This document shows positions 1-64,000 of a DNA stretch of 64,000 bases, one piece after another. The notes below the pieces were generated by a model, which was given only the letters and a program-made list of their open reading frames with translations, was not told the DNA's origin and ran no database searches. Each line of letters starts with the position of its first letter. Positions within the stretch are counted from its first letter, which is position 1. Source of the DNA: Candidatus Curtissbacteria bacterium (GTDB lineage: Bacteria > Patescibacteriota > Microgenomatia > Curtissbacterales > GWA2-41-24); contig JAUSJC010000010.1 in NCBI GenBank assembly GCA_030647775.1, forward strand, positions 72,718 through 136,717. Reading direction: 5' to 3'. The position numbers and the translations under genes were made by a program.

Positions 1-450
1 TCAAAATTCCGCCGGACGGCAATGAGCATTGCCAGGGTTATAGGCAGGATCATAAAAATTTCCGTGAGCGCCAAATTACCCTCAATCAGGCGAAGCGATG
101 ACAATACTCCAAAAATAGCCATTGTCCAAAGCGCCCGTTTCTTGCCTAAAACTGCTAGAGCCACTTCATAAAGAACCGTTCCCGTTATTAAAACTACCGC
201 AAGGGTAACTAGCCTCAAACTGAACATTGAAACACCAAAAGCCTTAAAAATGCCCGCGTACGTCAAATAAATCATTGGCGGTTTGTTATCCCATGCCGTC
301 AGGTAAAGGGTTCCGCCAAGATTTAAATTGCGACCAACTGCCGCGAAAATTCCCTCGTCCCCGTACCAGAACGGCTCAAAAAGAGAAGGCAGCCTTAAAA
401 CAAAGATTCCAAAAAGAATCAAAGCGAAAATTATAAAATGTCTTTTCATT
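1..450 (-). CDS. Partial (N-terminal part; gene continues beyond window start) membrane glycosyltransferase, GT39/GT83 (PMT/ArnT-like) family
   Basis: Reverse strand reads MKRHFIIFALILFGIFVLRLPSLFEPFWYGDEGIFAAVGRNL... with multiple TM helices; typical N-terminus of ArnT/PMT-like lipid-carrier-dependent glycosyltransferases; ORF runs off window edge. Confidence 0.45.
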
Positions 451-532
451 AATGTTTGAATAAATACCAATACTACCAATGACAAATCAATGATTAATAA
501 TTTAATATTTAAATATTTTTCATTTCGAGCTT

Positions 533-633
533 GCGAGAAATAAGCTCTCTTATTGATTGGTACTTATTTCGAATATTTGAGAAACAAGCTCTCTTATTTC
601 AAGTTTACGAGAAACAAGCTCTCTTATTTGTTA
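533..633. repeat. Three tandem/interspersed copies of a 20-nt unit GAGAAAYAAGCTCTCTTATT plus two copies of TTGGTACTTATTT
   Basis: Copies at 535-555, 585-607, 611-633; related copies at 46006-46028 (inside nusA C-term) and 63965-63984. Confidence 0.8.
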
Positions 634-649
634 TTGGTACTTATTTTCG

Positions 650-1996
650 TCATTCCCTCACATTGAGGGAAGGCCCTGGTGTCATCTGGAAAATGCGTCC
701 TGACGGAGTTGCTTCGATTGTCACTGATTTATCCTGGGCCATTGTATCCAAAAGTGCCTTGCCGGAAAATTGGATTAAACCCTCCGGTAGAACTACTATG
801 TTATTGGTAATCCCGCTGCGGTTCCGGTAATAGGTAACCTCGGCAAACGATGGCAGAACCGTCACAATCGTGTCTCCCGGAGTAATCTGTGGGACAACTT
901 TATCTCGGTAGACTTCCCGGAACGAATAAGGGCTCGAGAAAAATGTCCGAAAATCGATTAAAAGGGCCAAAATCAAAACCGCACCGATTGAAATCTTAAA
1001 AAGCACGGGCGGCAATTTCTGGCCGCTATGGACAGCCACCATCGAAAGAGGTACCGAAGCCCCAATTAAATACCGCCAGAAAAAAAGCGGCCGCAAAGGG
1101 AATTTAAATTCGTCAACCTTAAGACCGGGAAGTGAAGCTAAAATAAAAGGCACGATTGCCCAAAGCCAAATTAACATGTAGGGTTTTTCGAACTTGCGCC
1201 TGACCAAATGTTGGTATATGCCAACCAGAAGTAAACCGGCCGAAAGCCAAAAAAGCGGGAATTGAAAAGCATTCTGTTCTTCTCCGGCTAAAATTCGCAG
1301 TAAGGCCTCATAGTGAGTGCTTATGTTAATTGCCCCGATCCAGAAGCTGGCACCGGCCGACATCACTTGCTTTGCCAAAAATGGAATCCAGGGCAAATAC
1401 AAAACACCGCAGGCAATTCCCAAGCCCAGAGTCTTTACTAAAATCTTCCGGTCAAACAGCAAAACATAAAGCCCCTCGGCGAGAATCGTAAAAAACATGT
1501 AGTAATGTGTATAAATTCCAAGCGTTGAAAAAAGTACGAAAAGTATTGCGGACTTTCTCGTAAACTTCTCCGAAAGCCTCAAAAGAAAATAGACAGAACC
1601 GGTTGCCGCAAATGCAAATAGCGTGTAGTTTCTTGCTTCAAATGCGTAGCGGAAAAAGATGGGGTTAACAAAAACGGCGACTGCCGATAAAATTCCAAAT
1701 AAATGCCTGCCCTCCGAAGCCTTGGCGAAGGAGGGCCCCTTGAATAGGGAGGCTAAAAGATAAACGAGATAAATGGTTGCCAGGAAAAAAAATATCGAAA
1801 TCGAACGGGTTACAATTTCAGTCGGCGGTAAAAACTTATAAACCGCTTCGACAATCGAATAATAAGCCGGCGGATGGAAATCGGCCGCCGTTGTTTTGAG
1901 CATCTGGGAGTAGGGAAGTTGGGAGATCAAAGAAGTCCAAGCTTCATCGCCCCAAAAACCGCGCGTCAAATATGTCTGGGCAAAAACTGAAAACAT
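650..1996 (-). CDS. Membrane glycosyltransferase, GT39/GT83 (ArnT/PMT-like) family
   Basis: 448 aa polytopic membrane protein; N-term ...WGDEAW... ; paralogous to partial upstream gene. Confidence 0.55.
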   Translation of the reverse strand: MFSVFAQTYLTRGFWGDEAWTSLISQLPYSQMLKTTAADFHPPAYYSIVEAVYKFLPPTEIVTRSISIFFFLATIYLVYLLASLFKGPSFAKASEGRHLFGILSAVAVFVNPIFFRYAFEARNYTLFAFAATGSVYFLLRLSEKFTRKSAILFVLFSTLGIYTHYYMFFTILAEGLYVLLFDRKILVKTLGLGIACGVLYLPWIPFLAKQVMSAGASFWIGAINISTHYEALLRILAGEEQNAFQFPLFWLSAGLLLVGIYQHLVRRKFEKPYMLIWLWAIVPFILASLPGLKVDEFKFPLRPLFFWRYLIGASVPLSMVAVHSGQKLPPVLFKISIGAVLILALLIDFRTFFSSPYSFREVYRDKVVPQITPGDTIVTVLPSFAEVTYYRNRSGITNNIVVLPEGLIQFSGKALLDTMAQDKSVTIEATPSGRIFQMTPGPSLNVRE

Positions 1997-2041
1997 CTAT
2001 CCTAGTATATTTGCAAAATCGGAAATTGACAAACAGATAGA

Positions 2042-3478
2042 CTAATTTTTTTTGAGAAGATAGACGTCGCCGGAGGCAGCAACCAGCTTATAGATATTTC
2101 CGTCAACTAGCTCCCGAAATTGCCTGGTTGCTGTTTGCAAATTTCCGTTATAGAAATTCCAATTGTTTTGGCCCGGATGGAGGTCAAAAACAATATAGTC
2201 TGCGCTATGGAAGTTTGGTAATAAATAAATAAATTTCCGGTGTGAAACATGCGGCAGCAAATTATTTTGGGAGGCGAGAGATGCGTCTTTTGGTACTAGG
2301 GATAAGATTTTTCGCGTATCGGCCGTCCATGGTTCGTCCTGATAAAAGTTTTTCTTGAGTAAATTCTTAAGTGGGGCGTGAAGCAGCCCAAAAGACATTG
2401 CCTGTCCGAAAATAATAAGGGCAATAATTATTGCCGCCGCACTGCGCTTTGGGAATCTTGCCAAAAGCATCCTGGCGCCAAATATTGCCGACACACTCAT
2501 CAAAACTCCAAGCTCCGCTCCGTAGTGGTAATAAAGGGTCCAGCGGATTGGATGCATCAGGTCTAAAAATCTTGACGCAAATTGAAATAAAATAGCCGGC
2601 GCAAGCGGCAAAAACGATAAAGGGATAAAACCAAATGATAAAAAAGACCAGAAGACCGTCGAAATTTTTTCTATAGGGAATAAAAAACTTCCAAGCGCTA
2701 AAAGGGGATTTTTAAGGTATTCAAAAATTGCACCCGGTAAAGTGTCATTAGTTTGGACAAAAGAGCCGTAATGAGATTGCCCAAGCGCCGGCATAACTAC
2801 TCCGATTGCGGTCATGGACCAGGCAAGTGGGATAATTACTGTCGCCAGCGCCGTCTTAATATTTTTCGTCCTTATCCAGACATAAATGCCAATAGTCGAA
2901 ATCAAAAAACCCACGTTTTCCCTAACCGTCAAACACAAAATTAATGCCGCGAGAAAGCTACGCCAGCGCCGTTTCTCCAAAAAGAAGAAAAGCCAGGCAA
3001 GGGCAAAAGGCAACATCGCCATCTCATGAAAGTCATAAACATTGACCGATTGGATGCCGACAAAATTAAGGTACGAAAAAGCGATAACCAAAGCCAAAAC
3101 GTTTGGCAAGACCCTCCTTGCCATGAGCCAGATTGGGAAAACCGCCGCCGACAAAATCACCGCCTGAAAAATTAAAATAACTCTTTCGTTGTCCGTGAAC
3201 CAGTAAAGAGTCGATAAAGGTATCATGATCGGCCGGAATCTGTCCGCCAGGTCAAAAAGGAAAGTGACGGTAGAAAATGGGCTTTGGAACTTGCTGTAAA
3301 GCCACAAAGCCTGGTCATAGATACTGAAATCAATTCCCTGGGATTGGAAGTGGTTGTGGCGGATAACAGCCAGTAAACTGTAAAGAGTGGAAAAAATAAG
3401 GAAAAACGCGACGATAACCCAGAAGTCGCGGCTGACCCCGCCAATTTTTTTTAAATCACTAGACCTTTTCTGTAACAC
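2042..3478 (-). CDS. DUF2079-like polytopic membrane protein (putative glycosyl/mannosyltransferase-like)
   Basis: 478 aa, many TM helices, N-terminal ...RHNHFQSQGIDFSIYDQALW... resembles DUF2079 family. Confidence 0.45.
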   Translation of the reverse strand: MLQKRSSDLKKIGGVSRDFWVIVAFFLIFSTLYSLLAVIRHNHFQSQGIDFSIYDQALWLYSKFQSPFSTVTFLFDLADRFRPIMIPLSTLYWFTDNERVILIFQAVILSAAVFPIWLMARRVLPNVLALVIAFSYLNFVGIQSVNVYDFHEMAMLPFALAWLFFFLEKRRWRSFLAALILCLTVRENVGFLISTIGIYVWIRTKNIKTALATVIIPLAWSMTAIGVVMPALGQSHYGSFVQTNDTLPGAIFEYLKNPLLALGSFLFPIEKISTVFWSFLSFGFIPLSFLPLAPAILFQFASRFLDLMHPIRWTLYYHYGAELGVLMSVSAIFGARMLLARFPKRSAAAIIIALIIFGQAMSFGLLHAPLKNLLKKNFYQDEPWTADTRKILSLVPKDASLASQNNLLPHVSHRKFIYLLPNFHSADYIVFDLHPGQNNWNFYNGNLQTATRQFRELVDGNIYKLVAASGDVYLLKKN

Positions 3479-3535
3479 ATTAGGCCCGCAGTCCCAAGTC
3501 TCGAAAGGACGAGGACCGCAGAGTTACTTCCTTAA

Positions 3536-3690
3536 AAAATTTATACCTTCTCTGTAACTCTATTCGCAGAAAGGGTAACCTCCCATAAAATTTTATACTT
3601 TTTCAGTCACCCTTATTTCTTGCGTAGCAAGAAGCAGAGTAACGTCCTCTGAAAATTATACTTTCTCCGTTACTCTATATTCTAAATATT
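3536..3690. repeat. Three imperfect direct repeats AAAWTTTATACYTTCTCYGTWACTCTAT in the GT2 upstream spacer
   Basis: Copies near 3537-3566, 3588-3612, 3652-3681; preceded by GGCCCGCAG...GAGGACCGCAG element (3484-3526). Confidence 0.7.
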
Positions 3691-5143
3691 TTCCAAGCAT
3701 TAACCGCGTATGGGCATCAATCCCCGGCAGTGCCGTAAAAACAAAAGTCACAACCGGCATTAAAATAAACTCTAGTGGCATTGTAATTTTACGGATTAAA
3801 CTAACATCTGCCCTCTTTGGTCTTTGTTTTAAATCCACGATTAAGATTACAAGCAGAAATCCCCAACATGCCGTCAAAATTCCAAAAGAAATTCTCGGCA
3901 AATTCTGGCCCATCACAGTTTGGGCAAAAAGCGGATTTATAAGAACTGGGATTGTCGCGCCAAGCGTTATAGCAAACCAGTTAACCGGCCAGAGGAAATG
4001 GTCCTCCAAAACCTTAGCAACCCGAACAGTCCTTCTCCAAAAAGGGATATGGGTATGGGTGAGCCACTTTTTAATAAAGTATGAATCATCCGAAACCCCC
4101 CACGCCCAGCGTTTTTCCTGCTCATACAAATTAACGAGCGATTTAAAGTAGCTAGTTGACTGGGCACAATCGGCATAAACCGGTAAAAATATCGGGTCGA
4201 CATCGACCTTACCCTCTTTAGCAAAAAAACTTTTGAAAAATATCCTGAAATCCTCTGGAATTACATCAACATCCCAATATCCAACATCATCGAGCAGCTT
4301 TAAAGAAAGTGAATACATCGAACAATTAACCAGCCGGTCAGTGCGGCTGTTTAAACCGGTTTGCCAAACAGAAGAAAGCGAACTCATAACCCGTATTGGC
4401 GCCGGAGTTTTCCAGATGTTGTTGTAAAAAAGCACAATCGGCTGCCAGAACGATAAATATCTGTGGTCGCTGGCCAAAAACTTATATGTAAGGCAAGAAA
4501 GATATTTTCCGTCAAAAATCCCGTCGGCATCTTTGGAAGTTACCGTAATGTAGTCAATGTTACGTCTCTGGCGATCTACCAAAATTTTCTTGGCAAGCTT
4601 CCCGGCGTATGCTTCGTTGGAAGATTTCCCTTTAACCTCGCCCTTGACGTCCGGATGGTATGTAACAATAAAATTGGCAAATTTGTTTTTATATTTGGAA
4701 GCTAAAACTTTTGCTTTATCACGAGCCTCTTTTCCCTCCCTGTCTTCAAATGCCAGACAAATCGAAATTTGTTTTTTCGGTATATCTTGGTTGGCTATCG
4801 AATCAACACCCTTTTCAATTGTATGTATTGGCTCTTTATAAGTCGGGATGACAACTAAATGGTGGACTTTGCCAAAATCAGGCAGTCGTTTAGCATCGGC
4901 GAGCCAGTCATATCTCTTGGCTGCGTTGAGTTTTACGTGGGATAGTACCGAAGTTACGGCCAAAGACCCGGATTTATAAAACCACAAAACGTCAAACAAA
5001 ATTATATAGTAGGCAACGTAATGGGGAATCCAAAAAGAACCCCAGACTGGAAAAAGGATCAGAGACCACGAAAAAGTCCCCGGCAAAATTTCCAGGAATC
5101 TATGGACTTGGCGGTCGTACCGTTCGACAAATTTTTTAATCAT
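3656..5143 (-). CDS. Family 2 glycosyltransferase, processive (cellulose/chitin/PNAG-synthase-like)
   Basis: 495 aa; N-terminal TM, GT2 core, QEKRW (QxxRW) motif, C-terminal TM helices. Confidence 0.6.
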   Translation of the reverse strand: MIKKFVERYDRQVHRFLEILPGTFSWSLILFPVWGSFWIPHYVAYYIILFDVLWFYKSGSLAVTSVLSHVKLNAAKRYDWLADAKRLPDFGKVHHLVVIPTYKEPIHTIEKGVDSIANQDIPKKQISICLAFEDREGKEARDKAKVLASKYKNKFANFIVTYHPDVKGEVKGKSSNEAYAGKLAKKILVDRQRRNIDYITVTSKDADGIFDGKYLSCLTYKFLASDHRYLSFWQPIVLFYNNIWKTPAPIRVMSSLSSVWQTGLNSRTDRLVNCSMYSLSLKLLDDVGYWDVDVIPEDFRIFFKSFFAKEGKVDVDPIFLPVYADCAQSTSYFKSLVNLYEQEKRWAWGVSDDSYFIKKWLTHTHIPFWRRTVRVAKVLEDHFLWPVNWFAITLGATIPVLINPLFAQTVMGQNLPRISFGILTACWGFLLVILIVDLKQRPKRADVSLIRKITMPLEFILMPVVTFVFTALPGIDAHTRLMLGKYLEYRVTEKV

Positions 5144-5967
5144 ATCCCAAACAGTTTCTTAGCATTATCACCAGTTATATCACTGATCCGGTCAAATGGA
5201 AGATTGCGAAGATCGGCCAAGAATTGAGCTGTTATTCTAACATTTTTCGGTTCATTAGTCTTGCCGCGCAGGGGAACGGGGGAAAGAAAGGGGGAATCGG
5301 TCTCCACCAAAATCCTATCCTCCGGTACCATCTTGGCAACTTGGGAAATCTGCCCGGCATTTTTGAAAGTCACAATTCCGGAAAAGGAAATGTAGAATCC
5401 TAAATCAAGCGCTTTCTTTGCTTGTTCCCAGTTGCCCGTCCAGGAATGGAATACCCCTTTTTTTGTCGATCGACCAAAAAATGGGAACAATAGCGCGAAG
5501 GTGTCATCCCAAGCATTGCGACAATGGACAATCAGAGGAAGGTCAAGCTCTTTTGCCAATTTTATTTGCGCTTCAAATAGTTCTCTCTGGGCTTTTTTCT
5601 GGTCCTCACTTGTTGCCGGACCTTGATCAGTCTTTTCTAAAAAATAATCCATCCCGCATTCACCAATCCCGACAACTTTTTTCGAAGACTGCGCGACTTT
5701 TTTTAATTCATCTATAAAATTAGGTCCGTACTTTTTAATATCTTTTGGACCTTCCTGCGCGTGTATCCCGCAAGTGGCGTAAACGTTAACAAGATCCGTC
5801 CCTTCGGCTATCTCAATCGACTTTCTACTCGCATCAATCGATGTTCCGACGTTAATGATTGTCGTCACCCCGGCCTCTTTCGCCCGAAGCAGCTCGATTT
5901 TTATATCTCGAATCATACCTGCCTTGCCGGCAGGCAGGTCCAAATGGCAATGGGTATCTGTGAGCAT
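5140..5967 (-). CDS. tatD: TatD family metal-dependent hydrolase/DNase
   Basis: MLTDTHCHLD..., GECGMDY motif; 21-nt palindrome CCTGCCTTGCCGGCAGGCAGG inserted in frame at 5918-5938 (encodes LPAGKAG). Confidence 0.85.
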   Translation of the reverse strand: MLTDTHCHLDLPAGKAGMIRDIKIELLRAKEAGVTTIINVGTSIDASRKSIEIAEGTDLVNVYATCGIHAQEGPKDIKKYGPNFIDELKKVAQSSKKVVGIGECGMDYFLEKTDQGPATSEDQKKAQRELFEAQIKLAKELDLPLIVHCRNAWDDTFALLFPFFGRSTKKGVFHSWTGNWEQAKKALDLGFYISFSGIVTFKNAGQISQVAKMVPEDRILVETDSPFLSPVPLRGKTNEPKNVRITAQFLADLRNLPFDRISDITGDNAKKLFGI

Positions 5968-5968
5968 T

Positions 5969-7430
5969 TTAAATTCTTGGAAATAGCGGTTTTTCTACGG
6001 AAATTTTCCCGGTGAATTGGGTCAAAATCACCTCACTGGTTTCCGGCAAAAACGGCCCTAGATTAAAAGCTATTTCGCGGATTTCTTGCGCTATCGGTGT
6101 AATTACTTTTTTCAATTTTGCCCCTTCCAATTCCCACGGCTTTTCTGCGTTGATCTTTTTATCAAGCACCGATATCTCTTCCCATAGACCGATCATTGCT
6201 TGATCAAACCGAAAGTTTTTAAGGTTCTCCAAAACCACTTTTTTAAAAGTAAAATTCTTTTTTTCGGGCAGAGCCAAGTTTGTGTCGCTTGCCAAACGTG
6301 CAACTCTTGCCACTAAATTCCCAATCCCATTTGCTAGTTCGCCGTTGTAAAGATCATGAAACCGGGTAAGCGAAAAATCCCCGTCACCCCAAGCGGGAAT
6401 TTCGCGAAGTAAATAAAACCTCACCGCCTCTTTCCCGAATTTTTCTACCAGTTCAAATGGGTCAATAACATTTCCAAGTGATTTGGAAATTTTTTGCCCT
6501 TCAACAGTTATATAACCATGGACAAATTCATCAGTTGGTAGTGGCAACCCGGCACTGGCCAACATCGCCGGCCAGTAAACGGCGTGGAAACGAATGATTC
6601 CCTTGCCAATAACGTGCAGGCGGTTTTTGTTATCGATCCAATATTTTTTATAAAGATCCTCATCTTTCCCCTCCGGGCCAGAGGCCCCTCCGGGCCGGCG
6701 GCCAAACCCAAGCGCCGTTAAATATGTAACCAGCGCATCAAACCAAACATACATAATCTGCGTTTCATCTCCCGGCACCGGTACACCCCACGAGTGTGCA
6801 CGCGCAACAGAACGGGAAATACTAAAATCTTCCAGTCCCTGGCGTATAAACGAAAGCACCTCGTGCTTTTTTGTTTGCGGGACAATTTTGAGTCTATCCG
6901 TCTGGATTAAATCGTCCAGATATTTTTGATAGTTGGAAAGTTTGAAAAAATAATTTTCTTCTTCAATCTCATCGATATTTGTATGTCCTTCCAGGCACTT
7001 GCCGTCGACGATTTCGCTGGGCGTATAAAACGCCTCACACCCCACACAATAAAGCCCCCGATAATTTTTCTTGTAAATATCTTCTTCCTTGCACAAGGAC
7101 CACAACTTTTGCGCTCCGGCAAAATGTTCTTTTGTCGCCGTTCGGTTGAAAACATCAAAGGTTAAATTTAAAGCGTCTTTTAGGCTTTCGAATCGATCCG
7201 CGTATTTTTTTACAAGAGCATCAGTCTTTACGCCCTCCGCTTCCGCCGCCTGTACATTCTTCAAAGAATTCTCATCACTCCCGGAAGAAAAGTAAACGTC
7301 ATACCCCGTCGCTCTATAAAATCTCGCCAGAGCATCCGTCTGCACAAACTCCAGTGCGTGTCCGACGTGCGGGTTGGCGTTAACATAAGGAATAGCGGTA
7401 GTAACATAAATTCGTTTCATTTTTTTCTCG
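5969..7430 (-). CDS. metG: Methionyl-tRNA synthetase
   Basis: TTAIPYVNANPHVGHA (HIGH region) and KISKSLGNV (KMSKS) motifs. ORF track extends to 7621 through two repeat elements; true start most likely MKRIY at 7430. Confidence 0.9.
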
Positions 7431-7438
7431 TCATCCCG

Positions 7439-7512
7439 AACTGACACTTGTGTCATCCCGAACTTGTTTCGGGATCTATTTTGATTCAGGATCTTTCCGA
7501 CAATTATATATT
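7439..7512. repeat. Palindromic MITE-like element, GTCATCCYGAAC...GTTCRGGATGAC family (hairpin GATCCCGAAACAAGTTCGGGATGAC)
   Basis: Nearly identical copies at 21639-21748 and 63624-63716; related copies at 17803-17858, 19381-19415, 8281-8372, 49161-49258, 52521-52608, 31332-31394, 25245-25309. Confidence 0.85.
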
Positions 7513-7600
7513 CTTCGAGTGAGTTCTGCATTGCAGAACGAATCGAGAAGTTTAGAAGTTTGAATAGTTCTCGACTTCGCTCGAACAATAAATCAATAGT
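7513..7600. repeat. MITE-like element with terminal inverted repeats CTTCGAGYGAG ... GCTCGAACAATA and internal palindrome GTTCTGCATTGCAGAAC
   Basis: Family copies at 8183-8240, 12926-12960, 18556-18660, 19246-19330, 26205-26240, 30888-30977, 35660-35754, 52497-52644, 63950-63990. Confidence 0.8.
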
Positions 7601-7615
7601 TGTACAATATAAGTA

Positions 7616-8182
7616 ATGCAAAAAGGTTTCATCGGTCCGACAATTGTCGTACTCATCGGCATTCTTGCCCTAGCTGGTCTAATTGGTCTTGCCTTTTACC
7701 TCGGCAAAAAATCCACCGGCCCAACAGCGACAACCCCTGTTGCCCAGCAAGATGAAACTACAAATTGGAAAACATACACAAGTCAAGTAACCCAGGTGGA
7801 ACTTAAATTGCCACAAGATTGGACAGAACGCCAAGAAGGCAAAACGCTTTTCTTGAAAGACAAGAAAAGCACGAGTGAGATTACAATTGTAAAAGATTTT
7901 GAAGGAGGTTTTGGGAGCAACTTGGAAGAGGCAAGGGATCCAAGGGAGATTACAATAGGCGGACAAAAAGCAACTATATATTATTATCACTCTGCCGACA
8001 ATTTTGCTGTTCTTCTTGGTGAATCCGGAACCCCAGTAGTAGATAGGGAGAACATATTTTCCAACATCTTTATCGAAAGAGGACAAGGAAACTATTTAAT
8101 TTTGGGAATGTGGAAGGCAACAGATCAGGATGCAGAAATATTACTTAACCAAATCCTCTCCACCTTCAAATTCACAAACTAG
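7616..8182 (+). CDS. Secreted/membrane-anchored protein, paralog A of a 3-member family (N-terminal signal anchor, ...GKKSTGPTATTPV..NWKTYT.. core, C-terminal QILSTFKFT)
   Basis: 188 aa; paralogs at 17882-18553 and 18698-19243 share N- and C-termini with divergent middle; -10-like element immediately upstream (leaderless-type start). Confidence 0.6.
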   Translation: MQKGFIGPTIVVLIGILALAGLIGLAFYLGKKSTGPTATTPVAQQDETTNWKTYTSQVTQVELKLPQDWTERQEGKTLFLKDKKSTSEITIVKDFEGGFGSNLEEARDPREITIGGQKATIYYYHSADNFAVLLGESGTPVVDRENIFSNIFIERGQGNYLILGMWKATDQDAEILLNQILSTFKFTN

Positions 8183-8280
8183 TTAGTTCTCGACTCATTC
8201 CGTCGAGCCAGACTCGACCCCATTCGCTCGAATAATAATCATATACCCGTTTTTTTGACGATCGCAAATTTTTTGGGTAT

Positions 8281-8372
8281 TTCAGATTCTAAAACAAGTC
8301 CAGAATGACACACTCTTAAGTCATCCTCGCGAAAGCGAGGACCTGGATTCTCGATCAGGTCGAGAATGACTA
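8281..8372. repeat. Composite palindromic repeat (AGATTCTAAAACAAGTCCAGAATGAC + GTCATCCTCGCGAAAGCGAGGAC + GTCGAGAATGAC)
   Basis: Multiple hairpins, member of GTCATYC...GAATGAC families. Confidence 0.7.
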
Positions 8373-8374
8373 TG

Positions 8375-10717
8375 CTAGTGCCCGGGGCTAGGTGAGGGTG
8401 ATGGCGAAGGTGAAGGCGGCGGCGCGCAAGATCCGCAGAAATTCTGCTTAGAATAAGGATCAACAATTACAAACTCTTCCCGCTCTTCGGCGTTTGGCGC
8501 GCCAGCCGCAACAATTTTGTTCGTTACTTTATCTACCCAAACTTTGGCTCGCACAGCAGTCGTTGTTGTCGGTTGGGTTCCGGTCAGGAAATATTCAAAA
8601 CGGCTTGGACATCCGCCGGTAACCGGGCCGCCCGTAAAAGTGCAAATTTGCGCTCCGACAACGCCGGAAGGTACCCTTAATGCTTCATTAACCTTATCTT
8701 TCAAAACAGATTTCATAATATCATTCCAAATCGGCGCGGCACCGGTTATTCCGGATGCCAGGTATTGGCTCATCGGGTGGTTATCGTTATTACCAACCCA
8801 CGTAACTACCAGAAAGCTTGGCGTGTAGCCGATTGTCCAGTTATCACGCTTGTCATCTGTCGTTCCGGTTTTAACGGCCACCGTTTTACCCGGAATTGTC
8901 AAACCGCTGAATGGCCCGAAGGCTGCCGACCTTGCGCCGTTATCCGAAAGTATTGAGGAGATTAAAAACGAAACTTCGCGCGAAAGGACTCTCTTGCCGG
9001 CCTTTGGCTTAAACTCTTCTAGAACTCGGCCATTGGAATCTTCAACTTTTAAAATCGGGGTTAAGTCTTGCCGTACGCCGTCATTGGCAAAAACCCCAAA
9101 GGCCGTTGCCATTTCTGTCATCTTTACTTCACCGCCGCCTAGTGTCAGTGAAAGTCCGTAGCGCGAGGGGTCAGTAAACGTTGTAATCCCCATTTCTCTT
9201 GCCATTTTGATCATATCCTCGACTCCCGAAATTGCCAGCACCTTAACGGCTGGAATGTTATACGAATTGGCAAGGGCAAACCGTACCTGTACCGGGCCGT
9301 GGTATTGCCCGTCGTAATTGACCGGAGTGTAGGGTTTTGTGCCGGCCACGCCAAATGTCGTCGATACATCCATAATCACCGTTGCCGGCGTTATCAACTT
9401 TTTGGAAAGTGCTGTTGCATAATTAATTGGCTTTATTGAAGAACCCGGTTGACGACTGGCAATCGTTACGTTCACATTTCCATCTATCTTCTCGTCAAAA
9501 AAATCTTTCGAACCGACCATTGCCAAAATCTCTCCGGTTGCCGGCCTTGTCACCAGTGCCGCGCCATTAGAAACATCCAGATATTTTACCGCCTCGATAT
9601 TTTTGGCAACCGCCGCTTCGGCTGAAGCCTCGATACCCAAATCTAAAGTTGTCGTTACCTTGAGTCCTCCGTGGGTTGCCACCGCGTCGCCATACTTTTG
9701 TGAAAGCCAGTCTCTTACATACATCACAAAATGCGGCGCTTTTATATCGACCGCCGAGCGTCTAAATTTCAACTCCTCGCCAGCCGCTTTTTCCTCATCC
9801 GCCTTCGTTATATAGTGCTCCTCATACATTCGCGCGAGGACAAACTTTTGCCTTTCAAGCGCCCGCTTTGGGTTTTGCCCGAAAGGTGAATAATAAGTCG
9901 GCGCCGCCGGAAGCCCCGCAAGAAGCGCCGATTCGGCCAAATCCAAATCCTTCAGATCTTTACCAAAATACTGTTGGGCCGCCGCCGATACTCCCCAGGC
10001 CGTTCCGCCATAAGGCACCTGGTTTAAGTACATCTCCAAAATCTTGTCCTTGGAAAACGCTGTTTCTACCCTAAATGCCAAATAAAGTTCCTTAATTTTT
10101 CTGGAAACTGTCCGCTCCGGTGAAAGGAACACACTCTTAACAAGTTGTTGGGTAATTGTCGATCCGCCTTGTACATTCCCCTGAAAAAGCGTTGCCCGCG
10201 CCGCGCGTATTATGCCGTAAACATCAAACCCGCGGTGTTTGTAGAAATCCTTGTCCTCCGTGGCAATCGTCGCCTTCTTTAAATTTTCGGGAACCGCCGA
10301 AAGCGAAACGATTGTCCGGTTCTGGTCCTCGTAAACGTTAAATAAAATCTTACCGTTCCTATCAAAGATTCTTGTCGTTTGCGGAATTTGTCGTGTTTCC
10401 AACTGTTTCGGACTTGGCAAATCACGTGTCAAAAACCAAACACCAAAGACAAGCAGTGCGATGGTCAAAATCCCGACTTTAAAGCTGCGGTCCTTGTAAA
10501 TAAGCGGATGGTGGCCGATCCGGACGAATATTTGCGCTTTCTTGGAAAGGTCGATGTGTACCTTTTCAAAAGCCAGCTCAATACTGTGGGAAATTGACCT
10601 GAAAATCCAAATGGTAACGTCTCCAAAAAAGCTGACCAGGAGAATAAACCAGGTCAGAAAAGAAATGACCGTACCAAAGATTAAGGAGATTAACTTGGCA
10701 AGGGGATTAAAATTCAT
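8375..10717 (-). CDS. Class A penicillin-binding protein (PBP1A; transglycosylase + transpeptidase)
   Basis: EDKDFYKHRGFD / TITQQLVK glycosyltransferase motifs; SSIKP (SxxK), KTGTT transpeptidase motifs; C-terminal (PS)5 repeat. Confidence 0.9.
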   Translation of the reverse strand: MNFNPLAKLISLIFGTVISFLTWFILLVSFFGDVTIWIFRSISHSIELAFEKVHIDLSKKAQIFVRIGHHPLIYKDRSFKVGILTIALLVFGVWFLTRDLPSPKQLETRQIPQTTRIFDRNGKILFNVYEDQNRTIVSLSAVPENLKKATIATEDKDFYKHRGFDVYGIIRAARATLFQGNVQGGSTITQQLVKSVFLSPERTVSRKIKELYLAFRVETAFSKDKILEMYLNQVPYGGTAWGVSAAAQQYFGKDLKDLDLAESALLAGLPAAPTYYSPFGQNPKRALERQKFVLARMYEEHYITKADEEKAAGEELKFRRSAVDIKAPHFVMYVRDWLSQKYGDAVATHGGLKVTTTLDLGIEASAEAAVAKNIEAVKYLDVSNGAALVTRPATGEILAMVGSKDFFDEKIDGNVNVTIASRQPGSSIKPINYATALSKKLITPATVIMDVSTTFGVAGTKPYTPVNYDGQYHGPVQVRFALANSYNIPAVKVLAISGVEDMIKMAREMGITTFTDPSRYGLSLTLGGGEVKMTEMATAFGVFANDGVRQDLTPILKVEDSNGRVLEEFKPKAGKRVLSREVSFLISSILSDNGARSAAFGPFSGLTIPGKTVAVKTGTTDDKRDNWTIGYTPSFLVVTWVGNNDNHPMSQYLASGITGAAPIWNDIMKSVLKDKVNEALRVPSGVVGAQICTFTGGPVTGGCPSRFEYFLTGTQPTTTTAVRAKVWVDKVTNKIVAAGAPNAEEREEFVIVDPYSKQNFCGSCAPPPSPSPSPSPSPGH

Positions 10718-10815
10718 TGAAGCAAGTATAAGCGAAATTCTACCTTAATAAAACCCTTTTTCAAGATGTAAAATTATTTGACAGCAGTATCCCGACGCCT
10801 TAAACTCGCATATAT

Positions 10816-11283
10816 ATGGCGGAAATTATTGAAAAGCGCGGGCCAATAGAAAAAACCCAAAAAGGCTGGCCCATTAACCCCCTCGGCGTTGTTGTCCTGA
10901 TAATTTTAGGGCTTATCATTGCTTTTTTAATCGCCAAACCATTGCTTTCGCGCAGTTTATCTGGCGCCAAACCTGCAGTCGTGGCCCAGATCGCTGCACC
11001 CCAAGCGGGACAAATTGTAAAAGGCGATAAATTGGGAGTAGAACTTTCTGTTGACAATGCTTCTAAAGTTGCCAAAATCCAGTTTTGGGCCAAAACTTAT
11101 GTCGATAACAAATGGGAAATAATCGGCGAGGTCTCCACTTTCCCGTTTAAAATCGAATGGGTAGTGCCTTCAAATTATCAAAATAAAGCCGTTGCCGTTA
11201 CCGCCCACATTTATCTCAAAGACGGCAACGTTATAAGCGACCCCGGCGGCTGGCGCGAGGGGATAATTATCCTCCAACCCTAA
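10816..11283 (+). CDS. Hypothetical membrane-anchored protein
   Basis: 155 aa, single N-terminal TM then beta-rich domain; no recognisable family. Confidence 0.4.
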   Translation: MAEIIEKRGPIEKTQKGWPINPLGVVVLIILGLIIAFLIAKPLLSRSLSGAKPAVVAQIAAPQAGQIVKGDKLGVELSVDNASKVAKIQFWAKTYVDNKWEIIGEVSTFPFKIEWVVPSNYQNKAVAVTAHIYLKDGNVISDPGGWREGIIILQP

Positions 11284-12401
11284 TGTACAACAAGGGATTC
11301 AGAAAACTTCTTGTCTTTTACTTCGCGTTTTTACTATTTGTTACTTTTAGTAAATCAACTCTGCCGACATATTATTTGGAGAACGGTTTTTCTTATCGGG
11401 AGATTATTTTTGGTATTTTCTTAATCTTCTGTTCCCAGATAATCGCTTTATTAACAGTCAAGAAGTTATCCTCGCGAACCTCTTGGTATTTGGCTCTGAT
11501 TACTTTCCTCACCTTTATTTTATTAATAATCAAAATTATGAACCCAGTTCAGTTCTACGTGGCCCTTTTTATTAGTGGTCTCTACCTGTTTTTCTTTTTC
11601 GTCTTTTACAATATTGCCCATTTTGAATACACCAAAAGGGAGAAAATAGGTGAGAGTTCCGCACTAATGTTTAGCTTCGGCCCTATCATTAGTATTCTTG
11701 CCCCGCTTCTTGCGGGCTTTTTTGCACGAGTTAATATTTCCCTTAACTGGTTATTCTCTGTTTGTCTTTTCCTAATCTGTATCCTTCTTGTTAAAAGCCA
11801 GAAGGATTTTTATTTAAAGTTCGAAACAAAAGCCTCTTTACAGTATATAAAACCAACGAGATCCTTTATTTTCATCGGAGGAATCTGGGAAGCTCTGGTT
11901 CTGGGGATTATTCCTGTTTATACCCTATTCTTCATTAAAACGCCTTTAAATTATGGTATTTTTCTTTCGTACCTCGGCGTGATTGCAGTTGTGTCCAATT
12001 TGCTTTTCGGCAGGTTTACCGACCGGATCCAAAAAAGATCAGTATTTCTTTATCCGATAACTCTAGCTATTGCTCTGGTGACCTTTTTATTTGTTCTTGC
12101 TGCAAAAAATATTTATCTCTGGATAATTTTAGCCGGAACTATCAGTTTTCTTCTGCCGTTTTTTTGGAACGTATCAACAGCAATGATTGTTGACGCTCAT
12201 GAAAATCTAAGGATGGCTATACCGGCTAGGGAATTAACCTTAGGGAGCGGTAGAGCCATTGGTTTATTGATCGTATTTTTGAGTTTTTTTGTAGAAAAAT
12301 CCCCCAAATATATTTTCATTTTCTTGGGATTTGTTATGCTACTTTACCCCCTGAATCTCTACTGGAACACCAAGATAAAAAAGAAGTATCAATATTTATA
12401 A
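11283..12401 (+). CDS. Polytopic membrane protein, MFS-like transporter (tentative)
   Basis: 372 aa, ~10-12 predicted TM helices; start overlaps upstream stop (TAATG). Confidence 0.4.
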   Translation: MYNKGFRKLLVFYFAFLLFVTFSKSTLPTYYLENGFSYREIIFGIFLIFCSQIIALLTVKKLSSRTSWYLALITFLTFILLIIKIMNPVQFYVALFISGLYLFFFFVFYNIAHFEYTKREKIGESSALMFSFGPIISILAPLLAGFFARVNISLNWLFSVCLFLICILLVKSQKDFYLKFETKASLQYIKPTRSFIFIGGIWEALVLGIIPVYTLFFIKTPLNYGIFLSYLGVIAVVSNLLFGRFTDRIQKRSVFLYPITLAIALVTFLFVLAAKNIYLWIILAGTISFLLPFFWNVSTAMIVDAHENLRMAIPARELTLGSGRAIGLLIVFLSFFVEKSPKYIFIFLGFVMLLYPLNLYWNTKIKKKYQYL

Positions 12402-12427
12402 AAAATATCGAAACTCTTAATTCTAAT

Positions 12428-12820
12428 CTATTTCTTCCCCAAATAGCTCCAAAAAGCAAAAAGCCCAACGGCTAAAATCACCCCAAATAAATTAAACAGA
12501 TTTAAAACCTGCGAGGCGGTGAGTTGGGCAACCGAAGCCACAAAAAGTGCCACGAAAAACGCCATTTTAAACGAAGTTTTAAAGTACCAACTCGGGTCAT
12601 AGCGCTTATAAAACTTTGTCCTTACAAAATAAAGCAAGCACCCAAGACCGCAAAATACAAAAGTAAATAAAAGTGCGTCAAAACCCGCGAAAATATACCA
12701 AGGCGCTTTTTGCGGGTCAAAAACCGTCACGATCCAGGCAATCCCAAAAAGCGAAGCGAATGCGGCGAGAAATGTAAAAGGCAAAAGTTGATGCATAAAT
12801 ATATTGTAACCCAGCTCCGT
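12428..12820 (-). CDS. Small hypothetical membrane protein
   Basis: 4 TM helices; ORF-track N-terminus (MPAGRSLA) is read-through of a palindromic repeat; likely start MTELGYN. Confidence 0.35.
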   Translation of the reverse strand, partial: TELGYNIFMHQLLPFTFLAAFASLFGIAWIVTVFDPQKAPWYIFAGFDALLFTFVFCGLGCLLYFVRTKFYKRYDPSWYFKTSFKMAFFVALFVASVAQLTASQVLNLFNLFGVILAVGLFAFWSYLGKK

Positions 12821-12925
12821 CATTGCGAGCGACCTGCCTGCCGGCAAGGCAGGAGCGAAGCAATCTCAAACAAGAAAGATTGCTTCGTCGCCCTGAGCGA
12901 AGTCGAAGGGCTCCTCGCAATGACA
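12821..12925. repeat. Composite palindromic element GTCATTGCGAG-[CCTGCCTGCCGGCAAGGCAGG]-GAGCGAAGCAATCTC...GATTGCTTCG-[CCCTGAGCGAAGTCGAAGGG]-CTCCTCGCAATGAC
   Basis: Outer inverted repeat GTCATTGCGAG/CTCGCAATGAC; related copies 17745-17800, 48601-48690, 19721-19803. Confidence 0.8.
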
Positions 12926-12979
12926 TCTGATAGGTTCTCGACTTCGCTCGAACGATATTCTTATGCTAAAATCCGCTAG

Positions 12980-13984
12980 ATGACTCCCCAAACAACCATC
13001 TTCATCATCGCTGCATTGGTTATTGTGTCTTTTGCAGCCTTGTATCTCCAAATTAAAAAACTCAGCGAGCCGAAACAAAAGGACGAGACAACCGACCTTT
13101 TGATGAAACTCATCAAACAAATTCAGGAATCTTCAGATAAAACCACCCAGATGACGCAAAAACAGCTGGCCGAAACGACCCGCTCACTCAATGAACGTTT
13201 AGATAAGGCCGCGCAGGTTATCTCCGGCGTTTCCAAATCCGTCGGCGAAATGACCGAACTCGGCCGCAGCATGAAAGACCTCCAGGAATTTTTGCGCTCG
13301 CCCAAAATGCGCGGACAAATGGGGGAGGCAGTCTTAAAAGATATGCTGGGTCAAGCCCTACCAAAGCAAAATTTCCACCTGCAATACGCTTTTAAATCCG
13401 GTGAAATTGTCGATGCCGCCCTAAAGCTCGAGCAGGGGATAATCCCGATCGACGCCAAATTCCCGATGGAAAATTTCCGCAAAATGGCCAAAACCGATGA
13501 CGAAAAAGAAAGGGAAGCAATAAGGAAACTTTTTATTGGCGACGTCAAAAAACATATCGACGCCATTTCCAGCAAGTACATTCGTCCCCAAGAAGGCACT
13601 TTGGATTTTGCGCTAATGTATATTCCGGCAGAACCCGTTTACTACGAAATCCTAACTAACTCGCCGGAGTTGGACGAATACGCTTACCAAAAACGCGTTC
13701 GTCCCGTATCACCCAATACTTTATACGCCTATCTGCGCGCCATCATCATGTCACTCGAAGGATCAAAGATAGAAGCCCAAGCGGGGCAAATCCTGGCGGC
13801 GCTTCGCGAAATCGGTGCCGAAACAAATAAGTTTGGAGAATCTTTGGCGCTTTTAACCAAACACATTAAAAACGCTTCCGCCACCACCGATGACGTCAAC
13901 ACCCGTTTTTCGCGCCTGTCTTCCCGTATTTCCTCTGTCCAGTCAATCGAAGCCAAGAAAGTAAAAGTATTAAAAGAAAAGTGA
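12980..13984 (+). CDS. rmuC: DNA recombination protein RmuC
   Basis: N-terminal TM, long coiled coil, conserved DFALMYIPAEPVYYE region typical of RmuC. Confidence 0.7.
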   Translation: MTPQTTIFIIAALVIVSFAALYLQIKKLSEPKQKDETTDLLMKLIKQIQESSDKTTQMTQKQLAETTRSLNERLDKAAQVISGVSKSVGEMTELGRSMKDLQEFLRSPKMRGQMGEAVLKDMLGQALPKQNFHLQYAFKSGEIVDAALKLEQGIIPIDAKFPMENFRKMAKTDDEKEREAIRKLFIGDVKKHIDAISSKYIRPQEGTLDFALMYIPAEPVYYEILTNSPELDEYAYQKRVRPVSPNTLYAYLRAIIMSLEGSKIEAQAGQILAALREIGAETNKFGESLALLTKHIKNASATTDDVNTRFSRLSSRISSVQSIEAKKVKVLKEK

Positions 13985-14667
13985 CAGACCTTTCCAATAT
14001 CCGCTACATAATCTCCGATTGGGACGGAACGCTTTCCGATTCATGGCCAGATTATTTGGCCGCCTTCTGTAAATTGATGGAAGAAAAATTCGGGGTCGAT
14101 CCTGATAAAAGCAAACAGTATTACAATTTTACTGCAGGCGCCGCCTTATCAAACCAAATCAAAGAAGCGGCCCAAAAATTTGCTAACACCACTGTCGAAG
14201 ATACTATTGAACTGGAAAATCTATTCTGGAAATATCAAAAAGATTTACCCGCGCCTCCCGTCATAAACGGTGCGTCTCAAGCGCTCCAAGAGCTTAAAAA
14301 CAAAGGTTATAAAATTGTTGTCTGGTCTGGAACCCGAAGCGATATATTGGTGGACAGATTAGTTAAAACTGACCTCGACAAATTCATAGATTTCTCTATC
14401 GGCAACGTTCCTGGTAGTAGCACCCAGGTTAAAGGGCAAGGACTTTTTGCGGAAATTGCCAAACATCTCAATATTTCAACAGATGAACTTCGTCAAAAAG
14501 CAGTAGTAATCGGTGACGGAACCGGCGATATAAAGGCAGGGAGAGAAGTAGGATGTCCTACAATTGGTATTCCCAAAAAGCCGGAAGACGGAAAAGTTCT
14601 AGAAACCGCCGGCGCAGATTTTGTTATCCAATCGATCAAAGATTTACCAAGTCTTCTAACAAAGTAG
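13981..14667 (+). CDS. HAD-superfamily hydrolase (phosphatase)
   Basis: DWDGTL (DxDGT) motif I, VIGDGTGDIKAG motif IV; GTG start overlapping rmuC stop. Confidence 0.75.
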   Translation: MTDLSNIRYIISDWDGTLSDSWPDYLAAFCKLMEEKFGVDPDKSKQYYNFTAGAALSNQIKEAAQKFANTTVEDTIELENLFWKYQKDLPAPPVINGASQALQELKNKGYKIVVWSGTRSDILVDRLVKTDLDKFIDFSIGNVPGSSTQVKGQGLFAEIAKHLNISTDELRQKAVVIGDGTGDIKAGREVGCPTIGIPKKPEDGKVLETAGADFVIQSIKDLPSLLTK

Positions 14668-14687
14668 TCTCGTGCTAAAATGTCGGC

Positions 14688-17600
14688 GTGTCCAGTGTTC
14701 TCAAAGATTTAAATCCCGAACAACTTAAAGCCGTAACCACGACCGTTGGCCCGCTACTTATAATCGCCGGGGCCGGAACCGGCAAAACCGCCGTCATCGC
14801 TCACAGGATCGCCGCGATTATCGAAAAAAAACTGGCCAAGCCCTCCGAAATTCTGGCGCTAACATTTACCGACAAAGCCGCCGGCGAAATGGAAGAGCGC
14901 GTCGACATTTTAGTCCCTTACGGTTTTATCGATACCTGGATTTCTACCTTCCACGCTTTTGGCGACAGGATCCTGCGCGACAACGCCCTGGATATTGGCC
15001 TGACCCCCGATTTCAAAGTCCTTTCCCGCCCCCAGCAGGTTTTATTTTTCCAGCAAAACCTCTTTCGTTTTCAACTCGATTATTTCCGCCCGCTTTCCAA
15101 CCCCACCAAATTTATCTCCTCCATTCTTTCTTTTTTCTCCCGCTTAAAAGACGAAAACGTCAGCCCTGAGGAATTTCGGAAGTACGCTAAACGACTAATG
15201 ACCAGCGCCAAAGATCAAGAATCGAAAATCGAGGCCAAGAAGTACCAAGAGCTTGCTCAAGCCTTTGAATCTTACGAACGTTTCAAAGAAGAAGCCGGTT
15301 TTTTGGATTTTGGCGATCAGGTTGTTAAAGCAATTGAGCTATTTAAAAAGCGCCCCAAAATTCTGGCAAATTACCAAGACCAGTTTAAATATATTTTGGT
15401 TGACGAATATCAGGACACCAACTTTGCCCAAAACGAATTGGTTAAACTATTGGCCGCCCGCCACAAAAACATTTGCGTCGTCGGCGACGATGACCAATCA
15501 ATTTACAAATTCCGCGGCGCGGCAATTTCCAATATTTTGGAATTTAAAAAAACTTTCCCAAAAGCCGTGCAGGTTGTCCTTACCCAAAACTACCGTTCCA
15601 CCCAGGCAATTTTGGACAGCGCTTATAAATTGATCCGCCACAACGACCCGGATCGCTTGGAAGTCCAAAATAAAATCGACAAAAAATTGAAATCAACTGG
15701 CGGCCAGGGTATTCCGCCGCAGGAAATTTTTGCCGACACTATTTCCGAAGAAGCCGACGCGGTCGCCGGCGAAATCGAAAAGTTAATGGCAAAAAGCGTT
15801 AGTCGTTCGCCTGCCTTGCCGGCCGGCAGGTCGTTAGTCGTTAGTCGATATTCATACCGCGACTTTGCCATTCTGGTCCGCGCCAACTCCCAGGCCGATC
15901 ATTTTCTGCGGGCCCTAAACATGAAAGGCATTCCCCATAAGTTTGTCGGTTCATCCGGTCTTTACCAGCAGCCCGAGGTCAATCTTCTGATTTCTTTTCT
16001 AACTGCCATTTCTAACTTTGAAGATAGTCTGAACCTTTTTAACCTCATGACTTCCGAAATTTACGAAATGCCGGCTATCGACGCCATCAAATTAACTTCC
16101 TGGGCCAAACGTAAAAACCGTTCGCTTTTTTATATCCTTAAGAGTTTAGGGTCCGACCCTCAACCAAAAAAAGATGAAGCGTTTGAAAAGGGTCGGACCC
16201 TTGACGGCTTGGATATTTCCGGCGAATCAAAAGCCGTTGTCGAAAAACTGATTGAAGACCTAAAAGAATCAATCGAACTTTCCAAATCCCAAACTGCCGG
16301 CCGTGTGCTCTACAAATTCCTGGAAGGTGCCGGTTATCTCAAAAAGCTGGAACGTCAAAATGGAGTAGATTCTCAAATCAAAATCCAAAACATCGCCAAG
16401 TTTTTCGATAAAGTCAAAGAATTTGAAAACGTCGCCAGCCCGACATCGCCTAACGGCTCAGCGTTTGGCGGGCGGGCCAAAGTCCACACCGTTTCCCAGT
16501 TTGTCGATTATCTGGAAGCAATCCGCGGTGCCGGCGACGACCCGGCGACAGTGGAATTTGACCCGGAGACGGATGCCGTCAATGTCATGACCGTTCACGG
16601 GGCCAAAGGTCTGGAATTTCCGGTAGTTTTTATGGTCAACCTTGTTGCCGACCGTTTTCCGGTCCGTTCCCGCTCCGACGCCATCGAGGTTCCCCAAGGT
16701 CTCATTCGCGAAACTTTGCCGCAAGGAGATTGGCACCTACAGGAAGAGCGCCGCCTTTTTTATGTCGGGGCCACCCGCGCCAAAAATCTTCTCTATTTTT
16801 CCTGGTCCCGTGATGTCGGCGGCTTGCGCGCCAAGAAAATCTCCCCGTTTGTTTTGGAAGTTCTCGACAAAGCCAAATCAACAGCCGACCTTATAAAACT
16901 TTCACCGCTTGAAAAAATCGAAAAATTCGCCCCCGCCCCTCCGCGTACGACTCAACAAGTCATGTTCGATGTCGATGTCCTAAAGCTCACCCAGGGGTCA
17001 ATCGATGATTACTTAACGTGCGCCTACAAATACCGCTATATCCACATCTTGCGCATTCCCATTCTCCGCCACCACGCCATTGCCTACGGCGCGGCTCTTC
17101 ACAGTGCCGTCGGTGCTTTTCTGACATCTAAGAAAAATGGCCGCATGCTGACCATTGCCCAAACTCTGGAAGTTTTTGAAAACGCTTGGGATAGCGAAGG
17201 ATTTTTGACAATCGAACATGAAGAAAAAAGAAAAGCCGCCGGTAAACTGGCGCTGGAAAGTTTATGGAAACGCGAATCAAAAGACCCTAAACTGCCGACT
17301 CTTATCGAATCAAAATTTAATTTTTCGTTAAAAGAAGTAACAATAGTTGGCCGTTTTGATCGGGTCGATATCGGGCCCGGATCCAAAGTTCACATCATTG
17401 ATTACAAATCCTCCGAAAATATGGATCAGGAAAAGGCAAACGCCCAAGCCAAGCAGTCAAATCAATTGGCAATCTACGCTCTTTATTACTGGAAGCGCCA
17501 CAAAATTATTCCCGAAAAGTTAACGCTCCACTTTTTAGAAAACGGGGTAGAGGGAAGTTACACACCAACCGAAAAGGATTTGGAAAAAGTTGAAAAATTA

Positions 17601-17741
17601 ATACTCGATACCGCCGAAAACATCCGCGCCGACAGCAAAAATAATGCTTTTGCCGCCAAACCCAAGTATTTCGGCCGCGAACCGGCTTGTGTCTACTGTG
17701 CATACAACACAATCTGTCCATTCTCTCTGGCCAAAGTCTAA
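14688..17741 (+). CDS. UvrD/PcrA-family SF1 helicase fused to C-terminal PD-(D/E)xK nuclease with Cys-cluster (AddA/AdnB-like helicase-nuclease)
   Basis: Walker A AGAGTGKT, motifs through VHGAKGLEFP...; C-terminal ...CAYKYRYIHIL...IIDYKSS...CVYCAYNTICPF; contains in-frame repeat-derived segments at 15810-15830 and 16147-16206. Confidence 0.8.
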   Translation: MSSVLKDLNPEQLKAVTTTVGPLLIIAGAGTGKTAVIAHRIAAIIEKKLAKPSEILALTFTDKAAGEMEERVDILVPYGFIDTWISTFHAFGDRILRDNALDIGLTPDFKVLSRPQQVLFFQQNLFRFQLDYFRPLSNPTKFISSILSFFSRLKDENVSPEEFRKYAKRLMTSAKDQESKIEAKKYQELAQAFESYERFKEEAGFLDFGDQVVKAIELFKKRPKILANYQDQFKYILVDEYQDTNFAQNELVKLLAARHKNICVVGDDDQSIYKFRGAAISNILEFKKTFPKAVQVVLTQNYRSTQAILDSAYKLIRHNDPDRLEVQNKIDKKLKSTGGQGIPPQEIFADTISEEADAVAGEIEKLMAKSVSRSPALPAGRSLVVSRYSYRDFAILVRANSQADHFLRALNMKGIPHKFVGSSGLYQQPEVNLLISFLTAISNFEDSLNLFNLMTSEIYEMPAIDAIKLTSWAKRKNRSLFYILKSLGSDPQPKKDEAFEKGRTLDGLDISGESKAVVEKLIEDLKESIELSKSQTAGRVLYKFLEGAGYLKKLERQNGVDSQIKIQNIAKFFDKVKEFENVASPTSPNGSAFGGRAKVHTVSQFVDYLEAIRGAGDDPATVEFDPETDAVNVMTVHGAKGLEFPVVFMVNLVADRFPVRSRSDAIEVPQGLIRETLPQGDWHLQEERRLFYVGATRAKNLLYFSWSRDVGGLRAKKISPFVLEVLDKAKSTADLIKLSPLEKIEKFAPAPPRTTQQVMFDVDVLKLTQGSIDDYLTCAYKYRYIHILRIPILRHHAIAYGAALHSAVGAFLTSKKNGRMLTIAQTLEVFENAWDSEGFLTIEHEEKRKAAGKLALESLWKRESKDPKLPTLIESKFNFSLKEVTIVGRFDRVDIGPGSKVHIIDYKSSENMDQEKANAQAKQSNQLAIYALYYWKRHKIIPEKLTLHFLENGVEGSYTPTEKDLEKVEKLILDTAENIRADSKNNAFAAKPKYFGREPACVYCAYNTICPFSLAKV

Positions 17742-17744
17742 CCC

Positions 17745-17858
17745 CCGCCTGTCATTGCGAGGAGTTCTGCATTGCAGAACGACGAAGCAATCTCTTCATA
17801 ACCGTCATTCCGAACTTGTTTCGGAATCTAGATCCTGAAATAAATTCAGGATGACAGT
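17745..17858. repeat. Two adjacent palindromic elements (GTCATTGCGAGGAGTTCTGCATTGCAGAACGACGAAGCAATCTC and GTCATTCCGAACTTGTTTCGGAATCTAGATCCTGAAATAAATTCAGGATGAC)
   Basis: Direct reading. Confidence 0.85.
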
Positions 17859-17881
17859 AACAGTTGTATAATCAATTCACA

Positions 17882-18553
17882 ATGCAAAAACGCGGAATTA
17901 TCCTCCCACTAATCCTTATCGCAATACTCGCCATTGCCGGTTTAATCGCCCTCGGAATCTCTATTGGCAAAAAATCCTCCGGCCCAACAGCGACAAATCC
18001 GGTTGTTACAGTTCAAGCCTCACCCGTTCCATCTCCATCTCCAGATGAAACTGCAAATTGGAAAACATACACCAATAATCTTGTAAAGTTCTCTCTCAAG
18101 CTTCCGACGGATATAGAAGTAGTAGGAATAGGTATAGGGCCACCAGCGGCAATTGATGCAAGCGAAGTCATAATTTGTAGAGGTTGCAATAATTCCGTAG
18201 ACCCAGCAAAGACGCCTCTAATCTATATCCGGACGACTGAACTAAAATACACAATTTTCAAAGACATGGCTTTTTCTGGTATCGTGAAACAAAATTATGA
18301 TGCCAACATTGCCAATAAAAATAGCACCAAATCCGTTATTAAGCCACTGCAACAAATTACTTTTGCAGGAGAGCCGGCCTTTACTTATACTTTGGATAGC
18401 TCAGGCTACAGTGGCAAATATGACGGCTTTACGACTTATTCAGGCATAAACAAAATCATTGAGGTTCAACGTAATGGAATCTTTTATGTTTTTATTTATG
18501 TGCAAGATTCGACTTTTGACCAAATCCTCTCCACCTTCAGGTTCACGCAATAG
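17882..18553 (+). CDS. Secreted/membrane-anchored protein, paralog B (contains SPSPSP linker)
   Basis: Starts MQKRGIILPL...; TTGTATAAT 10 nt upstream suggests leaderless start (ORF track start 17864 is TTG inside the -10 box); C-terminal QILSTFRFTQ. Confidence 0.6.
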   Translation: MQKRGIILPLILIAILAIAGLIALGISIGKKSSGPTATNPVVTVQASPVPSPSPDETANWKTYTNNLVKFSLKLPTDIEVVGIGIGPPAAIDASEVIICRGCNNSVDPAKTPLIYIRTTELKYTIFKDMAFSGIVKQNYDANIANKNSTKSVIKPLQQITFAGEPAFTYTLDSSGYSGKYDGFTTYSGINKIIEVQRNGIFYVFIYVQDSTFDQILSTFRFTQ

Positions 18554-18555
18554 AG

Positions 18556-18660
18556 ATTGCTTCGCTTAGAGTTTCCGACTTCGCTCGCAATGACATAATT
18601 AGTTAGTTCTCGACTCGTTCTGCAATGCAGAACTTGCTCGAACAATATTGTTCGACTTTA
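18556..18660. repeat. Composite repeat (GAGATTGCTTCGCTTAG..CTCGCAATGAC + TTAGTTCTCGACTCGTTCTGCAATGCAGAACTTGCTCGAACAATA)
   Basis: Near-identical copy at 19246-19330 (tandem duplication of gene+repeat). Confidence 0.85.
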
Positions 18661-18697
18661 TGGAGAACCTCCTCTATAAAAGTGCTATCATAAATCA

Positions 18698-19243
18698 ATG
18701 TCCAAACACGGCTTCGTTGGCCCTGCAGTTGTCATCTTAGTTGCTCTCATTTCAATCGCCGGTTTAATCGCTCTTGGAATCTACATAGGCAAAAAATCCT
18801 CCGGCCCAAAGGCAACAAATCCGGTTGTTACAGTTCAAACCTCACCCGTTCCATCTTCTGATGAAACCGAAAATTGGAAGACATACACTATGAAAGATGT
18901 AAAAATCACTTTCAAATATCCCCCAGATTGGAAAATGAGTGAATACCCGGTAAACCAAAGTGGCAATTATAGTGCTCAATTTAATGGTAAAGAAGGCCGC
19001 ATAGACCTTATCTGGGGTGGAGAAGGCTATGGAGGAGCATGTCCCGGGGGATATGAAAAAATAAATTTTCTTAGTAAGAATCAAGATGTTTGTCGCTCAA
19101 TTCAGCCAAACGGCTCAGAGATTATAGGAATACTTTCGGCAACACCTGATAACACACCATTCGATATAGGCCTTACGAGTAATTCTAAGGAAAACAATGA
19201 TTTAATGCAGCAAATCCTTTCCACCTTCAAATTCACAAAGTAG
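18698..19243 (+). CDS. Secreted/membrane-anchored protein, paralog C
   Basis: 181 aa; shares N-terminal anchor, GKKSSGPKATNPVVTVQTSPVPS and C-terminal QQILSTFKFTK with paralog B. Confidence 0.6.
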   Translation: MSKHGFVGPAVVILVALISIAGLIALGIYIGKKSSGPKATNPVVTVQTSPVPSSDETENWKTYTMKDVKITFKYPPDWKMSEYPVNQSGNYSAQFNGKEGRIDLIWGGEGYGGACPGGYEKINFLSKNQDVCRSIQPNGSEIIGILSATPDNTPFDIGLTSNSKENNDLMQQILSTFKFTK

Positions 19244-19418
19244 AGATTGCTTCGCTTAGCTCGCAATGACATAATTAGTTAGTTCTCGACTCGTTCTGCA
19301 ATGCAGAACTCGCTCGAACAATATAGTTCGACCTTGCCTGCCCGTCAAAACTTTAGTGTCGTCGGGTGGAGAACTTCCAATTGACTAGATTCTGAAACAA
19401 GTTCAGAATGACAGGAAT

Positions 19419-20018
19419 ATGGTTCAGCTTTTAGTTGCTATCCTTCTCCTGATCATCATGCTTTTGCTTTTGATGATCATTGTGGGATTTTTCTTTTTTC
19501 TATTTGATATCTTTCTGGAACTTCCGTACGTTGCTACCAAACGCCATAAGATCGATACGATCATTAAATTCGCCCAGATCAAACCTGGTCAAACTGTGGT
19601 TGATCTTGGGGCAGGCGACGGCAGATTACTCATCGCCTCCGCCCAAAAAGGCGCCAATGCCATTGGCTACGAGATTAACCCGTTTTTAATTTTAATAACG
19701 AGAATCAGAGCACACTTCTTGTCATTGCGATCCGCCAGCTGGCGGAGAAGCAGTCTCAAAAGAGGAGATCACCACGGTCATCAAGATGACCTCGCGATGA
19801 CAGGGAAGGTGATTGTTTATAAATCAAACCTCTGGCGCGCCGATCTGGCCGTCGCCGATGTCGTTTTTGTCTACGGCCGCCGCAAAACCATGCAAAAATT
19901 CCAGGATTTTGTTTATAAAAACGCCAGATCTGGCACAAGAGTTATTGTCAATACAAATCCTTTTCCAAATAAAAAGTACGTTAAATCAGAAAACGGAATT
20001 TTTCTATACAAAATATAA
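19419..20018 (+). CDS. Membrane-anchored class I SAM-dependent methyltransferase (small) with in-frame palindromic-element insertion
   Basis: VVDLGAGDGRLL motif I; 19721-19803 element GTCATTGCGA...TCGCGATGAC encodes HFLSLRSASWRRSSLKRGDHHGHQDDLAMTGK in frame. Confidence 0.55.
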   Translation: MVQLLVAILLLIIMLLLLMIIVGFFFFLFDIFLELPYVATKRHKIDTIIKFAQIKPGQTVVDLGAGDGRLLIASAQKGANAIGYEINPFLILITRIRAHFLSLRSASWRRSSLKRGDHHGHQDDLAMTGKVIVYKSNLWRADLAVADVVFVYGRRKTMQKFQDFVYKNARSGTRVIVNTNPFPNKKYVKSENGIFLYKI

Positions 20019-20300
20019 TACGCATTGTCGCCTGCCCCGTAGAATTGCAGCACGAGTCGTCTATGGATAATAGTGACCTGCCCGCAATGCTACGCATAGC
20101 GTTGCAGGCGGGAAAGGCGAGTGCTAAAATTCAGTGGGGTCAACACCAACCCGTTTCCAACAAAAAAGGCTATCAAAGAAGAAAACGGCATATTTTTGTA
20201 CATCCGTTAGCCTGCCCCGTAAAATTGCAGCACGAGCCGTGTTCGGATAGAACTAAAAAGGCGAGTGCTAAAATTCATCGGGGCGTTTTTCTTTATAAAG
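19985..20300. repeat. Imperfect tandem duplication (~185 bp unit) of the methyltransferase 3' end plus downstream hairpin region
   Basis: GCCTGCCCCGTARAATTGCAGCACGAG at 20027 and 20209; AAGGCGAGTGCTAAAATTCA at 20116 and 20256; AAAACGGMATWTTT at 19990 and 20179. Confidence 0.75.
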
Positions 20301-20510
20301 TTTAACCCTACAGGCCTAGCTAAAATTGTCTCCAAAAATTAGTCCAAAAAGCAAAAGTTATTTTTTAAAACTGACCACCCAGCCACAAATATGGAAAGGT
20401 GGCTTAGTCAAAAATTAATTAAATCGTTACTAAAACCCGGGATTTTGGCATTTTTTAAAGGAGTATTTGCCAAAAAACTGTCAAAAACGACTGAAATTGC
20501 CAAAATTGGC

Positions 20511-20541
20511 AATAAAAAAAGATTTCCGCTCGGAAATCTTT
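20511..20541 (-). terminator. Rho-independent terminator for FemAB-family gene
   Basis: On minus strand hairpin AAAGATTTCCGAGCGGAAATCTTT followed by T7; second hairpin ATTGCCAATTTTGGCAAT immediately after. Confidence 0.6.
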
Positions 20542-20611
20542 AAGAGTTATCTTTTCTAATTATAACAAACCATGTCAACCATCGGCAATACAGCAAAACT
20601 ACTAGGGGATA

Positions 20612-21643
20612 TTAAAATCTGGTCGCGCGAAGTAAAAACCATCTTAGCGTGTCGGCCGCACTAAGAAGCCTATATAAAGTAGGATCTAAGACCAAATCAT
20701 ATGTTCCCACGTACTCCACGTGCCTGGCCCCATAACCAGCCTTAAATCTATGGAACCCATACCACGGGTCATTGGTGTCTGGCTCCGGGCCAAGCGCCCC
20801 CCACATATCAAATGTTTTAAGCTCTAATTTTTTACCCAGTCTGATTGCCTCCCAAGCAAGCAGGTTCGAAGCCATTACATCTTTATACTTTGTCGACGAT
20901 CCGCCATACGGGTAATATAGTGTGTCGCCAAAGCTAAAAAGCATCCAAGCCACAAGCGGTTTTTTATTGTACTTGGCGATCATTACTCGTGCCATTCTGG
21001 AATCTTTTAAAGTTTTCCAAGCCAAACGGTGATAGGTGGGTGTATGGCCAAAATATTTCTGGCGTTTGGTCGTTTCAAAGTAAAGTTTTAGGTAAATCTC
21101 AAAGTCTTTATCCTCCACCGAGTCATAAACTTCCACGCCCTTTTTCTGCGCCACTTTTATGTTGTAACGTGTCTTTGGATGCATCCCGGCCAAAATTTGC
21201 TCTTCGGATCGGGTCAAATCCAGCACGAAATTGTATTTGGTGAACAGCGCCTTCTTGGCCTTTACCAATCCTAATTTTTCTATGTTTTGAGTTTGGAGTT
21301 TTGAGTTTGGAGTTTGAATCACGTCCGGTTCAATCTTAATAAACGCCGCATTTTTCTCCCGTCCAATAGCTTCGAGCGCGTCGACCATTCCCTTATCCGG
21401 CATCGGTCCTTTTGGGAAATAGCCGATTGTCCAGTTCAGTTTTGGTACTTTATGGAATGTTAGCTGGTAAGCTTTCTTCAGGGTCCGACCCTCGAAATGC
21501 CCGACCCGCACAACGTCTACTCCAGTTTTCTTCCTAAATTCCCCCCATTCCCACGACTGGATTATATGGGAAGCTTGTTTGTCGTAAGCAGTGCGGACTT
21601 TGTCAGTCAGTATTCTGTAGGACATATACTCTTCTTCCGTCAT
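20612..21643 (-). CDS. FemAB-family peptidoglycan interpeptide-bridge aminoacyltransferase (FemX-like)
   Basis: QSWEWGEF motif, 343 aa; contains GGGTCCGACCC repeat copy (21480-21507, encodes EGRTL). Confidence 0.8.
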   Translation of the reverse strand: MTEEEYMSYRILTDKVRTAYDKQASHIIQSWEWGEFRKKTGVDVVRVGHFEGRTLKKAYQLTFHKVPKLNWTIGYFPKGPMPDKGMVDALEAIGREKNAAFIKIEPDVIQTPNSKLQTQNIEKLGLVKAKKALFTKYNFVLDLTRSEEQILAGMHPKTRYNIKVAQKKGVEVYDSVEDKDFEIYLKLYFETTKRQKYFGHTPTYHRLAWKTLKDSRMARVMIAKYNKKPLVAWMLFSFGDTLYYPYGGSSTKYKDVMASNLLAWEAIRLGKKLELKTFDMWGALGPEPDTNDPWYGFHRFKAGYGARHVEYVGTYDLVLDPTLYRLLSAADTLRWFLLRATRF

Positions 21644-21748
21644 CCTGAACTGACACCTGTGTCATCCCGAACTCGTTTCGGGATCTGTCTTGTTTCAGGA
21701 TCTTTTTTGAGATGCTGAACTGAATTCAGCATGACATGGTACTGTTGA
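21639..21748. repeat. Palindromic MITE-like element (near-identical to 7439-7512) plus GATGCTGAACTGAATTCAGCATGAC hairpin
   Basis: Direct reading; abuts femAB start codon. Confidence 0.85.
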
Positions 21749-21799
21749 TTTTAACCGATTCAACTTGCTTTTGCAGTTTAGACATACTAATCTTAAATT

Positions 21800-22294
21800 A
21801 TGCCTGCCCTTCTTGCTAAACGTCTTGCCGCTCTTGCCAGCATTATTGTCTTCTCACTCTTTGCTGCCGGTGAAGTCCTCGCCGGGTCCGGCTTGGTTTC
21901 CACTGTCGGCGGAGCGACTTTTATCCAAGGCGCAAAACATTTTTGGGTAACGTCCGCTACTCCGACTTTTTCCGGAGTAACTACGGCAGGAGCTAAAGTT
22001 ACCGGGACCATCGGCACTCAAGCAGTTTCAGCAACAGCCGATTCTGCCGGCAACTGGTCCTGGACCGCAGCCGCTCTTTCCGGTGATACGGCAGTTTCAA
22101 TAACATCCGGCGCAACAACCGCCAGCTTTACGCTGACAATCGGGGCAGTTCCGGCCAGTATTGCCTCATCAAGCGCGTCATCTCTCGCCCCTGCCGGTTC
22201 AATCAGCCCGACGATTTTGTTCCTCGCCGGCGGTTCCAGCCTGATTTTACTTGGGAGTTTTGGTCTCGCCAAAAGCCTTCGCACGCAAAGCTAA
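21800..22294 (+). CDS. Secreted Ser/Thr/Ala/Gly-rich surface protein with cleavable signal peptide and C-terminal hydrophobic anchor (possible sortase/sorting-signal substrate)
   Basis: 164 aa; N-terminal signal peptide, low-complexity repeats, C-terminal ...LAPAGSISPTILFLAGGSSLILLGSFGLAKSLRTQS. Confidence 0.45.
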   Translation: MPALLAKRLAALASIIVFSLFAAGEVLAGSGLVSTVGGATFIQGAKHFWVTSATPTFSGVTTAGAKVTGTIGTQAVSATADSAGNWSWTAAALSGDTAVSITSGATTASFTLTIGAVPASIASSSASSLAPAGSISPTILFLAGGSSLILLGSFGLAKSLRTQS

Positions 22295-23029
22295 AAATCC
22301 AATTAAATTCCCGATTAAAAGCGCCGCCAAAAAAAACTCCACTGCCGGTGCAATTTTTGAAATTATTATCGCCAAAACCGCAACCAATACCCCAAACGGA
22401 TACTTAAAATACCCCCAGCTTGGTGAAGTAATCGGCTCCGGCAACATTACCAGCGCGAAAAGCATAAAAGACCCGTCAACTAGAGTTTTAAAAGCATAAG
22501 CAGGAGTCATTAGAAATGAAAGATAAACAAAATAAACAGCCAAAAATGTTATTGGAATCCAAAGACGCTTGAGCCGCCATAAAATCCAAGCCATCGCCGG
22601 CACAAGTATCAAAAGTTCTGACTTTCCCCAAGCCACGCCCCACCAGACAACACTAGTCCCCGCAACCAGATTTACCGCCATAATACCAAAAGCGGCCGGG
22701 TTAAAAATATGCCTGCGAATTCCTGCACCGATAAATTGTTTGGACAATGAAGCAAAGATCGCGGCAATCGCCACAACCCAAATTTTTTCGGTCGGGGCGA
22801 TAATCAAACCAATCAAAAATCCTGAAACGAAAGAAGAGGCGGGCAGGTAAAGCTTTCGAGATCGAAGATAGGTTATCGCTAAGTCACAAATAGTGACTAT
22901 CCCAACGGCAAGAATTGGATAAACGAATGAGTTAAGTATCCGAAAGTGCCAAACAGCGAGAAGCCAGACCGCCGTAAGAACTAAAACAACTTGTAATCGG
23001 CTATCCCTAAAAAGCTTTAGTAGACCCAC
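22247..23029 (-). CDS. RnfD/NqrB-like polytopic membrane protein (tentative)
   Basis: 260 aa; RRHIFNPAAFG resembles conserved FNPA motif of RnfD/NqrB. Confidence 0.35.
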   Translation of the reverse strand: MGLLKLFRDSRLQVVLVLTAVWLLAVWHFRILNSFVYPILAVGIVTICDLAITYLRSRKLYLPASSFVSGFLIGLIIAPTEKIWVVAIAAIFASLSKQFIGAGIRRHIFNPAAFGIMAVNLVAGTSVVWWGVAWGKSELLILVPAMAWILWRLKRLWIPITFLAVYFVYLSFLMTPAYAFKTLVDGSFMLFALVMLPEPITSPSWGYFKYPFGVLVAVLAIIISKIAPAVEFFLAALLIGNLIGFLALRAKAFGETKTPK

Positions 23030-23043
23030 GAATCAATTTTACA

Positions 23044-23622
23044 TTAAATCAACTTAAACAATTTCAGTATCAAATAAGGTTCCGCTAGTCCCACAATTGC
23101 CCCGGTCAAAACTTGTGCCAAAGTATGTTTTTTAAGATAAATCCGAGCATATGCAATCGGTAGAGTTAAAAGAAAAAACCAAAGGAATCTCCAATCGTAA
23201 AGAAAGTTTATTAAAAACAATGATCCAAAAGCCATAAACACGTGCCCGCTAATTTTAAAGAAAAAAGTTATTCCCAAAAGAGTCAGTCCCATCAGAAGAG
23301 CCGTTAAATGCAAAGTAAAAAACAATTGATTGCTAAATAAAAAAGAAATAATTGTACCAATCAAAAAAAGTACGTTTGCCAAGCCGAATAAGAGATACCT
23401 CTCATGTCTATTAGTTACATCTATGTCGCTTACCTTACCAGTTTTCATCAAAAACTTAAAACCGACAATCGGGCAAATCACGTCAATAAGGGCCAAAAGA
23501 GGCAAAAGAATTATTATTTGATTTTGCCAAAGACCAGTTTTAGCAATTGCCGTCAAGAGAAGTAAAGGAAACCAAAAATAAGAATCGAAAACGCGGGAAA
23601 TTATTTTCGCAAACTTTCTCAT
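23044..23622 (-). CDS. PAP2-family membrane phosphatase (tentative)
   Basis: 192 aa; ISGHV (PSGH) and RIYLKKHTLAQVLTG (SRx5Hx3D-like) motifs. Confidence 0.5.
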   Translation of the reverse strand: MRKFAKIISRVFDSYFWFPLLLLTAIAKTGLWQNQIIILLPLLALIDVICPIVGFKFLMKTGKVSDIDVTNRHERYLLFGLANVLFLIGTIISFLFSNQLFFTLHLTALLMGLTLLGITFFFKISGHVFMAFGSLFLINFLYDWRFLWFFLLTLPIAYARIYLKKHTLAQVLTGAIVGLAEPYLILKLFKLI

Positions 23623-25535
23623 ATCGCTGTTACTAGCTCTTCCGGTATATCGATAATAAACCTCGAAACCAAATTGGCGCTGGTTGTTCCAAAATAAAGC
23701 CGGTTGGCGGCATAAGAAAGATAAAGTTTTTTCCTGGCCCGCGTCAGCCCCACATAGGCCAGCCGTCTCTCCTCCTCAATTTGCCCCGGGTCCAGCATGC
23801 TCCTGGAATGCGGAAACAGCCCTTCTTCCATGCCCACAATAAACACGTTATCGAATTCCAGCCCTTTGGCGGCATGAATTGTCATTAGCGTCACAAAATC
23901 TTTTTCAATCGGCAGTTCATACGATTTTTCCGGTGCCACTTTTCCTTCCATTAAAGTTACGTTTTCCAGAAACTGCGGCAAGTTCTCAAAATCCGCCGCT
24001 ACTGATTTTAATTCCTTTACGTTTTCTACCCGCGACAAACCTTCTTCCGTCCCATCATCTATAACTTTCAAATAATCCGTAGCTTCCAAAACTTTATCAA
24101 TAAGCTCGATCGGCTTGGGTAGGGTCCGACCCTCACCCACGTCATCATCGTGTTTTTTGTGCCTAGGGTCGGACCCTATGCCGCGCAGAGTTAACTTCTC
24201 GCGAAGCTCGTCGAATTTCTCAAAGCGCCTTTTGCCAAGTTTAAATGTCCTGTTTTTAGAAACCGTGTCGCGCGGATTGGCGATCAGCCTCAAATAAGCC
24301 ATTACATCTTTAACTTCTTTTCGCGCGTAAAAGCTAACGCCGCCGTAAAGTTTATAGGGAATGTTAGAGTGGAGAAACGCTTCTTCGACAGTCCTTGATT
24401 GTGCGTTTGTCCGGTACAAAATGGCAAAAGAAGAAAGCGGCAATCGCGAGCCAAAAATCCTGTCGACGATAAAGTTAGCTTCATCCACCTCGTTCATCGC
24501 GCCGTAGACGCTTATCTTTTCTCCGGTATCGTTTTGCGTCCACAGCTTTAAAACCGGATGGGAAGCATTTTGGGAAATTATTTTGTTGGCGGCCGACAAG
24601 ATATTACCCGTCGATCTGTAGTTTTGTTCAAGGTTAAAGACTTTTGCGCTCGGGAAATCGTTTTTGAAGTTTAAAATATTCCTAAAATCGGCTCCGCGGA
24701 AAGAATAAATTGCCTGCGAAGCGTCGCCGACGACCGTCAAATTTCCATGTGTCGATGCCAAAAGTTTCGTCAGTTGGTACTGGGACGTATTAACATCCTG
24801 ATATTCGTCAACTAAAACATATTCAAACCTTCCGGCCCACTTTTCCAAAATTTGAGGACTCGTTTCAAAAAGCTTGACCGTCTGCATCAGTAAATCGTCA
24901 AAATCACAGGCGTTAATCTCGAGTAGCGTCTTTTGATAAAGGTTATAAACTTTGGAAACCGTCTCCCCAAAATAACCCCGCGCAAATTGGGCGTAGTCGG
25001 AAGGCAGCAGAAGTTCTCCTTTTGCCCCGGAAATCGCGTTTAAAATTGAACTTGGCTTGAAACTTTTTGGGGGGATATCCAAATCCTTCATAATACTTTT
25101 CACCAAACTCAAACTATCACTGCTGTCATAAATCAAATAGCCGCTGGGGATCCCGATGTGTTTTCCGTCAAATCTCAAAAGCTTGGCGCAAAAGGCATGG
25201 AAGGTGCCTACGTATGGGGAGTCGTTTATCGTTAATCGATTATTGTCATTCTGGAGCGAAGCGATAGAATCTCTAGATCCTATCGTGGTCGTTGCCACTC
25301 CAGGATGACGGTGAAGGAGCTGATACACCCTCTCTTTCATTTCATTGGCCGCTTTATTGGTGAACGTCACGGCTATAATGTTTGAAGGCTTTATTCCCTT
25401 GGAAATTAAATACGCCACTTTATACGTCAAGACTCTCGTCTTCCCACTACCGGCTCCGGCCATAATCAAAACCGGCCCTTCGGTAGCCAAAACCGCTTCC
25501 TTCTGTGCCGGGTCAAGGTCTTTCAAAATATCCAT
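23619..25535 (-). CDS. pcrA: UvrD/PcrA/Rep-family DNA helicase
   Basis: MAGAGSGKTRVLT Walker A, TFTNKAANEM, VDEYQD, canonical SF1 motifs; in-frame insertions at 25245-25309 and 24118-24178. Confidence 0.9.
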   Translation of the reverse strand: MDILKDLDPAQKEAVLATEGPVLIMAGAGSGKTRVLTYKVAYLISKGIKPSNIIAVTFTNKAANEMKERVYQLLHRHPGVATTTIGSRDSIASLQNDNNRLTINDSPYVGTFHAFCAKLLRFDGKHIGIPSGYLIYDSSDSLSLVKSIMKDLDIPPKSFKPSSILNAISGAKGELLLPSDYAQFARGYFGETVSKVYNLYQKTLLEINACDFDDLLMQTVKLFETSPQILEKWAGRFEYVLVDEYQDVNTSQYQLTKLLASTHGNLTVVGDASQAIYSFRGADFRNILNFKNDFPSAKVFNLEQNYRSTGNILSAANKIISQNASHPVLKLWTQNDTGEKISVYGAMNEVDEANFIVDRIFGSRLPLSSFAILYRTNAQSRTVEEAFLHSNIPYKLYGGVSFYARKEVKDVMAYLRLIANPRDTVSKNRTFKLGKRRFEKFDELREKLTLRGIGSDPRHKKHDDDVGEGRTLPKPIELIDKVLEATDYLKVIDDGTEEGLSRVENVKELKSVAADFENLPQFLENVTLMEGKVAPEKSYELPIEKDFVTLMTIHAAKGLEFDNVFIVGMEEGLFPHSRSMLDPGQIEEERRLAYVGLTRARKKLYLSYAANRLYFGTTSANLVSRFIIDIPEELVTAI

Positions 25536-25626
25536 AATTGCCTTGTGATTATAACAATATGAAGACTCCAGTTTTGCCGCAAAAATTTTTATTGCAAAAA
25601 AAAACCAACTGTGATCTAATTGAATT

Positions 25627-26208
25627 ATGGTAGGAGTCGGTGGAGAACCAATACCCGGAGCAAACGGAGATCAGGCCGAACCAGGAAATGAGGCTCCAGT
25701 CGCTTCAGAAAGAACCGAAGAACAGCAAAAGGTCGAAGCCCTGTTTGATAAAGTAAGTGAGGTAAATCAACAACTGGATGGAGGACTTGCGTATGATATT
25801 CAGGTAAGCGATGGCACATCTCTTCTTCTATTTAGGGCGGTTGGGAGCCAGGCTGGACACCTGTATGGTGCGCATTCAAATGAAGGCCCAGTTTGTCTTA
25901 CAGATACGGCAAAACATAAAAATGATTTCTTGGGTCCTGGTGCTTGGTATGCTCGCCTGCCTGAGGGTTTCAAAACAGGTGAGAAAAAGTTAGACCCCAC
26001 AGACTACTTTCCAGTTTCAGGTGACCATGAAGAGTGGCAGAAAGCGTTTACCAGTTCAAGAGACTCCATACTTAGAGATCGAGTGGAAATAGAAAGAATT
26101 AGAGCTAAAAGAACTAAGAGCTTAGACCAAGCGCTTGATATTGTCTCCAAGCCTGTTGATATTAACGCACCTCCCCCTGCAGTCGGTCCTGCTCCTCAAG
26201 GCAGTTAG
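25627..26208 (+). CDS. Hypothetical soluble protein (compositionally atypical)
   Basis: 193 aa, no TM, G/E/P-rich, no family recognised. Confidence 0.3.
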   Translation: MVGVGGEPIPGANGDQAEPGNEAPVASERTEEQQKVEALFDKVSEVNQQLDGGLAYDIQVSDGTSLLLFRAVGSQAGHLYGAHSNEGPVCLTDTAKHKNDFLGPGAWYARLPEGFKTGEKKLDPTDYFPVSGDHEEWQKAFTSSRDSILRDRVEIERIRAKRTKSLDQALDIVSKPVDINAPPPAVGPAPQGS

Positions 26209-26240
26209 TTAGTTCTCGACAAGCTCGAACAATAATTTTA

Positions 26241-26275
26241 GGCTAGTTTACTAGCCCCATGGCACTGTATATAAT
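26241..26275 (+). promoter_or_regulatory. Consensus-like sigma70 promoter module CTAGTTTACTAG-CCCATGGCACTGTA-TATAAT (palindrome over -35)
   Basis: -35 TTTACT, 17-nt spacer, -10 TATAAT at 26270-26275; ATG of trxA at 26283 (leaderless). Confidence 0.6.
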
Positions 26276-26282
26276 TACAGCT

Positions 26283-26540
26283 ATGGTCAAACTTTTGGAC
26301 TTCTGGGCTACCTGGTGCGGCCCTTGCAAATTTATGGAGCCAATTGTCGAAGAACTGGAAAAAGAACTAGCAGGTAAAGTCGAAATCGAAAAGATCAACG
26401 TCGACGAAAGACAGGAAATGGCCGCCAAATACGGCGTAATGTCTATCCCGACTTATGTTGTTATAAAAGACGACAAAGAAGTTGCAAGAATAATTGGCGC
26501 TACTTCCAAAGATAATCTCACTAAGGCGTTGGGAATTTAA
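26283..26540 (+). CDS. trxA: Thioredoxin
   Basis: WCGPCK active site; start MVKLLDFWATWCGPCK (ORF-track start 26259 lies inside the promoter). Confidence 0.85.
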   Translation: MVKLLDFWATWCGPCKFMEPIVEELEKELAGKVEIEKINVDERQEMAAKYGVMSIPTYVVIKDDKEVARIIGATSKDNLTKALGI

Positions 26541-26543
26541 TAT

Positions 26544-27200
26544 ATGGAAAATCTCCCTCTGGTTGTTGCTAACTTTAAGGCCAATAAAACGTGGGATGAA
26601 GTTTCAAGCTGGATCGATGAGATTGGTCCGGCCGCAGAAAAATTTGGCGGCACGATAGTTGTCTGCCCTCCCATGGCCTTTCTAGGCCAAACTGCCGAAA
26701 AAATTGCCAAAGAATCACCAAAAATTAAAATCGCGGTGCAGGACATCTCCCAATTTGCACAAGGACGCTACACAGGCGAAGTTGCCGCATCCCAAATCAA
26801 AGGGCTAGCAGCTTATGCAATAATTGGCCATTCGGAAAGACGCACAAATTTCGGCGAGGATGATAAAATACTGACACTCAAGGTTCAAATGGCCAAAGAG
26901 GCAGGCATTGAACCTATTTTTTGTATTCAAGATGAAAATACTATGATTCCCGAAGGTATCGAAATTGTGGCATATGAGCCGGTTTTTGCTGTTGGAACAG
27001 GCAATCCTGATAGTCCCCAAAATGTTAAAAAAATTGCGCAGGCGGTCAAACAGAAAAGAGATTTGACCGTACTTTACGGCGGCTCGGTGACAGCGGATAA
27101 TGCCAAAAGCTTTTTAGAAGAAGGCGCGGTTGACGGAGTTTTAATTGGTCAAAGAAGCACTGATGCCCAATTTTTCCTGGGAATTTTAAAGTCAATTTAG
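26544..27200 (+). CDS. tpiA: Triosephosphate isomerase
   Basis: ANFKAN, GHSERR, AYEPVFAVGTG, LYGGSV signature motifs. Confidence 0.9.
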   Translation: MENLPLVVANFKANKTWDEVSSWIDEIGPAAEKFGGTIVVCPPMAFLGQTAEKIAKESPKIKIAVQDISQFAQGRYTGEVAASQIKGLAAYAIIGHSERRTNFGEDDKILTLKVQMAKEAGIEPIFCIQDENTMIPEGIEIVAYEPVFAVGTGNPDSPQNVKKIAQAVKQKRDLTVLYGGSVTADNAKSFLEEGAVDGVLIGQRSTDAQFFLGILKSI

Positions 27201-27210
27201 AAAAATTTAT

Positions 27211-28347
27211 ATGTCTCCACAAAAAAGAAACGGTAATCGTTTTGTAAAAATTTTCGCCTTTGCCGCAGTTCTTTTTTTTGTGGCGCTTTTTGCCATAAAA
27301 TTTCTCCATCTTAGCCCTTTTGTCTTAAGCGGCCCAAAATCCGTTGTTCAGTTTCTAACCACGACAGGTCTCAAAAGCGATAATAACCGTACCAATATCC
27401 TGCTTCTCGGCGTCGGTGGAGAGGGTCATGACGGGCCATATCTAACGGATACAATGATGATCGCCTCCATCGATAAAGATGGCAAAGGTGTTGCCCTGAT
27501 TTCAATCCCGCGCGATATCTGGGTCCCGGACCAAAAAGAGAAGATTAACGCTGTTTATCCGAAGAACAATAACAATTTAAAAATAACCGAGCAGATAGTC
27601 ACCGGCCTTCTTGGTCTGCCGATCCACTACGGAGTGCGGATTGATTTTTCAGGTTTTGAAAGAGCAGTCGATTTGGTCGGCGGCCTCGATATTAATGTCG
27701 ATAACTCTTTTACGGACGCCAGATACCCAATCAACGGTAAAGAGAACGATACTTGCGGTATCCAGTTTGAGACAAAGCTGGAAAATGGAGTAGAGAATGT
27801 TTACTTTAAAGACGCTACCGGTTCGGCAACCCTTCTTATTCCAGAAGAAAATGATCCCTTCACCTGCCGCTACGAAACCCTTAAGTTCCAAAAAGGCCAA
27901 GCGCATATGGACGGCAAAACTGCTCTCAAGTATATCCGCTCCAGGCATGGTGACAACAATGAAGGGTCTGATTTTGCAAGAAGTACCCGCCAGGAAAAAG
28001 TCATCCTTGCTTTCCGCCAGAAAGTTCTGTCGGCAAGCACCCTCCTCAATCCAAAAAAGATCCTTAATCTGATAAACACTTTTGGCGGTTCTGTAGATAC
28101 TGACATTGGTTCTTCGGAAATTCCGTTTTTCCTAGAACTCTTTCCCAAGGTCGGCCAAAACGCGATCCGCAAAATTGCCTTGGATGCCGACAACGTCAAT
28201 TCGCGCTTAGAAGTTGGTGACTTTTCAATTTACGGTGGTTATGTCCTTCTGCCCAAAGGCGGCAGCTGGCAAGATCTGGCAGCTTACATTAAAGGGGAAA
28301 TTGAAAAAATCGCAACTCCATCGGCCACACCGGCAGCAAAAAATTAA
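27211..28347 (+). CDS. LytR-CpsA-Psr (LCP) family cell-envelope phosphotransferase
   Basis: N-terminal TM, DTMMIASID...SIPRD motifs. Confidence 0.8.
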   Translation: MSPQKRNGNRFVKIFAFAAVLFFVALFAIKFLHLSPFVLSGPKSVVQFLTTTGLKSDNNRTNILLLGVGGEGHDGPYLTDTMMIASIDKDGKGVALISIPRDIWVPDQKEKINAVYPKNNNNLKITEQIVTGLLGLPIHYGVRIDFSGFERAVDLVGGLDINVDNSFTDARYPINGKENDTCGIQFETKLENGVENVYFKDATGSATLLIPEENDPFTCRYETLKFQKGQAHMDGKTALKYIRSRHGDNNEGSDFARSTRQEKVILAFRQKVLSASTLLNPKKILNLINTFGGSVDTDIGSSEIPFFLELFPKVGQNAIRKIALDADNVNSRLEVGDFSIYGGYVLLPKGGSWQDLAAYIKGEIEKIATPSATPAAKN

Positions 28348-28350
28348 TAA

Positions 28351-28392
28351 CCTTCGGATAAATTCGGAGTAAAAATTAGGATGAATTAGGAT
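28351..28392. repeat. AATTCGGA direct repeats + AATTAGGAT motif (copy c)
   Basis: CCTTCGGATAAATTCGGAGTAAAAATTAGGATGAATTAGGATC; related to 34284-34328 and 59434-59520. Confidence 0.6.
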
Positions 28393-28634
28393 CTATAGCT
28401 CGAAATAAACTTCAGCGTTCCAACGACGAATAAAGTCAGTCCGACAACAAAAATTATATAAGTTAAACCCGTCGATCCGGCATTGGGCAAACTGGAAGTG
28501 GTTCCGCCGCCGACTGCTGAACTTGTAGAAGCGCCAAGCAGAAAATCGCTTTTACTCTGCGCCATTACATTACCGGCAAATGTCATTGCTATCGAAAACG
28601 GAGTAACAAAAGAAGCTACGCGTAAAATTTTCAT
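28386..28634 (-). CDS. Small secreted/membrane protein (signal peptide + C-terminal TM), hypothetical
   Basis: 82 aa; plausible but unsupported by homology. Confidence 0.3.
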   Translation of the reverse strand: MKILRVASFVTPFSIAMTFAGNVMAQSKSDFLLGASTSSAVGGGTTSSLPNAGSTGLTYIIFVVGLTLFVVGTLKFISSYRS

Positions 28635-28690
28635 CGCCTTAAACCAAGTTAATATTTTTCGCCTCTTTTGTCAATGGACAGAGGCGAAAT

Positions 28691-28960
28691 TTACTTTGTT
28701 TTAGCAAAAAGTGCGGGTTTGGTTTTTGGAGCAAGTTTTTTAGATAAACGTGACTTAAGTCGAGCGGCTTTGTTGCGATGGATTACGTTTGTCTTTGCTG
28801 CCTTATCCAAAGCGCTGTAAGCGGCCGTTAGCAGTGCCGCAGTCGGATTTTTGCGAAACGCGCCAACCGCCTTTTTGTATTTGCTCCTAACAACTAGGTT
28901 AATTTCAGCCTTTCGTCTGTCTTGTCGGACCTTTTTTATTGCTTGTTTTATAACCGGCAT
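28691..28960 (-). CDS. rpsT: 30S ribosomal protein S20
   Basis: MPVIKQAIKKVRQDRRKAEIN...; 89 aa basic. Confidence 0.85.
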   Translation of the reverse strand: MPVIKQAIKKVRQDRRKAEINLVVRSKYKKAVGAFRKNPTAALLTAAYSALDKAAKTNVIHRNKAARLKSRLSKKLAPKTKPALFAKTK

Positions 28961-29021
28961 ATCGTTTATATTGACCCTTGTTTAGGTTGCAGTCAATCCT
29001 TAAGAAAGCATTTTATCCGTA

Positions 29022-30689
29022 ATGTTAACTTTTATCAAGAACGGCGCTGGTATCTTCAAAAAAAAGCAGGAGGATATCCTTTCCGCCGCCTTCATTATTG
29101 CCTTTTCGGTTGCCCTTTCCCGGATCCTCGGTCTTGTCCGTTACCGCCTGCTTGCTTCTCATTTCGGTTACGATATTAAACAGCTTGACAGCTTTATTGC
29201 CGCCTCGGCTCTTCCGGATGCCATTTTTGAAGTTATGATTTTCGGTGCCATTGCCCTTGCCTTTATTCCCGTGTTTTCCCAATACATGTCCCGCGATAAA
29301 CTCCAAAGGGCTTGGGCCCTGTCTTCAACCATGATTACCCTGGGCCTGGTTATTTTCGCCGTTTTTACCACAATCATTATTCTACTTGCCAATTTTATTG
29401 CTCCGATTATCGCTCCCGGAGTTGTAGCCAAAGAACCAACGACCCAATTTTTAATAGCCAACCTCCTGCGGATTATGATATTTGCCCAGCTCTTTTTCGT
29501 AATTTCAATTTTCCTAACCGGCATTTTGCAGTCATTCCAGAGGTTTCTCGTTCCGGCCATTGCCTCAATCTTCTACAACCTTGGCATAATCGCGGCCATC
29601 ATTTTCCTGACTCCATATTTTGGCATTTATGCTCCGGCGATTGGCATGGTTATAGGCGCTTTTCTGCACCTTTTGATTCAGTTGCCTTTGGCATTGTCGC
29701 TTGGCTTCCGCTTTCATTTTAGTTTTGATTTCAAAAACAAAGATGTTATGGAAACCTTCCACCTCATGTGGCCGCGTTCAATCGTTTTGGCCCTAATTCG
29801 TCTTTCCGACCTTATCAATATCGCTATCGCCTCCGTTGCCGCTTTCGGTTCGATTGTCGCCTTTAATTTTGCCCAGACCCTCCAGCTTGTCCCGATATCT
29901 CTGTTTGCCGCCGCCATCGCCCAGGCCGCCCTGCCATCCCTTTCAATAGAATTTAATTCCAGGCGCTATGACCAGTTCAAAAAACTTTTCACCCAGTCGT
30001 TTAATCAAATAAACTTTCTCATTTTTCCCTCCGCCGCCATCATTGCCATTTTAAGGATCCCGCTTGTCCGCTTGGTGTTTGGCGCCAAAGAATTCCCATG
30101 GGATATTACGGTTTTGACCGGCCGGGTTTTGATTGCTTTTTCTATCGGCATCGCCGCGCAGGCCATCAGTCTTTTAGTTACTCGCAGTTTCTACGCAGTC
30201 AAAGACAGCGTTACTCCTGTCAAAGTTACCACAGTCACGACTATTTTAAATATCGCCGCCAGTGTTATTCTAATTGTCATTTTGAAGTTTCCGCTCTTTT
30301 ATCTGGCTCTTAATTTCAGCATCGCCAACATTTTAAACGCGGTTTTACTTATGTACTTTTTGGATAGGAAAGTCGGCTTTAACAAAAAAGAACTTGCCAT
30401 ACCGTTTTTTAAAATGCTTTTAATTAGCGCGATTACTGCCATTACCCTTTATGTTCCCATGAAACTTTTGGACCAGTTAGTTTTTGATACGACCAGGACT
30501 TTTGGCCTTCTCCTCTTAACCGGCACGGCCGTTGCCGCCGGTTTAATAGTCTATACCGGCCTTTCCTGGTTGTTTGGGGTTGGAGAGGTCAGCGTTTTTT
30601 GGGATCTTGCCAAAAGGGTCGCCAGTTTCCCTTCAAAACTTACAAAACCTCCGCCGACCTCAATCGACGCCCAGCAGCAAAACCCCTAA
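29022..30689 (+). CDS. murJ: Lipid II flippase MurJ (MviN)
   Basis: 555 aa, 14 TM; SRILGLVRYRLLASHFG...LPDAIFEVMIFGA conserved N-terminal region. Confidence 0.85.
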   Translation: MLTFIKNGAGIFKKKQEDILSAAFIIAFSVALSRILGLVRYRLLASHFGYDIKQLDSFIAASALPDAIFEVMIFGAIALAFIPVFSQYMSRDKLQRAWALSSTMITLGLVIFAVFTTIIILLANFIAPIIAPGVVAKEPTTQFLIANLLRIMIFAQLFFVISIFLTGILQSFQRFLVPAIASIFYNLGIIAAIIFLTPYFGIYAPAIGMVIGAFLHLLIQLPLALSLGFRFHFSFDFKNKDVMETFHLMWPRSIVLALIRLSDLINIAIASVAAFGSIVAFNFAQTLQLVPISLFAAAIAQAALPSLSIEFNSRRYDQFKKLFTQSFNQINFLIFPSAAIIAILRIPLVRLVFGAKEFPWDITVLTGRVLIAFSIGIAAQAISLLVTRSFYAVKDSVTPVKVTTVTTILNIAASVILIVILKFPLFYLALNFSIANILNAVLLMYFLDRKVGFNKKELAIPFFKMLLISAITAITLYVPMKLLDQLVFDTTRTFGLLLLTGTAVAAGLIVYTGLSWLFGVGEVSVFWDLAKRVASFPSKLTKPPPTSIDAQQQNP

Positions 30690-32585
30690 ATGAACATCCG
30701 AAACTTTGCTCTAATTGCCCATATTGACCATGGCAAATCAACTCTTGCCGATCGTATTATGGAAGCCTGCGGCGCAGTTGGTACTTCTCACCAAGCCCAG
30801 CTTTTGGATAGTCTGGAGCTGGAGCGCGAGCACGGCATTACCATCAAACTCAAGGCGATCCGATTAGTTTACAAACCGGAAAATATTCTTCGAGCGAGCG
30901 AAGCGAGTCGAGAAGTTTCCACTGAAAATATTAATAGTTCTAAAGGTAAGTTCTCGATAAACTCGAACAATAATGACGCATTCATCTTGAACTTACTTGA
31001 TACTCCCGGCCATGTCGATTTTTCTTACGAGGTTTCCCGTTCGCTGGCCTCTGTCGAAGGCGCGATCCTAATTGTTGATGCTACTCAAGGCGTCCAGGCC
31101 CAAACGCTTTCCAATTTCACCCTCGCCCTCGATGCTAACCTCACCCTAATTCCCGTCATCAATAAGATTGATTCACCCCAAGCCGAGGTTGAAAAAACCC
31201 AGGAAGAGCTGAAAAACCTTGGTTTTTCACAAGCGGAAATAATCAAAGTTTCTGCCAAAACAGGCGAAGGAGTGGATCATCTTCTCGAACAAATCGTCAG
31301 CCGCATCCCACCGCCCACAAACTTCTCCGCACGTCATTCTGAACTCGTTTCAGAATCTAAAGACAAGATCCCGAATCAAGTTCGGGATGACAAGTTGAGA
31401 GCCCTCATTTTCGATTCCAGTCTAGATCCCTACAAAGGCGTCATCGCGACAGTCCGCTTATTTGGCGGAGGCCTAAAAGTAGGGGACCAGATAAAATTTT
31501 TGGCAACCGGCGCGCAAGCAGAGGTATTGCAAATCGGCTACCTAACTCCGGTCGTCAAATATGTCAATGAAATTAAATCGGGTGAAGTCGGCTTTATCGT
31601 TACCAATCTTAAGGACTTATTCAAAGTCGAAGTCGGGGATACCATCACCAGTCCCAAGGATCCGGCCAAACCGCTTCTCGGTTATAAGCATGCCAAACCG
31701 GTTGTTTTCCTTTCCTTTTATCCAACCGATGTCGGCGATTTTCCAAAATTAAAAGAAGGCCTGGAAAAATTAAAGCTAAACGATGCGGCGCTTTCCTTTT
31801 CCCCGGAAACTTCCATCTCCCTGGGCCAGGGCCTTCGCGTCGGCTTCCTCGGCTTACTCCACGCTCAAATTACCCAGGAGCGTTTGGAGCGCGAACATAA
31901 TCTGGATATTATTGCCGTTTCGCCTTCTGTCAATTTCGAAGTTGACGGCAAGCTTATCAATAAACCGTCGGAATTTGATCCGGCCGCCCAAAACGTCAAA
32001 GAGCCTTATGCCAAAGTAACCATTTTTGCCCCTCAAAAATATTTCGGCACCGTCTCCAATCTTGTTCACGACAAAAGAGGGACTCTCGGCAACTCCGAAA
32101 ACATCGGAAATCTTTTGAAAATCGAATGCGAAATTCCGCTCTTAGAACTTCTAATTGGTTTTTACGACCAATTAAAGACGCAAACTTCCGGTTACGGATC
32201 GCTCGATTTTGAACTGTCGGAGTATAAACCGGCAAAACTGGCCAAACTCGATATTCTGGTCAATCACGAACCGATAGAAGCCCTAACCCAGATTGTTCCG
32301 TACCAAAGGGCTGAAGAAATTGGCCGCAAATTTGTGGAAAAACTAAAAGATGCCATCCCGCGCCAGCAAATCCCAGTTCCAATCCAGGCGGCCATCGGCG
32401 GCAAAATTATCGCCCGCGAAACAATCGCCTCCTTTAGAAAAGACGTTACTGCTAAACTCTACGGCGGCGATGTCACGCGCAAGATGAAGCTTTTGCAAAA
32501 GCAAAAGAAGGGGAAGAAACGAATGAGAAGATTTGGAAGTGTCGATATTCCACAAGAAGCTTTCCTGGCTGTCCTTAAAGTATAA
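30690..32585 (+). CDS. lepA: Elongation factor 4 (LepA) carrying two in-frame repeat-element insertions
   Basis: IAHIDHGKSTL, DTPGHVDF, NKID, C-terminal LepA-specific domain; 631 aa vs ~600 typical. Confidence 0.9.
   Translation: MNIRNFALIAHIDHGKSTLADRIMEACGAVGTSHQAQLLDSLELEREHGITIKLKAIRLVYKPENILRASEASREVSTENINSSKGKFSINSNNNDAFILNLLDTPGHVDFSYEVSRSLASVEGAILIVDATQGVQAQTLSNFTLALDANLTLIPVINKIDSPQAEVEKTQEELKNLGFSQAEIIKVSAKTGEGVDHLLEQIVSRIPPPTNFSARHSELVSESKDKIPNQVRDDKLRALIFDSSLDPYKGVIATVRLFGGGLKVGDQIKFLATGAQAEVLQIGYLTPVVKYVNEIKSGEVGFIVTNLKDLFKVEVGDTITSPKDPAKPLLGYKHAKPVVFLSFYPTDVGDFPKLKEGLEKLKLNDAALSFSPETSISLGQGLRVGFLGLLHAQITQERLEREHNLDIIAVSPSVNFEVDGKLINKPSEFDPAAQNVKEPYAKVTIFAPQKYFGTVSNLVHDKRGTLGNSENIGNLLKIECEIPLLELLIGFYDQLKTQTSGYGSLDFELSEYKPAKLAKLDILVNHEPIEALTQIVPYQRAEEIGRKFVEKLKDAIPRQQIPVPIQAAIGGKIIARETIASFRKDVTAKLYGGDVTRKMKLLQKQKKGKKRMRRFGSVDIPQEAFLAVLKV
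30888..30977. repeat. MITE-like element (TTCGAGCGAG...GTTCTCGATAAACTCGAACAATAATGAC) inserted in frame in lepA G domain
   Basis: Encodes ~ILRASEASREVSTENINSSKGKFSINSNNN between conserved KAIRLVYKP and LNLLDTPGH. Confidence 0.8.
31332..31394. repeat. Palindromic element CGTCATTCTGAACTCGTTTCAGAATC...CCGAATCAAGTTCGGGATGAC inserted in frame in lepA
   Basis: Encodes SARHSELVSESKDKIPNQVRDD in loop after PPP motif. Confidence 0.8.
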
Positions 32586-32586
32586 T

Positions 32587-33288
32587 TTGCTCGTGGCTTC
32601 ATATCAGCAAAAACAATACCAGCTCTTTAGAGAAATTGAAGAAAAATTCAAAAGAGGGGAATCACCATCAACGATAGTCGAGCCGATCCAGGACTACTCT
32701 CAAGATAATCAAATTTGCTTAACTGGTGTAGTTTTTCTCTCGGGGAGGCTACAGACATTAATTACAAAAAAAATCATTGAACCTTTAAGAAAAATAGATC
32801 CAGAACAATATTATTATCTACCAGATTCTCTTCATCTCACTATTCAAAACGTTCGGACTATTAACAACCCACCTCTCTTTAGTGATGAAGATGTCAAAAA
32901 AGTCCAAAACGTTTTCAAAAAAGTAATCCCGAAACATCAGCGATTTGAATTTGAGTTAAAAGGGCTTTTCGAATTACCTACAAGTTTAGGCATTTGTGCC
33001 TATTCCGACAAGAGCATAAAGGATTTATGTTTCGATTTAAGAGACGAACTTACAAAGACTGGTGTTCCAGATAATAAAACTTATGCTTCGAAAGAAATAA
33101 TTTTCGGTAATGTTACAGTTAGTCGCTACACAACCACCCCCAGCCCTGAATTTTTTAAGGAAATTAACCGGATGAAAGATATGGAAATAGGCAAACTAAA
33201 GGTTAAAACTGTCTCCTTAATCACAACAAATTCCGTTTGTCATCCAAAATTGACTAAATTTATTCAAACATTCGATCTAAAAGTCTAA
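32587..33288 (+). CDS. Hypothetical protein, possibly 2H-phosphoesterase-like (very tentative)
   Basis: LHLTIQ resembles an HxTx motif; ORF-track ATG 32533 overlaps lepA by 52 nt, TTG 32587/GTG 32593 alternative starts. Confidence 0.3.
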   Translation: MLVASYQQKQYQLFREIEEKFKRGESPSTIVEPIQDYSQDNQICLTGVVFLSGRLQTLITKKIIEPLRKIDPEQYYYLPDSLHLTIQNVRTINNPPLFSDEDVKKVQNVFKKVIPKHQRFEFELKGLFELPTSLGICAYSDKSIKDLCFDLRDELTKTGVPDNKTYASKEIIFGNVTVSRYTTTPSPEFFKEINRMKDMEIGKLKVKTVSLITTNSVCHPKLTKFIQTFDLKV

Positions 33289-33291
33289 ACC

Positions 33292-33831
33292 ATGCAAAAT
33301 AAACTAAATCTGGAACTTAAATATCATTGCAAAGATTTTGCCCCGATCAGGGAAATCTTAAAAAATGTCGGTGCCAAAAAAGTTGGGAAGTTTAGCCAAA
33401 AAGATTATTTTTTTAATCTTCCTCAAAATAAAAAAGTACCCCAGAGGTTAAAACTGCGCATTCAGGAAAATCAGTCAACGCTGGTCTATTACAAGCGAGG
33501 TGATTTCTCCAAGAAATCAGCAACCGTCGCTAAAGTTTCCTTATTAGAAGTCGCCGATAAAAAGTTTTTAGATTTTCTTAAAAAAGTTTTAGGAACTAAA
33601 GCGATTGTCATCAAAAGCCGGGAGCTATGGAAGAAGGACAACACCGTATTTAATCTGGACACTGTCAAAAACATCGGAAAGATTTTTGAGATTGAAGTAT
33701 CCGTCGCCGGCGATGTCGACAAGGCAAAGAAAGAATTTAATAAGTACAAAGAAAAATTCCAGCCCCACTTGGATAAAATTGTAAAAGGTTCGAATCTTGA
33801 TTTAATTTTAAAAACCCACCCCATAGTTTGA
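33292..33831 (+). CDS. CYTH-domain protein (class IV adenylate cyclase / triphosphatase fold)
   Basis: N-terminal LELKYHC (ExExK-like) and overall 179 aa size typical of CyaB/ThTPase CYTH. Confidence 0.55.
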   Translation: MQNKLNLELKYHCKDFAPIREILKNVGAKKVGKFSQKDYFFNLPQNKKVPQRLKLRIQENQSTLVYYKRGDFSKKSATVAKVSLLEVADKKFLDFLKKVLGTKAIVIKSRELWKKDNTVFNLDTVKNIGKIFEIEVSVAGDVDKAKKEFNKYKEKFQPHLDKIVKGSNLDLILKTHPIV

Positions 33832-33855
33832 CAAATATTATCAATATGCTATAAT
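33828..33855 (+). promoter_or_regulatory. Near-perfect sigma70 promoter TTGACA-16-TATAAT
   Basis: TTGACA 33828-33833, TATAAT 33850-33855; drives the 33.86-34.22 kb region. Confidence 0.65.
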
Positions 33856-33861
33856 CATTTG

Positions 33862-34228
33862 TAATAAGTGTCCGTCCCATTGGGGCGGTTTTCTTGTTTC
33901 TGGCCTAAGATCCAGAACCAATATGACATCCGAAATAGATCCTCTAGTTCATCGCCACCTAAGACAATCTGCCAATTACACTGTAGTGGAAGATGGACGA
34001 AAGCCTAGTGCTTCCGAAAGATCCCAGGCAATCTCTAACGCCCGCGATTACAGAAAACCAGTTTTCAGATTAAGATATGTGGAAGAGCAGAGACGGATCG
34101 ATCTCGTACCACCGGATATGACGATCAAAAGCGGTTCTACCGTTGTAGAACAAAAGCCATCCAGCTACCGACCTTTTTCTCTTATCCCTCCGACAAAGTA
34201 GGAGTCCTTCAAACTCCAAAAATTCGCT
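33862..34228 (+). ncRNA. Candidate structured non-coding RNA of unknown class (~360 nt)
   Basis: Strong promoter, no SD, the only ORF (33923-34201) has random-like R-rich composition; multiple local hairpins; weak RNase P-like strings (GGACGAAAGCC, TAACGCC, ACAGAAAAC) not sufficient for assignment. Confidence 0.25.
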
Positions 34229-34229
34229 C

Positions 34230-34266
34230 TTGACAACTTTTAGCACTCGGTGTATATTACTGCTAA
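34230..34266 (+). promoter_or_regulatory. hrcA promoter (TTGACA-17-TATATT) overlapped by CIRCE-like inverted repeat TTAGCACTC-N9-TACTGCTAA
   Basis: CIRCE consensus TTAGCACTC-N9-GAGTGCTAA; 15/18 match; directly upstream of hrcA. Confidence 0.55.
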
Positions 34267-34283
34267 CCTTGATCTTAGTTCAT

Positions 34284-34328
34284 ATTCGGATTAATTCGGA
34301 CTAAGAATTCGGATCAATTAGGGAAATT
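34284..34328. repeat. Three phased direct repeats AATTCGGA(T/C)TAA in hrcA 5'UTR ending in AATTAGGG
   Basis: ATTCGGATTAATTCGGACTAAGAATTCGGATCAATTAGGG. Confidence 0.7.
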
Positions 34329-35048
34329 ATGGACCTCACCGAACGCCAGAAAAAATTACTCCGCTCAATAATTGAAAAGTATATCGAGACGGCCGAACCA
34401 ATCGGTTCCGAGACTGTCGAGAAAGAGGCCGGGCTTGGAGTTTCGCCCGCAACCATCCGAAACGAAATGGTCAGGCTAACCGCTTTAGGCTACGTTCGCC
34501 AGCCTTACACCTCGGCCGGCCGCATTCCAACTTCCATGGGCATGAAGTTTTTTGTCGACCAGCTAATGGAAGAAAAAGCCCTTTCGCTGAAAGATGAAGT
34601 TGCTATCAAAGAAGAAATGAACCAGGGTGACCAGCGTTTTGAAAGGCATTTAAAGCACGCCGCCCAGGTTTTGGCGCAGCAGACAAAATCACTGGCCATT
34701 GCCAGTGATGAAGAGGGTGACATTTATGCTTCAGGTATGGCCAATATTTTGGATATGCCCGAATTTTATGATATCGATATCACCAAAACCGTCCTTTCCA
34801 TGCTCGATAAAGTCGAACTTCTAAACCAGGTTTTTGCCATGCTTCTTCCCCAGGACCAAATAAAAATCTTTTTCGGTGAAGAGCTTGGGGTTCCCTTTTT
34901 GGAACCATGCGGCTTTGTAATTGTCCGCTACGAAGCGCCAAGCCATAGAGGGGTCCTTGGGGTCATCGGCCCGTCGCGCCTAAACTATCCGGTGGTTATT
35001 CCGACCATGAAATACTTTGCCCATCTGCTCGGCGAATTTTCCAAATAA
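34329..35048 (+). CDS. hrcA: Heat-inducible transcription repressor HrcA (short form)
   Basis: MDLTERQKKLLRSIIEKYIETAEPIGSETV... winged-helix N-terminus typical of HrcA. Confidence 0.8.
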   Translation: MDLTERQKKLLRSIIEKYIETAEPIGSETVEKEAGLGVSPATIRNEMVRLTALGYVRQPYTSAGRIPTSMGMKFFVDQLMEEKALSLKDEVAIKEEMNQGDQRFERHLKHAAQVLAQQTKSLAIASDEEGDIYASGMANILDMPEFYDIDITKTVLSMLDKVELLNQVFAMLLPQDQIKIFFGEELGVPFLEPCGFVIVRYEAPSHRGVLGVIGPSRLNYPVVIPTMKYFAHLLGEFSK

Positions 35049-35051
35049 TCT

Positions 35052-35672
35052 ATGAAAAACGATATGCCCAAAACCAAATCTAACAAAACGGCCGAAGGCC
35101 CTGAGCAAAGTCGAAGGGACCAAAAACACGTCGAAGACCTTGAGCGCAGTCGAAGGGCCGAAGACCCTGAGCAAAGTCGAAGGGCCGCAGGTCATGAGAA
35201 TGATCGAATGGAGCTCGAAAACCGGCTCAAGCGTGCCCTTGCCGATTACCAGAATCTGGAGCGCCGTGTAGAAGAAGAGCGCAGGCTTTTGGGTCAACTT
35301 TCGTCAGCTCTTTTGATCGAGAAATTTTTGCCGGTTTTGGATAATCTGGAAAACGCCCAAAAACATTTGAACGACGAGGGCCTGGAAATTGTCATCCGTC
35401 AATTTAAAGATATTCTGTCTTCCGAAGGTGTTGAAGAAATCGAGTCCGTTGGTGCTGCTTTTGACCCTCATCAGCACGAAGCAGCCGAAGTCCAGGAAGG
35501 CGAAAACGACAATACAGTTGTCAAAGTCTTGCGTAAAGGTTATAAAATGAATGATAAGGTTCTTCGACCTGCCCAAGTTGTTGTCGAGAAAAAATCCGCC
35601 GGCGACAGCCAATCAGACAGTCTTGGTCAGGGAGTAAAAGAAGAGGAGGTTAATTATTCTTCGAGCGAGTGA
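35052..35672 (+). CDS. grpE: Nucleotide exchange factor GrpE with repeat-derived N-terminal extension
   Basis: LKRALADYQNLERRVEEERR core; N-terminus contains three tandem ~21-nt units (35099-35186) encoding PEQSRRD/LERSRRA/PEQSRRA. Confidence 0.85.
   Translation: MKNDMPKTKSNKTAEGPEQSRRDQKHVEDLERSRRAEDPEQSRRAAGHENDRMELENRLKRALADYQNLERRVEEERRLLGQLSSALLIEKFLPVLDNLENAQKHLNDEGLEIVIRQFKDILSSEGVEEIESVGAAFDPHQHEAAEVQEGENDNTVVKVLRKGYKMNDKVLRPAQVVVEKKSAGDSQSDSLGQGVKEEEVNYSSSE
35099..35186. repeat. Three tandem copies of CCYTGAGCRMAGTCGAAGGGMC inside grpE coding sequence
   Basis: Same unit at 12891-12911, 57298-57318, 48497-48518, 45839-45862, inverted at 35693-35712. Confidence 0.8.
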
Positions 35673-35754
35673 AACGAGTCGAGAAGTTTTAGTTCTCGAC
35701 AAGTCTTCGACCGTGAGGCTCAGACCGAATCGGCTCGAACAATAAAAAACTAAT
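35660..35754. repeat. MITE-like element (CTTCGAGCGAGTGAAACGAGTCGAGAAG...GGCTCGAACAATA) spanning grpE stop and dnaK start region
   Basis: Family TIRs; encodes grpE C-terminal NYSSSE. Confidence 0.75.
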
Positions 35755-37695
35755 ATGCCAAAAATTATTGGAATCGATCTAGGTACTACAAATAGCGCAG
35801 TTTCGGTTGTGGAAGCCGGCAAGCCAAAGGTTATCCACAGCGCCGAAGGCCGCAACATTATTCCGTCTGTTGTCGACCCGCAAAAACATATCGTCGGTGA
35901 CGTTGCCAAACGCCAGATGGTCGTTAACCCCAAAACCACGATCTTTTCCATCAAGCGTTTAATGGGCCGTAAGTTTAAAGATGCCGAAGTCCAGCGCGAT
36001 CTCAAATGGCTCCCCTACGAAGTTAAAGAAGGCAAAATCGGCATGGCGGTAGTTTCTGTCGACGGCCACGATTACACTCCGCAGGAAATCTCGGCCATGA
36101 TTATTGGCAAAATTAAAGCCGATGCCGAAGCCTATCTCGGCGGCAAGGTAGACCAGGCGGTCATTACCGTTCCGGCCTATTTTGACGATTCCCAACGGCA
36201 GGCTACCAAACAAGCCGGCGAAATTGCCGGTCTTAAAGTCGAGCGCATTATAAACGAACCGACAGCCGCGGCTCTTGCCTACGGTCTGGATAAATCCCAT
36301 GCCCACACCATTGCCGTTTACGACCTTGGCGGCGGCACTTTTGATATTTCCGTACTCGAGCTTGGCGAAGGCGTTTTTGAAGTCAAGGCCACCAACGGCG
36401 ATACCCATTTGGGCGGTGACGATTTTGACCAATTAATTGTCCAGTTCCTCATCGGCCAGTTCAAAGAAGAATCCGGCATGGATGTATCGCGCGACCGTCC
36501 GGCTCTCCAGCGTTTGCGCGACGCCGCCGAAAAAGCCAAGATCGAGCTTTCGACAACGCAGGAAACGGAAATCTCGATTCCCTATTTAACCGCCGACAAC
36601 ACCGGCCCGAAGCACCTGCAGCTTAAGCTTTCCCGCGCCAAGCTTGAACAAATCGTTGGCGAACTTGTCGAAAAGACTCTCGGCCCTGTTGCGGCCTGCT
36701 TAAAAGACGCCAAAATCGATCCTTCCAAAATTGACGAAGTTGTTTTGGTTGGCGGTATGACCAGAATGCCCCTGGTTACCGAAAAAGTAAAAAGCTTCTT
36801 TGGCAAAGAACCCAATAAAACCATCAACCCGGACGAAGTTGTCGCCATCGGTGCGGCCGTCCAGGGCGCGGTTTTAGGCGGCGAAATGAAAGAAATGGTA
36901 CTTCTCGATGTTACACCGCTAACTCTCGGAATCGAGACTTTAGGCGGTGTCTCAACGGCACTAATTTCCCGAAATACCACCGTCCCAACATCAAAGACCG
37001 AAGTTTTCTCAACGGCTTCGGATAACCAGACGTCTGTCGAAATTAACGTCCTTCAGGGTGAACGCCCGATGGCCAGCGATAACAAATCTTTAGGAAGATT
37101 TATTTTAGATGGTATTCCGCCCTCCCCCCGCGGCGTTCCGCAGGTAGAAGTTACTTTTGATCTTGACGCTTCCGGCATCCTGCACGTTAAAGCCAAGGAT
37201 AAGGCTACCGGCAAAGAGCAATCCATAAAAATCACCGGCTCAACCGGTCTTTCCGAAGAAGAAATTCAAAGGATGACCAAAGAGGCGGAGGAGCACGCCA
37301 AAGAAGACGAAACCAAAAAAGAAGAAATCGAAATTAGAAACCACGCCGACACTTTGGTCTATCAGGCCGAAAAGGCCTTAAAAGACGGCGGTGACAAAGT
37401 CCCGGCGGAAGTTAAGACCGAAGTTGAGGAAAAGATAAAAGCCCTGAAAGAAATCCAGTCTTCCGCCCCGATAGAAGAAGTCAAAGCCAAAACCGAAGAA
37501 CTTTCAACCTCACTTTCAAAAATCGGCTCGTCCATGTATAGCCAAGGTCAACCCGGAGGTGCTGACGCAGGAAGTACCGAAGGCACTGACGCAGGAAGTG
37601 CAGCCAATGGCGAGACTCCGCCCGAAAACGGACAACCAGGAGCAGACGACAAAGCAGCCGGCGACGTCCAAGAAGGAGAAGTTGTTAAGGAATAA
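35755..37695 (+). CDS. dnaK: Molecular chaperone DnaK (Hsp70)
   Basis: [18 protein letters not shown], canonical Hsp70 throughout; 646 aa. Confidence 0.95.
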
Positions 37696-37922
37696 ATTTC
37701 AATTATCAAGCACCAAATATCAAACAATTTCCAATCTCAAAATCCCAAAGTCTTCGTCTAAGTTTATAATTTAGAAATTGAAATTTTGAATTTGTTTGTG
37801 ATTTGGAATTTGGAGTTTGGAATTTAACCAAAGATGGCTACAAAACGCGACTTAGCCCCGCAGGGATTTAAATTTAGTTATAATTCACAAACGAAATTTA
37901 AAGCGCGAGGAGCGCAGACTTT

Positions 37923-38762
37923 TTGAATGAAATGAAAAAAGACTACTATGAAGTTTTAGGTGTCGGTAAAAACGCCGGCGCAGACGAGCTTAAAAAGGCT
38001 TACCGTACTATGGCGCGTAAACATCACCCCGATGTTGATAAATCCCCGGGCGCCAACGAAAAGTTTAAAGAAATAAACGAAGCCTACCAGGTGCTTTCCG
38101 ACCCAAACAAAAAGCAGGCCTACGACCAAATGGGTCACGCCGCTTTTGAACCCGGTGCCGGCGGCTTTGGCGGCGGCGCGGGCCAGGGTCCGTTCCAATA
38201 CCAGTGGTCTAGCCAGGGCGGCCAGGGATTCGAAGGATTTTCCGACCCTTTTGATATTTTTGAAATGTTTTTCGGCGGCCAGTCGCCTTTTGGCCGCGAA
38301 GCCCGTTTACCCCGTTACCAAATCCAGATCGATTTCACGGAAGCCGTCAATGGCGTAACCAAAGAAGTAGAAATAGAAGGCAAGCGCCAGAAAATAAAAA
38401 TCCCGCCGGGTGTCGACGACGGCTCCGAAATCCGCTTTGGCAATTTCATAATCATCACCTCTGTGCGCCAGTCGCCAAAATTTAAAAGAAGGGGATACGA
38501 CATTATCACCGAACACGAAATTACCTTTAGCCAAGCCGCGCTCGGCACCGAAGCGCGGATCGAAACCGTCTACGGCCCGGTAACCATAAGGATTCCCGCC
38601 GGCACCCAACCCGGCACGCAAATCCGCCTCAAAGGCAAAGGCGTCAAGCACCCCAGCGGCCGCGGCGTCGGCGACCACTACGTAATTATTAGATTAAACG
38701 TCCCAACGCGATTGTCCAAGGAGCAAAAAAAGTTACTGGAAGAATTAGAAAATCAATCATAA
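37923..38762 (+). CDS. dnaJ: DnaJ-class J-domain co-chaperone lacking zinc-finger (type II/CbpA-like)
   Basis: DYYEVLGV...HPD J domain, G/F-rich linker, C-terminal substrate-binding domains, no CxxCxGxG repeats. Confidence 0.8.
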   Translation: MNEMKKDYYEVLGVGKNAGADELKKAYRTMARKHHPDVDKSPGANEKFKEINEAYQVLSDPNKKQAYDQMGHAAFEPGAGGFGGGAGQGPFQYQWSSQGGQGFEGFSDPFDIFEMFFGGQSPFGREARLPRYQIQIDFTEAVNGVTKEVEIEGKRQKIKIPPGVDDGSEIRFGNFIIITSVRQSPKFKRRGYDIITEHEITFSQAALGTEARIETVYGPVTIRIPAGTQPGTQIRLKGKGVKHPSGRGVGDHYVIIRLNVPTRLSKEQKKLLEELENQS

Positions 38763-38793
38763 CAGAATCAAGCAAAATAATCGAAGAACTAAT

Positions 38794-39285
38794 ATGACCG
38801 TAAAACTTGATTATATCCGCACTGCTGAACGGTGGCAGAGATATGGGGAAGAGTATTCAAAAGAGGGAAGAGAACATTGGAGCGACTTTATAAAGGCCTG
38901 TCTAAGTGTAACCACCTTTTTAATCGGTTTTAATGGTATTTGGCTTCAGATTAGAAAAGCACCACTCACGGACTTGGATAAAGCCTTATTTTTTTCAGCG
39001 TTTATTTACTTATGCCTTTCTTTAATATTCGGGCTTTGGGCAATTTTGGAAATGAATGCTTTTATGAATAAAATGGGTCGGTATTACGAAGAGAAATCAG
39101 AAGCCTTGTTCAAATTTATGCTCGATACTAGTACCGATAGAGGCGAGTCGTATCCTAATCACCTGCCCAAGAAAAACAACAAAGAATTCGAATTAATACC
39201 CTGGCCCTTTAAATATCAATTAGTCTGTTTGGGATTTGGGATCATTGCATCTACGTCACTGGGAATGCTATTTATTTTTAAGTAA
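38794..39285 (+). CDS. Hypothetical membrane protein
   Basis: 163 aa, 3-4 TM helices. Confidence 0.4.
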   Translation: MTVKLDYIRTAERWQRYGEEYSKEGREHWSDFIKACLSVTTFLIGFNGIWLQIRKAPLTDLDKALFFSAFIYLCLSLIFGLWAILEMNAFMNKMGRYYEEKSEALFKFMLDTSTDRGESYPNHLPKKNNKEFELIPWPFKYQLVCLGFGIIASTSLGMLFIFK

Positions 39286-39329
39286 CCCCAATTTTCCCGC
39301 CCGAATTTTTTTGGCTTTGATATAATTGC
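39286..39329 (+). promoter_or_regulatory. Cassette boundary/promoter motif copy 1 (degenerate): CCCCAATTTTCCCGCCCGAATTTTTTTGGCTTTGATATAAT
   Basis: Extended -10 TGATATAAT 39318-39326, 6 nt before ATG 39333. Confidence 0.6.
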
Positions 39330-39332
39330 TTG

Positions 39333-39659
39333 ATGCAAACAAAAATTATTTTGACAACCTCTACACTTATCATCGTATCTTTGCTTGTCGGTGCATTTTA
39401 TTGGTTTGTATCGAGACCTCAAGAGATTAGAAAAAGATGTTACAGTGAAATGTCCAGTTTAAGTGTTGATATTACTAAGCCCCCTAACGAAGCTTCCAGC
39501 TCTGTTTTTACTAGTACTCTCCCGCCACTAAGTAATGTAGGTCAACAAATACTTGAAGGTAAAAAACTAATTACCGATAAAGATAAAAATAATTATTACA
39601 GATCTTGCCTCGTAAAAAATGGACTCAAGCCCGAATCGCTATATGTGAATGTAAATTGA
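39333..39659 (+). CDS. Small membrane-anchored hypothetical protein (cassette 1)
   Basis: ~108 aa, N-terminal TM. Confidence 0.4.
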   Translation: MQTKIILTTSTLIIVSLLVGAFYWFVSRPQEIRKRCYSEMSSLSVDITKPPNEASSSVFTSTLPPLSNVGQQILEGKKLITDKDKNNYYRSCLVKNGLKPESLYVNVN

Positions 39660-39694
39660 GATTCCAATAAGTAAGCACAATTAGAATTTTAGTT

Positions 39695-39720
39695 CCCCAA
39701 ATTCCCCGCTCGATTTTGCT
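39695..39720 (+). promoter_or_regulatory. Cassette boundary motif copy 2 (CCCCAAATTCCCCGCTCGATTTTGCT; -10 part degenerate)
   Basis: Direct reading. Confidence 0.6.
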
Positions 39721-39742
39721 TTGAGTTGTCCCAAAAAGAAGC

Positions 39743-40378
39743 TTAACTGACCAATTCTCTTAGGTCTGGTACTTCTAAAACTTTTCCAAGTTCCCACTCA
39801 TTGCCATTAAAATCAAATCTCGGTATTGAATAAACGCTTCTTTGTCTTGATATTCCCCTAATAATTGGGCCCAAGCGTTGCAAGCTATTAAGCCTATCTT
39901 CGTTTCGTTTTCTGATTTGACCTTCTATTCCAGTATGTGCCGCTCCAATTACCGTTACAAGGTGGTTCAGACCTTCTACGTTTTTCATCAGCCATTCCTC
40001 TTTATGCGCGGTGATAGTTTCCCTGAGTCTTGAAGTTGGTCGAAAGGGCAAAAGGTAAATTTCTGGGAAAGCAATAAAACTCCTAATGCCTAAGTCTGCA
40101 TGATATACAGGGATTCGATACCTTTCCGCGTAATCAAGAACGCTAGAAAATTGCGGAAGAAATAGTCTGCCTAGCCCACTAAAATATTCTGGAAGCTCCT
40201 GTCCATATCTATCGGATGGCCACTCTATAACAAACGCGTCTAAATCGGGGGGAACAAAATCTAAATTTGTCCTTCGGTTGTGAGCACCATACACGATTGT
40301 GTAGACCCCTTCGGGCTTTTCGATTCGAGTAACTTTACTAGGGTCTTCTTGTCTTAAACGTTCATTCATAGCAAAAGT
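39743..40378 (-). CDS. TraB/GumN-like family protein (tentative; cassette 2, inverted)
   Basis: VYGAHN and VIGAAHTGIEG GxxH-type motifs; ORF-track N-terminus (to 40549) is antisense of neighbouring EamA TM region and boundary motif, so start placed at MNERLRQ. Confidence 0.35.
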   Translation of the reverse strand, partial: TFAMNERLRQEDPSKVTRIEKPEGVYTIVYGAHNRRTNLDFVPPDLDAFVIEWPSDRYGQELPEYFSGLGRLFLPQFSSVLDYAERYRIPVYHADLGIRSFIAFPEIYLLPFRPTSRLRETITAHKEEWLMKNVEGLNHLVTVIGAAHTGIEGQIRKRNEDRLNSLQRLGPIIRGISRQRSVYSIPRFDFNGNEWELGKVLEVPDLRELVS

Positions 40379-40417
40379 GGAGTATAACAGGAATAGTGAG
40401 CCAATTTCAACTATAGG

Positions 40418-40456
40418 CCCAAATTCCCCGCTCGATTTCCGTAACTTCTGATATAC
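40418..40456 (+). promoter_or_regulatory. Cassette boundary/promoter motif copy 3 (CCCAAATTCCCCGCTCGATTTCC...TGATATACT)
   Basis: -10-like TGATATACT 40448-40456, ATG 40464. Confidence 0.6.
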
Positions 40457-40463
40457 TTTTCTC

Positions 40464-41312
40464 ATGTCTTGGATCGTATTGGCACTAGCTAGCGTTATAT
40501 TTTTCTCTATTTCCGCGCTGCTCCAAAAAGTCTTGATGAAAAACGACAAAAGCGACCCGTACGCCTATTCCATAATGTTTCAATTCTTAATCTGGGCTGT
40601 GGCGGCAACCGTTGTTCTTTGGACTGGCTTTGTTATGCCCCCCATTAAGACATACCCACTCAATTTCTTGTTTTCGTCTGTTATGTACGGCCTTGGAACC
40701 ATTTGTGCTTTTAAGGCGCTTAAATATATAGAAGCTTCGGAATTCACAATAATAAGCTCTGTAAAAGCTATCGTTACGATTATTTCTGCTGTTTTAATTT
40801 TGGGTGAAGTTTTTGATTACAAAAAGGCACTTGGTACCGCATTGGTTTTAATTTCTGCATATTTAGTTACCCAAAAATCCAGAAAAATAAAGTTCAACAA
40901 AGGCACCCTTTATGCTTTAGGGACTGCGCTGACGTATGGACTCGCTATTACAAACGACACATTTCTACTAAAATATTCTGAAGTATTTTCGTATCTGACA
41001 GTTGGTAATCTAATCACAGTACTTTTTGTGATTGCAATAAAACCCACAGCGGTTAAAAATTTAAACCATTTTTTCGATCTCGCGATTCTTTCCAAAATGC
41101 TTATACTCGGCATCTTATATTCTTTTGGAGCAGTCGCCTTTTATTTGGCAATTCAAAGTGGTGCAGCAGCTTCTCAAATCTCGCCGATTTTGCAGACCTC
41201 TGTAATTGTCACGGTTCTACTCGCAGCCATATTTTTGGGCGAAAGAGACAATTTGGTTAAAAAAATCGCAAGCGCTATATTGGTAACAATTGGAGTAATA
41301 CTAATTAAGTAG
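40464..41312 (+). CDS. EamA/DMT-superfamily transporter (cassette 3)
   Basis: 282 aa, 10 TM, duplicated EamA domains. Confidence 0.7.
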   Translation: MSWIVLALASVIFFSISALLQKVLMKNDKSDPYAYSIMFQFLIWAVAATVVLWTGFVMPPIKTYPLNFLFSSVMYGLGTICAFKALKYIEASEFTIISSVKAIVTIISAVLILGEVFDYKKALGTALVLISAYLVTQKSRKIKFNKGTLYALGTALTYGLAITNDTFLLKYSEVFSYLTVGNLITVLFVIAIKPTAVKNLNHFFDLAILSKMLILGILYSFGAVAFYLAIQSGAAASQISPILQTSVIVTVLLAAIFLGERDNLVKKIASAILVTIGVILIK

Positions 41313-41313
41313 A

Positions 41314-41349
41314 CCCAAATTCCCCGCTCGATTTTTGCCCTGATATAAT
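41314..41349 (+). promoter_or_regulatory. Cassette boundary/promoter motif copy 4 (CCCAAATTCCCCGCTCGATTTTTGCCCTGATATAAT)
   Basis: Extended -10 TGATATAAT 41341-41349; ATG 41356 (leaderless). Confidence 0.65.
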
Positions 41350-41355
41350 CACCTG

Positions 41356-41931
41356 ATGACAAAACTTATTTTTATCACGCATCCCGCCGTCGATGTTGAC
41401 CCCACGATTCCTATTAATCAGTGGCATGTTTCCAAAGATGGACAAAAGCAAATTGACAACCTTTTGACATTGCCCTTTTGGTCGGAAGTAGATGTGATTT
41501 ACTCAAGCCAAGAAGGGAAAGCGCTGAATACCGCGAATAAGATCAAAAGCCATTTTGACCATCTCAAATCTCCGGCACCAGAAGGAACGTTTGATCTGCA
41601 CGAAATAGACAGAAGCGCAACCGGAGTTCTTCCAAAAGACGTATACGATAAAGCGATCGAAGAATTTTACCTGTACCCCAATAAAAGTTATAAAGGATGG
41701 GAAACAGCAAACGCGGCAAAAGAGAGGATTTTTAAAGTTGTAAGCCAAATTATTGATGATAACCCCAATAAAACTGTTGCCATCGTTGGTCATGGGGCCA
41801 CCGGAACACTCTTAGCCTGCCAGATTAAAAAAATCGAACCCTCTTTTGCCGAGGATCCGCACACAAACGGCTGCATTATGGTTTACGATTGGGACGAAAA
41901 GACAATACTTTCGCCCTGGACCAAGTATTAA
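41356..41931 (+). CDS. Histidine-phosphatase superfamily (PGM-like) protein (cassette 4)
   Basis: LIFITHPAV (RHG-position His) and VAIVGHGATG second His motif. Confidence 0.5.
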   Translation: MTKLIFITHPAVDVDPTIPINQWHVSKDGQKQIDNLLTLPFWSEVDVIYSSQEGKALNTANKIKSHFDHLKSPAPEGTFDLHEIDRSATGVLPKDVYDKAIEEFYLYPNKSYKGWETANAAKERIFKVVSQIIDDNPNKTVAIVGHGATGTLLACQIKKIEPSFAEDPHTNGCIMVYDWDEKTILSPWTKY

Positions 41932-41976
41932 AATTCCCCGCTCGATTTTTGGTCCCTTGATGAATTAATGTATAAT
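41931..41976 (+). promoter_or_regulatory. Cassette boundary/promoter motif copy 5 (AAATTCCCCGCTCGATTTTTGGTCCCTTGATGAATTAATGTATAAT)
   Basis: TATAAT 41971-41976 followed by AGGAAAGGA SD-like and ATG 41996. Confidence 0.6.
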
Positions 41977-41995
41977 TTATAGGAAAGGATTTAAT

Positions 41996-42187
41996 ATGTC
42001 TGCAATTGACCTTCGGAAAATCTTAAAAGAGAACAAATCTGGGTGGGTAGCTTTAACTCAAGATAACAAAAAGAAAATAGCGCAAGGTAAAACCCTCAGC
42101 GAAGTACTTAAAAAAGCCAAAGAAAAGGGAATCGAAAAGCCCAGTGTGTTTAAAGTTCCTTCTCTGGGCACTTACTATGTCGGTTAA
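41996..42187 (+). CDS. Small lysine-rich protein (DUF5678-like/antitoxin-like, tentative), translationally coupled to downstream protease (cassette 5)
   Basis: 63 aa; stop overlaps next start (TAATG). Confidence 0.4.
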   Translation: MSAIDLRKILKENKSGWVALTQDNKKKIAQGKTLSEVLKKAKEKGIEKPSVFKVPSLGTYYVG

Positions 42188-42642
42188 TGGATTTCAGCTA
42201 CACAATTGTCACTGACTGGCCTAATCATCAAGTTCGTCAACGCTATCTCCCTTGGATAAATATCGGAATTAAAAAACCTGGCAAAGAAGACACAATTTGG
42301 CCATTGGGACTTGTAGATTCCGGTGCGGAAATAACTATTTTAGATAGAGAAATCGGAGAAGAACTGGGATTTAACTTTAAAAAAGCGGCGAGAGACATAA
42401 TCACCGGTTTTGGTGGGGGTAAAGTAGAAGTGTTTCTTCTGCAAGCGGAATTCGTCATCGATGATAATAGTGGGAAGGAACCTATTATATATAAAGATTT
42501 GTTAGGATTTACAAAAGGCCAATTCCCTCAAACCCATCCACAGCAAACTGCCATATTTGGAACCATAGGTTTATTTAGAAATGCTCAAGTTAATTTTCGG
42601 TATCCGACTAATATTCATATAGAACAATTCAAAGCGAAATAA
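42187..42642 (+). CDS. Retropepsin-like (clan AA) aspartic protease
   Basis: GLVDSGAEITILD contains D-S-G-A catalytic motif; 151 aa size typical of bacterial/archaeal retropepsin-like proteins. Confidence 0.6.
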   Translation: MDFSYTIVTDWPNHQVRQRYLPWINIGIKKPGKEDTIWPLGLVDSGAEITILDREIGEELGFNFKKAARDIITGFGGGKVEVFLLQAEFVIDDNSGKEPIIYKDLLGFTKGQFPQTHPQQTAIFGTIGLFRNAQVNFRYPTNIHIEQFKAK

Positions 42643-42645
42643 TTT

Positions 42646-42689
42646 CCCCCAAATTCCCCGCTCGCGATATTTGCTTTTGATATAATCTC
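42646..42689 (+). promoter_or_regulatory. Cassette boundary/promoter motif copy 6 (CCCCCAAATTCCCCGCTCGCGATATTTGCTTTTGATATAAT)
   Basis: Extended -10 TGATATAAT 42680-42688; ATG 42693. Confidence 0.65.
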
Positions 42690-42692
42690 TTC

Positions 42693-43418
42693 ATGCAAAG
42701 CTTCACTTTTAATAGCGATAATCTCAAATTAGATGGGGCGCTTTTTTATCCCCCGATTAAAAAGGTTAAACACCCTGCTATTCTTTTTGTTCATGGTTGG
42801 ACGAGCGCGAAAGAAAGAAGTTTTCAGTATGCAGAAGCGCTCGCTGATTTAGGTTACATCTGCTTATTGTTTGACATGAGGGGTCACGGAACAAGCGAAG
42901 GCGATATTAATGCTTCTACTTTCAAAGACTTTCTAGAGGATGTTATGAGCGCCTACGATTATCTTTTAGGGACGAGCGGCGTTAATCCGGAGAATATCAG
43001 CTCCGTGGGATCAAGTTTTGGTGGATATCTTGTGGCCCTTCTTTCCTCAAAAAGAAAAGTAAAGAATTTAGTATTACGTGTACCGGCAGATTACCCTAAC
43101 GAATCGTTTAATGATCTTAAAAAATTATATAGTGGCGATGATCCGGAAGCAGTGAACTGGCGAAATCAGTCAAGGAAATCAACCGAAACATACGCGCTTG
43201 AAGCACTGAATAATTTTAAAGGCGATATCTTGATTATTGAATCAGAAAAAGATGATACAGTTCCTCATCAAACAATTGTAAATTATATAAACGCAGTCAA
43301 AGACAAAAACAGATTAACTCATATCGTTATGAAAGATGCCCCACACAGTTTAAAAGAAGGTAAATTTAGAGATGAGGTTGGGCGAATACTTGCTAAGTGG
43401 TTTCAAAATAAATCCTGA
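42693..43418 (+). CDS. Alpha/beta hydrolase (dienelactone hydrolase/peptidase S9-like) (cassette 6)
   Basis: GSSFGG nucleophile elbow, HGW...., C-terminal D and H. Confidence 0.7.
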   Translation: MQSFTFNSDNLKLDGALFYPPIKKVKHPAILFVHGWTSAKERSFQYAEALADLGYICLLFDMRGHGTSEGDINASTFKDFLEDVMSAYDYLLGTSGVNPENISSVGSSFGGYLVALLSSKRKVKNLVLRVPADYPNESFNDLKKLYSGDDPEAVNWRNQSRKSTETYALEALNNFKGDILIIESEKDDTVPHQTIVNYINAVKDKNRLTHIVMKDAPHSLKEGKFRDEVGRILAKWFQNKS

Positions 43419-43434
43419 CGTTTTTCGTTAGGCG

Positions 43435-43450
43435 CCCCAAATTCCCCGCC
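43435..43450 (+). promoter_or_regulatory. Cassette boundary motif copy 7 (CCCCAAATTCCCCGCC, truncated)
   Basis: Direct reading; closes the array. Confidence 0.55.
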
Positions 43451-43452
43451 AT

Positions 43453-44406
43453 TTATATTTCCATTATCCAGTCTTTAAATTTATTCGCGTAAGAAAAGTC
43501 AGGCGAAGAAATCAAGGATTCGTCCAAAAATCCGCCGATTGCCCGCGCCGCAAAAATAACTTTCAATTTTTCAACCTTATAACCCTTCGCCAAAAGCATG
43601 GAGAATATCTTTTGGGCCAGTGGCGGATTTTGAACTACGCTAAAGACCCGCTGGATAAAATAACCGATATCATATCCCTCTACACCCCCTGCCATGGCGT
43701 GCTCGCCATCGATTAACCCCAGTTGCCCGGTTTTGAGTTTAAAAAGGTGCCATGGCGTAAAATCTCCATGCCGTGGTCTCATTTCTAATTTGTCAACACC
43801 ATCCGCGACAATTCTAAGTAGTCCCTCTAAGCCGTACTCGTTTCTTATATCCACCGGTACGTTTTCAAACCACGATTTGGTTTTATTAACAAACCTGGCT
43901 TTGTAATCTTGGTCCCCGTAGAATATTTCTGTTAAATTTTCAAACTTGAGCTCGCCAATAAACTCTGAAAAATCAATAATTTCCCGGAGGCTGTTTACTA
44001 AAACATCGGAAGTTTCTCCGGCTTTAGGCCTTTGCACTAAAAGTTCGCCTTCGAAATTATCTGTTATAAGATAAAAAAGTTTACTTTGCCAGATTCCGCT
44101 ATCGAAGTTCTGCGGTACCCAAAAGCCTGATTTTCGTCTTTCAACCTGCTTATTGAAAGCACTGTTCCAGTCTTTTTCAATCTTTGTAACCTCGCTTATT
44201 CCTTCTGTCGTTGCCAGCTTTAAAAATAAAACCTGTCCGGATTTTTCAAGTTCCCCAAGAACATGCCTGCCGCCTGCCCAAATCCTCCTGACTTTATATT
44301 TACTTTCAAAAAATTCCCGCGCCTTTTGTAAATCTAACTTGGCGCTTTGCCGATAATCCAGGGTTTTATCGTTTATTTTAATTTTGAAAGCGCTGATTTT
44401 TTGCAT
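43453..44406 (-). CDS. APH/choline-kinase-family phosphotransferase (protein-kinase-like fold) (cassette 7, inverted)
   Basis: HGDFTPWH (HGDxxxxN catalytic loop) and IDGEHA (IDxE/DFG-equivalent). Confidence 0.65.
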   Translation of the reverse strand: MQKISAFKIKINDKTLDYRQSAKLDLQKAREFFESKYKVRRIWAGGRHVLGELEKSGQVLFLKLATTEGISEVTKIEKDWNSAFNKQVERRKSGFWVPQNFDSGIWQSKLFYLITDNFEGELLVQRPKAGETSDVLVNSLREIIDFSEFIGELKFENLTEIFYGDQDYKARFVNKTKSWFENVPVDIRNEYGLEGLLRIVADGVDKLEMRPRHGDFTPWHLFKLKTGQLGLIDGEHAMAGGVEGYDIGYFIQRVFSVVQNPPLAQKIFSMLLAKGYKVEKLKVIFAARAIGGFLDESLISSPDFSYANKFKDWIMEI

Positions 44407-44445
44407 TCGGCTTCCTTAATTATATCTATGGTATAAAATATATTT

Positions 44446-44583
44446 ATGATCGTCAAAGTTAAAGAAGGTTGGCGCGTCGTTGCCGAAAGCGGCCGCAACA
44501 TGGGCACTTACAAGAAAAAAGAGGACGCCGAAAAACGGCTTAAACAAATTGAAATGTTTAAGCACATGAAGAAAAAATGGTAA
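44446..44583 (+). CDS. Small basic protein (45 aa), DUF2188-like (tentative)
   Basis: MIVKVKEGWRVVAESGRNMGTYKKKEDAEKRLKQIEMFKHMKKKW; below ORF-track size cut-off; followed by terminator. Confidence 0.35.
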   Translation: MIVKVKEGWRVVAESGRNMGTYKKKEDAEKRLKQIEMFKHMKKKW

Positions 44584-44641
44584 TTTGACTCACCGGCATT
44601 CTTTTGCTAGAATTCCCTTTAGATTTTAGGTACTCGGAATG

Positions 44642-44664
44642 AGGCGCGTATGCGCCTTTTTTTG
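44642..44664 (+). terminator. Rho-independent terminator
   Basis: AGGCGCGTATGCGCCT hairpin followed by T7. Confidence 0.7.
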
Positions 44665-44781
44665 AATAAGAATTATATCTAAACTTAATTTTAAATTTGG
44701 CTTTGCCAATTAAAAATTGTCCAATAAAGGAAAGAGGAATATTAAGGAGAAAACCGTAGGTTGTCTCCTTAAAGTGAAATC

Positions 44782-46137
44782 ATGGCAATACAACAAAGAA
44801 GTGAATTTGCGTCAGCTCTAAACCAGGTTTGTTCCGAGCGCGGAATCGAACCGGCAGTGGTTATCGACTCCATAAAACAGGCAATTCTGGCGGCCTACCG
44901 CAAAGATTACGGCGAACCCGAAGGTATTGAGGTCGAGATCAACGAGGTTAGCGGCGAGGTTACCCTCAAAAAGGATAAAGAAATTGTCACTCCTCCGGGC
45001 TTTGGCCGCATTGCCGCCCAAACCGCCAAACAGGTAATCTTACAAAGGATCAGGGAAGCGGAAAAAGAAGCCATCATGGGTGAATATTCTTCCAAAGTCG
45101 GCACCGTAGTTTCCGGAGTAATCCAGCGCATTTCCGGCCCGATTGTCACTATCAGTCTTGGTAAAGCCGAAAGTATTATGCCCCCGCCGGAACAGGCTCG
45201 CGGCGAAAAATATTATGTCAACCAACGCCTGAAATTTTATATTGTCGGTATCAAAGAAGGTATGCATGGCGAAGAAATCATCGTTTCCCGTTCGGCAAAC
45301 GGTCTTCTGGAAGGTTTATTCAAACAGGAAGTACCGGAAATGGCTTCTGGCGCAGTCGAGGTTAAGGCTATGGCCCGTGAAGCCGGATCGCGTTCTAAAA
45401 TTGCCGTTGCTTCCGGGCAGCTTGGTGTCGACCCGGTCGGTTCTTGTGTCGGCCAAAAAGGCGTCCGCGTGCAGGCAGTAATCAACGAACTCGGCGACGA
45501 AAAAATCGACGTTATTGCTTATCAGGAAGACTTGGCGCAGTTTATACAAGCCGCGCTTTCTCCGGCTAAAGACCTGCAGGTTAAAATCGACGAAAAAACA
45601 AAAGTCGCCGAAGTGACGGCGCCCGACGACCAGCTTTCTTTGGCTATCGGTAAAGAAGGCCAAAACGTGCGCTTGGCGGCCAAACTGACCGGTTACAAAA
45701 TTGACATTCGCGGCAAAAGTGGTACACCTAGAGAAGTAGAAGCCAAAGGGAAAGCCGCGCAGGAAGAAGCCAGAAAAGCCTTTGGAGTTACAGAAGAGTC
45801 GAGGGAGCCAAAGGTCGAAAACACTGAGCAAGCTACAGCCCTGAGCTCGTCGAAGGTCGAAGACCATGAGCGTAGTCGAATGGGTCGAAGTGCAGACGAT
45901 CAGGCTAAGATAGCGCAAGTCCCGTCAGGCGATGGTCAACCAAAAACTGACGAGGTTCCGGTAGGAGACACAGAGCCATTAATTTCGAGTAAACGAGAAA
46001 TAAGCTCTCTTATCGCCGATGCCGAAGAGAAAAAAGAAGAGGAAGAGGCAGAAAAAGTAGCAGAAGAAATCAAAGTTAAGCCGGAAAAAGCAGAAGAAAA
46101 TGAATCAAAACCAGATTCATCAGACGATCAACCGTAA
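44782..46137 (+). CDS. nusA: Transcription termination/antitermination factor NusA with repeat-derived acidic C-terminal extension
   Basis: N-terminal domain, S1 and two KH domains (GQLGVDPVGSCVGQKGVRVQAV, LAIGKEGQNVRLAAKLTGYKIDI); C-terminus contains repeat units at 45839-45862 and 46006-46028. Confidence 0.9.
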   Translation: MAIQQRSEFASALNQVCSERGIEPAVVIDSIKQAILAAYRKDYGEPEGIEVEINEVSGEVTLKKDKEIVTPPGFGRIAAQTAKQVILQRIREAEKEAIMGEYSSKVGTVVSGVIQRISGPIVTISLGKAESIMPPPEQARGEKYYVNQRLKFYIVGIKEGMHGEEIIVSRSANGLLEGLFKQEVPEMASGAVEVKAMAREAGSRSKIAVASGQLGVDPVGSCVGQKGVRVQAVINELGDEKIDVIAYQEDLAQFIQAALSPAKDLQVKIDEKTKVAEVTAPDDQLSLAIGKEGQNVRLAAKLTGYKIDIRGKSGTPREVEAKGKAAQEEARKAFGVTEESREPKVENTEQATALSSSKVEDHERSRMGRSADDQAKIAQVPSGDGQPKTDEVPVGDTEPLISSKREISSLIADAEEKKEEEEAEKVAEEIKVKPEKAEENESKPDSSDDQP

Positions 46138-46168
46138 ATGAAACGCTTGTCGTCTCAAACAAAAAAAT

Positions 46169-47593
46169 ATGGACACAGACAAAAAAAACAATTTCAGGCC
46201 GCCGGTTGTATCGATTTTAGGTCACGTTGACCACGGTAAAACCACCCTCCTTGACGCAATCCGCAAAACCAACGTTGCCGCCGGCGAACACGGCGGTATT
46301 ACCCAGCATATTGGTGCTTATCAAATAGAGGCAAACGATCAACTCATCACGTTTGTAGATACTCCCGGCCACGCCGCGTTTGAAAAAATGCGCTCCCGCG
46401 GTGCCGAGGTCGCCGATATCGTTATTCTGGTTGTTGCCGCCGGCGACGGGGTTAAACCCCAGACGATTGAAGCCATTAAACATATCCAAAACGCCAAAAA
46501 GCCGGTGATTGTTGCTATTACCAAAGTCGATTTACCAGACGTCAATATAGACAAAGTCAAAAAAGAGCTCCAGACGGCCGGTATTACTGTTGAAGAATAC
46601 GGCGGTGAGGCGCCGGTTGTCCAGGTTGCCGCGCCAAAAGGCAAGGGGATAGCCGAGCTTCTGGAGGTAATCGGCCTTGTCTGGCAGTTAAATCCCCAGC
46701 AGTCCGAATCAAATGCGCCCCTTGAGGCAATAGTCGTCGAATCAAAAATGGACAAAAACCGCGGCCCTGTTGTTACGGTTATTGTTAAAAAAGGTACGCT
46801 TTCCATTGGGCAAAAAATCATCGTTAACGGCGAGACGATTTCGGTTAAAGCCTTAATTGACGATCACGGCAATAACGTCAAATTAGCCGAGCCCGGTATG
46901 CCGGTCGAGATTTTGGGATTCAAAAAAACCTTGGATGTCGGCAGTATTGTTTCAGATACCATCACCAAGGTATATGAAAGCGTGCTGCCTGCCTCTTATG
47001 CCGATATTATCGCCAAAGCCCAGCAGTCCAAAGATAAATTTAAGGTAATAATCAAAGCCGACGTCTTAGGGTCTCTCGAAGCGGTTCTTGCCAATCTGCC
47101 GGAAAATATCCTCGTTCTCTCGTCCTCTGTCGGTGAAATCAACGAAAGTGATATTGCTTTCGCCAAAACCGCCGGAGTACCGATAATCGCTTTCGGGTTT
47201 AAAGCAAACCCGAAAATCGTCTCCCAAGCCGGGAGGGATGGCGTTCTTGTTCGAAATTACAATGTAATTTACGAACTCTTAGACGATCTTACCGATGTTG
47301 CTCTTGGTTTCCAAGCCGCTAAAGAAGAGGCCAAAGTTAAGGGCCGGGCTAAAGTTGTGGCCACCTTTGATATCGAAGGCAAAAAAATTGCCGGTTGTAT
47401 GGTAACGTTTGGCCGCCTCAAAATTGGCGACGAAGTTTACCTAAAAGACAAAAATGAAAAAGTTGCCAAGATCGTTTCAATCAAAAGGTTTAAAAAAGAC
47501 GTAGAAACAATAGCAAATGGTCAGGATTGCGGAATTCTCTTTGCCCCGATTCTTGACTTTAAAGAAGGCGACATACTAGAATCATTGGGTTAA
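46169..47593 (+). CDS. infB: Translation initiation factor IF-2 (short form, G domain onward)
   Basis: [21 protein letters not shown] motifs; 474 aa lacking long N-terminal region. Confidence 0.9.
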
Positions 47594-47622
47594 AAAGTTA
47601 TCTGCACTGATTTTTTACTCAA

Positions 47623-48597
47623 ATGGATCAAAACTCTAAACAAAAAACCCTCGATAATTTAACAAAGGCCGAAATCATCCTAGTTGCCGTATCGGAAAAT
47701 GCCGGTTTTGACGGCATGGCAGCGGGCCTTGCCCTTTATCTTTCTTGTCTTAAGCTTGGCAAAAACACGGCTGTTCAAGCCAAAAACCCGTCTGTTGATG
47801 ATGCCCAAAGGCTTTACGGTGTAGATAAGATTGGCCGCATAGAAGGAAGCAAAAATCTCGTCATTGTTGTTAACGATGCAGTCGAAAACGTTGACAAGGT
47901 TACTTATTCACTTGAGGGTACAAAACTCAAAATAGTTGTCCATCCTTTCCCAGGCGCCAAAAATGTCAACCGCCACCAAATTTCTTTTGAGGAGACTTCT
48001 ACAAAACCCAATTTAGTTTTTGCAGTAGGTTTCCAAACACAAGAAGAATTGAATCAAGTTATTGCTCATGAGCAAAATTTAGACCCAACCATCTGGATTA
48101 TCAATATTAACAAGCAGGACGTAGGCCAATTGTCCGCTCAAGTTAGCGCCAATAATTCCCAAGCCGCTTCGATTTGTGAAGTTACGGCCCAAATTTTCCA
48201 ACAGCTTGCCCTGCCGCTGGACGAAGACATTGCTTACAACCTTTATGCCGGTGTTGCCCAAGCCACGAATTATTTTTCCCCAAGCCTGGCAAGCCCTTTA
48301 AGCTTTGAAACGGCTTCGTGGCTTTTGAAATTCGGCGCCGGCCGGGCAAGTTTTGCCAAGGGGCAAAGTTCCCAGTTATCTATGCCAAAACCGCAAATGC
48401 CTCCGCTGGAAGAATCGGATATTGCCGCAGGCGGACAGTTCCAAAATCCTAACCCCTTTGACCAGCCGCCGATTGAGCAAGTTGAAAGGTCAAAGACCCT
48501 GAGCCCAGTCGAAGGGCCGAAGGCTACTACGCAGGAAAATTGGCTAAAGCCGCCCAAAGTTTATAGAGGTTCCAAATCCTTTGACAGCGAGAAGTAA
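47623..48597 (+). CDS. DHH-family (NrnA-like) protein with degenerate catalytic motifs (tentative)
   Basis: EIILVAVSENAGFDGMAAGLAL at position of HxxPDGDAxGS; C-terminus contains repeat-derived KTLSPVEGPKA. Confidence 0.35.
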   Translation: MDQNSKQKTLDNLTKAEIILVAVSENAGFDGMAAGLALYLSCLKLGKNTAVQAKNPSVDDAQRLYGVDKIGRIEGSKNLVIVVNDAVENVDKVTYSLEGTKLKIVVHPFPGAKNVNRHQISFEETSTKPNLVFAVGFQTQEELNQVIAHEQNLDPTIWIININKQDVGQLSAQVSANNSQAASICEVTAQIFQQLALPLDEDIAYNLYAGVAQATNYFSPSLASPLSFETASWLLKFGAGRASFAKGQSSQLSMPKPQMPPLEESDIAAGGQFQNPNPFDQPPIEQVERSKTLSPVEGPKATTQENWLKPPKVYRGSKSFDSEK

Positions 48598-48600
48598 ATA

Positions 48601-48690
48601 CCGCTCGTCATTGCGAGGAGTTCTGCATTGCAGGGCGACGAAGCAATCTCAAAACAGATTGCCGCGCTCATTTCATTCGCTCGCAAGGAC
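48601..48690. repeat. Palindromic element CGTCATTGCGAGGAGTTCTGCATTGCAGGGCGACGAAGCAATCTC...
   Basis: Near-identical to 17745-17800. Confidence 0.8.
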
Positions 48691-48699
48691 AATAGTAGT

Positions 48700-48730
48700 T
48701 TTTGACAGGGAGAATTAACTTAGTGTATTA
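48700..48730 (+). promoter_or_regulatory. rpsO promoter TTGACA-17-TATTAT
   Basis: TTGACAGGGAGAATTAACTTAGTGTATTAT. Confidence 0.5.
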
Positions 48731-48752
48731 TCTAATCTCTAAACGTTAACCC

Positions 48753-49019
48753 ATGGCCCAAGCATCGGCAAAAAAACAAGTAATAGATAAATTCGCAACC
48801 CACGAAGGTGACACAGGCTCGCCGGAGGTCCAAGTCGCGCTTCTTAGTCAACGAATCGAAAACGTTTCGGGCCACCTGAAATCCCACGGCCACGACGACC
48901 ATTCCCGCCGCGGGCTTCTTTCCATGATCAACCATCGCCGTCGCCTTTTGCATTACCTAATGAGCAAAGCCCCTGATAGATACAAGGATATAATCGGCAA
49001 ACTCGGTCTTCCCAAGTAA
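48753..49019 (+). CDS. rpsO: 30S ribosomal protein S15
   Basis: 88 aa; ...HSRRGLLSMINHRRRLLHYL... signature. Confidence 0.9.
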   Translation: MAQASAKKQVIDKFATHEGDTGSPEVQVALLSQRIENVSGHLKSHGHDDHSRRGLLSMINHRRRLLHYLMSKAPDRYKDIIGKLGLPK

Positions 49020-49020
49020 T

Positions 49021-49090
49021 ATCCTTGCGCTCCTCGTCCTTCGGACTGCTGGGCTAAAAGATATGATCGGCAAACTTGGTTTGCCAAAAT
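49021..49090. repeat. Duplicated pseudo-3'-end of rpsO (AAGATATGATCGGCAAACTTGGTTTGCCAAAATAG, would encode DMIGKLGLPK*)
   Basis: Compare genuine end AGGATATAATCGGCAAACTCGGTCTTCCCAAGTAA at 48985-49019. Confidence 0.7.
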
Positions 49091-49160
49091 AGCTCTTGCA
49101 TCCTATAAGATAATAAGTTATAATAGCTAAAGTTAAGGTTAAGGGTTGTTGGAAGTTGAG

Positions 49161-49258
49161 TAGTTCGAATCATCCGCCAGCTGGCGGATTATGATTCTCA
49201 CTATCCGATTTCTAACTCCCCAAAACTTCAACACAGATCCTGAAGCGAGTATCAGGAT
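49161..49258. repeat. Palindromic MITE-like element (ATCATCCGCCAGCTGGCGGATTATGAT ... GATCCTGAAGCGAGTATCAGGATGAC)
   Basis: Direct reading; CCGCCAGCTGGCGG also present in 19731-19746. Confidence 0.75.
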
Positions 49259-49273
49259 GACAATCACAGAAGT

Positions 49274-51499
49274 ATGTCAAAAGTTATACATAAGGAAATA
49301 GAACTTGCCGGTAGAAAGCTTGTGCTCGAAACTGGTGAACTGGCAGGCCACGCTAATGGATCGGTTTTGGCTCAATATGGTGAAACCGTGGTTTTAGCAA
49401 CCGCCGTTTCCCAAAAAGCGCCGGCAGATATTGGTTATTTCCCGCTCGCTGTTGATTTCGAAGAAAAGCTTTTTGCCGCAGGCAGAATTTCAACCTCCCG
49501 TTTTATCAAACGTGAAGGCAGGCCTACCGAAACACAAATTTTAACAGGCAGGCTTATCGATAGGTCCATTCGTCCGCTTTTCCCTAAAGATTACCAGGCC
49601 GAAGTGCAGGTAATTATTACTGTGCTTTCTTTTGACGAGGAAAATGATCCTGACATTATTTCGCTAATAGCCGCCTCCGCCGCGCTTACTATTTCCGATA
49701 TTCCCTGGAATGGCCCAATTTCCGGCCTTAAAGTTGGCCTAAAAGACGGCAAGTTTATCCTTAACCCGACTATCAAAGAAACAGATGAAAGCGACCTTGA
49801 CCTTTTGGTGGCGTCATCAGAAGGCGAAATTGTCATGATCGAAGCGGCTGCCAAAGAAGTGGACGAGAAATTGGTTGCAGAAGGTTTAGCCTTTGCCCTA
49901 AAAAACGGCAAAGATGTCCTTAAACTAATCAACGACTTGGCTAAAGATGTGGGTCGCGAAAAACAAAAATACGAATCCCAAAAGCTGGCTCCCGAAGTTG
50001 AAAAAACCGTCAAAGATTATATCCAAACCGAAATTATGAAAGATTTTGATAAAAACAGCCTTGATGACGGCTGGTTCGGCGACTGTATGGATCAACTTGT
50101 GGCGAAATTCATTTCCGAAAATCAGCCGCAAGACCAAAAGGTTACAGATAAAACCTTGGTCGGTCTTTTGGAAGACGCAGTCACCCAAAAGTTGAGAGAC
50201 GATATTCTTGTTCACGGCAAACGTCCTGACGGTAGAAAACCCGAAGAGCTGCGTGAAATTACTATCAAAGTTCCCGTTTTGCCAAGAACCCACGGTTCGG
50301 CCATTTTCCAAAGAGGCGAAACCCAGGTTCTTTCAATCGCGACTCTAGCATCGCCGGCCCTTGCCCAGTTAGTCGAGGGTATGTACGGCGAAAGCAAAAA
50401 GCGTTATATGCATCACTATAATTTCCCGCCGTTTTCTTCCGGTGAAGTTAAAAGGCTTGGTTCACCGGGTCGTCGTGAAATTGGCCACGGTGCTCTCGCC
50501 GAAAAAGCATTAGTGCCGGTAATTCCCGCAACCGATGTTTTCCCTTACACCGTCAGAGTCGTTTCGGAATGTTTATCTTCTGCAGGATCAACATCCATGG
50601 CTTCAGTCTGCGGGTCGACTCTGGCGCTTATGGATGCCGGTGTTCCCCTAAAAGAACCGGTTGCCGGAATTTCAATAGGGCTTATTACAGATAGCACCGA
50701 TAAATCAAAATATGTTCTTCTGACCGATATCGCCTATCAGGAAGATGCCCAGGGAGATATGGATTTCAAAATTGCCGGTACCAAAAACGGCATTACCGCC
50801 ATTCAAATGGATATTAAACTGGATGGTATTTCCACCGAAATTGCCAAGGGTGCCTTAGACCGGGCCAAAATTGCCCGCGCGGCAATTCTCAAAATGATGG
50901 CAGATGCTATACCTGCTTCCCGTAAGGAAGTCAGCAAATACGCTCCGGTTGTCATCCTTGTCAAAATTGACCCGGCCAAAATCGGCGGAGTTATTGGTTC
51001 CGGCGGCCGAGTCATCAATAACATCATTGCAACAACCGGTGCCACAGTCGATGTTGAGGATGACGGTACAGTCATGATTTCAGCCAAAGATCCGGAAGCC
51101 GCGCAAAAAGCAGCCGTATGGGTAGAGGGTATTGTTAAAGAACCGCAGCCCGGTGAAATTTACGAAGGTCCGGTTACAAGGATTTTACCATTCGGGGCTA
51201 TGGTTGAAATGCTGCCGGGTAAAGAAGGTTTGGTTCATGTTTCCAAGCTTGCCGAAGGCCGCGTAGAAAACGTTGAAGACGTTGTTAAAGTCGGTGACAT
51301 TGTTAAAGTTCACGTCGCCGAAATAGACGATATGGGGAGGGTTAACCTTTCTATGGTTTTTGATAAAGATGGAAAACCGATGGCCAAAGCCTCATCCTCT
51401 GAAGGCAGACCCGAAAGAAGAGGATTTGGTTCAAGGGATGGCGGCGGCAGATTCGGCGGTCCAAGACGCGACTCGCGCCCACCGCGAAAAAGATATTAA
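49274..51499 (+). CDS. pnp: Polynucleotide phosphorylase
   Basis: Two RNase PH domains, KH and S1; 741 aa with G/R-rich tail. Confidence 0.95.
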   Translation: MSKVIHKEIELAGRKLVLETGELAGHANGSVLAQYGETVVLATAVSQKAPADIGYFPLAVDFEEKLFAAGRISTSRFIKREGRPTETQILTGRLIDRSIRPLFPKDYQAEVQVIITVLSFDEENDPDIISLIAASAALTISDIPWNGPISGLKVGLKDGKFILNPTIKETDESDLDLLVASSEGEIVMIEAAAKEVDEKLVAEGLAFALKNGKDVLKLINDLAKDVGREKQKYESQKLAPEVEKTVKDYIQTEIMKDFDKNSLDDGWFGDCMDQLVAKFISENQPQDQKVTDKTLVGLLEDAVTQKLRDDILVHGKRPDGRKPEELREITIKVPVLPRTHGSAIFQRGETQVLSIATLASPALAQLVEGMYGESKKRYMHHYNFPPFSSGEVKRLGSPGRREIGHGALAEKALVPVIPATDVFPYTVRVVSECLSSAGSTSMASVCGSTLALMDAGVPLKEPVAGISIGLITDSTDKSKYVLLTDIAYQEDAQGDMDFKIAGTKNGITAIQMDIKLDGISTEIAKGALDRAKIARAAILKMMADAIPASRKEVSKYAPVVILVKIDPAKIGGVIGSGGRVINNIIATTGATVDVEDDGTVMISAKDPEAAQKAAVWVEGIVKEPQPGEIYEGPVTRILPFGAMVEMLPGKEGLVHVSKLAEGRVENVEDVVKVGDIVKVHVAEIDDMGRVNLSMVFDKDGKPMAKASSSEGRPERRGFGSRDGGGRFGGPRRDSRPPRKRY

Positions 51500-51526
51500 G
51501 AGAGCTTGTTTTTTACGAAATAAAAG

Positions 51527-52495
51527 ATGTTTCTAATTCCCCGGTTACTCTCATATGACCGGACCAAGAAGGCATGCGGGCTTGTAGTTTTATTCCTTAT
51601 CGCATTTATTGTCGCTTTCTCTTATCGCGGACCGCAAAGCAGTGCGATTATCGCGTCTGACCAAAACAAATTCAAATTAAGTTTTCAGCTCCAAAAATCC
51701 GACGAAGCTAAATTTTCAAGCACCCTCGAAAAGTTAAACTTACCCCAAAGCGTCAAACAGGGCATCCAGTTTGAACTCGATTCGACATCTTCGGCCAAAC
51801 TGGCCTATGCCAGTCCCATCAAGGCCAAGATCACATTTGGCAAAGATACCATAAATTTTAAAGGTACACTTACAAGAAACCAAAATCCCTCCATAGCTTT
51901 CGAAAATATCAAAATCCCTGCTTCTTCAAGCGCCGCGCTTATGGAAAGCGACTTTAGGGGTTTTTTGAAAAAAAACTTAAACCCCGGGGAAAATCTTGCA
52001 TTTTGGATAGACAAAAACGTGACTTCAAATCTAGGAGAGTATCTTATTGTTTTTGGCCAGAATAATGATTACGCTGTCATTTTTAAAAACGGAAACATCA
52101 ATTTTGCTGATCTCAAAAACATTAAAAATGGACTAGGGGAATCAATTGCCAAAGAAGAAACAGCAGAAGGCATTACCCTTATTTTGTTAAAAATTGAAGG
52201 CATGGAAAAAACACCGGCGGTCTTTAGTCAAAATGGTTGGAATTATTTCGTTTCTTCCGCTCAAAGTGCTAAAGATTTGGTAAGTGCCTCCCAGTCCGGC
52301 GGCCAAGAAGTTGAGTTTCCGGCCTTGCCCCAAAAAGAAAATCTGTCAATGGTTATAAATTTTGTCAATAAAAATTCGGTTCTTCCTCCGTACTTCTTTT
52401 TGCCCGAGGAAAACTCAAAAATTTTGGGAAAAATTACCAATTTTAAATTTGTCCTTGCAGGAAGCTCCTTTTCCGGCTCATTTAGCGTAAAATAG
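51527..52495 (+). CDS. Hypothetical secreted/membrane-anchored protein
   Basis: 322 aa; N-terminal TM/signal, no family recognised. Confidence 0.4.
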   Translation: MFLIPRLLSYDRTKKACGLVVLFLIAFIVAFSYRGPQSSAIIASDQNKFKLSFQLQKSDEAKFSSTLEKLNLPQSVKQGIQFELDSTSSAKLAYASPIKAKITFGKDTINFKGTLTRNQNPSIAFENIKIPASSSAALMESDFRGFLKKNLNPGENLAFWIDKNVTSNLGEYLIVFGQNNDYAVIFKNGNINFADLKNIKNGLGESIAKEETAEGITLILLKIEGMEKTPAVFSQNGWNYFVSSAQSAKDLVSASQSGGQEVEFPALPQKENLSMVINFVNKNSVLPPYFFLPEENSKILGKITNFKFVLAGSSFSGSFSVK

Positions 52496-52496
52496 A

Positions 52497-52644
52497 AGTA
52501 TCCTTCGAGCGAAACAAGAAGTAATGTCATCCTGAACTAGATTCAGGATCTAGATTCCGAAAGATACAGGGCCATGCGACCTAAAGGTCTAAAGTTCGGA
52601 ATGACAATGAATGTAAGTTCTCGTTAACACTCGAACAATATAAA
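52497..52644. repeat. Nested repeat: CTTCGAGCGAAACAAGAAG + GTCATCCTGAACTAGATTCAGGATC...GTTCGGAATGAC + GTTCTCGTTAACACTCGAACAATA
   Basis: TIR family element containing palindromic family element. Confidence 0.8.
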
Positions 52645-53739
52645 ATGCCATCCTCAACTGCCCAATTTGAAGACATCACGCTTTTGGAAAATAAACTCAA
52701 AAGCGCCAGCCTACCCCCAGACCTAAAAGCAAAAGCCTTGGCGCAGTTAGAAAGGCTCGTCCGCTTAGCATCCGCCCAAGGATATTCCCAGGAATACGAT
52801 TCCATTTCCCGTTATATCGACTGGATAATTACGCTTCCATGGGGTAAAAGAAGCGTTGATACCCTTTCCATCGAAAACGCCAGAAAAATCATGGACGCCA
52901 ACCACTTTGGCCTGGAAAAAGTTAAAGAAAGAATTTTAGAATACATTGCCGTTGCCTGCCTTGCCGGCAGGCAGGCCAGCCTCGCCGAGTCTAGGCGGGC
53001 CAGTCTCAAAGAAAGCAATTCATCAGAAAAATCAAAGGCACCGACGTTTCTCCTTTTAGGTCTTGTTGGGACCGGCAAAACCACTCTTGGTTATTCCATT
53101 GCCCAGGCCCTCGGCCGCCAGTTCGGCCGCATTCCAATGGGCGGAATGGGGGATGCCCTGCAGCTTCGCGGCCGCTCCCGCGCTTATCCCGACGCCGAGC
53201 CGGGCCAAATCATGAAAGTGTTACGTCGCGTCCAGACCAAAAACCCGGTCATACTCTTGGATGAAATCGACCGCGTTACCGATGAAGCCAAAGCCGACAT
53301 CATGGGGGTATTGGTGGAGCTTTTAGACCCGGAGCAAAATGCCAGTTTCCTCGACCATTTCGTGGATTACCCATTTGACCTTTCCGAAGTGCTGTTTATC
53401 GCGACGGCCAACAATACCGGCGGCATCGCCACGGCAGTTCTCGACCGGCTCGAGGTTATCGAAATGCCAAGCTACACCGACGACCAAAAAATTAAAATCG
53501 GCAAGGATTATCTTTTGCTCAAGGCTCTTTCCGCAAACGGCCTGTCAGCCGGCGATATCGTCTTCCCCGAAAATATCTGGCATTTAATCGTCCGCCCTTT
53601 GGGTTTTGATGCCGGCATGAGAACGCTCGACAGGACCATCAGCGGCATTTGCCGCAAAGTTGCCAAGCTCAAAGTCGAGGGTAAAGCGACCAAAATAACT
53701 TTAACCGAAGAAAATCTCAAAGAATATATACCGAGCTAG
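52645..53739 (+). CDS. Lon-like AAA+ ATPase module only (no N-terminal substrate domain, no protease domain), with in-frame repeat insertion
   Basis: Aligns to Lon residues ~230-590: GLVGTGKTT Walker A, ILLDEID Walker B, TANN sensor, LDRLEVIEM; 52955-52975 palindrome inserted between ILEYIAV and LLLGLVG. Confidence 0.7.
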   Translation: MPSSTAQFEDITLLENKLKSASLPPDLKAKALAQLERLVRLASAQGYSQEYDSISRYIDWIITLPWGKRSVDTLSIENARKIMDANHFGLEKVKERILEYIAVACLAGRQASLAESRRASLKESNSSEKSKAPTFLLLGLVGTGKTTLGYSIAQALGRQFGRIPMGGMGDALQLRGRSRAYPDAEPGQIMKVLRRVQTKNPVILLDEIDRVTDEAKADIMGVLVELLDPEQNASFLDHFVDYPFDLSEVLFIATANNTGGIATAVLDRLEVIEMPSYTDDQKIKIGKDYLLLKALSANGLSAGDIVFPENIWHLIVRPLGFDAGMRTLDRTISGICRKVAKLKVEGKATKITLTEENLKEYIPS

Positions 53740-53769
53740 ACTACCGACGGTTTGCCCACGTAATATCCC

Positions 53770-53840
53770 TAGCCCGCAGCTCTTCGAGTCTGAGCCTGAG
53801 GGTTCATCCCTCAGAGTCGATGACGAAGTGAGGACCGCAG
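53770..53840. repeat. GCCCGCAG...GAGGACCGCAG family element with internal palindrome CTGAGGGTTCATCCCTCAG
   Basis: Related to 3484-3526 and 58352-58386. Confidence 0.7.
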
Positions 53841-53958
53841 GTCGCGAAGAAACCTATAGTAGAAAATCTTGATAATTTGTGCTATAGTCAATTCTTGACT
53901 GTCAGATTAGTCATCGAGTTGACACTCGACTCGCAGTGACAGGAAAAGTAAAATTAAA

Positions 53959-56100
53959 TTGCCCATGGGAAGAAGACGCAGAAGATATCAACTACTTGGT
54001 CCGCCAATAGGACTGGAAAGAAAAACAATAAAAAGTATTGTCGGTGTTGCCGGTCTTGGTATCTCGGCTATTCTCCTTCTATCAATCGTTACCAAATCAG
54101 GTTCCCTTTTTACCCTTAGAGAAAGATATTATGAAATTTTCGGTCTCGGCGTATACTTGGTCCCGTTGGTTATTGTGTTTGCCAGTATCCCGCTGCTTTC
54201 ACTGAACAGTCGCTTTACAAAGATAAATGTAATCTTTGGTTTCACGGCGACAGTACTTTCTCTTCTTGGTTTGGTTGCGCCGCTTTCGCCGGATTCTTCC
54301 GGAATGCTGGGCAACATCCTTTGGTCTGTCTTAAAGTCGACTGTTACCACCCCCGGCGCATTTCTGATATTACTCTTTACCTTTTTTGTTTCCGTGATTA
54401 TTACCGTCAACACCAGCCCGGACGTTGCCATCAAACTAATTATGGCGGCTTTTGGCAAAATCCTTGGTGTTCTTACCGCTATCAAAAAGAAAATTATTCC
54501 GTTAAGAAAACCTGACTTTATTACCAAATCACCGGATGATATTTATCGCCCAGGCAAAAAAATCATTCCGATCGGAAGAAGTAGAGAAAAGGAAGAAGGT
54601 GAGCCCGGCCTTTCGGCAAGTATCGTAGTCAACAGTCCCGGTCAGAGCCAGATTTGGGAATATCCGCCCTTGTCACTGCTTGGCGAAACTCACGGCGCGC
54701 AGGCTAACCGCGGCAATCCCAAACAAAATGCCCATACTATCGAAAAAACTCTGGAAAGCTTCGGCATTACAGCTAAAGTTATCGAAGTTAATAATGGCCC
54801 GACTATTACCCAATACGCCATCGAAATTCCCGCCGGCACCAAACTTTCTAAAATTATGGCGCTCCAAAACGACCTTGCCCTTGCCCTTGCCACTCCAACC
54901 GGCAATGTCAGAATCGAAGCCCCGATTCCCGGGAAATCTCTTGTCGGCATAGAAATTCCCAATATTTCACCCGAAGTTGTTAGTCTTAAAAACGTTCTCT
55001 CCGACGAAAGAATCAGGAGTGCCAAATCCAAACTTACCGTCGGCCTTGGCCTTGATGTTTCCGGTAACCCGGTTATTTCCGATATCGGCAAGATGCCTCA
55101 TGTTCTGGTTGCCGGTACTACCGGCTCCGGTAAATCGGTTCTAATAAATGCCATCATCGCCACTTTGCTTTTTCGCGCCAGCCCGCAGGAGGTCAAATTA
55201 ATTTTGGTTGATCCCAAACGAGTTGAACTCACCGATTACAATGATATCCCGCATCTTTTAACACCTGTTATTGTCGAACCGGATAAGATCCTTTCTGCCC
55301 TGCGGTGGGCTACCACGGAAATGGATAGGCGCTACAAGCTTTTCCATGAAGCGCAAGTTAGAAATATCCAGGGCTACAATGAACTTTCCGGCTTCCAGGT
55401 CCTTCCTTATATTGTGATTGTCATTGATGAGTTAAACGACTTAATGCAGTTTGCGCCTGTTGAAATAGAGGACGCAATTTGTAGGATTGCCCAGATGGCT
55501 CGTGCTACCGGTATCCATTTAGTCGTTGCCACCCAAAGGCCTTCCGTTGATGTCATCACCGGCCTTATTAAAGCCAATATCCCTTGCCGTATCGCCTTTA
55601 ATGTTTCTTCAATGGTTGATTCCCGTGTCATTATCGATACTCCCGGCGCCGAAAAACTTCTTGGCCGCGGTGATATGCTCTACGTTCCGCCGGAAGCCTC
55701 CAAGCCGATGCGTATCCAGGGCGTTTATGTTTCCGACACCGAAATCAGGAATCTTATTTCCTTCCTCAAAAAATCCGGCATGGCACCCGAATACACCGAA
55801 GAGGTTACCCAAATGCCCCTTGGTAGAATCTCCGGCCGTCACGGCAGCGCAGGTGGCGCAAGTGGTGACAAAGATGACCTTTTTGAAGAGGCAGTCCGCA
55901 CTATTTGCCAGTATGATAGGGCCTCGGCATCGCTTCTCCAAAGAAGGTTAAGGGTTGGTTATGCCAGGGCCGCCCGTCTCTTGGACGAACTGGAGATAGC
56001 CGGTATCGTTGGCCCCGGCGACGGCTCAAAGCCCCGGGACGTTTTAGTCAAAAATGCCGAAGAGTTTTTGCAAGACCAAAACCAGCCCCAAGCAAACTAA
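53959..56100 (+). CDS. ftsK: DNA translocase FtsK/SpoIIIE
   Basis: N-terminal TM helices, HVLVAGTTGSGKSV Walker A, C-terminal gamma domain. Confidence 0.9.
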   Translation: MPMGRRRRRYQLLGPPIGLERKTIKSIVGVAGLGISAILLLSIVTKSGSLFTLRERYYEIFGLGVYLVPLVIVFASIPLLSLNSRFTKINVIFGFTATVLSLLGLVAPLSPDSSGMLGNILWSVLKSTVTTPGAFLILLFTFFVSVIITVNTSPDVAIKLIMAAFGKILGVLTAIKKKIIPLRKPDFITKSPDDIYRPGKKIIPIGRSREKEEGEPGLSASIVVNSPGQSQIWEYPPLSLLGETHGAQANRGNPKQNAHTIEKTLESFGITAKVIEVNNGPTITQYAIEIPAGTKLSKIMALQNDLALALATPTGNVRIEAPIPGKSLVGIEIPNISPEVVSLKNVLSDERIRSAKSKLTVGLGLDVSGNPVISDIGKMPHVLVAGTTGSGKSVLINAIIATLLFRASPQEVKLILVDPKRVELTDYNDIPHLLTPVIVEPDKILSALRWATTEMDRRYKLFHEAQVRNIQGYNELSGFQVLPYIVIVIDELNDLMQFAPVEIEDAICRIAQMARATGIHLVVATQRPSVDVITGLIKANIPCRIAFNVSSMVDSRVIIDTPGAEKLLGRGDMLYVPPEASKPMRIQGVYVSDTEIRNLISFLKKSGMAPEYTEEVTQMPLGRISGRHGSAGGASGDKDDLFEEAVRTICQYDRASASLLQRRLRVGYARAARLLDELEIAGIVGPGDGSKPRDVLVKNAEEFLQDQNQPQAN

Positions 56101-56103
56101 ACT

Positions 56104-56733
56104 ATGCAAGAAGTACTAGGCCGTACTCTTTCGGAAAAAAGGGTGAAAAAAGGCATCCCCATTTCCCGCGCCTCCCGCGATCTATTAATTAAGAAAGAAC
56201 AGCTTGAAGCTTTAGAGACAGGTGACTGGGAAAGTTTGCCCGAACCGGCTTTTGTGCGCGGTTTTATCAAAAATTACGGAGATTATTTGAATTTGGATAC
56301 CGATCATCTGCTGGCCCTTTACCGTAGAGAATACGATGCCGCCAAACACCCTTCGGCCAACCTTAAGCGCTTAAAACTAAAACGCTTTGTCATTACCCCG
56401 ACTACCACAGTCACGGCAGCCTCGATTTTTGTCGTCGGACTTTTTGTTTTTTACCTTCTCGCTCAATATTTTTCGATCATTTCCAGCCCCAAACTGGATG
56501 TTTTTACGCCGCCCGCCGATACTACAACTGCCGCTCCCGTTATCAGAATTGATGGTAAGACAGAACCCGGCGCCACAGTTGCCGTCAATGGTGATTTTGC
56601 CCCAGTCGATCAAGAGGGTAACTTTCAATATCAATACACTTTAAAAGACGGCCAAAACATTATCGAAATCATAGCCGCCAAACACCTGTCTCCAAAATCA
56701 AAAGTTACCAGAATCGTGCGCCTTTCTCGCTGA
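56104..56733 (+). CDS. RodZ-like cytoskeleton protein (HTH + TM)
   Basis: N-terminal XRE-like HTH ...FVRGFIKNYGDYLNLD, single TM, C-terminal domain. Confidence 0.55.
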   Translation: MQEVLGRTLSEKRVKKGIPISRASRDLLIKKEQLEALETGDWESLPEPAFVRGFIKNYGDYLNLDTDHLLALYRREYDAAKHPSANLKRLKLKRFVITPTTTVTAASIFVVGLFVFYLLAQYFSIISSPKLDVFTPPADTTTAAPVIRIDGKTEPGATVAVNGDFAPVDQEGNFQYQYTLKDGQNIIEIIAAKHLSPKSKVTRIVRLSR

Positions 56734-56795
56734 TTGACAAAAGATAAACTTTAAAGTATACCTTTTGATACGACGAACGTCGAAAGACTAGACTA

Positions 56796-57095
56796 ATGCG
56801 TTTGTCGTTAGTCCCAAGTCTTAGTCGCCTGCCCAAAATGGATATAACGCAAATAACACTGCTTTCGGTAATCGTAGTTTTAACTATTTTTCTAGTGGTT
56901 ATCGGCTTTCAAGTATTCTTCTTAATCCGCGATCTTCGTAAAACCCTTTCCCGTACCAATCGCCTTTTGGACGATGCCGACAGCCTCGTTGCCGGTATCA
57001 AAAAACCCATCGAAGGCGCCGGCAATATTTTTACGGCCATGACCGCCGGAGTTGGTATTGCCCATCTTCTTAAGAGGCTTGAGAAGAAAAAATGA
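56796..57095 (+). CDS. DUF948-like small membrane protein
   Basis: 99 aa, N-terminal TM followed by helical region. Confidence 0.4.
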   Translation: MRLSLVPSLSRLPKMDITQITLLSVIVVLTIFLVVIGFQVFFLIRDLRKTLSRTNRLLDDADSLVAGIKKPIEGAGNIFTAMTAGVGIAHLLKRLEKKK

Positions 57096-57508
57096 ACGAC
57101 CACAACCACAATCCAAATCACAACAGCAACAATATTTCTTCACTTGTAGCAGGTGTAGTTTTAGGTGCCGCCCTAACTTATCTCTTTGGTACAAAAAGCG
57201 GCCAGAAATTAAAGGACGAACTTGTAAAAGAAGGCCAAAAGCTCCTTGAAGAAATGGGCAAGGAACTTGAAGAAACCAAGGATAAAATCGCCGAAGGTCC
57301 TGAGCGAAGTCGAAGGGAAGAAAGTGAAGTCGGCAAAAAATTAGAATCGGTCAAAGAAAAAGCCGAAGGCACTAAGTTGGTTCAAAATGCCATTGAAGCA
57401 AAAGAACAGTTGCAAGAGGTTATCGAAGACGTTCCAAAGCACATCGAAGAAATCCAGAAAAAAGGCCGCCGCTTTTTCTTCAAGCGCTCTGCCGCCCACG
57501 AGTCGTAA
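57092..57508 (+). CDS. YtxH-like small membrane protein with repeat-derived insert
   Basis: SLVAGVVLGAALTYLFGTKSGQKLKDEL YtxH-type N-terminus; contains GPERSRRE unit (57298-57318). Confidence 0.45.
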   Translation: MNDHNHNPNHNSNNISSLVAGVVLGAALTYLFGTKSGQKLKDELVKEGQKLLEEMGKELEETKDKIAEGPERSRREESEVGKKLESVKEKAEGTKLVQNAIEAKEQLQEVIEDVPKHIEEIQKKGRRFFFKRSAAHES

Positions 57509-57520
57509 TACATTAATCAG

Positions 57521-57599
57521 CTGATATTAGTCCAGTTTACTGGACGCATGGTGCTGTATTAGATTTGCTTTTGCAAATCGCATGGCGCTGTATATAATT
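57521..57599 (+). promoter_or_regulatory. alaS promoter region: conserved module CCAGTTTACTGG-ACGCATGGTGCTGTATTAGA, inserted hairpin GATTTGCTTTTGCAAATC, then GCATGGCGCTGTATATAAT
   Basis: -10 TATAAT 57593-57598, ATG 57605; hairpin creates TTGCAA at -35 spacing. Confidence 0.55.
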
Positions 57600-57604
57600 G
57601 CTTC

Positions 57605-59443
57605 ATGACCTCGCAAGAACTTCGCCAGAAGTATCTTAAGTTTTTTGAAGACAAGGGACACAAAATTATTCCCTCGGCATCTCTTGTGCCCAAAGAAGAT
57701 GTGGAGCTTGCCGGGACCCAGCGCGTTTTATTTACGACAGCCGGTATGCATCCACTGGTTCCCTATCTACTTGGCACGTCTCACCCCGAAGGCAAGCGCT
57801 TGGTAAACGTTCAAAAATGTCTTAGAACCGACGATATCGACCAAGTCGGGGACAGCGTCCATAACACATTTTTCGAAATGCTTGGCAACTGGTCGCTTGG
57901 CGACTACGGTAAAGTTGAGGCCATTTCCTGGTCATACGATTTCCTAATCAACCATTTAAAACTCGATGCCAAACGCCTTTATATTTCTGTTTTTGCCGGG
58001 GACGACGATGCGCCATTTGACCAAGAGTCTTTCGATATCTGGAGAAAACTCGGTATGCCCGAAGATCACATATTTCGCTACGGCAAAAAAGATAATTGGT
58101 GGGGTCCCGTTGGCCCGAGCGGTCCATGCGGCCCGGACACCGAAATGTTCTACGATATCAAACCTAACGATCCCGGATCGTTAGACCCGTCAAGCAATTC
58201 CCAACGCTTCGTCGAAATCTGGAACGACGTTTTTATGGAGTACGACAAACAAAAAGATGGATCGTTCAAACCTCTTGCTCAACGAAACGTCGACACCGGC
58301 ATGGGCTTGGAACGAATGCTTGCAGTTTTACAAAACGCGCCTTCAAGCTTAGGCCCGCAGTTCTGCATTGCAGAACGAGGACCGCATGCCATGGCCCTTG
58401 TAAGGGGCACTGTATACGAAACCGATGTTTTTCTTCCTCTTATGAAACAGATAGAGGAATTATCGGCAAACTTCCAGGATAAATCCGCCCGCATTGTAGC
58501 CGACCATCTGCGCGCATCGGTTTTCCTCATATCAGACGGAGTCATTCCGTCAAACGTCGAACGCGGCTATATCCTGCGCCGCCTGATCCGCCGCCTGATC
58601 CGCCACGCATCGCTTCTTAAAATCGAGCAGGATTTCTTAGAAGATTTAACAAAAGTTGTCGTTAAAACCTATAGCGATTTTTATCCAAAGCTAGAAGAGT
58701 TTCAGGAATCAATCATCACTGAACTTAAAAAAGAGGAAGCAAAGTTTAAAAAAGCCTTAGCCCAAGGCATCCATGAGTTTGAAAAGATAGGCGGCGACAT
58801 TTCCGGCCGCGACGCTTTTAATCTTTATCAAAACTACGGTTTCCCCATAGAGTTAACTGTCGAAATGGCCCTTGAATCAAATAAAGGAGTTGACGTCCCG
58901 GGTTTTGAAAAAGAATTCAAGGCCCATCAGGATTTATCCCGAAAAGCGGGGGAGAAAACCAAAGGGGGAATGACTACTCAAAGCGACCGCACCGCCAAGC
59001 TCCATACGGCAACCCATCTTCTGCACCAGGCACTCCGTGATGTATTGGGAGACCATGCTCACCAAACCGGTTCACACATTACGGACGTTAGGCTGCGTTT
59101 TGATTTCACTCACGACGCCAAAATGACGGAAGACCAGATTAAAAAAGTTGAAGATTTGGTCAACCAAAAAATAAAAGATAATCTGCCGGTCGAGAAAGTT
59201 ACCATGCCGAAAGCCGCGGCCGACGAAATCGGTGCCATTGGCCTGTTTGACGATAAATACGGCGATCTGGTCAACATTTACTTTATGGGTGCAGGTAATC
59301 CCAAAGATGCCTATTCCAAAGAATTTTGCGGCGGTCCGCACGCCGACTCGACAGGATCGCTTGGAAAGTTTAAGATAATTAAAGAGGAATCAGCAGGTTC
59401 TGGCGTGCGCCGAATCTATGCTACAATTAGTAATCCGAATTGA
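57605..59443 (+). CDS. alaS: Alanyl-tRNA synthetase (short form: catalytic + editing domains)
   Basis: Class II motifs, QKCLRTDDID...FFEMLGNWSLGDY, editing HTATHLLH / CGGPH; in-frame insertion at 58352-58386. Confidence 0.85.
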   Translation: MTSQELRQKYLKFFEDKGHKIIPSASLVPKEDVELAGTQRVLFTTAGMHPLVPYLLGTSHPEGKRLVNVQKCLRTDDIDQVGDSVHNTFFEMLGNWSLGDYGKVEAISWSYDFLINHLKLDAKRLYISVFAGDDDAPFDQESFDIWRKLGMPEDHIFRYGKKDNWWGPVGPSGPCGPDTEMFYDIKPNDPGSLDPSSNSQRFVEIWNDVFMEYDKQKDGSFKPLAQRNVDTGMGLERMLAVLQNAPSSLGPQFCIAERGPHAMALVRGTVYETDVFLPLMKQIEELSANFQDKSARIVADHLRASVFLISDGVIPSNVERGYILRRLIRRLIRHASLLKIEQDFLEDLTKVVVKTYSDFYPKLEEFQESIITELKKEEAKFKKALAQGIHEFEKIGGDISGRDAFNLYQNYGFPIELTVEMALESNKGVDVPGFEKEFKAHQDLSRKAGEKTKGGMTTQSDRTAKLHTATHLLHQALRDVLGDHAHQTGSHITDVRLRFDFTHDAKMTEDQIKKVEDLVNQKIKDNLPVEKVTMPKAAADEIGAIGLFDDKYGDLVNIYFMGAGNPKDAYSKEFCGGPHADSTGSLGKFKIIKEESAGSGVRRIYATISNPN

Positions 59444-59520
59444 CCCGAATTCTTAGTCCGAATTTATCCAAATAATTCGGGATTGATTCGGAGTAATAAT
59501 TCGTATAAATTAGGATATAT
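59434..59520. repeat. Inverted cluster of CCGAATT / AATTCGG units ending in AATTAGGAT (copy b)
   Basis: CCGAATTGACCCGAATTCTTAGTCCGAATTT...AATTCGGGATTGATTCGGAG...AATTAGGATAT. Confidence 0.7.
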
Positions 59521-60214
59521 GGACCCGACTGCCCCAAAAGATAATCCGCCCGAGTCACCTCAGGCAACACCGCCTGCCGGTACTGCGCCGCCAAACCCCT
59601 GGTCAACTCCAGCTGAACCTGCAGCAAGTCAGGCCCAACCATCATCAGGATCAATTGAACCCGGCCAATTTGTCGCCGTCGGTGGACAAGATTCTGTACC
59701 TCCTCCAAGCCCGGCAGCCCCGGTGATGCCGCCAACACCGCCGGCCGCTACTCTGCCGCCGCTGCCAGAAAAGCCTCCGGTAGAAAACAGTCCAATTCTA
59801 GGTGCAACATCCCCGCCGGCAGCGCCCGAGCCGACTATCCCGGATTTAAACCCGCAGCCGGCCCCGTCGTTTTCCGGCCAGCCGAATCCGACACCGTATA
59901 CCCCTCCGCCTTCAGGACCGCAGGTGCAAATGCCGTCGTCCGGTGGAATTTCAAAAATCAAACAACTAAGGGTTGTGATTATCATCGCCGGAGTTTTAGC
60001 TCTGGTTATAATTATCGCCGCCCTGATGTGGTTTTTTGTCCTTAAACCCAAATCTAATCAGGCTGTAAATGTCCAAGGTTCCGGCCAGACCGACGTTATC
60101 GAACCGTCACCGCTTCCCAAAGTAACACAGGGCGGTTTTGGCGATTTGCCCCAGTCAACGGCCTCTTCGCAAGCCACAAAATCAGCAACCCCTTCTGCTC
60201 CTTTGGGAAGATAA
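59519..60214 (+). CDS. Proline-rich membrane protein (single TM), hypothetical
   Basis: Starts MDPTAPKDNPP (ORF-track start 59483 reads through the repeat); P-rich ectodomain, TM, C-terminal S/T-rich. Confidence 0.4.
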   Translation: MDPTAPKDNPPESPQATPPAGTAPPNPWSTPAEPAASQAQPSSGSIEPGQFVAVGGQDSVPPPSPAAPVMPPTPPAATLPPLPEKPPVENSPILGATSPPAAPEPTIPDLNPQPAPSFSGQPNPTPYTPPPSGPQVQMPSSGGISKIKQLRVVIIIAGVLALVIIIAALMWFFVLKPKSNQAVNVQGSGQTDVIEPSPLPKVTQGGFGDLPQSTASSQATKSATPSAPLGR

Positions 60215-60231
60215 TCGTAATCAAAAATTAC

Positions 60232-60277
60232 CTGATATTAGACCCAGTTTACTGGGCGCATGGCACTGTATATAATT
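60232..60277 (+). promoter_or_regulatory. Conserved promoter module CTGATATTAGACCCAGTTTACTGGGCGCATGGCACTGTATATAAT
   Basis: -35 TTTACT 60248-60253, 17-nt spacer, -10 TATAAT 60271-60276; ATG 60288. Confidence 0.6.
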
Positions 60278-60287
60278 AGGTTCGCGA

Positions 60288-62480
60288 ATGAAACTTTTCA
60301 ATCCCTTTTCAAAGCACAAACAGGAACCACAGCTGGAGGATAGTTATCTGGCGCTCACGCTTACCCCGGATAAAATCATGGCTTGCGTTTGGGATTTCAA
60401 TCTTGAAGATATTGTAATAAAGGCCGTCGAAGAAAGGCCGTTTAAAGATTCCGAAAACCTGATTCACGAAACGGCAGTTGCTATTGATAGTGCCTGTCAG
60501 AAAGCCGATACCGACGTTGCCAAAGTTGTTTTTGGTCTCTCCCAGTCTTGGTTCGAAGGGGAAGATATTTCCGAAAAATCCGCCAAAGTTTTAAAAACCC
60601 TGTCAGAAGATATGGAACTTGTTGCCCAGGCTTTTGTTTCACTTGCCTCCTCAATAAACCATTTCTTTAAGGTTACCGAAGGCATTACGCCCCAGGCCGT
60701 TTTAGTTGGAATCTTCCAAAGTTCCGTCTCAACGTTTTGTGAAGTTCATAAGGTTTTTAACAGTAAAGTCACATCTTCTAAAACCTCCACCCAAATTTTA
60801 TCGGTCGAGAAAATCAATGCCCTCATCGGTCAGCTTAAAGAGGGAGATGAAACCCTGCCTTCTAGAATTATCATCTACGGTAATCCCGACAGTGAGCTTT
60901 TGGAAAAACTCCAAAACGCAAAATTCGAAGGCCTTTTTGTTCACCAGCCAAAGATTGATGTCGTCGAAAATGACAAGCTTGCCGCTTCTGTCGCTTATGC
61001 CCAAGCCGCCGATATTTTAGGCCACGACCCTCTGCCGGATGGCACAAAAAAAGCCAGCCTCGCCGAGACCGGCGAGTCGAGGCGCGAAGAAACCCAAACA
61101 AAACGTCAGGAACCATCCGGGGCTGACGAACTGGGTTTTATTTCCGGAGTCGATATCTTACAAAATATAGAACCGGAAGCCAAAGAGGAACAGACACCCC
61201 TTCCTCTGGCGGTACCCCAACACAAAGGGCCGATAAGGAAAGAGGACTATGCAGTCGAAATCGAACCCAGTGAATACGAAGATCAGGCCAGAGTCGGCGT
61301 GCCAAAATTACCCAAATTTAGGATCCCAAAGCTTTTTAAAATGCCTTCTCTTCCGAAGCCTTCAAAAAAGTTAGGAATAATTTTGGCGGCAGTATTGGTG
61401 CTGGTTGTAATCGGTATCTTCGCCGCCGGCCAAACTTTAACTTCGGCCGAGGTTAATATTAAAGTAGCCGCCAAGTCCCAAGACGGCACTTTCAAAGCAA
61501 CAGTTGTTCCGCAAGGGTCTTACGACAAAAGCCGGTCACAAATTCCGGGCAAACTTATTACGGGCAAAGCCTCCGGCAGTCAAAAAGCCACCGCCACCGG
61601 CAGCAAAAAAATCGGAAACAATGCCAAAGGCCCGGTTGATTTTAGAAATTGGACCAAAGTTATCCAAACTTTTCCGACCGGGACAGAAATAATTACAGAC
61701 GGATTAAAATTCACCCTTGACTCCGATATCAGCATTCCTGCCAGAAATGATGCTGATAGTACTCCGGGAATCACCCACGCTACAATTACCGCCGAAGAAG
61801 TTGGCCCAACGTACAATGTCGGTTCGAACAAAACCTTTTCCATTGTTGGGACCGAAGCTTCCCTTTATGACGCAAAGTCAATTGACCCCGGTATTTCCGG
61901 CGGTGACGAAAAACAGGCGACTGTTGTTTCCCAGGACGACCTTGATAAGATGGCCAAATCCCTGACCGATAGCCTTACTCAAAAAGCCAAAGACGATTTT
62001 AAGACTAAATCCCAGGGTGCCAATATTCCCGACGGCTCTTTGGTGGTCAGCATCCTCAAAAAAGATTTCGATAAAAAGGTGGACGACGAAGCTTCCATCA
62101 TCAACCTCGATATGGAAATCGAGGCCAGTGCCGTTAGCTTTGACCAAAACGACCTTCAAAAATTAATTAGCGAAACCCAGGAAAACCAGACGAATCTCGA
62201 GCTGCGTCCCCAGGATATCGAGGTCTTTGATACAAACGTCAAAAGGACAAAAGACACGTTGGCAATTTCCGGCGCTTTTCGCGCGAAATTAATCCCTAAA
62301 TTCAATGAAGACCAGCTGGCCGTCCAAATTGCCGGCAAAAACATCAAAGAAGCAAGAGCTATCATAAAACTTACTCCGGAAGTTTCCGACGTCCTGGTTT
62401 CATTTTCTCCGGCCATCCCTTTTATCGATACCGTTCCCCGCGCCAAATCCAAAATAAGCTTTATTATAGAAATCTCCTAA
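60288..62480 (+). CDS. Large bitopic membrane protein: ~340-aa cytoplasmic domain, TM (~aa 355-375), ~350-aa extracytoplasmic domain; possibly PilM/FtsA-like N-domain (speculative)
   Basis: 730 aa; immediately upstream of sortase. Confidence 0.45.
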   Translation: MKLFNPFSKHKQEPQLEDSYLALTLTPDKIMACVWDFNLEDIVIKAVEERPFKDSENLIHETAVAIDSACQKADTDVAKVVFGLSQSWFEGEDISEKSAKVLKTLSEDMELVAQAFVSLASSINHFFKVTEGITPQAVLVGIFQSSVSTFCEVHKVFNSKVTSSKTSTQILSVEKINALIGQLKEGDETLPSRIIIYGNPDSELLEKLQNAKFEGLFVHQPKIDVVENDKLAASVAYAQAADILGHDPLPDGTKKASLAETGESRREETQTKRQEPSGADELGFISGVDILQNIEPEAKEEQTPLPLAVPQHKGPIRKEDYAVEIEPSEYEDQARVGVPKLPKFRIPKLFKMPSLPKPSKKLGIILAAVLVLVVIGIFAAGQTLTSAEVNIKVAAKSQDGTFKATVVPQGSYDKSRSQIPGKLITGKASGSQKATATGSKKIGNNAKGPVDFRNWTKVIQTFPTGTEIITDGLKFTLDSDISIPARNDADSTPGITHATITAEEVGPTYNVGSNKTFSIVGTEASLYDAKSIDPGISGGDEKQATVVSQDDLDKMAKSLTDSLTQKAKDDFKTKSQGANIPDGSLVVSILKKDFDKKVDDEASIINLDMEIEASAVSFDQNDLQKLISETQENQTNLELRPQDIEVFDTNVKRTKDTLAISGAFRAKLIPKFNEDQLAVQIAGKNIKEARAIIKLTPEVSDVLVSFSPAIPFIDTVPRAKSKISFIIEIS

Positions 62481-62481
62481 A

Positions 62482-63198
62482 ATGGCTTTGGCAGTTTACA
62501 TAAAAGCTCCGCCCAAAGGGGTGAAGATAAGGCATAAAAATCGTGAACGGGCATTTTTCGGATTTATAACCGGCATCGGTATCCTCTCGATTATTTTTGC
62601 CGCCTGGCCGTTTATTGTCTGGGAGGTGAAAGTCCTGCCAAAACTCACCGCCAAATCGGCAAGCCTTGCTCCTGTTCCGAAGGCCCAAGTCCTGTCGGCG
62701 CAAATTATTGCCCAAAATGTTCAGGTTGTAAAAGACCCGGACGGTTTTTCGTACTTTACGACCGATTTTCGACCCGGCCAAAACCGTCCACAAGAATTTT
62801 CTCTTTCAGTGCCCAAACTAAAAATTAAAGACGCAAAAGTTTTAGTGGATAGTCTCAAATTTGATAATAATCTTGCCCATTTTCCAGGCACTGCCCTTCC
62901 GGGGCAAGTCGGAAACGGTTTTATAACCGGCCATTCGGTTCTGCCGCAATTTGCCGACCCCAAAAACTACAGAGCCATTTTTACTAATCTTTCCGATCTG
63001 GAAATTGGCGACGACATCGAAGTCAACTTAGATAACAGGATCTACCATTACATCGTCCAATACTCCAAAATCGTCGACCCCAAAGACACATCTGTTTTAG
63101 CTCCGATTTCTGCCGGCGGTCGTAATCTGACTTTAATGTCCTGTGTCCCGCCCGGCACCAGCATCAAACGCATCGTCGTCATCGCCTCATTACTTTAA
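62482..63198 (+). CDS. Sortase-family transpeptidase
   Basis: N-terminal TM, ...FPGTALPGQVGNGFITGHS (catalytic His), LTLMSCVPPG (TLxTC Cys). Confidence 0.75.
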   Translation: MALAVYIKAPPKGVKIRHKNRERAFFGFITGIGILSIIFAAWPFIVWEVKVLPKLTAKSASLAPVPKAQVLSAQIIAQNVQVVKDPDGFSYFTTDFRPGQNRPQEFSLSVPKLKIKDAKVLVDSLKFDNNLAHFPGTALPGQVGNGFITGHSVLPQFADPKNYRAIFTNLSDLEIGDDIEVNLDNRIYHYIVQYSKIVDPKDTSVLAPISAGGRNLTLMSCVPPGTSIKRIVVIASLL

Positions 63199-63234
63199 AT
63201 TGACTATTAACCATTTACCATTTACGATTGACAA

Positions 63235-63633
63235 ATGATTTTAGGGATTGATCTTGGCGCAAAAACTACCGGTCTGGCAATATCCGGTAGCAGTATCGCT
63301 ACGCCCTATAAAACCATTATCCACAAAACGCTTGATCAAGCTCTTACTTCAATTATTCGAATCATTGAAGTAGAAAAAATTGACACCGTGGTTATCGGTT
63401 TTGTCGAGGGCAAAATTAAAACAATGTTTACCGATTTTGCATCCTCTATTAAAAAAGAACGACCGGATATTGAGGTTGTTTTGTGGGACGAAACTTTGAC
63501 ATCTGGACAGGCGCGCGAAACTATGATTAAACTCGAGTTACCAAAATTTAAGCGCCGCCAAAAAGAGCATGAATACGCAGCTGCTATAATTTTGCAAAGC
63601 TATCTAGACGAGACCCGTCTCTCGTCATCCTGA
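63235..63633 (+). CDS. ruvX: Holliday-junction resolvase-like YqgF/RuvX
   Basis: MILGIDLGAKTTGLAIS... RNase H-like fold signature; C-terminal residues and stop lie inside palindromic repeat. Confidence 0.8.
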   Translation: MILGIDLGAKTTGLAISGSSIATPYKTIIHKTLDQALTSIIRIIEVEKIDTVVIGFVEGKIKTMFTDFASSIKKERPDIEVVLWDETLTSGQARETMIKLELPKFKRRQKEHEYAAAIILQSYLDETRLSSS

Positions 63634-63716
63634 ACTGGCACTTGTGTCATCCTGAACTTGTTTCAGGATCCGTGTTGTTTCAGGATCTAGATGCCGAAAC
63701 AAGTTCGGCATGACAC
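63624..63716. repeat. Palindromic MITE-like element (near-identical to 7439-7512 and 21639-21710) plus GATGCCGAAACAAGTTCGGCATGAC hairpin
   Basis: Direct reading. Confidence 0.85.
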
Positions 63717-63722
63717 ACAGCT

Positions 63723-63929
63723 ATGATCAAAAGAATGTTAGCACCGGTTCAAGCATGGATTTTGCTTCAGGGGAAGTGCGTCGGTTGCGGCCGAACTCTT
63801 TCAAGTGGCGCGAAACTCGAAAGGGGAGACAATTCCCAACAGGTAACCTGCCAGTGCGGCCGCATTTTTATTTTTGATAAGCGCCGCGGCAAATACAGAA
63901 GGGCCCAGCGTCAGGAGATTAAAAATTGA
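63723..63929 (+). CDS. Small zinc-ribbon protein (CxxC...CxC), hypothetical
   Basis: 68 aa; CVGCGR...CQCGRIF. Confidence 0.35.
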   Translation: MIKRMLAPVQAWILLQGKCVGCGRTLSSGAKLERGDNSQQVTCQCGRIFIFDKRRGKYRRAQRQEIKN

Positions 63930-64000
63930 AAATCTCCCCCCGGGTTCTTATTTTGAGTTCTCGAAAAACAAGCTCTCTTATTGCCATAGTCGCACTTTTA

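Follow-up and report, generated by a model that had tools for sequence, protein, structure and literature searches.

The two UvrD-family helicase genes of this Candidatus Curtissbacteria DNA carry palindromic DNA insertions that are kept in frame, two in each gene, and palindromes of the same families recur elsewhere in the window (the whole 64-kb stretch that was analysed), both between genes and within other genes. The copies are present in the DNA itself, including coding DNA; the intragenic ones are in frame, free of stop codons and missing from the closest orthologs. We think it probable, at roughly 80%, that the inserts are REP-type repeats, small, palindromic and rich in G+C, from at least three families, that have spread through the Candidatus Curtissbacteria genome and been kept in frame.

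Palindromic inserts in the two helicase genes

The ORF at 23619–25535 (minus strand) encodes a PcrA/UvrD-type helicase of 638 aa with two in-frame inserts. It matches the Pfam families UvrD-helicase and UvrD_C, and a Candidatus Curtissbacteria protein shares 100% identity with its product. The alignment to the PcrA structure 1pjr (E = 5e-156) breaks at query residues 74–107 and 437–476, i.e. where the inserts lie. The orthologs P0003 (L004) and P0004 (L001) lack both inserts and are 91–94% identical outside the gaps. In the AlphaFold model (mean pLDDT 70.5, a moderate quality, with further low-confidence stretches elsewhere), residues 77–102 (site 1) and 452–469 (site 2) have a pLDDT below 50 and are flanked by confidently predicted helices or strands. 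Both inserts are thus predicted at surface or linker positions compatible with the fold.

Site 1 (25245–25311) brings about 75 extra nt relative to the nearest orthologs in the DNA alignment; the first-pass annotation placed the palindrome at 25245–25309. It is absent from L004 and L001 and present in L003. It appears to be made of two degenerate CGTC/TGTC-tagged REP units, arranged as a dimer with the tags outward, with GTCATTCTGGAG at 25246–25257 and CTCCAGGATGAC at 25299–25310. On the gene strand the units read CGTC-ATCCTGGA...TAGGAT-CTA and TGTC-ATTCTGGA...TAGAAT-CTC, and the encoded peptide is RHPGVATTTIGSRDSIASLQND. Head and tail fit the canonical REP consensus TGTCATCCTGAACTTGTTTCAGGATCTA: the tags, the first eight stem bases and the tails CTA and CTC all match the family, while the stems pair over 5–6 bp only and the loops reach 9–16 nt. 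Site 1 is most plausibly a dimer of the CGTC/TGTC REP family that has decayed or expanded. Its folding energy is −30 to −37 kcal/mol (z = −4.5 to −5.0 versus shuffles). The adjoining segment 25222–25243 (TCGTTTATCGTTAATC, encoding NRLTIND) corresponds to the repeat TCGTTAGTCGTTAGTC with three mismatches; orthologs P0009–P0012 have ...ERSTIND or DRLLTMHD elements at site 1, and the segment is probably the leftover of an older heptamer-repeat element.

Site 2 (24120–24178) is a doublet of the 13-nt palindrome AGGGTC-S-GACCCT and encodes GIGSDPRHKKHDDDVGEGRTL. Its arms, TAGGGTCCGACCCT (24120–24133) and AGGGTCGGACCCTA (24165–24178), are 100% complementary and separated by 31 nt. The paired palindromes reported at 24118–24178 are therefore present, and a net 54 nt have no counterpart in L004 and L001; L003 has a different, CGTC-type element at this site. 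The z-score of folding is −4.1 to −5.0.

The second host gene (14688–17741, plus strand) encodes a UvrD-type helicase fused to a PD-(D/E)XK nuclease (Pfam UvrD-helicase, UvrD_C and PDDEXK_1). The window protein has 1017 aa and two in-frame inserts, the L001 ortholog 986 aa. The gene contains a second AGGGTC-S-GACCCT doublet at 16148–16201 (placed at 16147–16206 by the first-pass annotation), with arms AGGGTCCGACCCT (16148–16160) and AGGGTCGGACCCT (16189–16201), a spacer of 28 nt and the peptide GSDPQPKKDEAFEKGRTL. A net 39 nt, at 16148–16198, have no counterpart in L001, and the doublet folds with z = −4.7 to −5.3. The other insert (15799–15846) consists of direct repeats GTTAGTCGTT around the palindrome CCTGCCTTGCCGGCCGGCAGG (15810–15830) and encodes SVSRSPALPAGRSLVVS; these 48 nt, at ~15799–15846, are missing from the L001 ortholog. 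The palindrome at 15810–15830 is thus a real insert and one copy of a four-copy repeat, but it does not fold better than shuffles: the segment 15795–15850 shows no unusual hairpin stability (z ~ −0.5). In one relative the helicase-nuclease gene contains a true intein.

Alignment with orthologs thus places extra in-frame palindromic DNA in both UvrD-family genes. All the sequences first described are there, with coordinates off by 1–3 bases, and the relatives without the palindrome are also without the peptide, so the refuting case named by the first-pass annotation, a segment conserved in the protein where the palindrome is missing, does not arise.

The two PcrA sites vary widely among 120 orthologs found by protein similarity, either being empty or holding different palindrome families. 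Judged from the peptides, ~61 have nothing at site 2, 11 have a GSDP/GRTL-type element there and ~21 one of CGTC type; at site 1, 35 show the basal length and all others are longer. In these orthologs the arm peptides GSDP and GRTL are nearly intact, in contrast to loops of freely varying length and sequence; an old insertion undergoing plain neutral decay would not be expected to show this.

Repeat families in the window and their intragenic copies

The largest family is that of the CGTC/TGTC-tagged REPs. The pattern GTCATNCNGAA-N5-TTCNGNATC has 12 canonical copies in the 64-kb window for 0.01 expected, each built from a tag, an 8-bp stem starting with A-T and T-A, a 5-nt loop and a 3-nt tail. 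The tag is TGTC in ten units and CGTC in two. Every one of the 96 stem cells is paired, pairs 1 and 2 always being AU and UA, and 11 double-sided changes occur at two positions (pairs 3 and 5), to which no shuffled or slid control comes close. The tail, a variant of the CCA consensus, is CTA in 7/12 units and CTG, CTC, CTT or CCG in the rest. Nine of the 12 copies fall in non-coding DNA, which makes up 11% of the window, and eight form four inverted dimers.

Three canonical dimers are intergenic. One lies just 3' of the helicase-nuclease gene (17803–17856) and one upstream of femAB (21660–21736); at 63645–63715 the stems of the two units differ, each being internally compensated (ATCCTGAA, ATGCCGAA), and the dimer folds with z = −5.3 to −5.9. 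Other intergenic units are found on the minus strand at 8283–8370 (two units, 8285–8309 and 8347–8370) and 19386–19413, and on the plus strand at 52525–52552. A further plus-strand unit (7451–7478, within a small REP cluster at 7430–7500) falls in a stretch of the MetRS ORF that is putatively an N-terminal extension; since the Pfam match of MetRS starts near residue 64, the real start codon may lie downstream of this REP. Another dimer, of canonical CGTC-2 type, is in LepA (30690–32585), where it is read in frame at 31332–31392 as RHSELVSESKDKIPNQVRDD; LepA of L002 and L003 has none. The palindrome at 25245–25311 in PcrA is therefore no one-off but most plausibly a degenerate dimer of this mostly intergenic family with its 12 canonical copies.

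The CCTGCC palindrome CCTGCCTTGCCGGCNGGCAGG has four copies in the window for 0.08 expected: in the helicase-nuclease gene, in TatD (5140–5967; CCTGCCTTGCCGGCAGGCAGG at 5918–5938, in frame, encoding LPAGKAG), in the AAA ATPase ORF 52645–53739 (CCTGCCTTGCCGGCAGGCAGG at 52955–52975, in frame) and nested inside a CGTC REP. The last belongs to a mostly intergenic composite element (12815–12950), in which the loop of a CGTC REP (CGTCATTGCGAGCGA...AGCGAAGCAATCTC) holds the CCTGCC palindrome (12833–12853) and REP-like units follow. The heptamer repeat is likewise in excess, with six matches in the window for 0.26 expected.

With up to one mismatch, the 11-mer GGGTCSGACCC is found at five sites of the 64-kb window (10 strand matches) for 0.69 expected, a number that 0/100 shuffles reach. 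Thus the GGGTCCGACCC pair common to both helicases is a repeat rather than a coincidence. Both AGGGTC-S-GACCCT doublets of the window are intragenic. The pair folds as a hairpin of 13–14 bp, the spacers measure 24–31 nt in the Curtissbacteria copies examined, and the loops are barely alike between copies (p ~ 0.05). Across metagenomes the central bases of the doublets are complementary in 38 cases and the same in 45, so complementarity is no more frequent than expected. Several CPR-like contigs have perfect 13-mer pairs, with unrelated loops, at the same position of PrmC-like and of Mur-ligase genes. The idea of a fixed GSDP...GRTL frame does not hold in other CPR genes, where doublets read GSDP...GSDP or GPTP...GVGP.

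A third, partial copy had been proposed in femAB. An exact GGGTCCGACCC does stand alone there (21481–21491, encoding EGRTL), but it is not an insert: there is no indel relative to three orthologs, and the region differs from the closest one (L001) by substitutions only, at 6/12 nt. A near-copy, GGGTCGG, lies 15 nt upstream. The origin of this 11-mer with no change of length is not explained by simple insertion.

About 25 kb of the window could be compared with orthologs for further inserts, and this revealed window-specific in-frame inserts in LepA, GrpE and a methyltransferase-like ORF. Besides its canonical dimer, LepA has a second insert (30876–30977) of 34 aa ending in ...AATAATGACG, which, read by eye, appears to be a degenerate CGTC-type element. 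GrpE contains three in-frame tandem units of CCCTGAGCRMAGTCGAAGGG type (35088–35207, plus strand) encoding PEQSRR repeats, seen as window-specific inserts of 7 and 26 aa relative to L002 and L003. The methyltransferase-like ORF (19419–20018, weak Pfam match to Methyltransf_23) carries an in-frame CGTC-type dimer of the ATTGCGA subfamily (19722–19813), seen as two window-specific inserts of 12 aa relative to L001 (z = −4.0 and −2.8). In-frame intragenic repeats missing from orthologs are thus present in PcrA (two), the helicase-nuclease (two), LepA (two), GrpE and the methyltransferase-like ORF. The elements mostly offer one to four open frames out of six, and yet all intragenic copies use an open frame. 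With in-frame copies also in LepA, GrpE, the methyltransferase-like ORF, TatD and the AAA ATPase, the inserts are not peculiar to UvrD-family helicases, and the apparent link to DNA-repair genes, drawn by the first-pass annotation and by Di Nocera et al., is not specific within the window.

Comparison with known palindromic repeats

CGTC REPs were defined by Di Nocera, De Gregorio & Rocco (2013, BMC Genomics 14:522; PMC3733652) by an unpaired CGTC tag (TGTC and CCTC being allowed), a stem of 8–9 bp whose first pairs are A-T and T-A, a loop of 4–5 nt and a 3-nt unpaired tail CCA; a stem of 8 bp with a 5-nt loop corresponds to family CGTC-2. According to the same study they are mostly extragenic, frequently form inverted dimers and have no associated transposase. 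Intragenic dimers encode 20–30 aa and were reported in UvrD/Rep and recB genes, and in two Xanthomonas species different REPs occupy nearly the same site of recB (PMC3733652). The canonical REPs of the window resemble CGTC-2 in tag, stem (8 bp, A-T/T-A start), 5-nt loop and tail length (3 nt), and also in being mainly extragenic, in their inverted dimers and in the occasional in-frame dimer of ~20 aa. Even the peptides are close: RHSELVSES in LepA versus RHSELVSGS for a CGTC-2 REP of Sulfurovum (PMC3733652). They differ in that the tail is CTA rather than CCA, that the PcrA copy is degenerate (short stems, long loops), that intragenic copies occur in many housekeeping genes of a single 64-kb stretch and that the host belongs to the Patescibacteria/CPR, absent from the phyla listed in 2013 (PMC3733652).

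The inserts also recall the Rickettsia palindromic elements (RPEs; Ogata et al. 2000, 2002), of which RPE-4 and RPE-6 are themselves CGTC REPs. In both cases elements stand in frame in unrelated housekeeping genes of a small, host-dependent genome and are read (here by prediction) as extra peptides at fold-compatible positions. The elements of the window are nevertheless shorter (21–92 nt versus ~150 bp for RPE-1), and they come from several unrelated families and lie in an unrelated phylum.

The AGGGTC-S-GACCCT doublets, being two short inverted palindromic units that form a hairpin, are reminiscent of REPINs (Bertels & Rainey 2011), which are mobilised by RAYTs. Unlike REPINs, they have poorly conserved spacers and central bases that are not preferentially complementary, and those of the window are intragenic. 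No RAYT (IS200/IS605-type Y1 transposase) was detected among the 20 window ORFs scanned, including those adjoining REP clusters. A GTAG-tagged REP does not describe the doublets either: the four bases overlapping the 5' end of the units, the last two of which (AG) open the 13-mer, are GTAG, ATAG, TTAG, CAAG, TCAG or CGAG in the window and ATAG, ACAG or ATGG in other phyla. Because there is no conserved GTAG/CGTC tag and the loops are barely similar, AGGGTC-S-GACCCT may not be a single mobile unit. MITEs were also considered and rejected: no consistent duplication flanks the four helicase inserts, and the GTTAGTCGTT repeats around 15810–15830 are the heptamer repeat found elsewhere. The closest precedent is that of intragenic REPs and RPEs, i.e. 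a known phenomenon, now in Patescibacteria.

Origin and meaning of the inserts

If the inserts are spreading REP-type repeats, tolerated copies would be those that have a length multiple of three and a stop-free frame and that fall in a flexible surface linker; they would then be translated as extra, largely neutral loop peptides. Spread could proceed by mobilisation of the hairpin DNA in trans, as proposed for REP/REPIN, or by conversion between copies. Existing palindromes seem to be preferred landing sites, which would explain why palindromes are nested and why different families have used the same two sites in PcrA. We infer mobility from the sequences rather than show it, because no transposase was found among the 20 window ORFs scanned with Pfam and the borders of the four helicase inserts show no clean target-site duplication. 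Spread through the genome is judged here from 64 kb of it. The lack of a transposase and of duplications would also suit palindromes formed on the spot at fragile sites, through template switching or hairpin-primed repair synthesis, with no movement of a pre-existing element, as would the repeated hits at the same PcrA sites and the femAB motif, with its unchanged length and its nearby near-copy. But a local origin cannot account for the identical stretches of 11–25 nt at unlinked loci (12 REPs, four CCTGCC, five GGGTCSGACCC) and the same families in other phyla, and we regard it as very unlikely.

The near-intact GSDP/GRTL arms and freely varying loops of the PcrA orthologs, together with the perfect 13-mer pairs with unrelated loops in PrmC-like and Mur-ligase genes, could instead point to selected DNA-level signals, i.e. 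binding sites of dimeric proteins or uptake/recognition sequences that are tolerated or favoured in genes. Inverted pairs, and a presence inside genome-maintenance genes, are also known for the Neisseria DUS and Haemophilus USS. The count of central bases (38 complementary versus 45 the same) suits independent 6-1-6 protein sites better than a long hairpin, and the femAB copy was made by substitutions, not by insertion. Nevertheless the density is low (five units in 64 kb), no candidate binding protein was found, the PrmC/Mur recurrence is biased by locus finding since the scans demanded perfect arms, and quite different palindrome families at the same PcrA sites argue for permissive sites rather than a specific signal; this explanation is in our view quite unlikely. 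We give very little credit to selection of the inserts as surface loops useful to the helicases, e.g. for partner binding or regulation at domain hinges. Their position at the breaks of the alignment to a solved PcrA structure would fit such a role, and in the speculation of Di Nocera et al. a REP within a repair gene may change its activity and bring about a mutator state (PMC3733652). However, the closest PcrA orthologs manage without both inserts, other orthologs have unrelated peptides at the same sites, the reading frame of the same DNA element differs in other genes, the same families occur in non-coding DNA, and the inserts are predicted to be disordered. Removal before the protein is made or mature, as intron-like RNA hairpins or intein-like peptides, is extremely unlikely. 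Very stable RNA hairpins are indeed predicted (z = −4 to −6), and there is the true intein of a relative's helicase-nuclease gene; but excised copies would be under no constraint to be in frame and stop-free, as all intragenic ones are despite mostly one to four open frames, and the inserts, of just 13–34 aa, have no Rfam match and no intein/Hint domain was found in the window proteins.

Beyond passive tolerance of REP-type repeats, short palindromes might be actively kept or renewed at linker sites of Patescibacteria housekeeping genes (both PcrA sites, the PrmC-like methyltransferase, the Mur ligase). This would involve hairpin-targeted insertion or conversion, palindromes attracting palindromes, or else the 13-nt unit would be under selection because it signals DNA recognition or uptake. 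We consider it rather unlikely; if true, essential proteins of CPR genomes would have their short peptide loops written and rewritten by a system dedicated to this.

For the preferred reading, i.e. REP-type repeats kept in frame, REP/RPE-like elements in coding sequences, known from Proteobacteria and a few other phyla, are here extended to ultra-small genomes, in which selfish DNA is expected to be scarce. The two hypervariable sites of PcrA provide a natural map of insertion tolerance in UvrD-type helicases. More generally, much of the length variation in Patescibacteria proteins, and many of their odd low-complexity peptides (GSDP...GRTL, RHSELVS..., VIPAKAGIQ..., LPAGKAG), could stem from the translation of palindromic repeats. 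Annotation, the alignment of orthologs, predicted structures and phylogenies would then be affected across a very large section of the bacterial tree that is uncultured.

Insertions in two helicase genes

The genes concerned encode a PcrA/UvrD-type helicase (23619-25535, minus strand; hereafter PcrA) and a fusion of a UvrD-type helicase with a PD-(D/E)XK nuclease (14688-17741, plus strand; hereafter helicase-nuclease). A database protein of Candidatus Curtissbacteria (Patescibacteria/CPR), encoded on a 526,960-bp contig, matches the window PcrA at 100% identity. All the sequences named in the first-pass annotation are found in the window, with coordinates off by 1-3 bases at most. An inverted pair, TAGGGTCCGACCCT / AGGGTCGGACCCTA, lies at 24120-24178 in PcrA (site 2) and another, AGGGTCCGACCCT / AGGGTCGGACCCT, at 16148-16201 in the helicase-nuclease gene; in both the arms are perfectly complementary. 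The peptides encoded by the inserts include, by predicted translation, GSDPRHKKHDDDVGEGRTL and RHPGVATTTIGSRDSIASLQND. The core 11-mer of these pairs, GGGTCSGACCC, occurs with at most one mismatch at 5 sites in the window against 0.69 expected by chance, which bears out the proposal that both helicases share a paired element.

The helicase segments are insertions. The alignment with the Geobacillus PcrA structure breaks exactly at both PcrA segments, i.e. site 2 and site 1 at 25245-25311 (query residues 74-107 face PcrA 80-87, and 437-476 face PcrA 421-481). In a protein alignment of 35 Curtissbacteria orthologs both are absent from the closest ones (P0003, P0004 and P0006-P0008), which are 88-94% identical to the window PcrA outside the gaps. 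At the DNA level, relative to the loci encoding P0003 and P0004 (L004 and L001), the window gene has about 75 nt extra at site 1 and 54 nt extra at site 2. The locus of a third relative (L003, protein P0002) has the site-1 element in common with the window, and its site 2 holds a different 90-nt palindromic element. Relative to its L001 ortholog (81% identical), the helicase-nuclease gene is longer by 48 nt around 15799-15846 and by a net 39 nt at 16148-16198. Alignment with the nearest orthologs thus confirms in-frame palindromic inserts in both helicases. An assembly artefact is ruled out because the independent assemblies of L003 and of two other Curtissbacteria loci, L119 and L120, hold the same elements at the same sites.

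The gene of a FemAB-family protein (20612-21643, minus strand) had been credited with a third, partial copy. It does contain a true, exact 11-mer, but this is not an insertion: its length is unchanged relative to three orthologs, and in the absence of any indel a decayed insertion is ruled out. Compared with the nearest ortholog, the 11-mer shows 6 substitutions within 12 nt. On the gene strand of 21481-21520, the exact GGGTCGGACCC sits 15 nt 3' of a near-copy, CGGGTCGGGC, belonging to the conserved VRVGH coding sequence of femAB, which reads GGGTTGGAC in L001. This local template might have produced the clustered substitutions that gave the exact motif.

Three repeat families

A scan for tagged hairpins revealed a family overlooked in the first-pass annotation, (C/T)GTC-ATYCYGAA-NNNNN-TTCRGRAT-CTA, which a pattern search matches 12 times in the window (0.01 expected). 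In the 12 aligned units all 96 stem cells are paired, and stem pairs 3 and 5 show compensatory double changes (CG/UA/GC at one position, UA/CG at the other); shuffled and slid controls came nowhere near this covariation. Non-coding DNA makes up 11% of the window yet contains nine of the 12 units; eight are arranged as four inverted dimers: at 17803-17856, directly 3' of the helicase-nuclease gene; at 21660-21736, upstream of femAB; at 63645-63715; and at 31332-31392, in LepA. The CGTC REP superfamily is defined by a CGTC/TGTC tag, an 8-9 bp stem starting with A-T, a 4-5 nt loop and a 3-nt tail, with frequent dimers, and its CGTC-2 family by an 8-bp stem and a 5-nt loop (PMC3733652). The canonical window units share the anatomy of CGTC-2 and depart from it only by their tail, CTA instead of CCA; they therefore belong with the CGTC REPs, tail variant excepted.

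On the gene strand the site-1 insert of PcrA reads CGTC-ATCCTGGA...TAGGAT-CTA-GA-GATTCTA...TCCAGAAT-GACA. Judged by this sequence it is a putative pair of units of the same family with tags facing outward; heads and tails fit the family consensus, the stems being decayed and the loops enlarged. Directly after it comes TCGTTTATCGTTAATC, which looks like the remnant of a heptamer-repeat element; a full element of this kind occupies site 1 in other orthologs (...LIVHGSS...ERSTIND...).

The MetRS ORF (5969-7621) has a TTG start about 60 codons ahead of its Pfam match, and REPs are clustered in this N-terminal extension (7430-7621). Translation probably starts further downstream, in which case these REPs would be extragenic. 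At L001:8550-8813 and L120:20286-20558 a small ORF with a GIY-YIG domain (87-90 aa) adjoins the helicase-nuclease gene; at this position the window has the REP dimer 17803-17856, then a 229-aa ORF that matches no Pfam family.

In the GGGTCCGACCC pairs a 13-nt palindrome, AGGGTC-S-GACCCT, occurs as a doublet; these doublets fold as hairpins of 13-14 bp on both strands (z = -4.1 to -5.3). At PcrA site 2, L119 and L120 carry doublets of the same kind with 24-nt spacers, to which the window spacer is unrelated; in L120 the central bases are swapped in a compensatory way. A single long hairpin with a paired centre would agree with this swap, but of 83 metagenomic doublets 45 have identical central bases and 38 complementary ones, and their spacers show no relationship. 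The centre is therefore unconstrained, and the conserved module is the 13-mer alone and not the long hairpin. A conserved spacer, as a single mobile doublet would have, finds marginal support at best (p ~0.04-0.05), the two spacers of the window being only marginally similar (p ~0.05). The 13-mer also fails the test for a GTAG tag, and we rejected its assignment to the GTAG-REPs; the doublet resembles a REPIN, i.e. a REP doublet, but is untagged.

When one genome per species was scanned, pairs of the core 11-mer turned up in at least 114 stretches belonging to many phyla, the extensions of the palindrome being mostly lineage-specific. In low-GC, CPR-type contigs, genes for a PrmC-like methyltransferase, a Mur ligase and a peptide deformylase (identities called by eye from the translations, without Pfam check) repeatedly contain the doublet in frame. 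Its reading frame differs among these housekeeping genes. The fixed GSDP...GRTL frame that had been envisaged thus fails: loci L005 and L006 read GSDP...GSDP, and L082 reads GPTP...GVGP. Perfect 13-mer doublets recur at the same gene position in several CPR-like contigs, in Mur-ligase-like (L006, L131, L141, L144) and PrmC-like genes (L023, L145, L153, L162, L174); their spacers are unrelated and their central bases differ. This recurrence, in a sample biased by the search for perfect arms, could reflect repeated insertion, or arms that are conserved while the loop between them drifts. L006 (CAZLVB010000040.1) is labelled "uncultured Gammaproteobacteria", yet has 42% GC and a 685-aa ORF that resembles a fusion of a GlmU-like domain with a Mur ligase and contains an in-frame doublet in the CPR style; the contig may have been wrongly binned or labelled.

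One high-GC MAG accounts for much of the matches in the genome scan, "Proteobacteria bacterium SZAS-71" (JAFEDG01; loci L009, L015, L031, L032, L036, L043, L046, L053, L067, L069, L070, L074, L080, L084 and others). All its doublets show the extended form AAATAGGGTCSGACCCTATTT, their spacers measure about 31 nt, and they look like a large family of REPIN type based on this core 11-mer.

The third family is represented by the palindrome at 15810-15830 in the helicase-nuclease gene. Its reading as a strong hairpin is rejected on folding, the segment 15795-15850 being no better than its shuffles (z ~-0.5), though it is a true repeat with 4 copies in the window against 0.08 expected. Two of the other copies are in frame, in TatD (5918-5938) and in an AAA ATPase (52955-52975), and the last, at 12833-12853, is nested within a CGTC-type REP, in its loop.

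Distribution and tolerance of the inserts

We compared all window ORFs having a syntenic ortholog in L001-L004 (about 25 kb), scoring inserts of at least 5 aa. Window-specific in-frame inserts number two in the helicase-nuclease, two in PcrA and two in LepA, one of the latter being the canonical REP dimer, which encodes RHSELVSESKDKIPNQVRDD. GrpE has three tandem PEQSRR-type units, also window-specific and in frame, and a methyltransferase-like ORF has a CGTC-type dimer at 19722-19813. With TatD and the AAA ATPase, at least seven window genes are predicted to carry translated palindromic repeats. The earlier reading of in-frame palindromic inserts was thus right but too narrow: REP-type families decorate many genes of this CPR genome.

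GrpE (35052-35672) has 206 aa against 166-182 aa in relatives, the excess being three tandem CCCTGAGCRMAGTCGAAGGG-type units at 35088-35207 (AEGPEQSRR, EDLERSRR and AEDPEQSRR); this type of unit recurs in non-coding DNA at 12893-12912. In L120 (20659-21881, running off the locus end) the helicase-nuclease ortholog has 1410 aa and matches the Hint and Intein_splicing Pfam families; it therefore has an intein in a gene that here carries palindromic inserts.

Among 120 PcrA orthologs, with insert classes assigned by reading the peptides, about 61 keep site 2 at its basal 24-25 residues; 11 have a GSDP/GRTL-type element there, about 21 a CGTC-type element (VIPAKAGIQ...DQVGNDK, VIASEAKQS...RNDR, RHPERSEGS...QNDN and similar) and the remainder other palindromic peptides. 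Site 1 is of basal length (13-17 residues) in 35 and longer in the others; a third site is filled in 6. The closest relative of the window is empty at both sites and more distant relatives are filled. This patchiness indicates repeated gain, loss or replacement.

The intragenic copies are all in frame and free of stops, most elements being open in just 1-4 of the six frames; this state is what purifying selection leaves from random insertions. The kept frame and the absence of stops argue that the inserts are translated, not spliced out. In an AlphaFold model of PcrA built on a 35-sequence alignment (mean pLDDT 70.5), both inserts (residues 77-102 and 452-469) have pLDDT below 50, each flanked by well-predicted secondary-structure elements. 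Their positions are presumably near the 1A/1B and 2A/2B domain junctions.

Probable mobility and relation to known elements

How these elements spread is inferred. DNA alignments with PcrA and helicase-nuclease orthologs show no target-site duplication at the helicase inserts, and the 20 window ORFs scanned, including those near REP clusters, contain no transposase; a dedicated transposase is not known for CGTC REPs either (PMC3733652). In PcrA orthologs the arms of the 13-mer doublets are nearly intact while the loops vary freely, unrelated families reuse the same codon-level sites, and palindromes are nested within palindromes. Passive insertion followed by decay does not fully explain these features, nor the clustered substitutions of femAB. 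To some degree, existing hairpins might therefore be targets of insertion or conversion, or the 13-mer might be under selection as a DNA signal. Across the whole 64 kb no match to an Rfam family attains the gathering score; the window thus seems to lack tRNA, rRNA and riboswitch genes.

Rickettsia palindromic elements (RPEs) are the classic case of palindromic repeats in frame within housekeeping genes, and RPE-4 and RPE-6 are CGTC REPs (PMC3733652). According to the same survey, intragenic REP dimers encode 20-30 aa and many lie in replication and repair genes, UvrD/Rep helicases and recBCD among them; recB of two Xanthomonas species has different REPs at about one site. Its supplementary table lists CGTC REPs in UvrD/REP helicases of R. 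palustris and K. olearia, and a Sulfurovum CGTC-2 REP encoding RHSELVSGS. Patescibacteria are missing from the phyla listed in this 2013 survey (PMC3733652). The literature searched contained no report of such elements in Patescibacteria, nothing relevant on palindromes inserted in frame in members of the Candidate Phyla Radiation, no mention of the 11-mer and, among the publications listed, none joining REPs, REPINs or RAYTs (the Y1 transposases of REPs) to Patescibacteria or CPR. The inserts thus represent a known phenomenon in a new host group, the Patescibacteria/CPR.

Follow-up and report, generated by a model that had tools for sequence, protein, structure and literature searches.

In-frame insertion of two families of palindromic repeat elements as the probable origin of extra segments in LepA of a Candidatus Curtissbacteria genome

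Genomes of CPR bacteria are regarded as extremely reduced, and a housekeeping gene in such a genome that encodes more protein than its counterparts elsewhere raises the question of where the additional codons came from. The lepA gene considered here lies in a stretch of 64,000 nucleotides (hereafter the window), and its CPR-like character, proposed in the original prediction from the sequence alone, is in keeping with its source, Candidatus Curtissbacteria. Two segments of this gene resemble DNA found elsewhere in the window. Are they mobile repeats that entered the coding sequence in frame, when did they arrive, and what became of the protein that hosts them?

The 631-aa product carries the Pfam-type domains GTP_EFTU, EFG_C and LepA_C, and is identified as EF4 by its domain set (G domain, domain II, EFG_C, LepA_C) and by a fold match to solved EF4. 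Motifs G1 to G5 are intact, including AHIDHGKST at aa 10-18, DTPGH at 104-108, NKID at 158-161 and SAK at 188-190. In alignment with Thermus thermophilus EF4 (5imq_B), aa 64-93 have no counterpart and a further ~19 aa are gapped between IPPP and LRALIFDS. The proposal that LepA holds two extra segments is thus borne out, against solved EF4 structures, 120 orthologues and the closest orthologue alike, and both peptides originally quoted occur in the translation: ILRASEASREVSTENINSSKGKFSINSNN(N) at aa 66-94(95) for insert 1 and (SA)RHSELVSESKDKIPNQVRDD at aa (213)215-234 for insert 2. Their locations were correctly placed, whilst their boundaries required revision, from 30888-30977 to 30884-30972 and from 31332-31394 to 31332-31391 (Table 1). 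The reading frame is preserved through both, as had been claimed: element 1 with one TA amounts to 87 nt (29 codons, I66-N94) and element 2 to 60 nt (20 codons). The label 'essential' given to LepA is not justified; an E. coli lepA deletion is viable. Tryptic peptides expected only if the inserts are translated are ASEASR, EVSTENINSSK, FSINSNNNDAFILNLLDTPGHVDFSYEVSR, HSELVSESK and IPNQVR.

Table 1. Features of the window discussed in the text, by position in the 64,000-nt stretch.
Feature	Position	Strand	Remark
lepA (EF4), host of both inserts	30690..32585	+	intact G1-G5 motifs
Whole extra loop, site 1, aa P63-A97	30876..30980	+	relative to orthologues with minimal 1-aa turn
Element 1 in lepA, 89-nt 'long' subfamily	30884..30972	+	TA 30884-30885, element 30886-30970, TA 30971-30972
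Element 1, full copy, grpE-dnaK spacer	35655..35744	+	repeat match
Element 1, full copy, 5' of metG	7509..7590	+	left arm holds nested small hairpin GTTCTGCATTGCAGAAC
Element 1 with nested element-2-type doublet (52526-52605)	~52500..52640	+	left boundary approximate
Element 2 in lepA, C+GTCAT...ATGAC doublet, 60 nt/20 codons, R215-D234	31332..31391	+	two perfect hairpins
Element 2, hairpin unit A, ATTCTGAA-CTCGT-TTCAGAAT	31336..31356	+	perfect stem
Element 2, hairpin unit B, ATCCCGAA-TCAAG-TTCGGGAT	31368..31388	+	perfect stem, different compensated sequence
Element 2, canonical intergenic doublet, 52-53 nt	17804..17856	+	repeat match
Element-2 units, intergenic cluster	63624..63715	+	repeat match
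Element-2 units, further clusters	7430-7494; 21639-21736		repeat match
Element-2 single units	19385-19413; 49237-49258		repeat match
AlaRS in-frame insert, 22 aa (aa 248-269), built around repeated hairpin GTTCTGCATTGCAGAAC	58346..58411	+	
GrpE N-terminus, three in-frame GAAGGNCCTGAGCNAAGTCGAAGGG-type repeat copies	35085..35199	+	missing from closest orthologue

Insert 1 belongs to a dispersed family (element 1) with full copies in spacers of the window. From left to right, the lepA copy reads TA, the left inverted repeat TTCTTCGAG (30886-30894), TCGAGAAGTT, a variable centre, AGTTCTCGA, the right inverted repeat CTCGAACAA (30962-30970) and TA. The two terminal repeats are complementary at 8 of 9 positions, and extend to TATTCTTCGAG and CTCGAACAATA when the TA is included; across 27 distinct metagenome copies conservation stops sharply at TA|TTCTTCGAG...CTCGAACAA|TA. 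Among 95 metagenome stretches the element is 50-96 nt long, lacks a transposase ORF, has inverted repeats of 9-11 bp and AT-rich flanks, and exists as many diverged copies including subfamilies. Repetition within the window exceeds chance: CTCGAACAATA is matched 13 times (1.3 expected), and a 26-mer from the left arm has a second match at 35660, differing at 2 positions (0 expected). That second occurrence falls in the copy between grpE and dnaK, which provides the final 5 codons and the stop of grpE; in the closest relative the two genes overlap, and the spacer with its element-1 copy is missing. Half-elements, consisting of the right arm alone, are frequent directly past stop codons. RNA folding of the lepA copy was no better than that of shuffled sequence (z = -0.5).

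Insert 2 belongs to a different palindromic family (element 2), as originally suggested, with copies in spacers. The motif GTCATYCTGAAC has 15 matches in the window with at most one mismatch, against 0.31 expected, and there are 12 perfect ATNNNGAA-loop-TTCNNNAT hairpins where Markov simulations predict 0.02. All 12 of these units have perfect 8-bp stems with GTC/GAC flanks, built from 6 different compensated triplets. Two inverted units make up the element and are able to pair into one larger hairpin, both in the canonical spacer doublet and in the lepA copy; the latter folds as RNA at -23.8 kcal/mol (z = -3.3), and the spacer copy gives z = -4.3. An Rfam scan of the window returned no family match.

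Whether the inserts fall in surface loops could be addressed on an AlphaFold (AF2) model of LepA, which keeps the EF4 fold and superposes its core on the Aquifex aeolicus LepA crystal structure with a target-normalised TM-score of 0.90 and an rmsd of 2.8 Å. Both inserts are low-confidence loops on this EF4-like model, with pLDDT below 50 at aa 68-94 (insert 1) and at aa 214-224 and 226-231 (insert 2), between confident strands. The model places insert 1 at the β2-β3 hairpin turn of the G domain, and insert 2 in the linker joining the G domain to domain II.

Comparison with orthologues places both segments among the variable parts of the protein. A contig scan of genomes with LepA gave 5 close relatives and otherwise distant phyla, and served as a source of outgroup sequences. 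The closest orthologue (P0002/L001; 84% aa and 83% nt identity, with shared murJ-lepA synteny) lacks both inserts, as many orthologues lack any, and non-CPR LepA has 1-5 residues at either site. Across 120 orthologues of Curtissbacteria type, by comparison, segment length spans 1-42 aa at site 1 and 5-55 aa at site 2, with at least 8 repeat-derived peptide types at the first and at least 4 at the second. A large proportion of Curtissbacteria-type LepA, and some labelled Saccharibacteria, have inserts at these two sites; matching element types at matching sites occur in a few other Curtissbacteria-type sequences (P0013, P0025 and P0020). A search with a 42-aa query containing the insert-1 peptide returned no candidate with shared words. 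A lineage-specific structural domain is rejected given this hypervariability among close relatives; an intein or intron is likewise rejected, the inserts being too short and having neither motifs nor an Rfam hit.

Taken with the repeat families, these observations make it probable that two unrelated, non-autonomous palindromic elements inserted into lepA and were tolerated where the frame was kept in permissive loops. Element 1 would be a MITE-type element of 50-90 nt bounded by TA, and element 2 a REPIN-like doublet, 52-60 nt long, of inverted REP-like hairpins (GTCAT-hairpin-spacer-hairpin-ATGAC). The inserts would persist because the reading frame is kept and stop codons are absent. In all likelihood lepA is transcribed and translated with the inserts included, which would add ~29 and ~20 mostly hydrophilic residues as disordered loops at the surface of an EF4 that is normal in other respects. 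The inserts are presumably passengers, that is selfish or neutral DNA, as opposed to functional parts of LepA.

The history of these insertions is a separate matter, for which a single ancient insertion per site is a conceivable, if less likely, account; patchiness would then reflect deletion (precise or imprecise), replacement and short-tract recombination. Such an account competes over history alone, leaving the repeat-element origin intact. In its favour, the site-1 copies in the window, in L082 and in L084 occupy an identical codon position, between shared flanking codons (P-D/E-N ... N-x-D; CCN GAN ... AAT/GAC) that are missing from insert-free orthologues. For these flanks a single old event, later passed on by descent or recombination, fits better than three independent hits. 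Of the 6 stem variants in use, the element-2 copies of the window and L083 have the same two, TCT and CCC, and a pyrimidine tract 5' of GTCAT is likewise common. Against it, carriers lie in three clades whose sister sequences are insert-free, and the tight clade around the window LepA (core distance 0.07-0.13) alone has six different site-1 states. Inserts are also less diverged between lineages than the gene that carries them (81-82% against 67-69% nt identity), which together with the patchy carriers does not match the conserved segments in distant orthologues expected of an ancestral domain. A copy of element 1 in uvrA of another organism is 89% identical both to the window lepA copy and to that of L082, whereas the two lepA copies are 84% identical to each other, a star-like similarity that points to a dispersed subfamily. 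At site 2, finally, GTCAT-type elements are read in two phases, RHSE... and VILN..., and differ in their internal modules, which requires several events.

Insertion of dispersed elements, the preferred reading, gains further weight from other genes. The original prediction held that the element-1 family otherwise sits in spacers, a statement that holds within this window only: of 81 copies in metagenomes, 19 (~14 of them distinct) are located well inside ORFs, and each of the three phases is used. At least 12 further gene families contain the element in frame in metagenomes, with hosts identified by Pfam as UvrA, AsnB, a GT1 glycosyltransferase, FolD, a pseudouridine synthase, a CobQ-like amidotransferase, Pol IV (dinB), a ComF-like protein, an O-antigen ligase and a PTPS-related membrane protein, and by eye as a second LepA (at a third site), further membrane proteins and SufD- and SufS-like ORFs. 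Element 2 is in frame within a DnaX-like ORF, named by eye. Within the window itself, repeats of other kinds lie in frame in AlaRS and GrpE (Table 1). With this spread, the parallel originally drawn with the palindromic elements of Rickettsia was apt and indeed understated. Curtissbacteria and other CPR genomes probably contain a large community of nested hairpin repeats, which includes both elements and resides mostly in spacers but repeatedly enters the coding loops of housekeeping genes.

How the elements enter genes is less readily explained. All intragenic copies of element 1 are co-oriented with the host gene, which random insertion followed by a stop-codon filter alone does not predict; the reverse strand is no less free of stops than the forward one, and stop filtering is therefore rejected as the source of the bias. 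Strict orientation bias and recurrence of sites point to some further insertion or selection mechanism. Many intragenic copies, moreover, have a length between consensus ends that is not a multiple of three, and simple insertion of 'element + TA' therefore cannot account for all cases. TA is present on both sides of element 1; being palindromic, it is possibly part of the inverted repeat, and additional bases in the spacer obscure a filled/empty comparison of the grpE-dnaK region with L001. Transposase Pfam domains were found in none of ~50 ORFs in the 64-kb window, where no RAYT gene was seen either. In the window and in ~2 Mb of loci, no transposase lay between two element-1 ends at a spacing of 0.3-4 kb, the only pairs recovered being small neighbouring copies beside or within suf genes. 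Transposition would presumably occur in trans, by a transposase as yet unseen. A bolder view, which we regard as speculative and rather doubtful, is that Curtissbacteria and other CPR bacteria host an undescribed and diverse community of tiny nested hairpin elements whose strand-specific, site-preferential entry at the same loop codons (in LepA, AlaRS, UvrA, DnaX, SufS and others) proceeds by a non-classical mechanism, such as ssDNA hairpin-guided, template-switch or gene-conversion-like copying, and acts as a major, possibly adaptive engine of loop diversification in streamlined genomes.

Exaptation of the loops, whereby they were recruited and selected for a CPR-specific contact with the ribosome or a partner, for regulation by mRNA hairpins or for surface variation, is unlikely. 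Occupation of the same two sites in many Curtissbacteria-type and some Saccharibacteria-labelled LepA, an intragenic orientation bias beyond what stop codons explain and the stable mRNA hairpin of element 2 would all accord with selection, but insert sequence, length and family differ among very close relatives, many of which are insert-free; the loops are predicted to be disordered; and identical DNA families occur in spacers and in unrelated proteins. Very improbably, the inserts might be missing from the mature protein through translational bypassing, for which the mobile hairpin inserts of Magnusiomyces mitochondria and phage T4 gene 60 are precedents, or through removal at the RNA level. 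Hairpin formation and the many element-1 copies that are not a multiple of three would suit such a process, against which all lepA inserts examined, from independent assemblies, are a multiple of three and stop-free (called proteins being a biased sample), with neither a take-off/landing codon pair, an intron-like structure nor an Rfam match seen. Least credible is a chimeric join or collapse inside lepA: the source is a metagenome-assembled genome and repeats are classic points of misassembly, but conserved LepA continues in frame either side of the inserts, the identical protein is held at NCBI from a 527-kb contig, and misassembly is rejected given equivalent inserts at the same sites in independent NCBI, ENA, Logan and JGI assemblies.

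No report of such in-frame elements in CPR bacteria was found in the literature, and known systems each offer a partial likeness. REP and REPIN elements with RAYT transposases were reportedly described by Bertels and Rainey in 2011, REPINs being linked to a single-copy RAYT (IS200/IS605-like Y1) transposase flanked by repeats. Element 2 resembles the REP/REPIN/BIME group as an inverted doublet of short hairpins also foldable as one long hairpin, with stems kept by compensatory changes, mosaics and clusters in spacers and no obvious target duplication. REPINs, however, are extragenic by definition, whereas element 2 is in frame inside lepA, LepA orthologues and a DnaX-like ORF; REPs have GTAG-type heads, as opposed to GTC/GAC flanks; and the host of element 2 is a CPR bacterium, not a proteobacterium.

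Bacterial MITEs, of which Nezha in cyanobacteria is an example, provide a close model for element 1, which is likewise short, non-coding, hairpin-folding, bounded by terminal inverted repeats with TA on both sides, and present in many diverged copies with subfamilies. Unlike such MITEs, which are moved by IS630/Tc1-mariner-type transposases with TA duplication (PMC10969869), element 1 had no cognate autonomous IS in the window and ~2 Mb of loci, its TA is inseparable from an extension of the inverted repeat, right-arm half-elements are common, and a high proportion of copies, about one in four, lies in frame within genes.

For insertion into genes, a close parallel is with Rickettsia palindromic elements (RPEs), which the same review, summarising Ogata et al. 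2000 (Science 290:347), gives as ~100-150 bp and located in coding sequences (PMC10969869). RPEs share with the lepA elements dispersal as palindromes, whether between genes or within the frame of unrelated housekeeping genes, the presence of several families per genome, surface-loop positions compatible with the fold, and residence in small genomes of host-dependent bacteria. They differ in that the lepA-type elements are much shorter (50-90 and 52-60 nt against ~100-150 bp) and use all three phases of one strand, where an RPE encodes one conserved peptide. The elements described here also belong to a CPR phylum, with no evident sequence relation to RPEs, they nest, and many families strike two narrow lepA sites across lineages. 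Since size and host differ from the RPE definition, we consider them RPE-like in behaviour and not members of that family.

Small dispersed repeats (SDRs) of cyanobacteria, reportedly described by Elhai and colleagues in 2008 in Genome Research, are a further comparison. So are intragenic ERIC/IRU elements (Delihas 2007, cited in PMC10969869). Both are, like the present elements, tiny nesting hairpin repeats, at times in ORFs as in-frame fusions. The Curtissbacteria elements differ in host lineage and sequence, and in recurrently striking the same loops of core genes (lepA, alaS, uvrA, dnaX-like, sufS-like). Mitochondrial genes of Nematomorpha contain coding palindromes of up to 284 bp, which similarly place inverted repeats within coding sequence with both arms translated, as is presumed here; these are long, organellar and not obviously members of dispersed spacer families (PMC6649704).

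A streamlined CPR genome with several selfish hairpin families inside translation, repair and chaperone genes would constitute a second natural system beside Rickettsia, richer in families and in sampled diversity (thousands of MAGs), and usable for asking which loops are permissive and how proteins tolerate, or perhaps exploit, random loop insertions. There are practical consequences too: inserts in marker genes (LepA, AlaRS, neighbours of IF-2) introduce non-homologous columns into phylogenomic alignments, and elements bring a risk of repeat-induced misassembly, lengthen ORFs (that of metG is extended at its 5' end) and can provide stop codons, the one terminating grpE being an example. Conversely, the presence or absence of inserts offers potential strain markers.

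The two segments that lengthen LepA in this genome are best explained as non-autonomous hairpin elements, tolerated in permissive loops where the reading frame is kept. The protein carries the GTP_EFTU, domain II, EFG_C and LepA_C domains with its G motifs intact, and the same protein sequence has been deposited for a Candidatus Curtissbacteria MAG, where a 527-kb contig encodes it. Against Thermus thermophilus EF4 (5imq_B), residues 64-93 are unmatched and a second gap of ~19 residues lies between IPPP and LRALIFDS; the insert peptides quoted in the original prediction were found at aa 66-95 and 213-234, and both inserts are, as it claimed, repeat DNA carried in whole codons, with family matches across the window. 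Calling LepA 'essential' was an overstatement, as E. coli can do without lepA under standard conditions. In an AlphaFold2 model (80 orthologues as input; mean pLDDT 78.6), which fits A. aeolicus LepA with a target-normalised TM-score of 0.90 (rmsd 2.8 A), pLDDT falls below 50 at aa 68-94, flanked by confident strands 56-61 and 98-104, and at aa 214-224/226-231. From this fit and these low-pLDDT stretches, insert 1 is predicted to lie in the G domain at its beta2-beta3 turn (site 1), and insert 2 in the linker that leads on to domain II (site 2), both in loops of an otherwise LepA-like fold, as had been anticipated. A native lepA sequence, CTTCTCGAACAA (31281-31292; codons LLEQ), 40 nt upstream of insert 2 and kept in a relative, is similar to the right end of the site-1 element, probably by coincidence.

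Presence/absence variation is evident from the closest orthologue (P0002/L001; 84% aa, 83% nt, same murJ-lepA synteny), from which both inserts are absent. When the 120 best LepA homologues (65-84% identity, 576-664 aa) were aligned with MAFFT, almost all length variation fell at site 1 (1-42 residues) and site 2 (5-55 residues), which are filled by an assortment of palindromic repeats in translation. Site 1 holds SSFIVH..TINH in 26 sequences, LQSTDYS..SQKAVD in 11, SDPTLHF in 10, LDPQSEGRGSHG in six, and NPKSEIRN and the element-1 type in three each; site 2 holds the GTCAT type in 20 (read as RHSE.. or VILN.., depending on the phase), LRPGLN..KAWP in 10 and NTPGV in six. Non-CPR LepA proteins have just 1-5 residues at these sites. 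Some LepA proteins from Saccharibacteria-labelled MAGs and one from Levybacteria have long site-1 inserts of their own; repeat-like examples were seen at loci L026, L030, L036, L041 and L005 (Saccharibacteria-labelled, other Patescibacteria and Levybacteria), with an additional ..SASPPQDD.. insert at site 2 in L041.

Element 1, the terminal-inverted-repeat element of insert 1, recurs throughout the window: its left arm, TTCGAGCGAGCGAAGCGAGTCGAGAA, occurs again at 35660 with two mismatches (0 expected), and its right end, CTCGAACAATA, occurs 13 times (1.3 expected). Searched with the left-arm pattern, metagenomes yielded 95 stretches, and in 27 distinct full copies conservation ends sharply, at T/TA/TTCTTCGAG ... 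CTCGAACAA/TA/A, with a variable centre of 0-40 nt between the arms and a minimal element of ~50 nt. The flanking TA may either have arisen by target-site duplication, as with IS630/Tc1 elements, or belong to a longer inverted repeat. The lepA copy folds no better than shuffles (z = -0.5; spacer copies, z = -1.8 and -4.3), and Rfam gave zero matches over the whole window. Three paralogous small ORFs (7616-8182, 17864-18553 and 18698-19243), without a Pfam match, are each directly followed by an element-1 right half, TTAGTTCTCGAC..CTCGAACAATA. The frame of metG (5969-7423, minus strand) is open for ~65 codons upstream of its likely start, through a repeat cluster at 7419-7621, from which gene callers could make a false N-terminal extension.

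Element 2, the hairpin doublet of insert 2, belongs to the GTCATYCYGAAC family (15 matches in the window, 0.31 expected) and consists of two ATNNNGAA-loop-TTCNNNAT units, of which the window holds 12 (0.02 expected). Stems are perfect in all 12 despite the use of six different NNN triplets, indicating compensatory covariation, and folding of the lepA copy is significantly stronger than that of shuffled sequences (z = -3.3). An ORF recognised by eye as DnaX-like also carries element 2 in frame.

Positions of lepA and of repeat copies in the window
Feature	Position	Strand	Detail
lepA (LepA/EF4) ORF	30690-32585	+	631 aa
Element 1 in lepA	TA 30884-85, element 30886-30970, TA 30971-72		element + one TA = 87 nt = 29 codons
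Element 2 in lepA	31332-31391		C+GTCAT...ATGAC; 60 nt = 20 codons
Full element 1	7509-7590
Full element 1	35655-35744
Full element 1	~52500-52640		element-2 doublet nested within
Element-1 right arm only	8186-8237		after stop codon
Element-1 right arm only	12934-12957		after stop codon
Element-1 right arm only	18606-18647		after stop codon
Element-1 right arm only	19282-19323		after stop codon
Element-1 right arm only	26212-26234		after stop codon
In-frame (A)EGPE(Q/R)SRR-type or another repeat	45850-45898, 45965-46013 (nusA tail); 57284-57332 (ORF 57092-57508); 48480-48531 (ORF 47623-48597)		in coding sequence

Neighbour-joining on 551 core columns places the window LepA in a close-knit clade (distance 0.07-0.13), within which site 1 takes six different states. 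P0013 (locus L082) and P0025 (L084) carry element-1-type inserts at the same codon, and P0020 (L083) carries an element-2 insert that shares both stem variants with the window copy; all three belong to other clades, at a distance of ~0.27-0.32, where their sister sequences lack these inserts. Nucleotide identity to the window is 81% for the insert and 69% for the gene in L082, and 82% and 67%, respectively, in L083. An 89-nt copy of element 1 in uvrA on an unrelated contig (L096) shares length and central region with the lepA copies and is 89% identical to each of the two, which are 84% identical to each other. This star-like similarity argues that insert 1 belongs to a dispersed subfamily of 89-nt elements and is not an ancestral segment specific to LepA, and recurrent insertion at a hot spot may explain the lepA inserts. 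Counter to that pattern, however, the lepA insert copies have flanking codons in common that are absent from insert-free orthologues, and a second history is therefore retained, in which one old event may have been followed by loss, replacement or short-tract recombination.

LepA is one host among many, with 19 of 81 metagenome copies of element 1 (~14 distinct) lying at least 45 codons inside long ORFs and read in all three phases (ILRASExSREV..SSRLRSNNN, YSSSERSESRSS..SRQARTI and VFERVKRVEKL). Hosts identified by Pfam are UvrA, AsnB, a GT1 glycosyltransferase, FolD, a pseudouridine synthase, a CobQ-like amidotransferase, Pol IV, a ComF-like protein, an O-antigen ligase and a PTPS-related membrane protein. 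By eye, another LepA (L111) has element 1 behind GDTIT at the domain II/III junction, which makes a third site, besides a different repeat at site 1, and a suf operon (L167, 6034-8618) has copies in SufD-like and SufS-like ORFs; repeat inserts of any kind number at least three in the latter and one in the former. In the window, AlaRS (alaS, 57605-59443) contains a 22-aa in-frame insert, SLGPQFCIAERGPHAMALVRGT (aa 248-269; 58346-58411), which solved AlaRS structures lack and which has at its core one of the window's six copies of the hairpin GTTCTGCATTGCAGAAC. The ~37 extra N-terminal residues of GrpE (grpE, 35052-35672) are three copies of a GAAGGNCCTGAGCNAAGTCGAAGGG-type repeat (35085-35199), absent from the closest orthologue (162 aa); the last five grpE codons and stop (35655-35672) come from an element-1 copy that also fills the grpE-dnaK spacer, there being no such spacer in the relative. 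A 17-nt hairpin (7521, 17762, 18615, 19291, 48618 and 58358) displays Russian-doll nesting as the 'loop' of at least three larger elements (element-1 left arm, element-1 right arm and GTCATTGCGAG..CGAAGCAATC) and occurs in the AlaRS insert, and many hairpin loops hold very stable GCGAAGC or GCGAAAGC mini-hairpin motifs.

Under the hairpin-element explanation, MITE-like (element 1) and REPIN-like (element 2) non-autonomous elements would have spread in CPR genomes, those inside genes surviving only where the frame was kept, in permissive loops, and being translated there as disordered segments. Rickettsia palindromic elements work alike, but differ in size and host and have no evident homology, so the present elements are not members of that family; such elements in CPR/Patescibacteria found no description in the literature searched. 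No transposase was found in the window, nor an autonomous element with matching ends in ~2 Mb of fetched DNA. Many intragenic element-1 copies, if counted from one consensus end to the other, have a length that is not a multiple of three. All intragenic copies (~14 distinct; L085-L164) are co-oriented with their host gene, yet reverse frames are open as often as forward ones (19, 17 and 22 of 27 stop-free in reverse; 16, 20 and 6 of 27 forward); spacer copies are co-oriented with neighbouring genes in a ratio of just 41:24.

Other repeated motifs were also seen in the window. Between 39287 and 42699, five or six consecutive genes each have upstream of them a box of 22-30 nt (CCCAAATTCCCCGCTCGATTTT) that looks like a shared promoter or operator; at three of the six sites, TTTG..TGATATAAT comes after it. 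The motif TTTACTGG.CGCATGGCACTGTATATAATT (26247, 57536, 57570 and 60248), promoter-like in that TATAAT is present, lies a short distance upstream of trx, of alaS and of the ORF at 60288, and GGAT.AATTCGGA.TAA.AATT.GGAT occurs at 28356-28396, 34278-34328 and 59480-59520, one copy being directly upstream of hrcA.

What the first reader, a model, noticed from the sequence alone, without database searches (positions are those of the whole stretch)
35099..35186. GrpE N-terminus is built from three tandem copies of a 21-nt unit that also decorates other proteins
CCYTGAGCRMAGTCGAAGGGMC repeats three times in frame, producing PEQSRRD-LERSRRA-PEQSRRA ahead of the conserved GrpE core.

The same unit occurs in frame in a YtxH-like protein (57298-57318, GPERSRRE), in the DHH-like protein (48497-48518), in the NusA C-terminal tail (45839-45862) and next to the 12.8 kb palindromic element. 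It also occurs in the opposite orientation in the grpE-dnaK spacer (35693-35712).

A mobile 21-nt module is adding charged peptides to chaperone and transcription-factor termini.
Basis: seen in the sequence. Interest (0 to 1): 0.6.

Follow-up and report, generated by a model that had tools for sequence, protein, structure and literature searches.

The report
Mobile 27-base repeat inside genes
A 27-base DNA repeat, whose core turns up in many bacterial phyla, sits in frame up to four times at the start of the GrpE chaperone gene and in other genes of this small Curtissbacteria genome, adding nine-residue peptides much as the 'selfish DNA inside genes' of Rickettsia does, but on a far smaller scale.

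Summary
The repeats are real and far above chance: 7 hits against 0.01 expected.

- **Unit size.** The unit is 27 nt (nine codons), GYCGAAGRYCCTGAGCRAAGTCGAAGG, not 21 nt.
- **Layout in grpE.** There is one unit at one site. Twelve nt further on lie two good units and one decayed unit.
- **Copy number.** Orthologous Curtissbacteria grpE loci keep the same ATG and N-terminal peptide and carry 0 or 1 unit; the window carries 4. Every length difference is a whole number of codons, so the repeats are coding and polymorphic.
- **Other genes.** The YtxH and DHH-like genes each carry exactly one 27-nt unit that their orthologues lack. No site shows a target duplication.
- **Wider distribution.** The 25-mer occurs in at least 120 metagenome contigs. 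In low-GC, CPR-like contigs it often lies in frame, in either orientation, inside housekeeping enzymes (RNR, CarA, MiaA, MnmA, FolC, TatD, DNA ligase). The 18-nt core occurs in more than 15 phyla, mostly between genes.
- **Databases.** No Rfam family and no paper I could find covers it.

Best reading: a tiny non-autonomous dispersed repeat, tolerated in flexible protein segments and amplified locally. The insertion mechanism is unknown. It is a new variant of the RPE / intragenic-REP phenomenon.

The parts
35052..35672 (+). grpE coding sequence (206 aa) that hosts the repeats. The N-terminal tail before the conserved helix is 53 aa, the longest among 120 homologues.
   Evidence: ORF list. Pfam GrpE covers residues 36-180. 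100% identical to a Candidatus Curtissbacteria MAG protein. Tail lengths.
35091..35117 (+). 27-nt unit A (GCCGAAGGCCCTGAGCAAAGTCGAAGG), inserted between AACAAAAC and GGAYCAAAAACAC. It encodes AEGPEQSRR.
   Evidence: Absent from all six orthologous loci L001-L006.
35130..35156 (+). 27-nt unit B1 (GTCGAAGACCTTGAGCGCAGTCGAAGG). It encodes VEDLERSRR.
   Evidence: A single unit occupies the same position (after CAC) in L002 and L003. L004-L006 have none.
35157..35183 (+). 27-nt unit B2 (GCCGAAGACCCTGAGCAAAGTCGAAGG). It encodes AEDPEQSRR and differs from unit A by 1 nt.
   Evidence: It shares the minority 'CAAAGT' variant with unit A (variant frequencies).
35184..35210 (+). Decayed 27-nt unit B3 (GCCGCAGGTCATGAGAATGATCGAATG). 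It encodes AAGHENDRM and supplies the internal ATG at 35208.
   Evidence: 72% identical to the reference copy. L001 has a homologous decayed unit.
57290..57316 (+). 27-nt unit in the YtxH-domain gene (GCCGAAGGTCCTGAGCGAAGTCGAAGG), read as AEGPERSRR.
   Evidence: A 9-residue gap at this position in P0122-P0125 and P0127-P0129. The DNA of L247 lacks exactly these 27 nt. L248 has the unit plus a second one upstream.
48489..48515 (+). 27-nt unit in the DHH-like gene 47623-48597 (GTCAAAGACCCTGAGCCCAGTCGAAGG), read in the other open frame as SKTLSPVEG.
   Evidence: Absent from P0197-P0205. The DNA of L249 and L250 lacks exactly these 27 nt.
45814..45905 (+). Decayed array of three or four units in the NusA C-terminal tail. 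One unit is a shorter variant (CCCTGAGCTCGTCGAAG), which shifts the frame in which later units are read.
   Evidence: Sequence context and translation. Pfam NusA domains end near residue 331 of 451. No comparison with orthologues was made.
12892..12910 (+). Core-only copy (no CGAAG prefix) lying in the right arm of a composite palindrome (12819-12924), upstream of rmuC.
   Evidence: At the mirror position the left arm carries a different small hairpin module, CCTGCCTGCCGGCAAGGCAGG.
35655..35744 (.). A different palindromic MITE-like element fills the grpE-dnaK spacer. Its half-sites (TTCGAGCGA..GTCGAGAA) are related to the unit's core. It is not a copy of the unit.
   Evidence: Absent from all orthologous junctions. 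Terminal repeats TATTCTTCGAGCG / GGCTCGAACAATA belong to a family with 16 hits against 2.7 expected. Copies are compared.

Best explanation
The grpE repeats are copies of a discrete 27-nt (nine-codon) dispersed DNA repeat, GYCGAAGRYCCTGAGCRAAGTCGAAGG. It behaves as a very small non-autonomous element.

**Shown**
- Whole units are present or absent at orthologous sites, with no target-site duplication.
- Units occur at several unrelated loci in this genome.
- The same 25-mer is found in many other genomes, between genes and inside genes, in both orientations.

**Inferred**
- In the gene-dense Curtissbacteria/CPR genomes, insertions persist only where a multiple-of-three insert lands in an open frame and in a flexible segment (tails, linkers, surface loops). 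The peptides (PE[RQ]SRR, LSPVEG, or LRLRSGSS when antisense) are therefore tolerated passengers rather than selected functions.
- Once one unit is present, neighbouring copies arise by slipped-strand or unequal recombination, or by short-range re-insertion. This gives the 0-4 copies seen in grpE.
- The unit probably acts as single-stranded DNA (or RNA) with two small hairpins built on C-GAA-G turns: Y-CGAAG-R, and CCY-GAGCGAAGTCGA-RGG.
- De novo insertion probably uses a trans-acting or host function that recognises these hairpins, following REP/IS200-type logic. This last step is the least certain.
For: **Translation**
- The same start (ATGAAAAACGATATGCC, 3 nt or more after the hrcA stop) and the same N-terminal peptide occur in orthologues with 0, 1 or 4 units.
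- All length differences are multiples of three. Single insertions are exactly 27 nt. The window has 81 nt where the orthologues have one CAG/GAG codon.

**Discrete module, no duplication**
- Exactly 27 nt are gained at grpE site A, grpE site B (L002, L003), YtxH site 1, YtxH site 2 (L248) and the DHH-like site. Boundary ambiguity is at most 1-2 nt.

**Not chance**
- 7 hits against 0.01 expected in the window.
- The 25-mer occurs in at least 120 metagenome contigs with GC from 29 to 70%.
- The 18-mer occurs in at least 120 genome loci from more than 15 phyla, including cultured isolates. The G:A variant ratio is 122:11 where chance would give about 1:1.

**DNA-level spread rather than peptide selection**
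- Copies are under-represented in long ORFs: 47% against 78% of random positions in loci below 45% GC.
- Copies occur in both orientations and several frames.

**Real host proteins**
- Pfam confirms RNR, ProRS, TatD, MiaA, MnmA, FolC, CarA, DNA ligase and HtpX with the unit inside or next to domains.
- RNR contigs show 1-3 tandem units at one hot spot.

**Tolerated location in GrpE**
- AlphaFold gives pLDDT 51-74 for residues 11-40, most of the repeat segment, against more than 90 for most of the core.

**Hairpins**
- The base before CGAAG against the base after it: C-G 58, T-A 55, other 11.
- At CCY..RGG, variant copies are C-G 12 against 5 non-pairs.
- The co-resident MITE half-site keeps the 12-mer GAGCGAAGTCGA but swaps CCT/AGG for the equally complementary TTC/GAA.

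**Local copying**
- Units A and B2 differ by 1 nt and share the minority 'A' variant, which makes up about 10% of copies.
Against: - No insertion machinery was identified. No gene family recurs near the 240 loci, and only 64 kb of this genome was visible.
- Nearest-neighbour folding, as DNA or RNA, gives no significant structure for the unit, the grpE array or the spacer: z = +1.0, +0.9, -0.3, -0.3 and -1.6.
- The covariation could reflect two founder haplotypes rather than selection for pairing.
- Frame use inside ORFs is strongly skewed: 23 of 45 copies are PExSRR and 12 of 45 are LRLRSG. Some peptide-level filtering, or even benefit, is therefore not excluded.
- Presence/absence among orthologues cannot by itself tell gains from precise losses.
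- Translation of the extension is inferred, not measured.
Confidence: 0.7

Rival explanations
1. The repeats are not coding. GrpE starts at the internal ATG (35208, M53), and the units form an hrcA-grpE intergenic or 5'-UTR element, possibly regulatory.
For: An in-frame ATG lies at 35208 just before the conserved helix. Neither candidate start has a clear Shine-Dalgarno sequence. GrpE N-tails are dispensable and poorly modelled.
Against: - Orthologues without units use the same upstream ATG. Their conserved core begins only about 18 codons after it, so that start is real.
- The ATG at 35208 is itself part of a decayed unit (CGAAGG changed to CGAATG).
- All length differences keep the frame.
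- No promoter-like site with more than 9 of 12 matches lies between hrcA and the grpE core. The 11-of-12 site overlaps CIRCE upstream of hrcA.
- The same unit is demonstrably read through inside enzyme domains elsewhere.
Confidence: 0.07
2. It is purely a local coding minisatellite. Slipped-strand mispairing at grpE created and varies the array, and the similar sequences elsewhere are unrelated or convergent.
For: The period is 27 with 2-3 adjacent copies. Copy number is 0-4 among relatives. Tandem arrays of 2-3 units also occur in RNR genes.
Against: - Slippage cannot create the first copy.
- Single units with identical sequence occur at unrelated loci, with clean 27-nt filled/empty boundaries.
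- The exact 25-mer occurs in at least 120 unrelated metagenome contigs.
- Unit A is separated from the array by unique sequence.
- A 27-nt unit cannot act as a frameshifting on/off switch.
Confidence: 0.08
3. The peptide is the selected entity. PE(R/Q)SRR is a short linear motif, for example a docking, localisation or protease site, recruited repeatedly into CPR proteins.
For: The PExSRR frame is used in 23 of 45 long-ORF cases against about 9 expected if the five open frames were used equally. The peptides are hydrophilic and charged.
Against: - The same DNA is mostly intergenic outside CPR.
- It is also read as LSPVEG, LRLRSGSS and PSTSLR.
- It occurs in phyla with GC from 29 to 70% with the nucleotide sequence, not just the peptide, conserved.
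- Close orthologues function without it.
Confidence: 0.07
4. It is an RNA-level regulatory structure of the heat-shock operon, such as a thermosensor or a processing or stability element between hrcA and the grpE core.
For: It lies within a CIRCE/HrcA-controlled operon. The unit shows base-pair covariation.
Against: The array has no significant predicted RNA structure, z = -0.28. There is no Rfam match. Identical units sit in many unrelated genes in both orientations. Orthologous operons lack it.
Confidence: 0.04

Closest known systems
Rickettsia palindromic elements (RPEs; Ogata et al. 2000 and 2002, as summarised in PMC10969869)
   Same: A dispersed repeat family inserted in frame into many unrelated housekeeping genes of a small genome. 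It adds a peptide segment that appears compatible with protein function, and it is also found between genes.
   Different: RPEs are about 100-150 bp palindromes restricted to Rickettsia. This unit is 27 nt and is not a classical palindrome. It is read in several frames and both orientations, and its core is shared by more than 15 phyla. The 70-140-nt palindromic family that co-resides in this window (lepA, grpE-dnaK spacer) is the closer structural analogue of an RPE.
REP / REPIN elements, including intragenic REPs (GTAG- and CGTC-tagged super-families, PMC3733652; REPIN-RAYT, PMC3116915)
   Same: Size is 20-40 nt with short stem-loops. Copies are mostly extragenic and sometimes form inverted dimers (seen here in Hyphomonas and Sphingomonas loci). 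Occasional in-frame intragenic copies occur, and CGTC REPs also lack a known dedicated transposase.
   Different: The unit has no GTAG tag. A CGTC precedes only the 12892 copy. The stem and loop geometry described for CGTC REPs (8-9 bp stems starting with A-T pairs, 4-5 nt loops, CCA tails) does not fit. No RAYT-like neighbour was found. REP families are usually species- or genus-specific, whereas this core is near-identical across phyla.
Bacterial MITEs that carry ORFs or fuse in frame (ERIC, BOX, Coxiella QMITE; PMC10969869, PMC5896051)
   Same: Non-autonomous small elements that can create in-frame fusions and new peptide segments.
   Different: MITEs are 70-300 bp with terminal inverted repeats and target-site duplications. 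The 27-nt unit has neither.
Coding minisatellites and PARCEL-type intragenic repeat modules (PMC2996958)
   Same: Short in-frame repeat units with variable copy number. PARCELs are palindromic coding repeats distributed across distant microbes.
   Different: Those repeats encode a selected amphipathic protein module in surface proteins. Here the unit is mostly non-coding outside CPR and is scattered as single copies in cytoplasmic housekeeping enzymes.
Mini-hairpin DNA, d(GCGAAGC)/CCGAAGG (PMC13037366)
   Same: The unit holds three C-GAA-G motifs. One lies within GCCGAAGGC, which contains the CCGAAGG mini-hairpin reported in the ssiA priming signal. The flanking pair co-varies between C-G and T-A.
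   Different: The mini-hairpin is a physical-chemistry motif, not a repeat family. Its formation here is untested, and standard folding parameters do not predict it.

Membership tests
RPE-type in-frame selfish DNA | A repeat family inserted in frame in several unrelated, apparently functional genes | tested here: met
   grpE, YtxH and DHH-like in the window, with orthologues lacking the unit. RNR, CarA, MiaA, MnmA, FolC, TatD, DNA ligase and others in metagenome contigs, confirmed by Pfam.
RPE-type in-frame selfish DNA | About 100-150 bp palindromic element able to form a long stable hairpin | tested here: not met
   The unit is 27 nt. DNA and RNA folds are not better than shuffles.
RPE-type in-frame selfish DNA | Sequence homology to the Rickettsia RPE families | not tested
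The host is a CPR bacterium, not Rickettsia.
REP / REPIN (RAYT-mobilised) | Short (20-40 nt) imperfect palindrome, predominantly extragenic | tested here: inconclusive
   The size fits, and copies are depleted from long ORFs. Only two 3-bp stems are supported, by covariation, not by folding energy.
REP / REPIN (RAYT-mobilised) | Unpaired GTAG or CGTC tag at one end, with the stem and loop geometry of PMC3733652 | tested here: not met
   There is no GTAG. CGTC precedes only the 12892 copy. Common prefixes are CGAAGRY, AGCCTGC, GTCAT and CGTTCGC.
REP / REPIN (RAYT-mobilised) | A RAYT (Y1/HUH transposase) gene in the genome, typically flanked by REPs | not testable with these tools
   Only 64 kb of a contig of at least 527 kb was visible. 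No recurrent neighbouring family was found in 240 loci of 1-15 kb. A trans-acting gene elsewhere cannot be excluded.
MITE | Terminal inverted repeats plus a target-site duplication, 70-300 bp | tested here: not met
   Five filled/empty junctions show a 27-nt gain with at most 1-2 nt of boundary ambiguity and no inverted termini.
Slipped-strand contingency locus | Head-to-tail repeats whose copy-number changes shift the reading frame or promoter spacing | tested here: not met
   Copy number varies from 0 to 4, but the unit is 27 nt, so the frame is always kept. Unit A is not contiguous with the array.
Mini-hairpin DNA motif | C-GNA-G turn closed by complementary bases | tested here: met
   GCCGAAGGC and GTCGAAGAC are present. 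The flanking pair is C-G in 58 copies, T-A in 55 and other in 11. The motif definition is taken from PMC13037366.
Mini-hairpin DNA motif | Unusual thermal and nuclease stability of the folded strand | not testable with these tools
   This needs melting or nuclease assays. Nearest-neighbour models give -0.8 to -1.4 kcal/mol for the 27-mers, no better than shuffles.
Rfam RNA families | A match to any curated covariance model | tested here: not met
   No hit overlaps a unit in the window or in eight representative loci.

The most novel reading that the evidence does not exclude
The 27-nt unit would be the smallest known mobile DNA. It would be a module capped by C-GAA-G mini-hairpins that spreads within and between bacterial phyla, and is also present in viral contigs, without an element-encoded enzyme. 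Spread could occur by capture of nuclease-resistant single-stranded fragments at replication forks or breaks, or through a universal host function. In DNA-scavenging, gene-dense CPR bacteria it would routinely remodel housekeeping proteins in nine-residue steps.
Probability: 0.2. Interest if true: 0.85.

Novelty: new variant of a known kind. Interest (0 to 1): 0.6.

Why it matters
- **A new lower bound.** In-frame colonisation of essential genes by repeats is best known from Rickettsia. Here the same thing happens with a unit of only nine codons, in Candidate Phyla Radiation bacteria, and in enzymes such as ribonucleotide reductase, CarA, MiaA and DNA ligase.
- **Annotation and phylogenetics.** These inserts inflate and misalign CPR proteins. 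They also seed spurious ORFs and 'conserved' peptides across phyla.
- **Protein evolution.** The inserts give a ready source of length variation in linkers and tails.
- **An open question.** A near-identical 18-25-mer occurs in genomes from 29 to 70% GC and in more than 15 phyla. That needs either frequent horizontal spread or a strong sequence constraint that is still unidentified. Clean filled/empty sites such as those found here make the question testable.

Tried and rejected
- **Rfam.** Gathering threshold on the whole window, E-value mode on 34000-36000 and on eight repeat-bearing loci. No family overlaps a unit.
- **Literature word searches.** Searches for the encoded peptides (FDFAQG, PSTSLRAG, PFDKLR, LSLSKG, VILSEAK, PELVEG) and for sequence words returned nothing relevant or only primers. 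Concept searches for CPR repeats found no description of this unit.
- **Folding.** RNA and DNA nearest-neighbour folding of the array, the unit and the spacer gave no significant z-scores.
- **CGTC-tagged REP membership** (PMC3733652). Rejected on tag and stem geometry.
- **Linked transposase.** I ran an all-against-all comparison of 3,736 ORFs from 240 loci. The largest clusters are generic families: PAS sensors, SDR, ABC-F, RNR, aldo-keto reductases and kinases.
- **Strand rule.** All window copies are on the + strand, but antisense in-frame copies are common elsewhere. The window pattern comes from only five loci.
- **Conserved target sequence.** None is evident at the five empty sites. Only the DHH-like site resembles a unit-unit junction.
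- **Reverse copy at 35693-35712.** Rejected as a copy of the unit.
Full report
**Setting.** The window comes from a Candidatus Curtissbacteria (Microgenomates, CPR) metagenome-assembled genome. The 206-aa ORF at 35052-35672 is 100% identical to a GrpE protein of such a MAG, on a 526,960-bp contig. The locus is a classical heat-shock operon:
- hrcA at 34329-35048, grpE at 35052-35672, dnaK at 35755-37695 and dnaJ from 37923;
- a CIRCE operator at 34240-34266, with 2 mismatches;
- a TTGACA-17-TATATT promoter-like site at 34230-34258 that overlaps CIRCE.

**Checking the observation.** CCTGAGCRAAGTCGAAGGG occurs seven times in the window with up to 3 mismatches, against 0.01 expected, and always on the + strand.
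- The three grpE copies are at the stated coordinates and in frame.
- They are not tandem 21-mers. Start-to-start spacing is 39, 27 and 27 nt, and there is a fourth, decayed copy. Tandem Repeats Finder reports period 27.
- Read in register, the unit is 27 nt: G-Y-CGAAG-R-Y-CCTGAGC-R-AAGTCGAAGG.
- grpE holds unit A (35091-35117), then 12 nt of unique sequence, then B1 (35130-35156), B2 (35157-35183) and the decayed B3 (35184-35210).
- The YtxH copy carries the same 9-nt prefix (57290-57316), and so does the DHH-like copy (48489-48515).
- The DHH-like copy is read in the unit's other open frame (LSPVEG).
- The NusA tail holds a decayed array with one 26-nt step, so its units are read in two frames.
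- The unit's third sense frame contains TGA.
- The copy claimed in reverse orientation in the grpE-dnaK spacer is not a copy. The unit aligns no better to the minus strand than to the plus strand of the spacer.

**Are the repeats coding?** I retrieved the DNA of six orthologous hrcA-grpE junctions and aligned them.
- All six share ATGAAAAACGATATGCC a few bases after the hrcA stop, and the peptide M(K/N/D)DMPKTK.
- L004, L005 and L006 have no unit. Their conserved GrpE helix begins about 18 codons after that ATG, so the ATG must be the start.
- L002 has exactly one perfect unit (GTCGAAGACCCTGAGCGAAGTCGAAGG) between CAC and GAG.
- L003 has a diverged unit at the same place.
- L001 has a decayed unit one codon further on.
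- In the window, site B has 81 nt (three units) where the orthologues have a single CAG/GAG codon. Site A has a further 27 nt that no orthologue has.
- Every difference is a multiple of three.
- The window's 53-residue N-tail is the longest among 120 homologues, where 14-27 residues is typical.
- The internal ATG at 35208 is part of decayed unit B3.

Direct evidence of translation is still missing. AlphaFold2 with 28 homologues gives pLDDT of about 51-74 for residues 11-40, most of the repeat segment, and more than 90 for most of the core. Residues 20-35 are drawn as a low-confidence helix that precedes the long N-terminal helix.

**Is it a discrete, inserted module?** Two further window sites were tested against orthologues and at the DNA level.
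- YtxH gene: seven close orthologues have a 9-residue gap exactly where the window reads PERSRREES. L247 lacks precisely GCCGAAGGTCCTGAGCGAAGTCGAAGG. L248 has that unit and a second 27-nt unit at a new site 15 nt upstream of it (starts 42 nt apart).
- DHH-like gene: nine orthologues lack SKTLSPVEG, and L249 and L250 lack precisely GTCAAAGACCCTGAGCCCAGTCGAAGG.
- In all five filled/empty comparisons the gain is 27 nt and boundary ambiguity is at most 1-2 nt. There is no target-site duplication and there are no inverted termini.
- No common target sequence is evident. Only the DHH-like empty site (GAAAG|ACCGAAGGCC) resembles a unit-unit junction.
- Units A and B2 differ by one base and share the minority CAAAGT variant, carried by about 10% of copies overall. 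This hints that A was copied from the adjacent array.

**Distribution beyond this genome.**
By my own arithmetic the chance expectation for a 25-mer with three two-fold positions is far below one.
These cover Acidobacteriota, Bacteroidota, Alpha-, Beta- and Gammaproteobacteria, Cyanobacteria, Planctomycetota, Chloroflexota, Verrucomicrobiota, Spirochaetota, Nitrospirota, Myxococcota, Desulfobacterota, Patescibacteria and others. They include cultured isolates such as Flavobacterium, Pedobacter, Sphingomonas and Hyphomonas.
- With uniform base composition about 35 chance hits would be expected in 596 Gb. The scan stopped early, and the G:A ratio at the degenerate position is 122:11, so most hits are not chance.
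- In these larger genomes the core has other prefixes (AGCCTGC, GTCAT, CGTTCGC). It often sits in the loop of variable hairpins or as inverted pairs.
- The core is also present in 110 IMG/VR viral contigs.
- No Rfam family matches it. Full-text searches found no description of it.

**Coding versus non-coding copies.** Across all fetched loci, copies are depleted from long ORFs compared with random positions: 47% against 78% below 45% GC, and 33% against 83% at 45-55% GC. In contigs below 50% GC, many of which look CPR-like, many copies still lie inside long ORFs.
- After removing duplicates there are 45 such cases. Of these, 23 are read as PE(R/Q)SRR, 12 as antisense LRLRSG(SS/PS), and 10 in the other three open frames.
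- Pfam confirms that ten of these ORFs are genuine housekeeping proteins: class II ribonucleotide reductase (unit inside the barrel domain), prolyl-tRNA synthetase, a PurL-like protein, TatD, MiaA, MnmA, FolC, the CarA glutamine amidotransferase domain, an ATP-dependent DNA ligase of another Curtissbacteria genome, and HtpX.
- RNR genes from different contigs carry 1-3 tandem units at one hot spot and another unit at a second site.
- A GrpE from another contig carries the unit at its C-terminus (L166).

Use of both orientations and several frames, together with the mostly intergenic location elsewhere, argues that the DNA spreads rather than a selected peptide. The frame skew shows that selection filters which insertions survive.

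**Anatomy and possible mechanism.** The unit contains three C-GAA-G motifs.
- In 124 non-redundant copies, the base before the first CGAAG and the base after it are C-G in 58, T-A in 55 and something else in 11.
- In the second half (CCY-GAGCGAAGTCGA-RGG), copies that were not selected by the search pattern are C-G 12 times against 5 non-pairs.
- A second repeat family in the window keeps the same 12-mer GAGCGAAGTCGA but flanks it with TTC/GAA instead of CCT/AGG, which is again complementary.

These patterns support two small hairpins, although two founder haplotypes could mimic the first one. GCCGAAGGC contains CCGAAGG, a documented 'mini-hairpin' DNA motif whose stability conventional thermodynamic models do not capture (PMC13037366). 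Consistent with that, nearest-neighbour folding gives nothing significant, so the physical claim remains untested.

The lack of a target duplication, the small hairpins and the use of both strands resemble REP/IS200-type single-strand logic more than DDE transposition. However, no candidate enzyme recurs near the 240 loci, and only 64 kb of this genome could be inspected. I therefore treat the following as shown:
- the module is discrete;
- it is polymorphic between orthologues;
- it is dispersed within and beyond this genome;
- it keeps the reading frame wherever it lies in a gene.

Translation of the grpE copies is inferred from start-codon conservation and frame preservation, not measured. 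Its passenger status and local amplification by slippage or unequal exchange are inferred. The hairpin-dependent insertion step is a hypothesis.

**Comparison with known systems.**
- Functionally the closest precedent is the Rickettsia palindromic element, inserted in frame into many unrelated genes (PMC10969869). Intragenic REPs are a second precedent (PMC3733652).
- Membership of those families fails on defining features. The unit is 27 nt and not a long palindrome. It has no GTAG tag and does not match the CGTC tag geometry. It has no terminal inverted repeats or target duplication as a MITE would.
- It is not a contingency locus, because the unit never shifts the frame.
- I classify it as a new variant of a known kind. 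It is noteworthy for its size, for its spread across phyla, and for how often it sits inside CPR housekeeping enzymes.

**Limits.**
- ORF-based 'coding' calls are crude outside the ten Pfam-verified cases.
- Orthologous contigs are mostly short.
- Gains cannot yet be told from precise losses.
- No expression or protein data exist.

Noticed in passing
window 35655-35744 (grpE-dnaK spacer): A palindromic insert of about 90 nt is absent from all six orthologous junctions. It supplies the last residues and the stop codon of GrpE (YSSSE*, a tail also seen in homologues P0009, P0010 and P0024). It separates the ancestral dnaK Shine-Dalgarno sequence (GAGGAGG, 35643-35649) from the dnaK ATG (35755) by about 105 nt. 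The predicted hairpin would bring the two back together, but its z-score is only -1.6.
   Followed up: partly
window 7509-7590, 30884-30972, 35655-35744, 52499-52640; solo ends at 8225, 12945, 18635, 19311, 26222: A second dispersed family of 70-140-nt MITE-like palindromes has ends TATTSTTCGAGCG / CGCTCGAACAATA (16 hits against 2.7 expected). Its half-site TTCGAGCGAAGTCGAGAA shares the 12-mer GAGCGAAGTCGA with the 27-nt unit.
   Followed up: partly
window 30884-30972, inside lepA (30690-32585): One of these palindromic elements lies in frame inside the LepA GTPase domain. It adds about 30 residues (…ILRASEASREVSTENINSSKGKFSINSNNN…) just before the DTPGH motif. LepA orthologues in L004-L006 lack it.
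   Followed up: partly
window 12819-12924: A composite palindrome reads GTCATTGCGAGCGA…AGCGAAGCAATCTC / GATTGCTTCGTCGC…CTCCTCGCAATGAC. Its two arms are each interrupted at the mirror position by a different small module: CCTGCCTGCCGGCAAGGCAGG on the left and the CCTGAGCGAAGTCGAAGGG core on the right. This suggests nesting of short hairpin modules.
   Followed up: no
L028 (Candidatus Curtissbacteria RIFCSPLOWO2_02_FULL_40_11), ATP-dependent DNA ligase ORF: This ligase carries the unit in antisense (TLRLRSGQA). It also carries in-frame copies of two other widespread short modules, read as VIARNSKNDEAI…ERARGDK and LPAGRQ. Several repeat families therefore decorate CPR proteins.
   Followed up: no
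L132, L157, L235, L242 (class II ribonucleotide reductase genes in metagenome contigs): There are two hot spots for the 27-nt unit. One, directly after the GS(I/V)NLSKFV motif, carries one decayed unit in L157 and two or three units (the first diverged) in L132 and L242 (VEDTEQSRRVEDPEQSRRVEDPEQSRRA in L242). The other lies about 130 residues upstream.
   Followed up: partly
L136/L208, L213, L230 (metagenome contigs): Units lie immediately or a few bases downstream of tRNA-like 3' ends (GGTTCGAATCC…). In many other contigs the unit is embedded in arrays of 7-nt tandem repeats (CAGTGAT, GGAATGG, GTAGATA, AGCAGTA).
   Followed up: no
IMG/VR viral contigs L251-L330 and beyond: The 18-nt core occurs in 110 viral or proviral contigs, with a G:A variant ratio of 104:8. 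Phages could therefore carry it between hosts, or the hits could be host flanks of prophages.
   Followed up: no
window 37768-37825 (dnaK-dnaJ spacer): A tandem array of the heptamer AATTTGG has 8.7 copies at 68% match.
   Followed up: no
GrpE homologues P0056, P0100, P0055/P0073, P0005/P0008: Other Curtissbacteria GrpE tails carry different short repeats or modules: SSVPS repeats, VILGSEATPES, GEPRSDDEREEKA and SPRPF..AGQA. The GrpE termini appear to be general hot spots for such insertions.
   Followed up: no
L006 9133-9207 (intergenic, upstream of hrcA): An inverted pair of decayed units (3 mismatches each) lies just upstream of hrcA in a relative whose grpE has no unit.
   Followed up: no
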